DNA of 62,213 nt, the filler included, from Stramenopiles sp. TOSAG23-6 (taxonomy: Eukaryota), in the NCBI GenBank assembly GCA_900128565.1. It is 28 parts of 28 records of this genome, joined end to end, with 100 filler letters (N's around TTAATTAATTAA, not from the genome) between each part and the next. Parts side by side here need not be neighbours in the genome. Positions count along the whole stretch, not along the records: positions 22,419 to 24,545 come from LT638279.1; 27 more parts are not named here. One strand, written 5' to 3'. The translations under genes and the position numbers were made by a program. Under the pieces are notes generated by a model, which saw nothing but the letters and a program-made list of their open reading frames with translations, searched no databases and had not been told where the DNA came from. Positions 1 through 62,213 of the stretch are shown one piece after another (within the stretch, counting starts at the first letter, position 1; every line of letters starts with the position of its first letter).

Positions 1-11805: not shown

Positions 11806-11949
11806 AAATTGAAAATTCGTTAGATCAAATAGAAGTTGATACAAAACAAAAACAAATTGAAAATTCGTTAGATAATATAGAAGTTGATACAAAAAAAAAA
11901 CAAATTGAAAATTCGTTAGATCAAATAGAAGTCGATACAAAACAAAAAC
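11806..11949 (+). repeat. 3 x 48-nt coding tandem repeat (QIENSLDQIEVDTKQK)
   Basis: Three near-identical units aaattgaaaattcgttagat(c/a)a(a/t)atagaag... Confidence 0.85.
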
Positions 11950-12823
11950 AAATAAAAAAAATAAAAAAAATAAAAAAAATAAAAAATCAAGGAAATTGTG
12001 ACAAACAATTAAATTCAGTACAAAATATATTTGCCAATATCGAAAAAAATGTTCCAAAAACACATAAAACATATCTACAATATTTAGGATTTCCTCATGT
12101 ACACAATGAAAATATTGACTGTTATTCTACCTGGGCTTCAGGCAATACTCCTATACATGATGTAATCATCACAAATCCACCATTTTCTGGTAATCATAAA
12201 GAAAAATGTCTTCATTTTTTAATGGAAAACAAAAAACCTTGGCTATGTGTACTACCTAATTATTGTATTACAAAACAATATTTTATCAAGGCAATGAATG
12301 AATTTCAATGTTTTCCAATATTTGGCGTTCCAAGTGAAAAATATGAGTTTGAACATCCTGAAGGAACTGGTCACATCACATCTCCATTTACTTCTATTTG
12401 GGTCATGTATGTNNNNNNNNNNNNNNNNNNNNNNNNNNNNNNNNNNNNNNNNNNNNNNNNNNNNNNNNNNNNNNNNNNNNNNNNNNNNNNNNNNNNNCTG
12501 TCGAATAAAATTAATAATTTACAAATATATCAAACAGTAAATGATGTTGTAAAGGATAATAAAACTTTACTTTCAAAACGAGAAAATCCAAAACGAAGAA
12601 GAAAGAAACGAAAATTATTAGTTCAAAAAAATCAGACAAATGTAAAAGTAAATGAAAACAAACAAAATCAGACAAATTTAAAAGTAAATGAAGAAAAACT
12701 AATTAAAAAGAAGAAGAAGAAACGAAAGAAGAAGAAGAAAGAAGAAGAAACGAAAGAAGAAGAAGAATTGGACGCAACACTGTGGCATATAGTTGCCCAA
12801 TTGNNNNNNNNNNNNNNNNNNTA
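11950..12823 (+). CDS. NPPF-motif methyltransferase-like protein (partial)
   Basis: HNENIDCYSTW...HDVIITNPPFSGNHKEKCL...KPWLCVLPNY. Confidence 0.55.
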
Positions 12824-14100
12824 ATATTGTTTATTCAATAAAAATGTAATTTTTAGTTTGTAAAATTCAAGGTGAAGATGTGATGGTAATATTAAACAAT
12901 TGGTGAAGATGGAAAGAAAAAATTAGGAATACATAAGATGGAAATAGATAAATTTATTTTTAAAAGTGCACTTAAACTCAATTTGCATGATATAAATAAA
13001 TTAAAATGATTCCATTACCCCAAACCTAACCTACAATTCCCCCCTTAACTGTTTAATTGTTTGTGATGTTTGATCTTTCTTTGGTATATATATATGAAAA
13101 CATTGTTCCATTTTTCTCATGGTATTAAGATAATTCATTGTAATATTCTTTGTTAACCCTTTTCCTAAAAGATCAGCCCAAACAATATGTGTTTGTTCTT
13201 GTAATTTTTCAAACAGTGAGTTTTTGGTCAATGGATTATAAAGTAGTTGTTTTTGGATTTCTTCTGTTACTTTGAGATTGATCTTGTTGTAAAGTTGGTT
13301 CGCTCTCAATTGACGAGTGTCAGGACCAGCCAATAAGGCATGGTACCTTTTATTTGTTTCTTTATTCATCTTTTTNNNNNNNNNNNNNNNNNNNNNNNNN
13401 NNNNNNNNNNNNNNNNNNNTTAATTAATTAANNNNNNNNNNNNNNNNNNNNNNNNNNNNNNNNNNNNNNNNNNNNTACGAAATTTTGTACCTAACGAAAA
13501 AACATTTGAAATATTTTTCCAAAATACATGGTCTATTCACTCAACCTCATCTCGTTCCATTCGCCACTCGAAAGAGGCTACAACTCATTACTCAAAAATA
13601 TTGGGATAAAAAGTATTTTTCTGGTGAAATTGTTTAGAACAATACACATGCTTTTAAAATTGTCTGTTTACTTGCTACAATATTTTATCCATATCTTGAT
13701 GAGATGACTTTAAAAGCGTGTAATACACGAAATACACTGAAATAAAATATATAAAAAAAAAGATTTTACAGTTAGAAAAATGTGAGAATACGGAAAAGGA
13801 ATCGAATAAAAATTAGATTAATACTTGAAAAATTGAATGCTTTGTTTGTTAGGTACAAATTTTCCTATGAAAACAAAATCGAATAAAAATAAGAATAATA
13901 CACCCAAATAGTTGATAGATTTTTTTTAGTGAAATATTATTTTTATTAACACTACATTTTTCACTTGTTGGTTTTCTACTTTTTGGAAATAATTGGTCTT
14001 TTCAGAATATCAATTTGACACTAATTAAGAAATTTACTTAGTTTTCCATGATTGAAGAATAAGAAGTTTAATTAGTTTTCCATGATTGAAGAAAATTTAA

Positions 14101-14817
14101 TTAGTTTTCCATAATCACAATAGGTCTGTTACAACTGAGTAACTTAATATCTTTTTCCAACTGATCCAATAAGTTCTCAAAGTTTTCTTTCTTCCGAATT
14201 TTGCTGATGGTATCCAGTTTAGTGTTGTGAGTAATTCGTTGATATTTCTGATTCGTGTCATCCCATTTAACTTTCAACTGAGCACACAAGTTAGCTCGTT
14301 CAGTAGGATCCAGTAGAGTACCTCCTTGGTTATTCTGCTGCTCTTCTTGTTTTGAAAAATATTGCTCAATCACTTTCTTTTCGTCAGCAATGTCTGCTTT
14401 AACATGTTGTAAATATTCTGGTGTTTTACCGTAATCTTTCTTCTTCAAAAAGTTGGGTTTTGTTTCTCTAGCTTTTGGAACAGCTAGAATGTTTTCAACT
14501 GCATTAGATACTACAAAATCTTTAGTGGTTTGAAGGCCCATGACAGGTCTGTCTTTTCTCCCAGGTAATTTTTGTTTTGCTGTAACTACACGCTTTCGTG
14601 TCCATGGTTTTGCTTTTGACGGCTTTGATTGTCGGGTGCCTCTCAAATATTGTTTAGGATTTGGTTTGTTGTTTGGTTTACCAAATGTTCCGTGATTTCC
14701 ACTTTGTTTCCCGAATGAACTTGCAACCTTTCTGCTTCTGTCGTGTGTTGACCGATACATAGGTGGTTTAACCTCTTGAACTTCATCTTCCTGAATCCAG
14801 TTATAAATGCTTTCCAT
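14101..14817 (-). CDS. ENKUR: Enkurin (axonemal protein)
   Basis: MESIYNWI, KPPMYRS, KDFVVSNAVENIL, FLKKKDYGKTPEYL, LKVKWD...RKKENFENLLDQLEKDI. Confidence 0.9.
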   Translation of the reverse strand: MESIYNWIQEDEVQEVKPPMYRSTHDRSRKVASSFGKQSGNHGTFGKPNNKPNPKQYLRGTRQSKPSKAKPWTRKRVVTAKQKLPGRKDRPVMGLQTTKDFVVSNAVENILAVPKARETKPNFLKKKDYGKTPEYLQHVKADIADEKKVIEQYFSKQEEQQNNQGGTLLDPTERANLCAQLKVKWDDTNQKYQRITHNTKLDTISKIRKKENFENLLDQLEKDIKLLSCNRPIVIMEN

Positions 14818-15024
14818 TCTTTCAATTTGGTTTGTGTCTGTTGCACCTACCTGATCTAATTAGTTTGGAATAGACTACCGGGAAGATTTTCTTGCGATTG
14901 ATTGTGTAACGTCTTTTAGCAAACGACACGAAATCTCGAAAAATCTGAAAAATATTTGAAATTCAATTCGAACCACTTGTTGTTCAACACTTCGTAGACT
15001 TGTAAGTAACGGGAAGTATTGAAA

Positions 15025-15555
15025 ATGTTGTCGGATTCGCCAAAAAATGGGGGTGATTCTGAAGTGCATGCTGGGCGAGCTAAATGGAATAAATTGATGG
15101 ACCCAACGAGTAAGAGGCATTACTATGTGAATGAACTAACAAAATGCACTACTTGGACAGCACCAGATGCACGACAGACAGAAAAATATGCTGAATACTT
15201 TGACCAGAAAGGTCGAGCGTTTTACTTGAATAAGATAACACGGGCTGCAACTTGGCATAAACCACCAATGTTTGATACAGAGGCTTCAACTCGAGGTGAA
15301 AAAGCTGTGACTTTGTTAAATTTACAACAAGATGCTCAACTTGCTTCAACTAAGTCTAGTAATACTACTGAAACTTTGAATGAGTTGAGTGAAAATGATT
15401 TATGGCAAGCTTACACTGACGAGCATACAAAAAGAATATATTACATCAATAAGTTAACAGGTTGCTCAACATTTACTAAACCCGTAGTTGAAGATGAAGA
15501 AGAAATATGGGAAGTGGACGTCGAGGATCTTGACACACTTGTTCAGAGTGACAAT
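15025..15555 (+). CDS. Multi-WW-domain protein, first exon
   Basis: Three WW repeats (W..D..SKRHYYVN..T..TTW..P); ends at AT|GTATGT. Confidence 0.88.
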
Positions 15556-15714
15556 GTATGTTTTATTTTTTTTCAAATTCGAATTTTTTTTTCGTACGAA
15601 ATTTTGTACCTAACNNNNNNNNNNNNNNNNNNNNNNNNNNNNNNNNNNNNNNNNNNNNTTAATTAATTAANNNNNNNNNNNNNNNNNNNNNNNNNNNNNN
15701 NNNNNNNNNNNNNN

Positions 15715-17853
15715 TACGAAATTTTGTACCTAACGAAAAAACATTTGAAATATTTTTCCAAAATACATGGTCTATTCACTCAACCTCATCTCGTTCCATT
15801 CGCCACTCGAAAGAGGCTACAACTCATTACTCAAAAATATTGGGATAAAAAGTATTTTTCTGGTGAAATTGTTTAGAACAATACACATGCTTTTAAAATT
15901 GTCTGTTTACTTGCTACAATATTTTATCCATATCTTGATGAGATGACTTTAAAAGCGTGTAATACACGAAATACACTGAAATAAAATATATAAAAAAAAA
16001 GATTTTACAGTTAGAAAAATGTGAGAATACGGAAAAGGAATCGAATAAAAATTAGATTAATACTTGAAAAATTGAATGCTTTGTTTGTTAGGTACAAATT
16101 TTCCTATGAAAACAAAATCGAATAAAAATAAGAATAATACACCCAAATAGTTGATAGATTTTTTTTAGTGAAATATTATTTTTATTAACACTACATTTTT
16201 CACTTGTTGGTTTTCTACTTTTTGGAAATAATTGGTCTTTTCAGAATATCAATTTGACACTAATTAAGAAATTTACTTAGTTTTCCATGATTGAAGAATA
16301 AGAAGTTTAATTAGTTTTCCATGATTGAAGAAAATTTAATTAGTTTTCCATAATCACAATAGGTCTGTTACAACTGAGTAACTTAATATCTTTTTCCAAC
16401 TGATCCAATAAGTTCTCAAAGTTTTCTTTCTTCCGAATTTTGCTGATGGTATCCAGTTTAGTGTTGTGAGTAATTCGTTGATATTTCTGATTCGTGTCAT
16501 CCCATTTAACTTTCAACTGAGCACACAAGTTAGCTCGTTCAGTAGGATCCAGTAGAGTACCTCCTTGGTTATTCTGCTGCTCTTCTTGTTTTGAAAAATA
16601 TTGCTCAATCACTTTCTTTTCGTCAGCAATGTCTGCTTTAACATGTTGTAAATATTCTGGTGTTTTACCGTAATCTTTCTTCTTCAAAAAGTTGGGTTTT
16701 GTTTCTCTAGCTTTTGGAACAGCTAGAATGTTTTCAACTGCATTAGATACTACAAAATCTTTAGTGGTTTGAAGGCCCATGACAGGTCTGTCTTTTCTCC
16801 CAGGTAATTTTTGTTTTGCTGTAACTACACGCTTTCGTGTCCATGGTTTTGCTTTTGACGGCTTTGATTGTCGGGTGCCTCTCAAATATTGTTTAGGATT
16901 TGGTTTGTTGTTTGGTTTACCAAATGTTCCGTGATTTCCACTTTGTTTCCCGAATGAACTTGCAACCTTTCTGCTTCTGTCGTGTGTTGACCGATACATA
17001 GGTGGTTTAACCTCTTGAACTTCATCTTCCTGAATCCAGTTATAAATGCTTTCCATTCTTTCAATTTGGTTTGTGTCTGTTGCACCTACCTGATCTAATT
17101 AGTTTGGAATAGACTACCGGGAAGATTTTCTTGCGATTGATTGTGTAACGTCTTTTAGCAAACGACACGAAATCTCGAAAAATCTGAAAAATATTTGAAA
17201 TTCAATTCGAACCACTTGTTGTTCAACACTTCGTAGACTTGTAAGTAACGGGAAGTATTGAAAATGTTGTCGGATTCGCCAAAAAATGGGGGTGATTCTG
17301 AAGTGCATGCTGGGCGAGCTAAATGGAATAAATTGATGGACCCAACGAGTAAGAGGCATTACTATGTGAATGAACTAACAAAATGCACTACTTGGACAGC
17401 ACCAGATGCACGACAGACAGAAAAATATGCTGAATACTTTGACCAGAAAGGTCGAGCGTTTTACTTGAATAAGATAACACGGGCTGCAACTTGGCATAAA
17501 CCACCAATGTTTGATACAGAGGCTTCAACTCGAGGTGAAAAAGCTGTGACTTTGTTAAATTTACAACAAGATGCTCAACTTGCTTCAACTAAGTCTAGTA
17601 ATACTACTGAAACTTTGAATGAGTTGAGTGAAAATGATTTATGGCAAGCTTACACTGACGAGCATACAAAAAGAATATATTACATCAATAAGTTAACAGG
17701 TTGCTCAACATTTACTAAACCCGTAGTTGAAGATGAAGAAGAAATATGGGAAGTGGACGTCGAGGATCTTGACACACTTGTTCAGAGTGACAATGTATGT
17801 TTTATTTTTTTTCAAATTCGAATTTTTTTTTCGTACGAAATTTTGTACCTAAC
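15715..17853 (+). repeat. Redundant copy of scaffold 13476-15614 (enkurin 16340-17056 minus; WW protein 17264-17794 plus)
   Basis: Identical ORF translations at offset 2239. Confidence 0.95.
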
Positions 17854-17953
17854 NNNNNNNNNNNNNNNNNNNNNNNNNNNNNNNNNNNNNNNNNNNNTTA
17901 ATTAATTAANNNNNNNNNNNNNNNNNNNNNNNNNNNNNNNNNNNNNNNNNNNN

Positions 17954-19357
17954 AGCATTTTGAAACGCGACTCTAAGTTCAGGTGATGGCCACGACCCAC
18001 ATTCGACGAAAGATCGATCCCACACGCCGTCTTTTAATAGCTGGTGGTTCACCGTTCGTGAAGCTAAAATACTTGCCATTGAAAGGTTCAACGTGTAAAT
18101 ACGCCCCACGCCAATGTGTTGATGGCCAGCGAGAGCAAACTCTGAATTTCCATAAATACGATCAGTCATTGCACCCCCTGCCAAAGCTGATGGAACAACA
18201 TCCTGCCCACCGACAAGAGCTATATGTTCGGGCACATTATTTTCCATCTTTTCGTAGATCTTCATGAGTTGGCTACCAATTAAGCTGGAAATTTGTTCAA
18301 CGTTGTTTTCCGTTGGGATTTCTTGGATTTCCACACCTTGCAACGGGACAACAATCCCATTTCTTCGTGCGGCATACATGGGTGCTGTGAATGAGAGTTT
18401 AGGCGTTAGACTACCTTCACGATCTACAGGATTTGTGACCGCAAGGTAGTCTACTGGAAAATTGTTCTCCAGCAGCCAACCAAGCGCATCTAATGTCCCA
18501 AGCAGGTGAACGCCCAGATTTGGATCCACATTTCCAACGACGAGCAGTGGTTGGGAGACAGTGATAATTTCAAGGCAGCGGTGCAATGAATGTACAAAGA
18601 GCAGGGGAGCGTCCACTCTTGCAGCAACACTTGCTGCAAGTAACGCTGCCCCGTAGTCGTCCTCCGACGCGACAACAGCGTGCTTTGTTTCTCCGCCCCA
18701 GAGTGCAGCGAGTGCAATAGTCGTAGATTCCAAGTCAGGACAATCGTAATAAATGACATCGGTATCAGCGGCGGCCACAACGTCAAAGAGATTGTTGCCG
18801 CTTCGAAAGACATGAACAAAAGAAGGCTTCAATCGATTAAAGAAGTCTTGCATGTTGTCGAATTGCGGCGCATTCAAGTCGTAACCTTCAGGAGTCATAA
18901 CTTCTTCGCTTCCTTCGCTCACAGCTAAGACGGTTGGTCGTTTCCCAATGCTCCCACTGTTCAGGTGGCTACTGGTCACGGTAGCAGCAAGGAACGCGAA
19001 ATCCCTCCAGTCCGGAGTCGTGCGAGGAATGGTAAAAATGAAAGCATGGGTCGTGTGAGCATTGGTATTGGTACCGGAGACCGTCAGTGTTGCATGTTCT
19101 CGAGGCTTTTTTAGCGACCAATGGGAGGAACCGCAAGTCATTCCACCGTCAGCTTGAGTAATAAAAAGCTGCCCTGGTAATGAACTTGTAATTTTTTCAC
19201 CATCATATTCCATATTTTCCCATCTGTTGCCAGCAGTATCAGCCCAGATGTAATTTTCACCATTTTTCGTAAATGATCCAGTGTATGAGGTACCATCAAG
19301 TATCCATTTTGAATCGTTGGACAACTCATTCCATTTGAAGGTCTTTTTCTCTGCCAT
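17954..19357 (-). CDS. Prokaryote-like protein with a CWB2-like repeat and a peptidase C25 (gingipain)-like region, 3' truncated
   Basis: VVASEDDYGAALLAASVAARVDAPLLFV is cell-wall-binding-2-like; HIALVGGQDVVP...TDRIYG...IGVGRI is C25-like; intronless and GC-richer than most of the window. Confidence 0.6.
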
Positions 19358-21075
19358 GAGTATGTTGAGTTGGTATTTTAACTTGAGATACGTTTGATAT
19401 AACTCTAAACACGCAAAATCTATGCAACCATGCGTTTCAAAAATTTGCAAGTTACACAACAAACTCTACGGTGACCATGCACAAAATTTATAGTTTTCTT
19501 AATAAATAAAAAAATATCTACTACTATAAATTTAAATTTTCTACACCACATCATCATTATTATTATATTATTAGGGAAAATTATTATGAAATTTTTTTTA
19601 ATATAATATTAATAATTGTAATAATAGTAGTAGTAGAGAGTAGTAGTAAATTTTAATTATTTATTATTATTTATCATCAATTAATTGTTATTATTATTAT
19701 TATATCTTAATATTGTACAAAAAAGATATTTTATTTCTAGTACTTAGTATTTCCATCCTATGGGCCATTTATTAGTTACTACAGTGGTATCACATACTAC
19801 TATTAATAATGTGCTAACATCACACACCATACAATAATAAACATCATCAATCAAAAAACAAACCACACTTCGACACTTACTGGTGAGTGGCCGCATATGC
19901 AGGTGGTCGCATTTCGGGAAGTGTAAAGAGAAGTTTTTCTATATAACAAATAAAATATAACATCAAATTATTAATCAAGTAAACCTTAAGATCAATACAG
20001 ATCACAAAAAAGTATTTATATTACTAAAAGTGCGCATTTGTTTTCTATACTGTGTTGCTGTTCAATGGAAAAAGATTATTTTTTCCGGCCCNNNNNNNNN
20101 NNNNNNNNNNNNNNNNNNNNNNNNNNNNNNNNNNNTTAATTAATTAANNNNNNNNNNNNNNNNNNNNNNNNNNNNNNNNNNNNNNNNNNNNTGTACCGCG
20201 CGACGCTCCTGTGCTTTGAGAAGACCCTCAATTCGTTTCCTGCTGTTCTGGTCGCTCTGAAATCGTAAATCTGCCAAAGTGTCTGTACCCAGTGCTTCAT
20301 CAAACTCGAGAACAGTGTGGTTTATACGGGTTTGTATTGCAACAAGTTGATCCGTTGGGTTTCCATGCTCCTGAATGTATCGAAGTTTCTCTTCAAATGG
20401 GTCTATTTCATCAGATGAATAGCCACTCAATGAGTAGTCATCATCGTCCTCCTCGTAATTATTAGACGACATGCCGGCGAGGCAAAGCTAGCAAACAACA
20501 AACCGATCAGGCAAACCGATTAACATTACACAGAAGAACCCACACATTCCATAAAAACGCAAACATGTAATCAATTGAACGAACGGGGGATATGCAACTA
20601 CTGCACAGTATAATTATAACCGACATGTATATTTCAAAGATAGAATAAGAAGAAAGGAAAATATGCCATTAATATAATATTTTTATTATTATTTGATGTA
20701 TTAATAATACTACACAGCATCAGTACGTAGTACAAAAAAACAAATAAATAAAATGGAGGAAAAAATAACAACGTTAAAACGCCTGCCTCTTCTTTTTATT
20801 ATTTGTTGGTTCATTGTAGTGTTATAGATAGGGTAAATAAATTTGGTGAAAAAACGACTTCAACAAAAAAAAGCTGAAACCACCTGCATGCGCTGCCTCT
20901 GATGATTCAGCAGCAGCAGCAAGCAGGAGATGAATTTTCTTTCTGCTCAAGTGAGTATATAGACACTAATTGATATAGCCATGCAAACATGATCAAGCAG
21001 TAATTTCCGACAAAGGTGAATGGTTGTGAAGATAACGCGTGCTGGCATGAAAAATAAGCGGTTCGCAACTTTAGA

Positions 21076-21804
21076 ATGGCGTATAGTGACCGGCACCTCG
21101 AGTGCGTTGAATGCAATTTAAAATTTAGCAGCAGGGGGCATTTGTTGGCACATATAGAACATTTTTGTATAGATAGTGACTGGTCCGATCCTGTGATGAA
21201 GAAAGATTCATTGCGTAAGCAGTACTTGGCAGAAGTAAGACGTGATAGTATTTCCCAAAAGACAGTTGGTTGGGAGGAGGTTCATATGTATTTAAGAAGG
21301 GAAAATTATGGGAGGTACATTTCTGATGAACGCAAGCGCCAACGCGAACAGAGGAGTATTGTTGGTCACTGTACACTGCAGACGTTGCGCGATCACTTTC
21401 GAGAGGATACCGACGAATTTGGGTTTTTGAGGGACCACATTGGGGATGAAAAAAACGAAGCGCTTATAGAACATTTGGAGATATTGAAGCACAAACGGGA
21501 GTTGGTGCGAAATTTAAAAGACAAAGAAGAACGCCGTGTACTTCATTCTAACAACCATTACTTCCACCACAAACACCACTCTCCCAAAAAGTACAATTAC
21601 GACGACCGTGTATGGAGAATGGGAGGGGGGAAATATTATTCCGTGGGGCATTTTGGCTTAGCTAGTGGCATAGAACAGCACAAGGAGAAGCATCAAACAA
21701 AGAAAATTGCATATTTGCAAAAATTAAATGAAGAAGAGAAGGAGAAAACAGCCAAATTAAAAGCATCTACGAGACGGAAGTCACCGAGGAGAAAGAAAAA
21801 TTAA
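21076..21804 (+). CDS. Hypothetical protein with an N-terminal C2H2 zinc finger
   Basis: LECVECNLKFSSRGHLLAHIEHFC. Confidence 0.6.
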   Translation: MAYSDRHLECVECNLKFSSRGHLLAHIEHFCIDSDWSDPVMKKDSLRKQYLAEVRRDSISQKTVGWEEVHMYLRRENYGRYISDERKRQREQRSIVGHCTLQTLRDHFREDTDEFGFLRDHIGDEKNEALIEHLEILKHKRELVRNLKDKEERRVLHSNNHYFHHKHHSPKKYNYDDRVWRMGGGKYYSVGHFGLASGIEQHKEKHQTKKIAYLQKLNEEEKEKTAKLKASTRRKSPRRKKN

Positions 21805-21892
21805 CCGTGTACTAATTAGAAAAGAACTGAAAAAAAAAAATTATTTCCCTCCACTTACACATTTTATACTCTTTCGCATGAGTTTATTCGCT

Positions 21893-22318
21893 TCAACCTA
21901 GTTGCAACGTGCTCCCGCCTCGCCCTGGAATCGGGCGCTTCCCAGGACCCAATTCTGCATCTAGGGCAGCCTGTCCCTCTTTCCCCATTAGTACATTGAA
22001 ATGATCAATAACTACTCGCGACTGCGACAACTTCTTCTCAATGTCGGTTTTTGGCTTTGGTGGCTCACCAAACTTGGCTGCCAAACCATGTGGCGTATTC
22101 TCTATCTTTCCAGTTTGCCATAATTCCACGTCCAAAGTTTCTCTTCCCCCTTCTTTGTCTTGTTTAATCAACCACCCTCCTTTGATTTGCCCCAATTCTT
22201 CTTTTCTTTTGTCCAAGAGTCTCTTGATGGGGTCTTCAAACTTCTTTGTTTTGAACTTAATGGTTTGTCGACTGATGACGAATGGATCGTACTCGCTTTC
22301 TACATATATATCGCGGAA
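21893..22318 (-). CDS. Hypothetical protein, C-terminal part
   Basis: Open frame with coding-like composition running from the gap to a stop. Confidence 0.45.
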   Translation of the reverse strand, partial: FRDIYVESEYDPFVISRQTIKFKTKKFEDPIKRLLDKRKEELGQIKGGWLIKQDKEGGRETLDVELWQTGKIENTPHGLAAKFGEPPKPKTDIEKKLSQSRVVIDHFNVLMGKEGQAALDAELGPGKRPIPGRGGSTLQLG

Positions 22319-22526
22319 NNNNNNNNNNNNNNNNNNNNNNNNNNNNNNNNNNNNNNNNNNNNTTAATTAATTAANNNNNNNNNNNNNNNNNNNNNNNNNN
22401 NNNNNNNNNNNNNNNNNNAAAAAAATTTAAATTTTTTTTTAGGGTTTTTTTTTTTTTTTTGGTGAAAAAAAAAAATTGTACCTAACAAAATGTACCAAAA
22501 AAAAAAAATATTTTTTCACAACACAG

Positions 22527-23370
22527 GCAAGTTCTAGAAAATATGCCGTCAGATGTGACACGTGTCTTTATTTTCCCGCAAATGTTTGCTTTGCATTCTC
22601 TGCCAGTAGACTCTGGTTTACCCTCTCAAGATGATTCAGGAAAAGGCCCAGAAAAAATAAAAATGCCACCCATCATGAATTTATCAATTTCAAAGATGTC
22701 GTCTGATGTGCGTTTATTTGTAACAAATTCTTTTTATTTTTTTTTTTTTTTTTTTTTTTAAAAAATTTCATACCTAACAAAAAAAAACATTTCAATTTTT
22801 TTTTGTATTTTTTTACAATTCATGGATGTTATCTTGTAGAAGATGGTGTAACGATGTTTATATGGATTGGTCGTGCTTCACCACCTAAATTGGCACATGA
22901 TTTGTTTGGTGTTGAAACGTTGGAGGGCATTGATTGTTCGATGTTACAACTACAAAAAAGAGAAAATGAATTCTCACAAAAAGTATCAAATATCATATCC
23001 GCTCTTCGATCAAATCGTAGCATTCACCAGAGAGTCCAAGTAGTAAGACAAGGCGAACCTAACGAACAAATGTTTGCATGTACGTTTCTGTTATGAAATA
23101 TATAGATTTTTTTTTTTTTTTTTTTTCTAGTACATATAATTTTTTTTTTTTTTTTTTGAATTCAATTTTTTATAAAAAATTCTAAATTATTTAAAAAAAA
23201 AAAAAAAAAAACTAAAAAACTAAAAAACTAAAAAATGTTTCAAAATAATATTTTCAAAACGTACATGGCGTTTGGTAGAAGACCGTGCGGATTATCCTGG
23301 AGGTGGTCGATCGTATCAGGAATATGCAGCCTATGTGCAACGCACTACACAGTTACAAATACCTCATTAG
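22527..23370 (+). CDS. SEC24: COPII Sec24, C-terminal exons 22527-22707, 22824-23079, 23267-23370
   Basis: FPQMFALH...MSSD|GCYLVEDG..MFIWIG...LFGV...FA|WRLVEDR...SYQEY. Confidence 0.9.
22708..22823 (+). mobile_element. Non-canonical intron (GT...AT)
   Basis: TCT GAT|GTGCGT...TACCTAAC...ACAATTCAT|GGA TGT TAT. Confidence 0.88.
23080..23266 (+). mobile_element. Non-canonical intron (GT...AT)
   Basis: GCA T|GTACGT...AAAACGTACAT|GG CGT TTG GTA GAA GAC; restores the frame into LVEDR. Confidence 0.88.
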
Positions 23371-23726
23371 TGTGTTAGGGTTAGGGTTAAGTATAGTTAT
23401 TATGTACGAATTCACTCAAGGACGTATAACAAACACACAAAATCGCAAAATCGAATATACTATACATTGGCTCTATGATACCGATTTGATAGAACTGTCA
23501 ATACTATGTTTAAGGCGTTGTTGACCAACACTAAAAAACCTAAAAATCATTTTTTTTCAAATTTTCCGGTTGATTTCAGTAAAAGTAAAAAAAAGGGAAG
23601 AAAAATTAAAAAAAACGTTTAATTTTGAATTTAATGTTGCAATAAACAAAATTGTTACCTGTATTTTTCTAAATAGAATCTTTTATATCATTTACAATAA
23701 ATAAAAGATTATGAAAGCTTTGTCCT

Positions 23727-24200
23727 TCATTTCTCAAAAGAATTTGAGTTAGGGTTACTACTAGAGGATGAAATTGTGGACANTCGTTCCATCATTTCAA
23801 CACTTTCNTCATAGGAGTTACCCGGTACACCAAAGTCAGCTTTGACATCATACATGGTTAAACGTCCAATAGAGTCACCTACAGCAATTTTCCGTCCTGT
23901 GCTGTCCCATATACTATAAAAAATATCAAAAAAAAAAAAATTTCNTTAGNTTGAAAAAAAATTGACGATTTTTTTAAAAATATTTGTTAGGTACAAAATT
24001 ATCTACGAAAAAAAAACTTCACAAATAATAAAAACATACAACACAAACGATTTACNGCATGTTTTGACGAATCATTTGTTGAATATTTTTTATTTGGACT
24101 TTTTTGTTTTTCAGTTACATTTTTTACGTTTCTTGTTTTTGTACCTAACGATTGTGTAGATGTTTGTGTTGAATGATTGATTGTATACACAGGACAACTC
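23727..24200 (-). CDS. Cytoplasmic dynein intermediate chain (WD40), last exons
   Basis: Spliced AVNRLC|WDSTGRKIAVGDSIGRLTMYDV matches the dynein IC C-terminus ALNRVRWxxSGREIAVGDSEG. Confidence 0.85.
23909..24039 (-). mobile_element. Non-canonical intron (GT...AT)
   Basis: TGT T|GTATGT...TACCTAAC...ATAGTATAT|GG GAC; restores the conserved Trp; a 2-nt-shifted junction gives TGA. Confidence 0.9.
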
Positions 24201-24344
24201 ATATATTTTGTGGAACAATATTTCAAAAAAATTTTAAAATTAAAATTAATTTTTTTTTTCTTAGGTATAAAATTAACTACAAAATTAAAAAAAAAAAAAA
24301 AAAAAAAAAAATGAAACATCGAATGCAAAAAAAAAAAAACGTAC

Positions 24345-37293: not shown

Positions 37294-38039
37294 NNNNNNN
37301 NNNNNNNNNNNNNNNNNNNNNNNNNNNNNNNNNNNNNNNNNNNNNNNNNNNNNNNNNNNNNNNNNNNNNNNNNNNNNNNNNNNNNNNNNNNNNNNNNNNN
37401 NNNNNNNNNNNNNNNNNNNNNNNNNNNNNNNNNNNNNNNNNNNNNNNNNNNNNNNNNNNNNNNNNNNNNNNNNNNNNNNNNNNNTAAAAAAGAAAAAAAA
37501 ATTATTTTCTTAAATTTTAGGGATGTTTGAAAATTTTTTTCTGGTAGATTTTGAAATTTTTTTTTTTTTTTTTACAATGAAAAAAAAATTTTTTTTTTCA
37601 TGGAAATATATTGCTTATGTGTGTAGAAACAATCTGGCATTGAAAAAAAAAAAAATTATTTAGTCATTTCTAATATATTTTGACTTTAATAGTCAGGTCG
37701 GCCTAACTAACCCTAATCCGAAATTCTTTGTTTTTCTTTTTCTCTTCCCGCCTTTCCTTTCCATCTTCCATCATTCAATCTGCCATCAATCATCCATCAA
37801 TCAGCCATCAATCAATCTCCCATCAGTCATCCATCATTCTCTCCCTTCAATATCTCCAATATCTCCACCANNNNNNNNNNNNNNNNNNNNNNNNNNNNNN
37901 NNNNNNNNNNNNNNTTAATTAATTAANNNNNNNNNNNNNNNNNNNNNNNNNNNNNNNNNNNNNNNNNNNNAAAAAAAAAAAAAAAAAAAAAAGTGAAATT
38001 TTTTTTTTAAAATTAAAACAAAATTAAATCAAAAAAACC

Positions 38040-38983
38040 TACATATGACAAGTAAATGCAATGCTTTCTGTCGAATATAATGAGGACGGTATTGTAGCAT
38101 ACATGTATTGTACAAAAAATAGTCATTGTACAAAAAAAATAAAGTTAGGTACAATTTTTTAAAAAATTAAAAAAAAAAAAAAATTTAAATTTTTTTTTTT
38201 TTTGAAAAAAGTTAAATTTTTTTTTAAGTTAAATATGTACAATAACACCATACAAATACATAAGTGTAAAATTCCAATCAATGATGGTAATTTTGGTAAG
38301 ACTGGACATATTTCAGACAAAGCACCAAAATAGTGTTCGTACCAAATATTCTTACCTGACGCAAAATAACAACGATGTAAACAAAAATCTCTTGAAACTT
38401 CCGATCTTGATAAAATATGCGTTAATGCAATTTTAGCCATATTTCGTGTAAATGAAGTATTACACCAAAATAATTCATCAATCCAGTCAAAAATAATTTC
38501 ATTTGATTTATCAATTTGACACTTTAACAGTGATGTCATTGCTAGTAAAAACGATTTTTGAAATGTATTTAGGTACAAATTTTGTACCATTTTCGTTTTT
38601 TTTGTTTTTTTTGTGATTTCGTGTAAATAATTGGACCATCTTTGGTGTAAAATGGACCATAATTTAGCCGCAACTTCAGATGTAAAGGGAGCGTCCCAAG
38701 TATCACAGACATTTTGTATGTATTTTGGAAAAATATTTTTTTTTTTTTATAATTTTTTTGTTAGGTACAAAATTTACTACAAAAAAAAAATCGAATTTGA
38801 AAAAAAAAAACATACATACATCGACACAATTCGCATTGTAAGATTTGTAATGATTTCGTGTCATACGGTTCTAGACAATTTGGTGAAAAATATGTGAATG
38901 ATTTAAAAAATCTTTTTTTGTATGTTAGATAATTTTTTTTTTTTTTTTTTTTTTNTGAAAATTTTTTTTTTTTTTGGGAAAAA

Positions 38984-39015
<32 letters not shown>

Positions 39016-39400
39016 TGAAATTCATAATGAAAACACACATTGTGCTACATTGATCAATATAAAACACTGGCAAATGTAGTATCAGCTCTTCATCAACAGC
39101 AATGATGAATGCAACAAATCGATTTCGTATCGTTTGGTCATGACTGATAGGAATATTTTTCATTTCTGTGTTTTTCGTGTGATTAGGGTTAGGGTTAGGG
39201 TTAGGGTTATTCTGTACTTTTTTGTTGAATGTTCGAATTTGACCAATGAGGCTCAGCAGCTAATTTTGCAATATTTGAAAAAATTCGTGTCAATGCCGTT
39301 AGTAGTGCTCTTTGCCGACGTCGCTCTTTAACAATTTTACGGTTTTGTTTTTTATTTTTATTATTTGCATACCAAGCGGAAGCAACATATAAGATGAACA
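38040..39400 (-). CDS. Multi-exon gene fragment (possibly Furry/TAO3-like HEAT protein)
   Basis: IIFDWID...ALTHIL...LHRCY...YFGALSE; several minus-strand family introns; frames not fully resolved. Confidence 0.4.
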
Positions 39401-40279
39401 ATATTTTGAAGAAAAAATTAAAATATATTGTTAGGTACGAAATTTCCTACGAAACCAAAAAAAAAAAAAAAATTTTGAATTTGAAAAAAAAAAAAAAATA
39501 CATATATATAGTGAAAAAATATGCTTCAAGAATTTGATTTTTTTAGTTAGAAATACAAAAATTCATAATAAGGGTTAGGGTTATAATAAAAAATATACTT
39601 ATATGTAATTATAATATAACTATGAATGAGTTAGGGTTATAATGAAACACATATCATTATAAAACTCCATGCATTAAAAAAAAAAAAAATTAGAAATTNN
39701 NNNNNNNNNNNNNNNNNNNNNNNNNAAAAAAAAAAAAAAAAATGGGTAGGTACAAAAATTCGTACCAAAAAAAAAAAAAAATTGAAAAACATACATTTCA
39801 GAAACTCCCTTGGATTTCTACAATTTTCTTTATCATAGTTTTCTTCACCTTCTTCTAACCCTAACCCTAACTTTTTTTTGGTTTTTTTACTCTTTTTGTT
39901 TGTTTTTTTTGTCATCGACGAAGATGGAAATCCAAATTGTTTTTTTAAAAAAACTTTATTTGTGTTATCTAGATAAAGTGTGCTAGGTAATTGAATGTTT
40001 TGAAGCTCAGCATGTAAAGTTTCAGTGAAAAAATGGAAAAATTCTTGTGCATCTTGTTGATTATAACTACGAAATCTAGGAATAAATNNNNNNNNNNNNN
40101 NNNNNNNNNNNNNNNNNNNNNNNNNNNNNNNTTAATTAATTAANNNNNNNNNNNNNNNNNNNNNNNNNNNNNNNNNNNNNNNNNNNNTGAAAAATATGAT
40201 TTGATATTTGTTAGGTACAGAATTTCGTACCAAAAAAAAAAAATTGAAATTCATAATTAGGGTTAGGGTTTCAACAAAC

Positions 40280-41068
40280 ATGGCACGGTCTCTAGCTCCT
40301 TTCCATAATATTTGTAGAACTTCTTCTTCGTTATCGACTTGAACATTTGTTGCCTGAGGTACGAAAACACCACCTCCTTTTATTTCTTCTCTGATATCGA
40401 GACCTCCTCGGAGTTTCTTGGATTCTTCGTAACGCAAATATTGTGAAAAAATATTTCAAAAATTTGATTTTGTTTTCGTTAGGTACGGAATTTCCTATGA
40501 AAAAAAAAATACATTTGAAAGTGGAGAATACGTACAACAGATCGTAAATTCTCTCGTTATAAATCTCAAGATACGTACATTTGACTGTATAGGAAATGTC
40601 TCGTCGTTTTGAATTTAAAACTCGAAAAACTTCTTTCATAGCACGTGGAATAAGCCCCCACATATTCTTATTAGCAGCAAATTTATCAATGGAACTATCT
40701 TTCGTACTAGTATCCTCCCCCCATGAGTTCACACCAAGAATAGTATGTGTTTTACCAGTACCAGTTTGACCATATGCGAATATAGTACTATTATACCCTT
40801 CAAGAGCCGCTTTGATAAAAGGTCGTGTCGACGCGTACACTTCAGCCTGACTGGACGTATCACTAAAGACGCGATCAAATTGGTGGCACCGAATCTGTTT
40901 TGGGTTTGAGTTGAACTTTCCACGCTGAGCTACTCGAACAAACTGTGAGCCTGATACTGTGATTGCCTTTGTAACACCTGCATTAACTTCACGCTCTATC
41001 AATGGACGTACCCGGGCAACCACTTTAATGGTCTCTGCAACATTTCCACTTTCACATCGCTGCTTCAT
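40280..41068 (-). CDS. Kinesin motor, N-terminal exons (intron 40436-40535, GT...TT)
   Basis: IKVVARVRPL, FDRVF, GYNSTIFAYGQTGTGKTHT, YLEIYNERIYDLL|RYEE...LDIREE; CTG TT|GTACGT...CACAATATTT|G CGT. Confidence 0.95.
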
Positions 41069-41279
41069 TATGATTAAATAGGTTAGATTCCTTAAGGATA
41101 AATCGTTATTTTTTGTATTTTTTTTCGGAAAAGCGAATTTGAAATTATTTTTTTATTCAAAAACTGCCCACGAAATCTCGAAGTTTTCGTTTTGACATCA
41201 TCCATCAAATCTGGCCAAAAAAAGAGTGACTCTTTCAAAAGAGAGTAAAGAACACAAAAGAGAAAGAAAGCCCCAAGAA

Positions 41280-42302
41280 ATGACATGGCCTATTGGAACC
41301 TTTGAATGCGTTTACACTACTCGAAAGAAACAGAAAAACAAAAGATGGAAGGATGGATATGCGCGCATTACTGAATCGGGCACTCTTCAACTTTTCAAAC
41401 AAAAGAACGATCTAGAAGCAAGACGCTCAATCGATTCTCTTAAGCTTGGAAAACAAAGTGAATGTGGTCTGACTGCAAATATTTTAGCTGAACGGGAAAC
41501 AGAATTCGACACTGATCCAGATCATTCACATAAAGGACATCTTGTAATGTTGAGTGTTTTGTTGGATAGTGCGGATGTAACTTCTCATGTTTCTCAAAGT
41601 TACTCCAATTCACAAAGTGAGAGTGTCGGAACAAATAGAACAGTTCAAGGTAAAATTAAATATCGCCGTCCATTCCTTCGACCAAAGTTACACAAACCAC
41701 TACATAGCAACACCAACACTATTCAGAAACCTAAATATTCCAAAGTTCATCGTAATAGATTTCATCCTCCAAGAAGAAATTTGGTAGAGCACCATGACGT
41801 TCAACAGCAATGTACTTTGAATCAGTCTCAACAGTTTTTGAATCAGCCTCAACAGTTTTCAAATCCAGTAGTACGACAGCGTCATTATTCAGTAAATCAA
41901 AAACTGCACCAATATGACCAACCTCAACAACAATATCAACAACAGCAACAACATCAACAGTTTCAACAACAATATCAACAACAGCAACAACAACAACAGT
42001 TTCAACAACAATATCAACAACAGCAACAATATCAACAACAGCAACAATATCAACAACAGCAACAAGATAATAATACAACTTCAACAAATGTGACGTTCAA
42101 TGATGATCTATCATTTATAACTGCCGTACATAATAATCAGGAGATTCCTTTGTTTGACTCAAAACCAAATTCAAATTTATATACAAAATTTAATAATGAT
42201 TTGGATCCAAATTTTCAAAATACAATTCAAATGACAGACACTAATAGTTTTCAAAATACAATTCAAATGACAGACACTAATAGTTTTCAAAATACAATTC
42301 AA
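41280..42302 (+). CDS. DUF2439 (ZGRF1-like N-terminal) protein with polyQ
   Basis: FECVYTTRKKQKNKRWKDG is the DUF2439 signature; Gln-rich tract 41920-42065. Confidence 0.75.
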
Positions 42303-42455
42303 NNNNNNNNNNNNNNNNNNNNNNNNNNNNNNNNNNNNNNNNNNNNTTAATTAATTAANNNNNNNNNNNNNNNNNNNNNNNNNNNNNNNNNNNNNNNNNN
42401 NNGTACGAAATTTTGTACCTAACGATTTTTTTTGAAATATTTTTCCAAAATACAT

Positions 42456-43069
42456 ACTGAAGACCGAGATGTAACGTTTGAGAGAGGTATTGTTCATAGT
42501 GACGAGGCAGCTGTTCTACCAAAACAATTTAAAGATGTAGGCTTAAGTTTTTTGAAAATTGAATTTCGCATTTGTTTTTTTAAAGAAAATTTTGTACCTA
42601 ACAAATTTTTTGACTAGAAAAAAACATTTTTTTACAATATATGACCTTTGTGAGTGTAGAGTTAGATAAAGAGGATGGTAATAATTTAGAAAACACCTTT
42701 ATAATATCTAGTTGGTGCCCATCGGCACAAAATGTAAAACAAAAACCAAGTATGCTCGTCACGTACAACGCCAAGGAAAAGACTGAAAATATTGATTCTG
42801 ATTGGACAGTTACTTCCCGTGAAGGTCATCCTTGTCTAACTTCACGACAAATGATGAGTACATCTCTCCTTTGGCCTTGGATGCAAGGGAATCGTAATGG
42901 TCGTGTATATTTTTGTGGATCAGCTATTACACCAGGAAATGGGCATGATTTATCATTGCTTTCAGGTATGGTCATTGCATGTGAGTTGGGTGTACCGTTT
43001 CCATTTGATGAAAATAGTGAAGCGAAGAGTGACTTTGAAAAATTAAGGTATTTAATGTTGAGCAAATAA
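42456..43069 (+). CDS. FAD/NAD-dependent oxidoreductase-like C-terminus
   Basis: MQGNRNGRVYFCGSAITPGNGHDLSLLSGMVIACELGVPFPF. Confidence 0.6.
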
Positions 43070-43215
43070 TATGTTTTTACTAGAAAAGTGAAGTGTAAAA
43101 ATATAGTTCTAATCGTACTTTCATGTGTTTATTCTGTAATAAATCATAAACTCAATTCTAGTATTGGAATCACTCTAGTGGAAATCAAAATTGATTTTTC
43201 AAAAAAAAACTTTCA

Positions 43216-44319
43216 TCAACCATCGCTATAGTATAACTCTTCATAACATCCTAAAGGTATTGGCACAATGGTAGCTTTACCTGCAGTTATTTGAACGCCG
43301 TCTAATGCAATGCTCTCATATCCATTTGTATGATCTCCAAGGATGTAAAGTCCCGATAAACGCTTCAGTACCTGTACCATCTCGCAAGCACTTGGAGGAG
43401 TCCAAGAGACTTGAGTATTTTCAGAATCTTTTAACCATTCTGACTCTACAAGTGGAATAACAATTTCTTTCGTAGAACCATCGAAATGAGATGTCAATTT
43501 CGATGTAGGGTAGTGTAGTCGAATACCTTTGTTGTTTGATATATTGCACTTTTCACATTCCAACATCACGAAGCTGTCATTTTCCAACTTTTTAGTGAAA
43601 TCCCCAGCAGCCGATCCCAAGGTGAAACGAAGTTCACCTCCATAAGCAGCGACTCTATCACCAGAAAACTTAGGGGGAGCTTTAAAATACCATTTTGTCA
43701 TATCATTTCCTGTGCTATCAAGATTTATTTCACCTTCTTCAGCAATGATAAATCCGCTCATCTGGCCTCTACTATATGAGTTCCATTTGGCAGCTTCGCT
43801 TTTTTGATTAACAACCTCGTGAACAACCTCCCACTTATCTGAACTACGACGGAAAAAGGAAGCAACAAGTATTCGATTACTGTTAAGAAAGCAAACGCGA
43901 CTTGGATATGAAGTAACATTTGTTTGATCAAAGGCTTGGTACTGGAAACAATCGTGAGGTTCTTCAGTAGGTGCCACGCTGTTTTCGTTTGGAGAATAAA
44001 TCAAAGATGTAGACGGACAACTTATTGTCGCTGAATCATCGGTGAAATTTTCTATATGATCAGTCTGCTTTGGCGGGAATCTGTAATTACAGTAATTAAC
44101 CTCAGGATGGGCAACCTTTCCCGATTTTGGGAGTCCAAGCAATCTGAACTCAATTTTTCTATAGGGTTTTGAATATCCTTTTAATTCCACATCAATCTCG
44201 TCACCTTTTTCTACAACGTAAACGAGTTCCCTTACTAAAATATCCGAGGAAATTGCTGCTACAAATGATACAGAAAGATTGATAATTGTTAAAAGCATAC
44301 TAGTATTGAAACGGCTCAT
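43216..44319 (-). CDS. Secreted laminin IV (laminin B) domain protein
   Basis: Signal peptide; WYFKAPPKFSGDRVAAYGGELRFTL...VLKRLSGLYILGD. Confidence 0.8.
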   Translation of the reverse strand: MSRFNTSMLLTIINLSVSFVAAISSDILVRELVYVVEKGDEIDVELKGYSKPYRKIEFRLLGLPKSGKVAHPEVNYCNYRFPPKQTDHIENFTDDSATISCPSTSLIYSPNENSVAPTEEPHDCFQYQAFDQTNVTSYPSRVCFLNSNRILVASFFRRSSDKWEVVHEVVNQKSEAAKWNSYSRGQMSGFIIAEEGEINLDSTGNDMTKWYFKAPPKFSGDRVAAYGGELRFTLGSAAGDFTKKLENDSFVMLECEKCNISNNKGIRLHYPTSKLTSHFDGSTKEIVIPLVESEWLKDSENTQVSWTPPSACEMVQVLKRLSGLYILGDHTNGYESIALDGVQITAGKATIVPIPLGCYEELYYSDG

Positions 44320-45149
44320 TTCTACACAATTTTTACAACTAGAAATGTGCTTTATTCAGTTGAGCTACAGTAGTGTACTTGTCTAAAAAAAGGTTACGTT
44401 GACAATCCCAGACCTGTGTCAAAAAAAGAAAGATTTCAAAAGAATGTTACCCGGTACACCAAAGAATTCTAATTTTGCATAAAAATTTAATATTGCATAA
44501 ATGTTGTTTTTCAATGTNNNNNNNNNNNNNNNNNNNNNNNNNNNNNNNNNNNNNNNNNNNNTTAATTAATTAANNNNNNNNNNNNNNNNNNNNNNNNNNN
44601 NNNNNNNNNNNNNNNNNATCAGCAAAAGACTATGAGCAACTTAGAAAGAGAGATGAAATCAAACCAAAAACCTCAGATGGTACGCAGTACATCAGGAGCG
44701 CAACTTCCAAACACCTCAGGAGAATATGAAAATGAAACAAATACAACCAAATTAGTTATACGTAGAGCCAGAAATCGTGCGAAAGTCGCAAATGCGAGAG
44801 CAAAGCTTTTGGAAGAAGAGGCTGAAAAGGAATGGCAAACAAAGAAAATAATGAAAATAATGAAAATGAATCTGAAAACCAATGCACTGAAGATATTCAT
44901 TCCACAAAAACAAATAGCAGGTCAAAGCAAAAACGTTGGATGAAGCGAATACAAGATCAACACACTGCACTTATATGATTGACTTGGCTAAACTTGTAGG
45001 AAATTGAAATTTTTTGTATTATCCATTATTAGCATTCGGACCTATATGTATATGACTAATAAACATCAAACTATTTTTTCTTTATTTTGAATTCTTCTTA
45101 TGAATTAAAAAAATCTTTTTTGTACGAAACTTTGTACCTAACAATTGTT

Positions 45150-46731
45150 TTAAAATCGTTTTGTTGTGTCACCTTCTTCACGCAATGCAGTTTCTAAACG
45201 CTTAAAATAATCTTTTTGTGCAGGACTACTAAAAGCTGATTTCATCTGTTTACTACTCGTTGCATTTAATAAAGCAGCTTTATGTGTTCCATCGAATTGC
45301 TTCATCCAACGATTGCATTTATTGTGAAAAATATTTTTAGAAAAAAAAACTTCGTTAGATACGAAATTTTCAATGAAACAAAAATCAAGTAAAAATTCAT
45401 AATGAAAACATACTATAGCTTAAACTTAATCTTGCTAATCTACGACCATTTTGTGAACTTACACAGGCTTGTTGAAAATTTTCTAGGGCAAGCTGTCCAA
45501 CTGCAAGATTATGATAGGCTACAGCAACCATGCATATCTTTTCACTTTTACTCCCACCCAAACCTTCCAATTTTCCTGATTCTACTAAAGCAATGACTGA
45601 ACCAGCAACTTTAACGCTCTCATGCTGTTTGTTCTCAGCAGATAATAATGCTGCCATATGTAATTTACACTTTGCAACGTGGTGCCATTGACCTTGTTGA
45701 GCGTGTGTTTTAATAGCTTTTTGTAAATACTGAATACCTGCAGTTGGTTTATGCCTTTTATAATAGTAATGTGCATAACAATCTTGTATGAAGGCGCGAA
45801 GTTCTTTGCGCTCTGCTGAAAACAGAATATCCTGTTTGCTTATCAAAGAATTTGCTTTCTGTAACATTTTCAGTGCCTTCCCAAACAAACTTGCGTCTGT
45901 ATATTTTTTGGAAAATATTGTAGCTGCAACGATTAATTGTCTATATTGTCGTCGCATCAATGGCATCGTATCACCAGTGATATTAAATAAATAAGCAAGT
46001 AATAAAGCCTCAACAATTCCAATATATTTACCATATTGACCTGCTGACTCCAAAGCCCTCAATTCAGTACATAATTTATGAGAACAACTTACATCTGTCA
46101 TGTCGATAGGCTGCCCTGTTCCATCTGCTGCCAAAGCACACCAAACTGCTTTTGTTTGTCCTGCGCCAGAAAACCATATATGTTTGCGGCGAATTTTCAC
46201 CTCCATATCAGCAAAACCTTTCCAAATGACACCAGGCTTTTCCTTATCCAATTTTGCAAATTTCATGGACTTTTTAGCTACATTCCTGGAATTCTTATTT
46301 TTGTTCTGCTTTTGCCGTGCCATCGTCTTTCTAGATCCACTTTGTTTTATATTCATTGTTTTCTTAATATTCGCGCGATAAATAGTCATTATATTTCGAG
46401 CCATTTCATTCTCCCACTCGTCTACTTGTAAAGCTTTAGCAGTCGACGTTCCTACCGTTTTTGAACCACGTCTACTTGCAACCTTTCTTTTGATACCATG
46501 TTCTTTATTATTATATGTCCTTTCATGTTTTACAACATTTGGATTATTATTACTTTTACTTACTATTTTTTTCACACTTATATCTTGCTGTTTTTTATTA
46601 TTTGGAATTCTTTTAGTATTTTGTTCAATTGTTTTGGAGTCATCTTCTTGTAAAGATGATAATGTCAAAGGTATATCAGTGGAATATCCACTTCTTTTTC
46701 TTGTATTATGCAAGCCTGGGACTTGACCTCT
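45150..46731 (-). CDS. TPR-like hypothetical protein (intron 45317-45413, GT...AT)
   Basis: TPR-like helices (AVAYHNLAVGQL); TAT A|GTATGT...CAATAAAT|GC AAT CGT TGG gives SYSNRW, while the shifted junction gives TAA. Confidence 0.75.
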
Positions 46732-46831
46732 NNNNNNNNNNNNNNNNNNNNNNNNNNNNNNNNNNNNNNNNNNNNTTAATTAATTAANNNNNNNNNNNNN
46801 NNNNNNNNNNNNNNNNNNNNNNNNNNNNNNN

Positions 46832-47997
46832 TGCAAATATTGCAAAACAATCTCAAAATCGGCGCACCAATCCAACAAAGAAGAAGACAAAAGGTCGACG
46901 TAGATCATCTGGAGGAAATTCTACTGATGCTCGAAATAATCGTCTTGCAAAATGTACGGCTGATGTTTTATCTGTTACATTTGGTACGACCCTGGCTCCT
47001 TTTCATTTATGTAGCAAATGTTTTGCTCGTCAAAAAAAACGGAATAGTAAATTTGAATCAAGTCGCACTAATACAAAAAAGACTTTATTTTTGATACCTA
47101 ATAAAAATAGAGATGGGNNNNNNNNNNNNNNNNNNNNNNNNNNNNNNNNNNNNNNNNNNNNNNNNNNNNNNNNNNNNNNNNNNNNNNNNNNNNNNNNNNN
47201 NNNNNNNNNNNNNNNNNNNNNNNNNNNNNNNNNNNNNNNNNNNNNNNNNNNNNNNNNNNNNNNNNNNNNNNNGTCCTTTTGTTCTGAAAAAGACGGAGAA
47301 TGGATCACCTGCTAAGAATAAGAAAGACTCTTGTGCTATTATTAAAAAATCAACAATTGACTTCGATATCATTCGACCATGTCCTTTACTTGAAGTTCGA
47401 AGAGATTTACTTCACTTTTGGTCTTCAAATCATCTTCAATTTGATACTATCAGAAGAGCTAAATGGTCGACTATGCTTTTTTTAGATGAAGTCATGAATA
47501 ATTTTTCATCAGATAAGTCTTTAGTATGCACTAGTAGTACGACTTCATCAACAGTGTATAATAATAGTTTTGTTATTCTATGTGAATCATGTCGAGTTCC
47601 TATTTTAAACGGAGTCTGCTGGACAATGCCCGATACAAGGACTGACGCAGGTTGTATAACATCATCAAGTAACGTATTAGATGATGGCAAACCTCGCATT
47701 TGTTATAATTGTATGTGTATATTGAATGAAATTGCCGATGATGTGAAGGATTTACCTCCACTTGAAATCAAAGAAGATATTCCATTAAAAATTGTCAAAA
47801 CGGGTAAAAATGCAAAGCGCAAGGTGAACCGCCCAAGGCCAAGAATTTTTGATGTGACTTCCACCTCTGGTGTTAATGCAGAGTTAGCTAAAAAGAATGG
47901 TATATTAGGTGGGTTAAATATAAGAACGATTTCGATCAAAGATCTTGTAATGTGTTCATTAAAAGTTTCGCCGTTTCAACTCTTACTAAAAGATTGA
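46832..47997 (+). CDS. CBP/p300-type histone acetyltransferase, C-terminal part
   Basis: LEVRRDLLHFWSSNHLQFDTIRRAKWSTMLFL matches the end of the KAT11 HAT domain; followed by a ZZ-like CxxC...CxxC. Confidence 0.75.
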
Positions 47998-48405
47998 ACC
48001 TTTAAATAATTATTAAAATAAAAAACCAAATTGAATGTAATATATCCTACTTCCTAAAAACACGAAACCAAACCAATAAATTTATAGCTCTATTTTTTGT
48101 TGTTGTTTACATAAACAGTCAGTGCGGCACACGTGTCTCTCACATACATCCTACTACTACTTTTGCACAGCGACAGAGCTACATTTTCAGCGTCCCATAT
48201 ATAATGAAGTTTAATTGATTCTATCGCTTCACATTGTTAAAGTCATATCTTGTGCAATGTTGGGTTTGGTCCTAAAGTCACGTCATGTAGGTTTGAAGAG
48301 TCTGTTGACACGCGTGTTACCCATACAATGTGTAACCTTACCCACCAAGTCNNNNNNNNNNNNNNNNNNNNNNNNNNNNNNNNNNNNNNNNNNNNNNNNN
48401 NNNNN

Positions 48406-48945
48406 CTTTGTCTTCGGGTACTGGTCGTGCGGGTGTTGCTGTGATTCGAATATCTGGCCCAGATTCATTTCCAGTGTTACGACGGTTGCTTGGTAAAAAA
48501 CAGAGCATTCCGGCTACACGAAAGGCGTGTACACGCAAGTTGTTACATCCAAACACTTTCGAGTTATTAGACAGAGCAATGGTTCTTGTTTTTGAAGGAC
48601 CTAAAAGTTTTACTGGTGAAAATGTTGTTGAACTTTTTGACTGCTGTTGAAGGTGTGGCGGATTTATTAGAAGCTGAAACTGAACTTCAGAGACGTCAAG
48701 CCCTGCGGCAAATGGAGGGCGAGTTAGAAAATTTATATGAAGGTTGGCGATCAAATCTAATTGATTGTCTTGCATATACTGAAGCAGTCATCGATTTTTC
48801 CGACGATGAGACAACAGACGATGTAGATGAAAGTGCATTTATTGAAATTTTGCCAAAAGTGAAAGAAATTCGTGATACAATTATGAACTATTTGAAAGAT
48901 CGTAATCGAGGTGAAATTTTGCGTTCTGGTGCTCAAGTGGCTTTA
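48406..48945 (+). CDS. GTPBP3: tRNA modification GTPase MnmE/GTPBP3, with an apparent internal deletion and frameshift near 48640
   Basis: LSSGTGRAGVAVIRISGP...FEGPKSFTGENVVE; then, in another frame, EGVADLLEAETELQRRQAL...EAVIDF. Confidence 0.85.
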
Positions 48946-49102
48946 NNNNNNNNNNNNNNNNNNNNNNNNNNNNNNNNNNNNNNNNNNNNTTAATTAATTA
49001 ANNNNNNNNNNNNNNNNNNNNNNNNNNNNNNNNNNNNNNNNNNNNATTTTGTACCTAACAAATTTAAGTTTTTTTTTTTTGAAATATTTTTCCAAAACAC
49101 TT

Positions 49103-50827
49103 GATGTTCGTAATGATCCAACAAAAAGTGTTATTTTTGGTGATGATAGTGNCGTAAATGGTCAAGCANTACTCGATATTGCTGAATTTCAACGTGACCG
49201 TCGAATTTGTTTTGAATGGAACAAAGGAGATATCTTAATTATTGATAATTTTAAGGTCATGCATTCTAGAAATCCATTCACTAGACCAAGGCGTATCTTA
49301 GCAGCTATTGGTGGTCCATCAAAGGACGGTTATGCAATTGGTTCAGGTATTCGACAAGCAGAAAGTCCTACTGAAGATATACCAATGCCAGACAAACATT
49401 CAAATAATTTTAAAAATTCAAAATATCATGGAAATAGCAAAGGTGTATTTCGTGCATCAAAAGGAAAGGATTCTCAAGGTCTCAAACGTGCACGTAATGT
49501 TCCCGTTAAGATATTATCTCGCACAGGAGATACAATGCCAATGCTTCAATTAGGAGTTTGGAAAATATCTAAAGAATGCACCGCTCAAATTATTTTCGAT
49601 GCAATTGTTATGTACGTTTTCATTTCAAATTCGATTTTGTTCTTTTATTTTATACCAAATTGTATACCTAACATTTTTTTATTTTGAAATATTTTTTCAC
49701 AATACATAGGCTATCGTGCATTTGATTGTGCATGTGATTATGGAAATGAATCCGAAGTTGGTGAAGGTATCAAGCGTGCACTTGATGCTGGGCTTGTTTG
49801 TCGCGAAGAGCTATGGATTACATCAAAATTATGGAATACATATCATAACCCTAGACATGTAAATTTTCAATCTCAATTTTGTATCTAAGATTTTTTTTAA
49901 AGTATATATATTTTTACTATGAAATTCCAATTTTGATTTTTTTTGTATCTTACTCTACTTTTAAATACTATTGTTTACTTTTGTATTTTGCCATTTCATC
50001 TAAGAAAACAATAAAAACTTTACTACATATTTTTTTCAATTTAATTTTTTTTGGTTTGAAATTTTGTACCTAAACAACAACAACAAAACAAACATATTTT
50101 TTTCACAATACATGTCAAACTTGCATGTCAAAAAAGTTTAAAAGATCTTCAATTAGATTATTTAGATTTATATCTGATTCATTTTCCAATATCGCTTAAA
50201 TTTGTACCATTTAACAAGAGGTATCCTCCTGAGTGGATTTATGATCCAAATTCTCCAAATCCTCGAATGGAATTTGCAAATGAACCGATGTATAAAACAT
50301 GGGCGGCTATGGAAACTTTAGTTGACTGCAATATGGTAAGAAATATCGGTATTTGCAATGTAGGTCAAGCATTACTCAGTGATATTTTATCATACTCGCG
50401 ATATAGCCCACAGGTGCTTCAAATTGAAGTTCATCCGTATAATACACAAGAAATGTTGTGTAGATATGCAACAGAAAATAATATTGCTGTTACTGGGTTC
50501 AGTCCACTAGGTGCNTCATCCTATGTAGAACTTAATATGGCAACTTCTTCACAATCTACACTATTAGAAGATGTTATTACGAATTTAGCAAGTAAATACA
50601 ATAAGACATGTGCTCAAATCATTTTGAGATGGGGAATTGAAATGGGACGTATAATTATTCCTAAAACATCAAAAAAGCATCGACTTGTCGAAAATATCGA
50701 ACTGTTCACCTTTAAACTTGAAAATAATGAATGTTCAGCAATATCAGGATTGAATAAGAATATGCGGTTTAATGATCCAGGAGTCTTTTGTCAATCTATG
50801 AAAGGTTTTTGTCCAATATATAACTAA
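49103..50827 (+). CDS. TauD/clavaminate-synthase-like dioxygenase fused to a xylose-reductase-type AKR; introns 49612-49707 and 49859-50113 (both GT...AT)
   Basis: DVRNDP...[26 protein letters not shown] (TauD C-terminus), in frame with [13 protein letters not shown]...[19 protein letters not shown]...[16 protein letters not shown]...RFNDP. Confidence 0.9.
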
Positions 50828-51040
50828 ACCACAAAAGCAACCACAAAAGCAACTACAAAAGCAAACATTTTTATAAAGGGGTAAAATAATCAATCTTGTC
50901 CCATTTATAATTGAAATAAATTTGTTTTATTTGATACTCAATTTCAAAACTAAGAAGAATTTTCCAAGATCTTTTTTTTGCCATTTAGGTAACTACTCTA
51001 TCGCCGGGTTATTTAACAAAACAACATTGTAAAATATGGT

Positions 51041-51156
51041 AGCTCAGCAAGCAGGCTTCCAAACGGGTCCCCCACGATCGTACTAGCTGCTCTCAACCGG
51101 GCTTAACTTCTCAGTTCGGATGGGATGAGGTGCTGGTCCGGTGATATGGCCGAGCT
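51041..51156 (-). rRNA. 5S rRNA
   Basis: Reverse complement AGCTCGGCCATATC...GCACCTCATCCCATCCGAACTGAGAAGTTAAGC...GCTAGTAC...GTGGGGGACC...GGAAG...GCTGAGCT; complementary ends, downstream T-run. Confidence 0.88.
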
Positions 51157-51257
51157 GNNNNNNNNNNNNNNNNNNNNNNNNNNNNNNNNNNNNNNNNNNN
51201 NTTAATTAATTAANNNNNNNNNNNNNNNNNNNNNNNNNNNNNNNNNNNNNNNNNNNN

Positions 51258-53369
51258 ATTTTGTACCTAACAAATTTAAGTTTTTTTTTTTTGAAATATT
51301 TTTCCAAAACACTTGATGTTCGTAATGATCCAACAAAAAGTGTTATTTTTGGTGATGATAGTGGCGTAAATGGTCAAGCAATACTCGATATTGCTGAATT
51401 TCAACGTGACCGTCGAATTTGTTTTGAATGGAACAAAGGAGATATCTTAATTATTGATAATTTTAAGGTCATGCATTCTAGAAATCCATTCACTAGACCA
51501 AGGCGTATCTTAGCAGCTATTGGTGGTCCATCAAAGGACGGTTATGCAATTGGTTCAGGTATTCGACAAGCAGAAAGTCCTACTGAAGATATACCAATGC
51601 CAGACAAACATTCAAATAATTTTAAAAATTCAAAATATCATGGAAATAGCAAAGGTGTATTTCGTGCATCAAAAGGAAAGGATTCTCAAGGTCTCAAACG
51701 TGCACGTAATGTTCCCGTTAAGATATTATCTCGCACAGGAGATACAATGCCAATGCTTCAATTAGGAGTTTGGAAAATATCTAAAGAATGCACCGCTCAA
51801 ATTATTTTCGATGCAATTGTTATGTACGTTTTCATTTCAAATTCGATTTTGTTCTTTTATTTTATACCAAATTGTATACCTAACATTTTTTTATTTTGAA
51901 ATATTTTTTCACAATACATAGGCTATCGTGCATTTGATTGTGCATGTGATTATGGAAATGAATCCGAAGTTGGTGAAGGTATCAAGCGTGCACTTGATGC
52001 TGGGCTTGTTTGTCGCGAAGAGCTATGGATTACATCAAAATTATGGAATACATATCATAACCCTAGACATGTAAATTTTCAATCTCAATTTTGTATCTAA
52101 GATTTTTTTTAAAGTATATATATTTTTACTATGAAATTCCAATTTTGATTTTTTTTGTATCTTACTCTACTTTTAAATACTATTGTTTACTTTTGTATTT
52201 TGCCATTTCATCTAAGAAAACAATAAAAACTTTACTACATATTTTTTTCAATTTAATTTTTTTTGGTTTGAAATTTTGTACCTAAACAACAACAACAAAA
52301 CAAACATATTTTTTTCACAATACATGTCAAACTTGCATGTCAAAAAAGTTTAAAAGATCTTCAATTAGATTATTTAGATTTATATCTGATTCATTTTCCA
52401 ATATCGCTTAAATTTGTACCATTTAACAAGAGGTATCCTCCTGAGTGGATTTATGATCCAAATTCTCCAAATCCTCGAATGGAATTTGCAAATGAACCGA
52501 TGTATAAAACATGGGCGGCTATGGAAACTTTAGTTGACTGCAATATGGTAAGAAATATCGGTATTTGCAATGTAGGTCAAGCATTACTCAGTGATATTTT
52601 ATCATACTCGCGATATAGCCCACAGGTGCTTCAAATTGAAGTTCATCCGTATAATACACAAGAAATGTTGTGTAGATATGCAACAGAAAATAATATTGCT
52701 GTTACTGGGTTCAGTCCACTAGGTGCATCATCCTATGTAGAACTTAATATGGCAACTTCTTCACAATCTACACTATTAGAAGATGTTATTACGAATTTAG
52801 CAAGTAAATACAATAAGACATGTGCTCAAATCATTTTGAGATGGGGAATTGAAATGGGACGTATAATTATTCCTAAAACATCAAAAAAGCATCGACTTGT
52901 CGAAAATATCGAACTGTTCACCTTTAAACTTGAAAATAATGAATGTTCAGCAATATCAGGATTGAATAAGAATATGCGGTTTAATGATCCAGGAGTCTTT
53001 TGTCAATCTATGAAAGGTTTTTGTCCAATATATAACTAAACCACAAAAGCAACCACAAAAGCAACTACAAAAGCAAACATTTTTATAAAGGGGTAAAATA
53101 ATCAATCTTGTCCCATTTATAATTGAAATAAATTTGTTTTATTTGATACTCAATTTCAAAACTAAGAAGAATTTTCCAAGATCTTTTTTTTGCCATTTAG
53201 GTAACTACTCTATCGCCGGGTTATTTAACAAAACAACATTGTAAAATATGGTAGCTCAGCAAGCAGGCTTCCAAACGGGTCCCCCACGATCGTACTAGCT
53301 GCTCTCAACCGGGCTTAACTTCTCAGTTCGGATGGGATGAGGTGCTGGTCCGGTGATATGGCCGAGCTG
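51258..53369 (+). repeat. Redundant copy of scaffold 49046-51157 (TauD-AKR at 51315-53039)
   Basis: Same sequence at offset 2212, with Ns resolved. Confidence 0.95.
53253..53368 (-). rRNA. 5S rRNA (duplicate scaffold)
   Basis: Identical to 51041-51156. Confidence 0.88.
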
Positions 53370-53473
53370 NNNNNNNNNNNNNNNNNNNNNNNNNNNNNNN
53401 NNNNNNNNNNNNNTTAATTAATTAANNNNNNNNNNNNNNNNNNNNNNNNNNNNNNNNNNNNNNNNNNNNTTTT

Positions 53474-54349
53474 TTATTTTTTAGTAGCAATAATGAAAAT
53501 GAGATCATCTTCAAAACTAATCATCTTACTTTTATCATCTGAAATGTTATATTGCTGATGTATTTCTTCTATACCTCTATCCAATTCTTCCGTTTTAAAA
53601 GAACTAAATATTGAAAACACTCTATTTTTAATCATATTAGTCCAATCGGTTAAATGTATTCTGAAACAATATGTCAAAATTCAAAATTTGTTAGGTACGG
53701 AATTTCCTATGAAAACAAAAATAAATTTGAAATAATGATGAAAACGTACAAGTACTTGAAAGTGGAAAACTTCGTGTACAACTTCAATAGTAAACCCAGG
53801 AGCTGCTCTTGTTATTATTTCCACCAACGATTCCACAGATGGTTGTTCATCAGCCCATTTTTTCTTTGCAAGTTCAAAAAGAGGAAATTTAGGAAATTTT
53901 GGTCGAGTCACTGCGAGACAAATTCCATTTGAGTTCAAATGATGAAATATTTCGCAGTACATCTTTTCCAGAGTTTCTTTGCTGATATGGTGTACTACTT
54001 CTTGAAGCAAGAAACGATCATACATAGTTTTGTTTTCAGATAGAAACTGAAGTGCAGTTTTGTTAACTTTCACAACGTCATCAGCCTTTGCTTTTTCAAG
54101 CATTTTTGTACACGGCTCTACGCATACTACTTTACTCTTTAATTGTGCTTCTGCCTTTAATATGGAAGCCATCTGACAGATTCCACTTCCAATATCTACA
54201 AATTTACTCGTCGAAATTAATTTGATATGCTTCATGACCTTGCCACTCTTCCAATTTGTAAATTTACTACCCTCACGGTAAAACATTGATGCATCGTACA
54301 CTTTCGAGACTAAGCTGTAATGCTCCGAGTATTCCGTTGATGGCAGCAT
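53474..54349 (-). CDS. Class I SAM-dependent methyltransferase (intron 53654-53749, GT...AT)
   Basis: FVDIGSG, VCVEP, YDRFLLQEVVHH; CTT|GTACGT...AGAATACAT|TTA ACC GAT TGG. Confidence 0.85.
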
Positions 54350-54833
54350 ATAATATATCACCAATTTTTTTTTTAGGATTTAAATTGTGAAATCTTGAGA
54401 TTATTGTAAGTTCTCACCAATGTATCTCTCTTGAAAGTCTTCGCCTTTTTCGTTTTTCAAAATGTTTAGAGAGATTAATAGTGTTCTTGCAGAGTTCTTG
54501 CAAATTTTACTTTTTTGATTAAATTGATGTTCAAAAACTCGTGTGTGTCTCGGTCGTGTTTTTTTTTCAAACATCAAAAAAAAAAAAAAAAACAATGAGC
54601 TCCCCCTTTACCACAAACTCCAGTTGGTCTCCCTTCTCCTCCTTCTGCAAGACCTTGCGTTGATTCTGCGTGGTCTGAGGTACTTTCTGCCTATGAAAAG
54701 CTACAGACTGAACAAATCAAACAGGAAAAGGCTAAACATGCTAAAATGAATACAAAACGCAAGATTCCTCGTCATTCTAATATTTCATCAAAGGGTAAAA
54801 CTCGAAGTATTTCACGACGTCGGTATTCAGTAG

Positions 54834-55540
54834 GTGATAGTAAAGCAATCGACGAAGAACCAAAGTGGCTTCAGAAGACGAGCTGAAAGTTGTATAGAAT
54901 CTCGTCGGGATATTAGTCCTGCTATGATATCGACACCTTTGCAAAATCCTGCTTCTCGTTTGAAATCCCCTCCTTTAAGTTTTCTTCAAACTACACCTCC
55001 GTCTCAACAGAACAAAGAAATCAAATTAAGTAATTTACAAAATTCCTCACAAAAATCTATGAATAACTACGCAAGTATCTCTCATACTCAAGAAGATCAA
55101 CCGCATCTTGCTAATATTAAGCCTTTAGTGGAGTCGACGTCTCAGTTCTCTATATCAAAAACACCAAACAGTGGTAATGTATTGAGTTACGCAATGACTC
55201 CACCGTCACCGATTCCAGGATGTTCAAACGATACTCCCACAAGAAGATTCTTAGTTGCAATTCCAGATGATGATACACTGAATAATTTGGAAGTACATCA
55301 AAATGAAAAAAAAAAATCTAAAGAAGAAATTGAAAAAAAAAAAATCTAAAGAAGAAATTCTACCTTTAACTTCAAGTCCTCCACCTATTTCCCCTCGTCC
55401 ATATAGTTGGCGATTCAACGTCGAAGATGTCGCAAAGGCATTACCAGGAGGAGAACAATCTAAACATAGAGTCGTCACATGCAGTTATGGTGCAGAAATT
55501 GCAGAGTCTCCTGATTTTCAAGAATTTTCAAAGCAAGTGT
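54834..55540 (+). CDS. Ser/Pro-rich hypothetical protein (frameshift at an A-run near 55310-55345)
   Basis: Consecutive ORFs 54834-55349 and 55303-55540, ending at a family donor. Confidence 0.4.
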
Positions 55541-55715
55541 ATGTATGTTTTATTTTTTTTTTTTCCGGTAAAAAAAAAATCNNNNNNNNNNNNNNNNNNN
55601 NNNNNNNNNNNNNNNNNNNNNNNNNTTAATTAATTAANNNNNNNNNNNNNNNNNNNNNNNNNNNNNNNNNNNNNNNNNNNNTTTTTTTTTTTTCAAATAT
55701 TTCTTCACAATACTT

Positions 55716-57087
55716 GTTGCATATGAAATGGAACCAATATCATATTCCACACAACATGTAATTGTACGTCATTCCAAATTAGACGAAAGTAAAAATAAGA
55801 TTAAATATTTTGGTCGTCCTATGTATGTTTTATTTTTTTTCAAATTCGAATTTGTTTTTTTTCGTACGAAATTTTGTACCTAACAGATTTTAGTTTTTTT
55901 TTTTGAAATATTTTTCCGAAATACATGATGCTAAAGANNNNNNNNNNNNNTCTTTATTTTTTGATGAAGTTTGGAATTGTATATCTAAATTAATGAAACC
56001 TGGCTCATATGCTAAAGAAAATAAAAATGATTCTGATTCGAGTTCAAATACTGATTATAATGATGATGATGAATATTGGTCATCACAATTATTGCTTTAT
56101 ATTGACAAAGACTCGGAATCAATTATAAATCCAAAAGTATCAAAAAATTCCGAAATTTCAAAATTTGGGAAACAATTAGTAAAGAAAAATGATATTTTAT
56201 TTTTGATTCCAGAACAAAAGAGAGAAAAAATGCCAATCATAAATCTTCGATGGACAAAAGAATGGATTTCAAGACGTGACATGACCAAAGTGAAAGCTAT
56301 GTACGTTTTCATTATGAATTTCATTTTTTTTTTTCGTACGAAATTTTGNNNNNNNNNNNNNNNNNNNNNNNNNNNNNNNNNNNNNNNNNNNNNNNNNNNN
56401 NNNNNNNNNNNNNNNNNNNNNNNNNNNNNNNNNNNNNNNNNNNNNNNNNNNNNNNNNNNNNNNNNNNNNNNNNNNNNNNNNNNNNNNNNNNNNNNNNNNN
56501 NNNNNNNNNNNNNNNNNNNNNNNNNNNNNNNNNNNNNNNNNNNNNNNNNNNNNNNNNNNNNNNNNNNNNNNNNNNNNNNNNNNNNNNNNNNNNNNNNNNN
56601 NNNNNNNNNNNNNNNNNNNNNNTCGTACGAAATTTCGTACCTAACAAATTTTTTAGAATTTTTTTGAAATATTTTTCAAAAATACATGTTAGGTAGAGGT
56701 ACAAAAATTAATGCAACAGTAAATTTTCCATTAGAAGATCTCGATATGAAACCTTTTATTATCAATGATAGTGTTGCAAATAATGAATGTATTTATGATC
56801 TGTTTGCAGTCTCAAATCATTTTGGTCGTTTAGGTTCAGGTCATTACACTGCATATGCTAGAAGAGTTGAAGATAGACCGACAATAAATAATGTAGATGA
56901 CACGAAATACGGGAAATCTGGAAATATAAAGGAATATACTACGAGATATTGTTTTCCATGGGTTAACTTTGATGATAGTTCAACTGAAGTAATTGATGAA
57001 AACGATGTTGTTACTGAAGCTGCTTATATTTTATTTTATGTAAAGAGAAAAATAACTCATAAAAATATTGTATTTGTGGATGAATAA
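55716..57087 (+). CDS. Ubiquitin-specific protease (C19), 3' exons (intron 55823-55926, GT...AT)
   Basis: KINATVNFPLEDLDM, YDLFAVSNHFGRLGSGHYTAY, WVNFDDS, AAYILFY; FGRP-M junction. Confidence 0.92.
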
Positions 57088-58000
57088 TAAAAATAAAAGG
57101 ATTAGAGAAAAACGTTGTATATGACTTTTCCAATTATTCATTTTAGAAAAACGTTGTATATGACTTTTCTGATCATTCATTTTGTTCGGTACATCGAAAC
57201 CTGAATTTCACACAGTATGGAGTATTACCATCACTAATATCCTTTGCTATCAAATTGTCAAGCTTTTTAATGTCAGGGGTATCTGAATTTTGTATTTGTG
57301 GTGATATTTCATCATTGGTATCTGAATTTTGTATTTGTGGTGATATTTCATCATTGAGACCGAGGGATTATTCTTCTCCTTTTAGTTCTTCATCATTAGG
57401 ACAATCCCGCCACTTGCTCCTTCGGATGTCTCCTTTAGTATTGGTTCATACCCTGCGTAAAGTCTAATAGCGTTGCAAACTTGGTCAGTTACATCTTCAA
57501 TTTCTGCCGCTTTTGAATCCATGCGATTTTAGAAAGATATTTCAAAACTTTGTTTTTGTTAGTTACAGAATTTTCTATTGAAAAAAAACAAAACTTATTA
57601 ACCTATATCGGTTGTGAAATCTCAAGATTGGAAGCAAAGTCGACCGGAGTAGACACAGCAATGCAACAAATAAAAAACGCTATTAGAATTTACGCAGGGA
57701 ATGAAACAGAGAAAACTGTTGTATCCAATCTCACCAGATTCAAAACAATGAAACCTGGAGCAGATAGGGTAATGTTGCCTGTGTTAATGTCTTNNNNNNN
57801 NNNNNNNNNNNNNNNNNNNNNNNNNNNNNNNNNNNNNTTAATTAATTAANNNNNNNNNNNNNNNNNNNNNNNNNNNNNNNNNNNNNNNNNNNNGTATAGG
57901 AGCAAAGAGAATAGATACGGATCCAAATACTTGTAAGGGGTTTGATTACGATAGAAAGCGCACAGTCAACACATTTAATAGTGTACTATAATATACTAAC

Positions 58001-59962
58001 ATGGAGAAGTCAATTTGTTTGTTTATATTTTACTTTTTGATATGCGATATTTGTTTTGCTGAGAATAGTGAAAACAATGAAGTACACTATCTTCCATTTA
58101 CTTTGAAGAGTGGTGTTTCAGAGCAAACGATACCTAAACATACTGGTTTTGAATACAAAACAAATCGTCGTCTAACGCATAAAGAGGCTATTTTTTCATC
58201 TAAACTTGAACTTCAGTTTGATTTTCAAGGAAGTTTGTTTACATTAGTCTTCAAAAACAAACCTCAGTGGGCTAAACTGTCAGATAATTTTTCTGAATCG
58301 CGAGACAAACATTCAAATGACGTAAATACTGATGACGGAAATACCAAGAATACATACTTTGAATCTGATGACGGTAAAGCTATGTTGATGGTATTGCACG
58401 ACCACTTATATGAAATAGTGAATAAAGATTCAAGAAAAAGAAATGAAAAAATGGATTCAACAACACATCAATACGATGTTCCAAATAGTCGAAAAGATGA
58501 AGACGACGCAATATTTGATGGTATCTTTTTTCATGAAGGAAAAATATATAACTTTCATACTTCATCAAAGGCGAATCATTTAGTTGTCAAACAAGAAGCG
58601 CAACTGATGTCATTCAATAAAAACAAACTACAAACTGAAAGATATGAAGAAAACGCCACAATACAAAAAGACCCTTCAAAGCCTTATCCTGAAGACCCTA
58701 ACCTCATGGAGGTACCGGTTGAGTTCCAAAGTGAGTCACAAAATAAAGGTAGATCATTGGCTTTTAAAGGCTTTGAAGATTGTTTATCCAACAAAGAGAC
58801 TATACAACTATATATGCAACTTACAGTTTCAAAAGAGCTCCAGGATCATTTAGGTGGTGAGAAAAATACGCGTTCATTTGTTGAAGTCGTGGTCGCTAAA
58901 ACAAATTTAGTATACCTAATCCAGTTTGAAGCTATTATTGTAGTTAAAAACTTGATTCTCCCTAGTTCTACGGCAGCATATGATACTGCTAAGACACCAG
59001 ATATTGATACAGCATTACGCATGTTTAACTATTCACAACATCAAAAATATAGGAACATGGCGTTGTATCATTTGATAGACGTTATGGACGAAGTTAAAGA
59101 ACGGTATTCAATAACGTTGGGGATAGCATTTACAGATAGTATGTGCCATGATGAAACTAATGCTGGGACTACACGTGTTTATCATAATTCACCAACTTGG
59201 ATTACCTTTGCCCATGAAGTCGGTCATAATTTAGGTGGGCAACATCTTTTCGCACCAAAAAGAGGAAGACCTATTGGCCCGGAGTCGAAAATTGGAGGAA
59301 TAATGGATTACGGAGATGAAAGTCATCTTAAAATCAATCACGTCTATAAGTTTCATGAAGGGAACAGAAAGTTTATATGTACACAAGTTAAAGATAGACC
59401 ATGCTCTGGTAAATACTCCACGTACAAATCCAGTTGTGGTGATAAAGTATTGCGTAATGGTGAAGACTGCGAGTGCATGGATGGTTCAAAAGAGTGCAAA
59501 TATTGCCACGACTGTCAATTAAAAAAAGACAAGCAGTGTACTCCGGATTCCATTATTGATCCAATGTGCTGCAATTCTAATGGTTTCTTCAAAGATGGGG
59601 AGCCATGCCACACTAACACGACTAACAAAAGTACAGTAGGCATGTGTGTACAAGGTTTATGTGAATTTTCGATGTGCAGCATGTCTTCTTCAGTTGGAGA
59701 ATATTGTGGTCTTGATCCAATTGACAAATGTAAGTTCAGATGTACAGATGGTATGAACAAATGTGTTCCTGTAACTGAATCACTCCTCAATCATGGAAAT
59801 CTTGATCATGTCCCTTGTGGTTTACGATTATGGTGCAATAACGGTGTATGTGGAGAAGATGACGATGCCAGTCTACTTGATGAAAACGATATTTGCGAAG
59901 GTCAACCTTCAACTATATTTCCGGATCACCCAGATGCTATTGTATATGAAAATTTTACATTT
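58001..59962 (+). CDS. ADAM/reprolysin (M12B) metalloprotease with a disintegrin-like Cys-rich region
   Basis: Signal peptide, HEVGHNLGGQH zinc motif, GIM Met-turn, CGDKVLRNGEDCEC. Confidence 0.92.
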
Positions 59963-60103
59963 GTACGGTTTCATTTTTCAAAATGTTGCAAACATTTCAA
60001 ATTNNNNNNNNNNNNNNNNNNNNNNNNNNNNNNNNNNNNNNNNNNNNTTAATTAATTAANNNNNNNNNNNNNNNNNNNNNNNNNNNNNNNNNNNNNNNNN
60101 NNN

Positions 60104-62213: not shown

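Follow-up and report, generated by a model that had tools for sequence, protein, structure and literature searches.

Probable U2-type introns ending in YAT, mostly copies of one introner-like element, in a chain of 28 eukaryotic contigs

INTRODUCTION

The AG at the end of introns is among the most constant signals of eukaryotic genes. To our knowledge, the only well-studied exception on a large scale in which introns end in AT is a small group of tunicates with duplicated U2AF genes. Introners, repeated elements that act as introns, were reportedly described in Micromonas and Aureococcus by Huff et al. in 2016.

According to the available parts of the account by Soo et al. (Nucleic Acids Res 2026, PMC13326754; 10.1101/2025.08.15.670264), 3'AT is the commonest intron end in fritillariid larvaceans, where it accounts for 44% of introns in F. 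pellucida and 34% in F. borealis. In the same excerpts, the last three bases of Fritillaria introns are nearly always Y-A-Y, the penultimate A serves as a mapping rule and a T-rich tract precedes the 3'AT; removal is attributed to a U2-type spliceosome with diverged U2AF paralogs, U12 is given as absent and the splice sites are traced to the inverted repeats of introners (PMC13326754; 10.1101/2025.08.15.670264). The work of Henriet et al. (2019, Curr Biol) is known to us via these two sources and PMC11282704. As far as the accessible text of the respective papers goes, the introner families of Micromonas and Aureococcus are described with canonical GT-AG splice motifs (PMC7789003), the survey by Gozashti et al. 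accepted only AG and AC as 3' sites (PMC12130899), and in Physarum polycephalum GT-AT forms a non-canonical class of minor U12 introns (Larue et al., 10.1101/2020.10.12.336362). Our searches of the literature on GT-AT introns, on non-canonical introners and on splice sites in MAST and single-cell genomes did not bring up any GT-AT intron family described from a marine protist, although the slash notation (GT/AT) is unsearchable and absence is therefore unproven. The introns analysed here begin with GT, and most of them end in AT.

RESULTS

The window and its genes

The window, by which we mean the whole stretch of DNA that was analysed (62,213 bases), consists of 28 contigs of 2,110-2,151 bases with N44-TTAATTAATTAA-N44 linkers between them and hence corresponds to no single molecule; some contigs also have N gaps within them, as well as isolated single Ns. 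The contigs at 13476-15614 and 15715-17853 are 100% identical, those at 49046-51157 and 51258-53369 are 99.86% identical, and those at 26872-28993 and 60104-62213 are 95% alike. The G+C content is ∼19-40% in 2-kb windows, and the standard genetic code fits the long open reading frames (ORFs). Pfam profiles identified an aldo-keto reductase (AKR), an actin-related protein, a kinesin, CAP-Gly, UPF0029, a reprolysin-like peptidase, a methyltransferase and a gelsolin repeat, i.e. ordinary eukaryotic genes. By single-gene similarity, which is not a phylogeny, the best matches of GET3 were protist entries at 61-62% identity, one of them labelled Pompholyxophrys punicea, with named animals at 50% or less; by the same kind of comparison Arp4 was closest to a EukProt entry (66%) and to metagenome proteins. 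Protein searches for products of transcripts from the same species gave no match for the CAP-Gly exon, and for AKR, GET3 and Arp4 they recovered nothing beyond the ORF of the window itself and relatives that were no more than 66% identical. Seawater RNA runs share words with part of the window (0.08-0.30 of the sampled words); this is word sharing only and was not used as evidence for introns.

Intron ends and reading frames

The following features were recorded, each with the evidence on which it was placed:

1..77, plus strand: family copy just before a start codon, ending ..AATACAG (AG in the column of the others' AT)
138..257, plus strand: GT..AT family intron in the same UPF0029 (IMPACT-like) gene as 346..498 (family alignment)
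346..498, plus strand: GT..AT intron of the UPF0029 (IMPACT-like) gene (Pfam profile continuity and frame)
1296..1403, plus strand: AKR intron GTACGT...TACTT (GT..TT), upstream dinucleotide TT (homolog alignment)
1559..1738, plus strand: AKR intron GTATGT...ATACAT (GT..AT) with two core copies (homolog alignment)
1771..1896, plus strand: AKR intron GTAAAT...TTTAT (GT..AT) (homolog alignment)
4665..4765, minus strand: intron of the Arp4-like gene, GTATGT...TTATAC (GT..AC) (consensus and frame)
5837..5953, plus strand: intron of the CAP-Gly gene, GTAAGT...CCACAT (GT..AT), without the family core (Pfam and dynactin-1 alignment)
22708..22823, plus strand: GT..AT intron GTGCGT...TTCAT before the gelsolin-repeat exon of a Sec24-like gene (Pfam and frame)
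23080..23266, plus strand: GT..AT intron GTACGT...TACAT (frame test ambiguous)
23730..23908, minus strand: last coding exon of the dynein intermediate-chain (IC) gene, WDSTGRKIAVGDS... to the stop (PDB match)
23909..24039, minus strand: intron of the cytoplasmic dynein intermediate-chain gene, GTATGT...GTATAT, family core at 23986-23996 (sequence and frame)
24040..24200, minus strand: exon before that intron, ending ..AVNRLC plus one base of the Trp codon (sequence)
24201..24344, minus strand: family intron flanked by an ABCC transporter exon and then a dynein IC exon (two different genes)
27676..27791, minus strand: GT..AT intron of a gene earlier called Smr, GAAT before the donor (sequence and frame)
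28518..28644, plus strand: family intron GTACAT...ATACGT (GT..GT) (consensus and frame)
38718..38815, minus strand: GT..AT family intron (family alignment and frame)
40436..40535, minus strand: kinesin-motor intron GTACGT...TATTT (GT..TT), upstream dinucleotide TT (Pfam and frame)
42537..42640, plus strand: GT..AT intron, its end within an ATAT run (frame)
45317..45413, minus strand: GT..AT intron GTATGT...ATAAAT (sequence and frame)
49612..49707, plus strand: GT..AT family intron (family alignment and frame)
49859..50113, plus strand: GT..AT intron of a second aldo-keto reductase gene (frame)
53654..53749, minus strand: GT..AT family intron after the methyltransferase domain (Pfam and frame)
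60912..61011, minus strand: GT..AT intron of the second copy of the so-called Smr gene, GAGT before the donor, 16 bases shorter (95%-identical contig)

Intron borders were set by fitting the 5' and 3' consensus of the repeat family alone, with coding ignored, and only afterwards did we ask whether the flanking frames were joined. Of the 20 introns catalogued, 24201-24344 was left out of the frame count because its upstream exon encodes a segment of an ABCC transporter (E 1e-5) whereas its downstream exon encodes dynein; probably the assembly was joined here via the repeat. As the window is a chain of contigs and at least this intron joins two genes, exon pairs without a homolog check could be misjoined as well. 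Sixteen of the remaining 19 consensus-defined introns joined the longest flanking frames as entered (chance 1/3 each; P(≥16/19) = 7e-6). The AKR intron 1771-1896 joins the frames once the alignment to homologs is used to set its phase, 42537-42640 does so with its end moved by 2 bases within the ATAT run relative to the consensus fit, and 23080-23266 was ambiguous in this test.

All 19 coding-region introns start with GT; 15 end in AT, two in TT, one in GT and one in AC (0/19 in AG). As AT makes up 0.096 of the dinucleotides in the window, ∼1.8 AT ends among 19 would be expected by chance. At the donor, G1 and T2 are invariant in the 20 catalogued introns, followed by A3 (19/20), G5 (15/20) and T6 (18/20). 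At the 3' end, 18 of the 20 have C or T at position -3 and 17 have A at -2; the last base is T in 19 and C in the remaining one, and 13 are followed by G as the first exon base. The motif CTAA[CG] is present in 16/20 introns and T occupies positions -16 to -11 in 12-18/20; of the 16 introns that contain CTAAC, 11 are free of AG between this motif and the intron end. Thus the catalogued introns have the GT with a GTRNGT-like extension of U2-type donors, together with a yUnAy-like motif and then a pyrimidine tract (a sequence match, from which a role in branching may be inferred), but they lack the YAG end of U2-type introns.

Conserved proteins continue across several junctions

The spliced AKR aligned without gaps across its three junctions, ..KNV/GVSNF.. 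(1296-1403), ..ITG/YCPLARC.. (1559-1738) and ..KMFG/K.. (1771-1896; the slash marks the border here and below), to four proteins (P0002-P0005) that are 44-50% identical to it and encoded by uninterrupted ORFs of metagenome contigs; for this gene only, we can therefore say that homologs are without introns at all three positions. In UPF0029, the Pfam profile covers positions 53-83 before intron 346-498 and 85-106 after it, with a split Trp codon between. Exon 1 of the CAP-Gly gene ends on a Gly aligned to residue 41 (..KWVG) of dynactin-1 (2m02_A), while exon 2 picks up at position 31 of the Pfam profile and its later part aligns to dynactin-1 residues 48-81 with a 3-residue insertion. In the kinesin, exon 1 covers profile positions 1-143 and the exon after intron 40535-40436 resumes near position 150. 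For Arp4 (4665-4765), the exon after the intron bore no resemblance to the closest homolog, P0255.

The gene with the intron at 23909-24039 had been labelled dynein IC from its sequence, and this label gained support from the exon 3' of the intron, which matched cytoplasmic dynein 1 intermediate chain 2 in PDB (E 0.0014, chain residues 555-583 of 612); exon 24040-24200, searched alone against PDB, gave no match. Here the exon reads ..TGTT down to 24040 and is followed by the intron and then by an exon starting GGGAC, which in the GT..AT register gives ..RLC/WDS... Single N bases lie in or near the intron (23783, 23808, 23945, 23950 and 24056), none of them on a junction base.

Most introns belong to one repeat family

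Sixteen complete introns of different genes can be aligned end to end; they start with GTAYGT, share the core GTACCTAAC and end in ...AATACAT. The family consensus is GTAYGTTTTCATT..ATTTCAAATT..T-run..CATAGGAAATTTTGTACCTAAC..A/T-rich..TTTGAAATATTTTTTCAAAATACAT/G, and nearly all introns carry the core ..TACGAAATTTTGTACCTAAC... When at most one mismatch was allowed, the core TTGTACCTAAC had 47 matches against 0.99 expected. Several contigs break exactly at the core, as would be expected of a repeat that interrupts short-read assembly. A 20-base family core had no exact match in metagenome_contigs. The loci of the AKR relatives (L001-L003), with ∼40% G+C, have long ORFs without interruption and lack the family core, and they are therefore uninformative on how far the family has spread.

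The copies have inverted ends, ATGTAT/ATACAT (6 bases, terminal) and ATTTCAAA/TTTGAAAT (8 bases, sub-terminal), which are short but recur across copies. The many similar copies in unrelated genes, and the intron positions missing from relatives (in AKR only), make the family look like an introner, and judged by its sequence the element itself looks like a small non-autonomous DNA transposon. The idea that its insertion duplicates a target fits 11/19 introns; in the other 8/19 the upstream dinucleotide differs from the intron end. As these eight borders mismatch, and as there is no AT target at AKR 1559-1738, where the flanking GG encodes a conserved Gly, a 2-base duplication model is borne out only in part.

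Spliceosomal signals argue against other ways of removal

Inverted-repeat ends, often with a 2-base direct repeat, in a repeated and mobile-looking family are also what one would expect if the elements were removed without a spliceosome, either by excision from DNA, as with the internal eliminated sequences of ciliates, or as non-conventional introns whose ends pair, as in euglenids and Amoebophrya. Against this, three features of the introns are signals that a spliceosome uses: the start, constantly GTAYGT, the CTAAC motif and the T-rich tract. When five introns were folded as RNA, no structure beyond that of shuffled sequences was found (z -0.4 to -1.6), and the ends were not joined in the centroid structures. 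Moreover, the CAP-Gly intron has GT..AT ends without any family sequence, and a ciliate is not favoured because the standard genetic code reads the genes of the window. We therefore regard non-spliceosomal removal as improbable, and RNA-level removal by a spliceosome as the more plausible reading of these signals.

Canonical pairings fit the proteins poorly

Could the introns be ordinary GT/GC...AG introns with nearby sites, the AT ends having been misread? A canonical ALTERNATIVES search for any frame-keeping GT/GC..AG pairing near each intron found such GY..AG pairings near 17 of the 19 introns, although most of them delete or insert residues. For the AKR introns 1296-1403 and 1771-1896 there is no canonical alternative whatever; at AKR 1559-1738 the alternatives delete or replace the conserved ..CPLARCK block, and at CAP-Gly they either drop ELD after the junction Val or insert residues derived from the intron. 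In UPF0029, by contrast, the AT end makes the profile continuous exactly to one residue. AG ends do come into view in the family copy at 1-77, which ends in AG, and at two ends just before start codons that can be read as ..ACAAG/.

The dynein intron offers the one pairing of this kind with zero net length change: GTGTTG at 24044 as donor and TTATAG ending at 23914, with the frame kept. This pairing is absent from the earlier sequence-only reading. The YAG that it uses lies 5 bases before the intron end and stays unused in the GT..AT reading. This pairing would place Phe-Ile before the Trp where the GT..AT reading has Leu-Cys, and its donor deviates from the donor pattern of the window at +3, +5 and +6. 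Because of this poor donor, and because no coding intron here ends in AG, we rate the 24044..23914 pairing as unlikely. For the set of introns as a whole, canonical ends at other sites are a very unlikely explanation.

The splice register is GT...AT

The two bases before GT are the same as the last two intron bases in 11/19 introns (AT in nine, TT in two), and in these the registers cannot be told apart, as the duplicated dinucleotide gives one mRNA either way. Where AT precedes GT (9/19), the AT before GT could be intronic and the last AT exonic, so that ATGTA...TAC/AT would be equally valid for the same mRNA; such AT...AC introns might belong to a minor U12-type spliceosome, and the inverted repeats at the ends, ATGTAT/ATACAT, speak for this reading. 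The other eight introns are informative, because their upstream dinucleotide differs from the last two intron bases and the two registers yield different messages.

The sequence-only reading had held that such junctions fix the register as GT...AT and exclude AT-AC, and the effects that it named could be reproduced. Shifting the register by -2 at dynein IC 23909-24039 creates an in-frame TGA directly before the Trp, and at 45413-45317 (minus strand; TATA/GTATGT...ATAAAT/GCAA) the shift creates a TAA. At CAP-Gly 5837-5953 (GGA/GTAAGT...CCACAT/GTTG) the GT..AT register places Gly at the junction and the shifted one Asp, and at AKR 1559-1738 (AGG/GTATGT...ATACAT/GTAC) the choice is Gly versus Met. 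The two copies of the gene called Smr read GAAT/GTATGT at 27791 and GAGT/GTATGT at 61011, so that GAA and GAG are synonymous in the GT..AT register; the name Smr itself found no match in a Pfam search of the one exon tested.

Alignment of the spliced proteins to orthologs, which the same reading had put forward as a check, was consistent with this, as homologs carry the residue predicted by the GT..AT register at the CAP-Gly junction and at two junctions of AKR. The Gly at AKR 1559-1738 is present in 4/4 of the closest homologs, whereas the shifted-register Met is present in 0/6. At AKR 1771-1896 the GT..AT register gives Phe-Gly and the shifted register Leu-Cys, which occurs in none of six aligned homologs, and the junction Gly of CAP-Gly aligns with the Gly of ..KWVG in dynactin-1. 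Taken over the eight informative introns, the shifted register meets a stop at two junctions and residues foreign to homologs at three, i.e. five junctions contradict it, whereas the GT..AT register meets a stop at none; Arp4, 28518-28644 and 53749-53654 (3/8) carry neither a homolog nor a stop verdict. In addition, the AG of the family copy at 1-77 sits in the exact column of the AT of the other copies, which provides a further anchor for the 3' border. The claim that the register is GT...AT and not AT...AC is thus well supported by frames and homologs.

Nor do the features of U12 introns appear. In the AT...AC register, the eight informative introns would start with GG, TG, GG, GA, TT, TT, TA and TT, i.e. 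with no constant dinucleotide. The U12 donor TATCCTT is at the start of 0/20 catalogued introns; [AG]TATCCTT / ATATCCTT has two matches in the whole window (44173 and 57237), neither of them an intron start, and the U12 branch motif TCCTTRAC has none on either strand of the whole window. The distance from the conserved core to the intron end is 34-60 bases, compared to the 10-15 bases that a U12 reading would call for. The AT-AC/U12 reading is therefore excluded by the sequence wherever it can be tested, and for the introns as a whole it is the least credible of the explanations considered, with hardly any probability left to it.

DISCUSSION

From protein homology and reading frame, we consider it probable that these are U2-type spliceosomal introns with YAT/ in place of YAG/ at the 3' end, and that most of them are copies of one introner. 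They have a normal GTAYGT donor and a near-invariant UACCUAAC at the would-be branch site, ∼34-60 bases before the end, with the conserved core TACCTAAC at 34-110 bases; a T-rich tract follows downstream of UACCUAAC, and the cut would fall after ..A(C/T)AT, usually with a G next. The 3' end would be accepted as YAU, with the penultimate A kept (17/20). Most of the introns would represent one short non-autonomous element with ends (AT)GTAT...ATAC(AT) and a second inverted block ATTTCAAA...TTTGAAAT. If this element inserts beside a 2-base target (mostly AT, sometimes TT), or duplicates it, then excising the element together with one copy of the target would leave a scarless message; the two TT..TT introns are consistent with such a target duplication.

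On a wider scale, we lean, with distinctly less assurance, towards the view that in an uncultured marine protist unrelated to tunicates the default 3' splice site has moved from AG to AT genome-wide through one introner that carries AT and spread in a burst, with GT retained at the 5' end and UACCUAAC as a yeast-like branch motif. Replacement of AG by AT at intron ends through one introner family would be unusual and rare. If true, it would be an independent and cleaner second case of the phenomenon seen in Fritillaria, would show that an introner is able to bring a non-canonical splice site to dominance, and would imply a changed reader of the 3' splice site in this lineage (U2AF-like or among the second-step factors). 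An unrelated second lineage where GT...AT prevails would also be a natural experiment on the tolerance of the second step of splicing for a U instead of the final G. Standard gene finders assume AG, and this would explain their failure on such genomes. In practice, gene annotation and the mapping of reads should permit GT-AT rather than AT-AC introns, given that GT...AT is the register established here.

Among the known systems, the U12-type GT-AT introns of Physarum are, in the available parts of their description, marked by [G/A]TATC[C/T]TTT donors and by TTTGA 9-12 bases from the end (10.1101/2020.10.12.336362), neither of which is present here. The elements of Amoebophrya (PMC7789003) and of euglenids (PMC11282704), as far as the accessible text describes them, resemble the present family: they are repeats that lie in introns, carry inverted as well as direct repeats, have borders other than GT-AG and include a marine protist among their hosts. 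They have no fixed terminal dinucleotides, however, and their ends are joined by hairpins (PMC7789003, PMC11282704), whereas here GT is always and AT nearly always present and there is no hairpin signal; moreover, in the excerpts available, Amoebophrya genes have ∼54-58% G+C (PMC7789003), compared to ∼19-40% in 2-kb windows here.

Introners such as those of Micromonas, Aureococcus and further eukaryotes, most of them aquatic, are alike in that a single short repeat makes introns in many unrelated genes; for them, the accessible parts of the survey describe inverted ends and a target duplication, by which the insertion is spliced out cleanly (PMC12130899). Homologs elsewhere are without these introns, which here applies to AKR. 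The difference is that the AT 3' end is here supplied by the element.

The closest precedent, judged from the parts of the Fritillaria account available, is provided by the 3'AT introns of these tunicates. The Y-A-Y ends described there are found here too (-3 C/T 18/20, -2 A 17/20, -1 T 19/20). As far as those parts go, the two differ at the 5' end, which is GT in 20/20 introns here whereas in F. borealis AG/AC and AG/AT are the leading classes, and in the share of 3' ends, with AT in 15/19 and AG in 0/19 here compared to 38% AG in F. pellucida. Furthermore, a single family, with CTAAC fixed in its core, prevails here, and the host is unlike a tunicate by the single-gene similarity of GET3 and Arp4.

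Composition of the window and a probable chimeric join

The 28 contigs, each of ∼2.1 kb, are ordered by size and linked by N44-TTAATTAATTAA-N44 (for example at 2152-2251 and 17854-17953). Two pairs of contigs are duplicates (13476-15614 equals 15715-17853, and 49046-51157 closely resembles 51258-53369), and one further pair, 26872-28993 and 60104-62213, is 95% alike. Because the window consists of size-sorted, joined contigs including duplicate pairs, adjacent contigs in it are not genomic neighbours. Two full-length 5S rRNA genes lie at the extreme ends of two duplicate contigs, immediately after an aldo-keto reductase gene:

51039-51157, minus strand, 5S rRNA gene, 85.8 bits
53251-53369, minus strand, 5S rRNA gene, 85.8 bits

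On the minus strand at 24201-24484, an exon of an ABCC/MRP transporter (identified by a PDB match, E 1e-5) is followed by an intron of the repeated introner-like family and then by the exons of a dynein intermediate chain. This transporter–dynein join is most likely an assembly chimera formed via the repeated intron, and it calls for caution with any exon pair that lacks a homolog check.

Family elements outside coding sequence and other motifs

Family elements directly 5′ of start codons (1-77, 2252-2337 and 26872-26949) resemble 5′-UTR introns. As these copies end in ..ACAG or ..ACAAG, noncoding regions may have a higher frequency of AG ends than coding sequence. At 28170-28394 (and at 61390-61614), two family elements arranged head to head between a divergently oriented gene pair form an 86% inverted repeat.

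The U12-type donor motif ATATCCTT had only two matches in a search of the whole window, at 44173 and 57237, both on the plus strand, and no catalogued intron lies at either; an ORF on the minus strand (43216-44355) spans the match at 44173.

Telomere-type repeats (TTAGGG/CCCTAA, 2–4 units) were found within or adjoining genes, several of them near gene starts:

27915-27940, telomere-type repeat
61135-61160, telomere-type repeat
near 2500, 7160, 23385, 25340 and 40240, telomere-type repeats

In the gene named 'Smr' by the sequence-only reading, the run reads NPNPNPNP in that gene's frame. A (TTTTTTAG)n-like microsatellite occupies 1640-1690, within intron 1559-1738 of the aldo-keto reductase (AKR) gene on contig 1.

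Contigs of higher G+C content and the nearest AKR relatives

Contigs 9 and 10 (17954-22318) have a higher G+C content (38–40%), and the near-invariant core of the intron family is absent from both. Contig 9 is a single ORF of 500 residues, for which no Pfam family was found. These two contigs may represent intron-poor genes or another organism within the same assembly.

The closest relatives of the AKR are encoded on two metagenome contigs (L002 and L003), which have a G+C content of ∼40% and long uninterrupted ORFs. The nearest available relatives seem to be poor in introns and to lack the family element.

What the first reader, a model, noticed from the sequence alone, without database searches (positions are those of the whole stretch)
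55823..55926. The introns are a recently amplified introner family with a fixed architecture and 2-bp target-site duplication
Seen: dozens of copies in unrelated genes share the layout GTA(T/C)GTTTT(C)AT..., T-run, CGTACGAAATTT(T/C)GTACCTAAC, then TTTTGAAATATTTTT(C)CAAAATAC-NN. The core runs from GTA(T) to (A)TAC, a minimal inverted terminus. In 11 of 17 complete copies NN equals the two exon bases just upstream (AT..AT nine times, TT..TT twice), and the upstream exon ends in T in 14 of 17. Known: Micromonas and Aureococcus introners are non-autonomous DNA transposons whose TSD supplies a splice site. Inference: the same mechanism operates here, but the duplicated dinucleotide that serves as acceptor is mostly AT. 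That would let the element insert at almost any AT in an AT-rich exome and still be removed cleanly.
Basis: partly seen in the sequence, partly recalled or inferred. Interest (0 to 1): 0.9.

Follow-up and report, generated by a model that had tools for sequence, protein, structure and literature searches.

The report
Repeated intron family ending in AT
Genes of an unnamed marine microbe are interrupted by many copies of one roughly 100-base intron family that seems to be cut out at a non-standard end (AT, not AG), which bears on how new introns spread and how far splicing rules can bend.

Summary
The window is 28 short scaffolds joined by linkers, three of them duplicates. The 104-base stretch 55823-55926 is one copy of a dispersed family. 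Its branch-site block has 34 matches against 0 in shuffles, 28 in unique sequence.

I curated 22 complete introns in unrelated genes. 21 start with GT and 20 end in T: AT 17, TT 2, GT 1. Reading frames and homology place the 3' border two bases past a conserved ATAC, with no AG available.

- It is an introner-like family. All 22 introns have similar partners, scaffolds break inside copies, and fragments lie outside introns in both orientations.
- The terminal AT looks like part of the element, not a target duplication. It is present where the upstream exon ends GG, TA or TT.
- Upstream/terminal matches are 15 of 22 against 11.3 expected (p about 0.01).
- Whole copies are only 56-84% alike, so "recently amplified" holds at best for a subset.

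No transposase was seen and no RNA reads could be laid.

Verdict: a new variant of a known kind.

The parts
55823..55926 (+). Focal intron copy (104 bases) in a USP/UCH deubiquitinase gene. Upstream exon ends AT; intron runs GT...ATAC-AT.
   Evidence: Sequence. The gene's last exon matches Pfam UCH 166-254/254. The exon 55716-55822 aligns to relative P0125 residues 712-743. With AT removed the alignment runs on (PMML against PLLL). With AT kept there are in-frame stops. Only 11 exon bases follow before an N gap, so the 3' border is weakly fixed.
55823..55831 (+). 5' splice-site block GTATGTTTT
   Evidence: 5' hexamers in the 22 introns: GTATGT 9, GTACGT 6, others 7.
55863..55884 (+). Palindrome remnant CGTACGAAATTTTGTAC fused to the branch-like motif TACCTAAC
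   Evidence: Invariant in 25 copies: T15 A16 C17 C18 T19 A20. There are no compensatory changes in the putative hairpin.
55902..55924 (+). 3' module TTTGAAATATTTTTCCGAAATAC
   Evidence: Nearest-neighbour identity of 3' modules has median 0.91.
55925..55926 (+). Terminal AT, the inferred last two intron bases
138..257 (+). Intron in the UPF0029/IMPACT-like gene. Upstream AT, ends AT.
   Evidence: Frame: 113 open codons downstream only if AT is removed.
346..498 (+). Intron in the UPF0029 gene, GTATAG...CTC-AT, upstream AT
   Evidence: Pfam UPF0029: the exon before covers profile 53-83 and the exon after covers 85-106. The junction codon fills position 84. The only AG in the intron lies inside the 5' hexamer.
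1296..1403 (+). Intron in aldo-keto reductase 1, GT...CTAC-TT, upstream TT. No AG anywhere in it.
   Evidence: Homologues P0002, P0003 and P0006 align across it with a gap of exactly 36 codons, KNV | GVSNFG. AG count is 0.
1559..1738 (+). Intron in AKR 1, GT...ATAC-AT, upstream GG (no repeat). Holds two branch modules and a TTTTTTAG microsatellite.
   Evidence: Junction ITG | YCPLAR matches homologues MGYCPLAR and AGHCPLAR. The shifted xx-AC reading would replace the conserved small residue.
1777..1896 (+). Intron in AKR 1. The element's 5' end is ATAAGT; an in-frame GTAAAT lies 6 bases upstream at 1771. Ends AT.
   Evidence: The 5' border is not resolved.
4665..4765 (-). Intron in the Arp4-like gene. 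This is the exception: the frame needs the border right after ATAC (GT...AC).
   Evidence: 53 open codons only in that frame. Spacing to relative P0121 (64% identity) fits. A CCCC run follows, so a base-count error cannot be excluded.
23909..24039 (-). Intron copy, upstream TT, ends AT
   Evidence: The upstream frame is unclear because of N bases.
24201..24344 (-). Intron copy, upstream AT, ends AT
27676..27791 (-). Intron copy, upstream AT, ends AT. The allele at 60104-62213 has a 16-base shorter T-run and G instead of A at exon position -2 (synonymous).
28518..28644 (+). Intron copy GTACAT...ATAC-GT, upstream TT
   Evidence: Coordinates. Frame read by eye from the sequence.
30947..31040 (+). 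Intron copy, upstream AT, ends AT
38718..38815 (-). Intron copy, upstream AT, ends AT
   Evidence: 185 open codons downstream with AT removed.
38876..39038 (-). Degenerate intron copy GTGTGT...; the frame-fitting end is TG
39669..39794 (-). Intron copy in a second USP gene, upstream AT, ends AT. Has 27 N inside.
   Evidence: The frame is inconclusive.
40436..40535 (-). Intron in the kinesin motor gene, GT...ATAT-TT, upstream TT
   Evidence: Pfam Kinesin: exon 1 covers profile 1-141. The next exon, in the frame given by removing TT, covers profile 150-190.
42537..42640 (+). Intron copy GTAGGC...CAAT-AT, upstream AT
   Evidence: realigned.
45317..45413 (-). Intron copy, upstream TA, ends AT
   Evidence: Shifting both borders two bases upstream would create a TAA stop, so GT...AT is required.
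49612..49707 (+). Intron in AKR 2, upstream AT, ends AT (duplicate copy at 51824-51919)
   Evidence: Junction AIVI | GYRAFDCA restores the GYRHID motif.
49859..50113 (+). Longer composite intron in AKR 2, GTAAAT...ATAC-AT, upstream AT (duplicate copy at 52071-52325)
   Evidence: Junction YHNPRH | VKLACQ.
53654..53749 (-). Intron in a methyltransferase gene, upstream TT, ends AT. An unused CAG lies 7 bases before the end.
31553..31598 (+). 5'-truncated copy lying antisense to the neighbouring gene. Its end supplies that gene's last codons and stop.
   Evidence: read by eye.
45100..45150 (+). Partial copy lying antisense, directly after the stop codon of the minus-strand gene
27368..27480 (+). 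Tandem fragments of the branch module in intergenic DNA
35981..37065 (-). Three degenerate branch-module fragments in AT-rich non-coding DNA

Best explanation
The stretch is one member of a dispersed, introner-like family of short elements (94-255 bases, median about 112). This family makes up every intron I could recognise in this sample.

Each copy carries its own splicing signals.
- A yeast-like 5' site, GTAYGT.
- A T-run.
- A branch motif TACCTAAC, which is the invariant half of a decaying palindrome.
- A conserved 3' module, TTTGAAATATTTTT-CAMAATAC.
- Two final bases that are nearly always xT, mostly AT.

Inferred mechanism. A U2-type spliceosome cuts at |GTAYGT and uses the CTAAC adenosine. 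It ligates two bases past ATAC, 33-77 bases after the branch motif. It ignores AG dinucleotides that lie in between. The acceptor is therefore set by the element's own 3' module and not by AG.

The elements sit at AT|G sites in exons. I read the AT on the exon side as a site preference, of insertion or of tolerated splicing context. I do not read it as the source of the acceptor. A 2-base duplication at insertion is not excluded for part of the copies.

Shown here: the family, its distribution, and the non-AG borders by frame and homology. Inferred: splicing chemistry, mobility and insertion mechanism.
For: Family:
- 34 block matches against 0 in shuffles.
- All 22 introns have a blastn partner at E<=1e-5 in a 22-sequence database: 127 of 231 pairs, or 74 of 231 with dust on.
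- There are linked-variant subfamilies and near-identical halves in different genes. Examples are the 5' halves at 55823 and 15556, and those at 55543 and 28883.
- 18 of 50 unique scaffold ends lie in a module, against 11.8% of internal windows, p 8e-6.
- Partial copies lie outside introns, some antisense.
- One more copy sits on the public contig L001.

Borders:
- Removing the two terminal bases gives the longest in-frame ORF in 16 of the 20 window introns examined.
- The junction is exact by Pfam profile continuity for 346-498.
- It is exact by homologue alignment for 1296-1403 and 1559-1738, and for 49612-49707 and 49859-50113.
- The kinesin frame agrees and the focal copy agrees.
- Intron 1296-1403 holds no AG at all.
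- 6 of 21 introns hold unused AGs between the branch motif and the end.

Terminal AT belongs to the element: it is present with upstream GG, TA and TT.

Descent rather than RNA-structure constraint: the palindrome's 5' arm decays with 0 compensatory changes, while the TACCTAAC half is invariant.
Against: - No RNA evidence. Both attempts to lay reads returned nothing, so every junction is inferred.
- Two introns do not fit the xT rule: 4665-4765 needs GT...AC, and 38876-39038 ends TG.
- Three scaffold-start copies end AG or AA. At least two of them lie in 5' untranslated regions; the third (26872) precedes a C-terminal coding exon and its frame is unresolved.
- The upstream/terminal match exceeds the null (15 of 22 against 11.27, p 0.0097; Fisher p 0.012 at position -2). 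This is what a 2-base duplication would give.
- No transposase, no clear inverted termini and no full-length non-genic copy were seen.
- Whole-copy identity is modest, mean 0.69.
- The introns were recognised by family features, so 'all introns' is partly circular. The support is that no other kind of intron appeared in the 7 genes covered by homologues or profiles.
- The sample is 25 short scaffolds of a fragmented assembly and may be biased towards repeat-rich places.
Confidence: 0.6

Rival explanations
1. A non-autonomous DNA transposon with GTAT...ATAC ends makes a 2-base target-site duplication. The downstream copy of that duplication (mostly AT) is the acceptor.
For: - Matches are 15 of 22 against 11.27 expected, p 0.0097.
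- Both introns that end TT have TT upstream.
- Fisher p is 0.012 at position -2.
- There are precedents where a duplication supplies a splice site. In Micromonas a 3-base duplication gives the AG. In Fritillaria an exonic TAC forms the 3' site (review PMC11282704, passages).
- Copies occur in both orientations outside introns.
Against: - 7 of 22 lack the match.
- In 1559-1738 the upstream GG encodes a conserved small residue, yet the intron still ends AT.
- 45317-45413 (TA/AT), 53654-53749 and 23909-24039 (TT/AT) and 28518-28644 (TT/GT) also end xT without a matching upstream pair.
- Most matches follow from two separate AT preferences (null mean 11.27).
- The inverted terminus is 4 bases, and ATAC is exact in only 9 of 22.
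- No transposase was found in 27 ORFs.
Confidence: 0.22
2. The copies spread through RNA, by reverse splicing and reverse transcription, as proposed for fungal introner-like elements. In that case AT|G is simply the exon context this spliceosome prefers, and no duplication is made.
For: - Every intronic copy carries a full set of signals and lies in the sense orientation.
- Length is about 100 bases.
- The exon context AT|G is strongly enriched: AT 14 of 22 against 9.0%, and the first downstream base is G in 13 of 22.
- Intron phases are about even, 6/7/8 (plus two read by hand).
Against: - Partial copies lie antisense next to stop codons and in non-coding DNA. RNA-level insertion into mRNA does not predict this.
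- The predicted RNA structures are no more stable than shuffles, z -0.3 to -2.0 in 6 copies.
Confidence: 0.1
3. The true borders lie two bases upstream in most copies, giving AT...AC introns. These would have the known compatible A-first, C-last pair, spliced by the major or the minor spliceosome.
For: In the 13 AT/AT copies the borders cannot be told apart from sequence alone. A...C termini are a known working pair; this is recalled knowledge, not read here.
Against: - This reading is impossible or harmful in copies without the repeat. It creates a TAA stop in 45317-45413. It replaces the conserved Gly/Ala in 1559-1738.
- The 5' site is GTAYGT, not ATATCC.
- The branch motif lies 33-77 bases from the end. 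That is longer than the short distance that I recall for U12-type introns.
- ATAC is exact in only 9 of 22.
Confidence: 0.1
4. The family is not mobile at all. This lineage would need an extended splice code, so all introns have converged on it or been homogenised to the same blocks.
For: - The best conserved parts are the presumed functional blocks, while the spacers vary.
- No other intron type was seen.
Against: - Fragments occur outside introns and in antisense orientation.
- There are subfamilies with linked variants in non-signal positions.
- A palindrome arm decays without compensation.
- None of the 6 intron positions is shared between the two AKR paralogues.
Confidence: 0.06

Closest known systems
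Introner elements of Micromonas pusilla and Aureococcus anophagefferens (Huff, Zilberman and Roy 2016). Seen only through passages of the review PMC11282704 and of PMC7789003.
   Same: Hundreds-to-thousands-type repeat families that form introns in unrelated genes. The elements are short and non-autonomous, with short direct repeats at the borders, and occur in marine plankton.
   Different: Those elements have clear inverted termini, a constant 3-base or longer duplication, and canonical GT/GC-AG splicing with the AG taken from the duplication. Here the end is AT/TT/GT, the repeat is 2 bases and inconsistent, and the inverted terminus is 4 bases.
Non-canonical AG/AC and AG/AT introns of the tunicate Fritillaria borealis. 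Seen in passages of PMC13326754 and of review PMC11282704.
   Same: - The 3' ends are A-pyrimidine.
- A YAY triplet forms the last three intron bases (15 of 22 here) and often stands before the 5' site (7 of 22 here).
- A transposon origin is proposed.
- Most of the intron complement is affected.
   Different: Fritillaria introns start with AG and lack a conserved 5' site and branch motif. Here 21 of 22 start GT within GTAYGT, and a CTAAC branch motif is nearly invariant. Divergent U2AF paralogues are shown there and are unknown here.
Non-canonical introner elements of Amoebophrya. Seen in passages of PMC7789003.
   Same: Repeated introns with non-GT-AG borders and direct repeats overlapping the borders, in a marine protist. 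No transposase is linked to them.
   Different: Amoebophrya elements have 8-20-base inverted repeats that pair the intron ends, 3-5-base direct repeats and no preferred terminal dinucleotides. Here there is one dominant border type (GT...AT), canonical 5' and branch signals, and no strong end-pairing.
Fungal introner-like elements (van der Burgt et al. 2012). Recalled; only the reference line was seen.
   Same: Introns of about 100 bases carrying all their own splice signals, multiplying within a genome and decaying into ordinary-looking introns.
   Different: As I recall, the fungal elements use GT-AG and are predicted to fold stably. Here the end is non-AG and the folds are not better than shuffles.
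Intermediate and nonconventional introns of euglenids. Seen in the abstracts listed and in a review passage.
   Same: A conventional-looking 5' part is combined with a non-canonical 3' border. TSD-like repeats occur at the junctions.
   Different: The euglenid type relies on a stable helix that brings the ends together and lacks a pyrimidine tract. Neither applies here.

Membership tests
Introners (repeat families that create introns) | Groups of sequence-similar introns at unrelated positions in different genes | tested here: met
   All 22 of 22 introns have at least one partner; 127 of 231 pairs reach E<=1e-5 in a small database. The block has 34 matches against 0 in shuffles.
Introners (repeat families that create introns) | Target-site duplication flanking each copy | tested here: inconclusive
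   A 2-base match is present in 15 of 22 against 11.27 expected, p 0.0097. 7 lack it, including homology-backed cases.
Introners (repeat families that create introns) | Terminal inverted repeats | tested here: inconclusive
   Only GTAT/ATAC is seen, and ATAC is exact in 9 of 22. Whole-element self-complementarity beats shuffles in 4 of 21.
Introners (repeat families that create introns) | One splice site supplied by the duplication (Micromonas/Aureococcus type) | tested here: not met
   The terminal AT is present where the upstream exon ends GG, TA or TT.
Introners (repeat families that create introns) | Copies also outside introns, in either orientation (DNA-level mobility) | tested here: met
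   Only partial copies were found: 31553 and 45121 antisense at gene ends, 27368-27480 in tandem, and 35981-37065 in non-coding DNA.
Introners (repeat families that create introns) | Recent activity: near-identical copies, presence/absence polymorphism, lineage-specific positions | tested here: inconclusive
   - Whole copies are 56-84% identical.
- Some halves are near-identical.
- Scaffolds break in copies.
- The two alleles carry the same copies.
- The AKR paralogues share 0 of 6 positions.
- No population data were available.
Introners (repeat families that create introns) | Autonomous partner encoding a transposase | not testable with these tools
   No whole genome is held. None was found among 27 ORFs scanned with Pfam.
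U12-type (minor) AT-AC introns | 5' site [AG]TATCCTT, and a TCCTTAAC branch site close to the 3' end (features recalled) | tested here: not met
   The 5' hexamers are GTATGT or GTACGT in 15 of 22 and none is ATATCC. The branch motif lies 33-77 bases from the end.
Fritillaria-type non-canonical introns | AG at the 5' end; a YAY triplet as the last three bases and upstream of the 5' site | tested here: not met
   The 5' end is GT in 21 of 22. YAY forms the last three bases in 15 of 22 and stands upstream in 7 of 22. It works alike at the 3' end but is not a member.
Amoebophrya-type introner elements | 8-20-base inverted repeat pairing the intron ends, plus a 3-5-base direct repeat | tested here: not met
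   The terminal complement is 4 bases and the repeat is 2 bases. Folds give z -0.3 to -2.0.
Conserved RNA hairpin upstream of the branch site | Base pairs kept by compensatory change | tested here: not met
   0 pairs change on both sides. 76.7% of cells are paired, against 77.8% in shuffles.

The most novel reading that the evidence does not exclude
In this unnamed marine eukaryote the major spliceosome has largely given up the AG rule. Nearly the whole intron complement would descend from one mobile ~100-base cassette that brings a canonical 5' site and branch site. Its own ~25-base 3' module would fix ligation two bases past ATAC at a U (GU...AU introns), while true AGs nearby are ignored. 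That would be a natural system for AG-independent 3' splice-site choice. It would also be a case of an introner family replacing an intron complement.
Probability: 0.4. Interest if true: 0.85.

Novelty: new variant of a known kind. Interest (0 to 1): 0.68.

Why it matters
Introners are the only known way to gain introns in bursts, and almost all described families use GT/GC-AG.

The curated surveys I read kept only families whose ends fall in the familiar set: GT, GC, GA or AT at the 5' end and AG or AC at the 3' end (PMC12130899, methods passage). A family like this one would therefore be filtered out or mis-annotated.

If RNA data confirm GT...AT borders alongside an ordinary 5' site and branch site, this organism separates two questions that are entangled in Fritillaria and Amoebophrya. 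The first is how a spliceosome picks a 3' site without AG. The second is how much of that information a mobile element can carry with it.

There is also a practical side. Standard gene finders would fail on this genome. Assemblies of it also break at the copies.

Tried and rejected
- **Sequencing runs.** The listing shows two small DNA runs of 'organism A' holding 0.72 and 0.64 of the sampled words. Seawater-metagenome DNA runs hold 0.29-0.62 and one RNA run holds 0.23. Other rows hold small shares. None was laid, so they count neither for expression nor for habitat.
- **Whole genome.** None is held.
- **Earlier notes of this scan.** Nothing by place or by sequence.
- **More copies elsewhere.** The branch block found 1 metagenome contig, L001. 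It found 0 in genome contigs and 0 in viral contigs. The 3' module found 0 and 0.
- **Spliced proteins from transcript assemblies.** None was near-identical for AKR exon 1. The best hit was 52% identical apart from the window's own protein.
- **Whole-element palindrome or foldback.** Only 4 of 21 copies beat shuffles, and the focal copy has z 0.03.
- **Stable RNA fold.** z ranged from -0.3 to -2.0 in 6 copies.
- **Hairpin covariation.** None.
- **Use of an AG instead.** There is none in 1296-1403. In the focal copy, using the TTTTAG after the branch motif runs into a stop (read by eye).
- **U12-type reading.** Rejected; see the membership rows.
- **Helitron-like insertion between A and T.** The ends are not TC...CTRR (features recalled, sequence).
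- **A 3-base ATG repeat.** It fits fewer copies than the 2-base repeat (hand count).
- **Diplonemid non-canonical introns.** They are C/G-rich without preferred ends, unlike these (PMC12621601, section 5).
- **Paper searches.**
  - Searches for the motif words and for GT-AT or non-AG introners found nothing describing this family.
  - These searches cover only the held library. Supplementary tables of the introner surveys were not seen and might list such a family.
- **Lineage.**
  - The closest relatives are two unnamed EukProt proteins, at 64% and 47% identity.
  - Many named USP hits are oomycetes. That is only a weak hint of a stramenopile affinity.
Full report
**What the window is.**
The 62213 bases are not one locus. 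They are 28 scaffolds of 2110-2151 bases, sorted by falling size and joined by N44+TTAATTAATTAA+N44 linkers.
- Scaffold 15715-17853 is identical to 13476-15614.
- Scaffold 51258-53369 is 99.9% identical to 49046-51157.
- Scaffold 60104-62213 is a 95% identical allele-like version of 26872-28993.
- Counts therefore have to be de-duplicated, and 'unrelated genes' here really means unrelated scaffolds.
- No whole genome is held, and this scan had no earlier notes on it.
- The genes are ordinary genes of a flagellated eukaryote. They include two aldo-keto reductases, UPF0029/IMPACT-like, an Arp4-like protein, kinesin, GET3/ArsA, enkurin and WW-domain proteins. Reprolysin-like, Laminin_B, CAP-Gly, TauD-like and two USP deubiquitinases are also present.
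- GC content is 19-40% per 2 kb.

**The observation.**
The 22-base block CGTACGAAATTTYGTACCTAAC has 34 matches at up to 3 mismatches, against none in 100 shuffles. After I removed the six hits in duplicate scaffolds, 28 remain. One more copy lies on a public metagenome contig, L001. Two other collections and a second motif gave nothing.

I curated 22 complete introns, 21 in the window plus L001.
- Lengths are 94-255 bases.
- 21 start with GT. GTATGT occurs 9 times and GTACGT 6 times.
- 20 end in T. The last two bases are AT 17, TT 2, GT 1, TG 1, and one doubtful CC.
The terminal pair equals the upstream exon pair in 15 of 22, and the upstream exon ends in T in 19 of 22.

**Are these introns, and where do they end?**
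No RNA evidence could be obtained, so the borders rest on frame and homology.
- In the 20 window introns examined, removing the element together with its two terminal bases gives the long in-frame ORF in 16.
- One intron (42537-42640) fits after a 2-base realignment and still ends AT.
- Two are undecided: the focal copy, because of an N gap, and 39669-39794.
- One (4665-4765) needs the border directly after ATAC.
- The 21st window intron (28518-28644) was read by eye and also fits removal of its terminal GT.

Homology fixes several borders.
- For 346-498, the flanking exons cover Pfam UPF0029 positions 53-83 and 85-106, and the junction codon fills position 84.
- For 1296-1403, three homologues align across a gap of exactly 36 codons. 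The intron holds no AG at all.
- For 1559-1738, the junction ITG | YCPLAR matches the homologues.
- 49612-49707 restores the GYRxxD motif, and 49859-50113 gives HNPRH | VKLACQ.
- The kinesin domain continues in the predicted frame.
- For the focal copy, the exon before it aligns to residues 712-743 of the closest relative, P0125. Removing AT extends the alignment, and keeping AT gives stops.
- Six of the 21 introns with a recognisable branch motif contain AGs between that motif and the inferred end, and these cannot be used without breaking the frame. The focal copy has two such AGs.

The non-AG 3' border is thus well supported by inference, but it has not been seen in RNA.

**GT...AT or AT...AC?**
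Where the exon also ends AT, the borders can be slid by two bases, giving AT...AC. Several copies lack the repeat, and they decide the question for themselves.
- In 45317-45413, sliding creates a TAA stop.
- In 1559-1738, sliding replaces a conserved Gly/Ala.
- The 5' site is GTAYGT and the branch motif lies 33-77 bases from the end. This does not fit what I recall of U12-type introns.

I therefore read the class as GT...(A)T. Only RNA data can settle the AT/AT copies.

**Is the terminal AT a target-site duplication?**
- The match count is 15 of 22 against a permutation mean of 11.27, p 0.0097. Leaving out four uncertain introns from the earlier set of 21 gives 13 of 17 against 10.2, p 0.045.
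- Among the 18 introns in which both pairs end in T, position -2 is associated (13/0 against 2/3, Fisher p 0.012).
- There is therefore a real but small excess, carried by two TT/TT introns.
- Most matches come from two strong and separate preferences. AT ends the exon in 14 of 22, against 9.0% of exon dinucleotides (p 3.6e-10). AT ends the intron in 17 of 22.
- AT is also the end where the exon ends GG, TA or TT. One allele has a synonymous A/G change at exon position -2.

I conclude that the terminal pair belongs to the element's own 3' signal. A 2-base duplication is not excluded for some copies.

**Is it a mobile family, and how young?**

For common descent and DNA-level spread:
- Every intron has blastn partners.
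- There are subfamilies with linked variants. One carries GTACGTTTTCATCAT...CATAGGAAATTCCGTACCTAAC. Another carries GTATGTTTTATTTTTTTTCAAATTCGAATTT...CGTACGAAATTTTGTACCTAAC. A third has CCGGTAAAAAAAAAATCG.
- Halves in different genes can be near-identical.
- 18 of 50 unique scaffold ends fall in a module, against 11.8% of internal windows (p 8e-6). Many copies elsewhere in the genome must therefore share long identical words.
- Partial copies lie outside introns. Two lie antisense at the very end of genes, and one of these supplies the stop codon. Others are tandem fragments in a spacer and three fragments in AT-rich non-coding DNA.
- The central palindrome is perfect in some copies. In others it has lost its 5' arm with no compensatory change, while the TACCTAAC half never varies. 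That pattern suggests an inherited DNA feature decaying wherever splicing does not need it.
- The two AKR paralogues share none of their 6 intron positions.
- Intron phases are about even.

Against a recent burst:
- Seventeen of 21 copies were aligned; four long or composite ones were left out. They are 56-84% identical, mean 69%.
- This set is biased, because the most similar copies are the ones that break the assembly.

Other gaps:
- No transposase-like domain was found in 27 ORFs.
- The inverted terminus is 4 bases.
- Whole-element self-complementarity is significant in only 4 of 21.
- RNA folds are not better than shuffles.

**Comparison with what is known.**
- The closest kinds are the Micromonas/Aureococcus introners. 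They have a clear TIR, a constant TSD and GT/GC-AG, with the AG co-opted from the TSD (review PMC11282704 passages; PMC7789003 passage).
- Next are the Fritillaria AG/AC and AG/AT introns. They have a YAY triplet before the 5' site and at the 3' end, and divergent U2AF paralogues (PMC13326754 passages).
- The Amoebophrya non-canonical introners have 8-20-base inverted repeats and 3-5-base direct repeats.
- Euglenid intermediate introns are also comparable (abstracts).
- The present family works like the Fritillaria type at its 3' end: A-pyrimidine, with YAY in 15 of 22. It works like a yeast intron at its 5' end and branch site. It is a member of none of these families.
- Searches of the held papers for the motifs and for GT-AT or non-AG introners found no description of it. 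Supplements were not visible.

**Verdict.**
- The introner reading is supported in its core: a repeat family that forms introns with a non-AG acceptor.
- It is not supported in its mechanism (a TSD supplying the acceptor) and only partly in its dating.
- It is a new variant of a known kind. It is of real interest to people who study intron gain and 3' splice-site choice.

Noticed in passing
window 27911-27934, 39183-39206, 2503-2514, 23375-23386, 39859-39870, 40257-40268; also L001 about 2290-2330: Short interstitial telomere-type repeats, (TTAGGG)2-5, occur at six unique places in about 53 kb (13 matches counting overlaps and the duplicate scaffold), against 0 in shuffles. One is read in frame as NPNPNPN inside an ORF. 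One sits inside the 5' part of a kinesin intron copy. The cause is unknown; healed breaks are one idea.
   Followed up: partly
window 51039-51157 (duplicate at 53251-53369), minus strand: A 5S rRNA gene (Rfam RF00001, 85.8 bits) lies at the end of the scaffold that carries AKR 2. ARAGORN found no tRNA gene in the window.
   Followed up: no
window 31553-31600: A 5'-truncated element copy lies antisense to the minus-strand gene 31597-32796. It appears to supply that gene's last codons and its stop codon.
   Followed up: partly
window 28177-28394: Two 5'-truncated copies lie head to head between two divergent ORFs, around an A/T-rich palindrome holding TCGA. Because the 3' end read backwards resembles a 5' site, the same stretch could act as an intron on both strands.
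   Followed up: no
window 49103-49611: One open frame runs from a TauD-like C-terminal domain (Pfam TauD 207-263/267) straight into the N-terminus of AKR 2 without a stop. This is either a fused gene or two closely packed genes.
   Followed up: no
window 1635-1690 and 23200-23250 (minus strand): A TTTTTT(T)AG microsatellite sits inside two intron copies. Some subfamily members keep a single TTTTAG 10-18 bases after the branch motif. It looks like a canonical acceptor, but the frame cannot use it.
   Followed up: partly
window 26269-26492 and 26548-26771: The same GET3 C-terminal coding stretch appears twice on either side of an N run. This is probably a scaffolding artefact.
   Followed up: no
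window 37270-37303 (minus strand): A GATTAG x6 array next to an N gap lies in an AT-rich, gene-poor scaffold that also holds element fragments.
   Followed up: no
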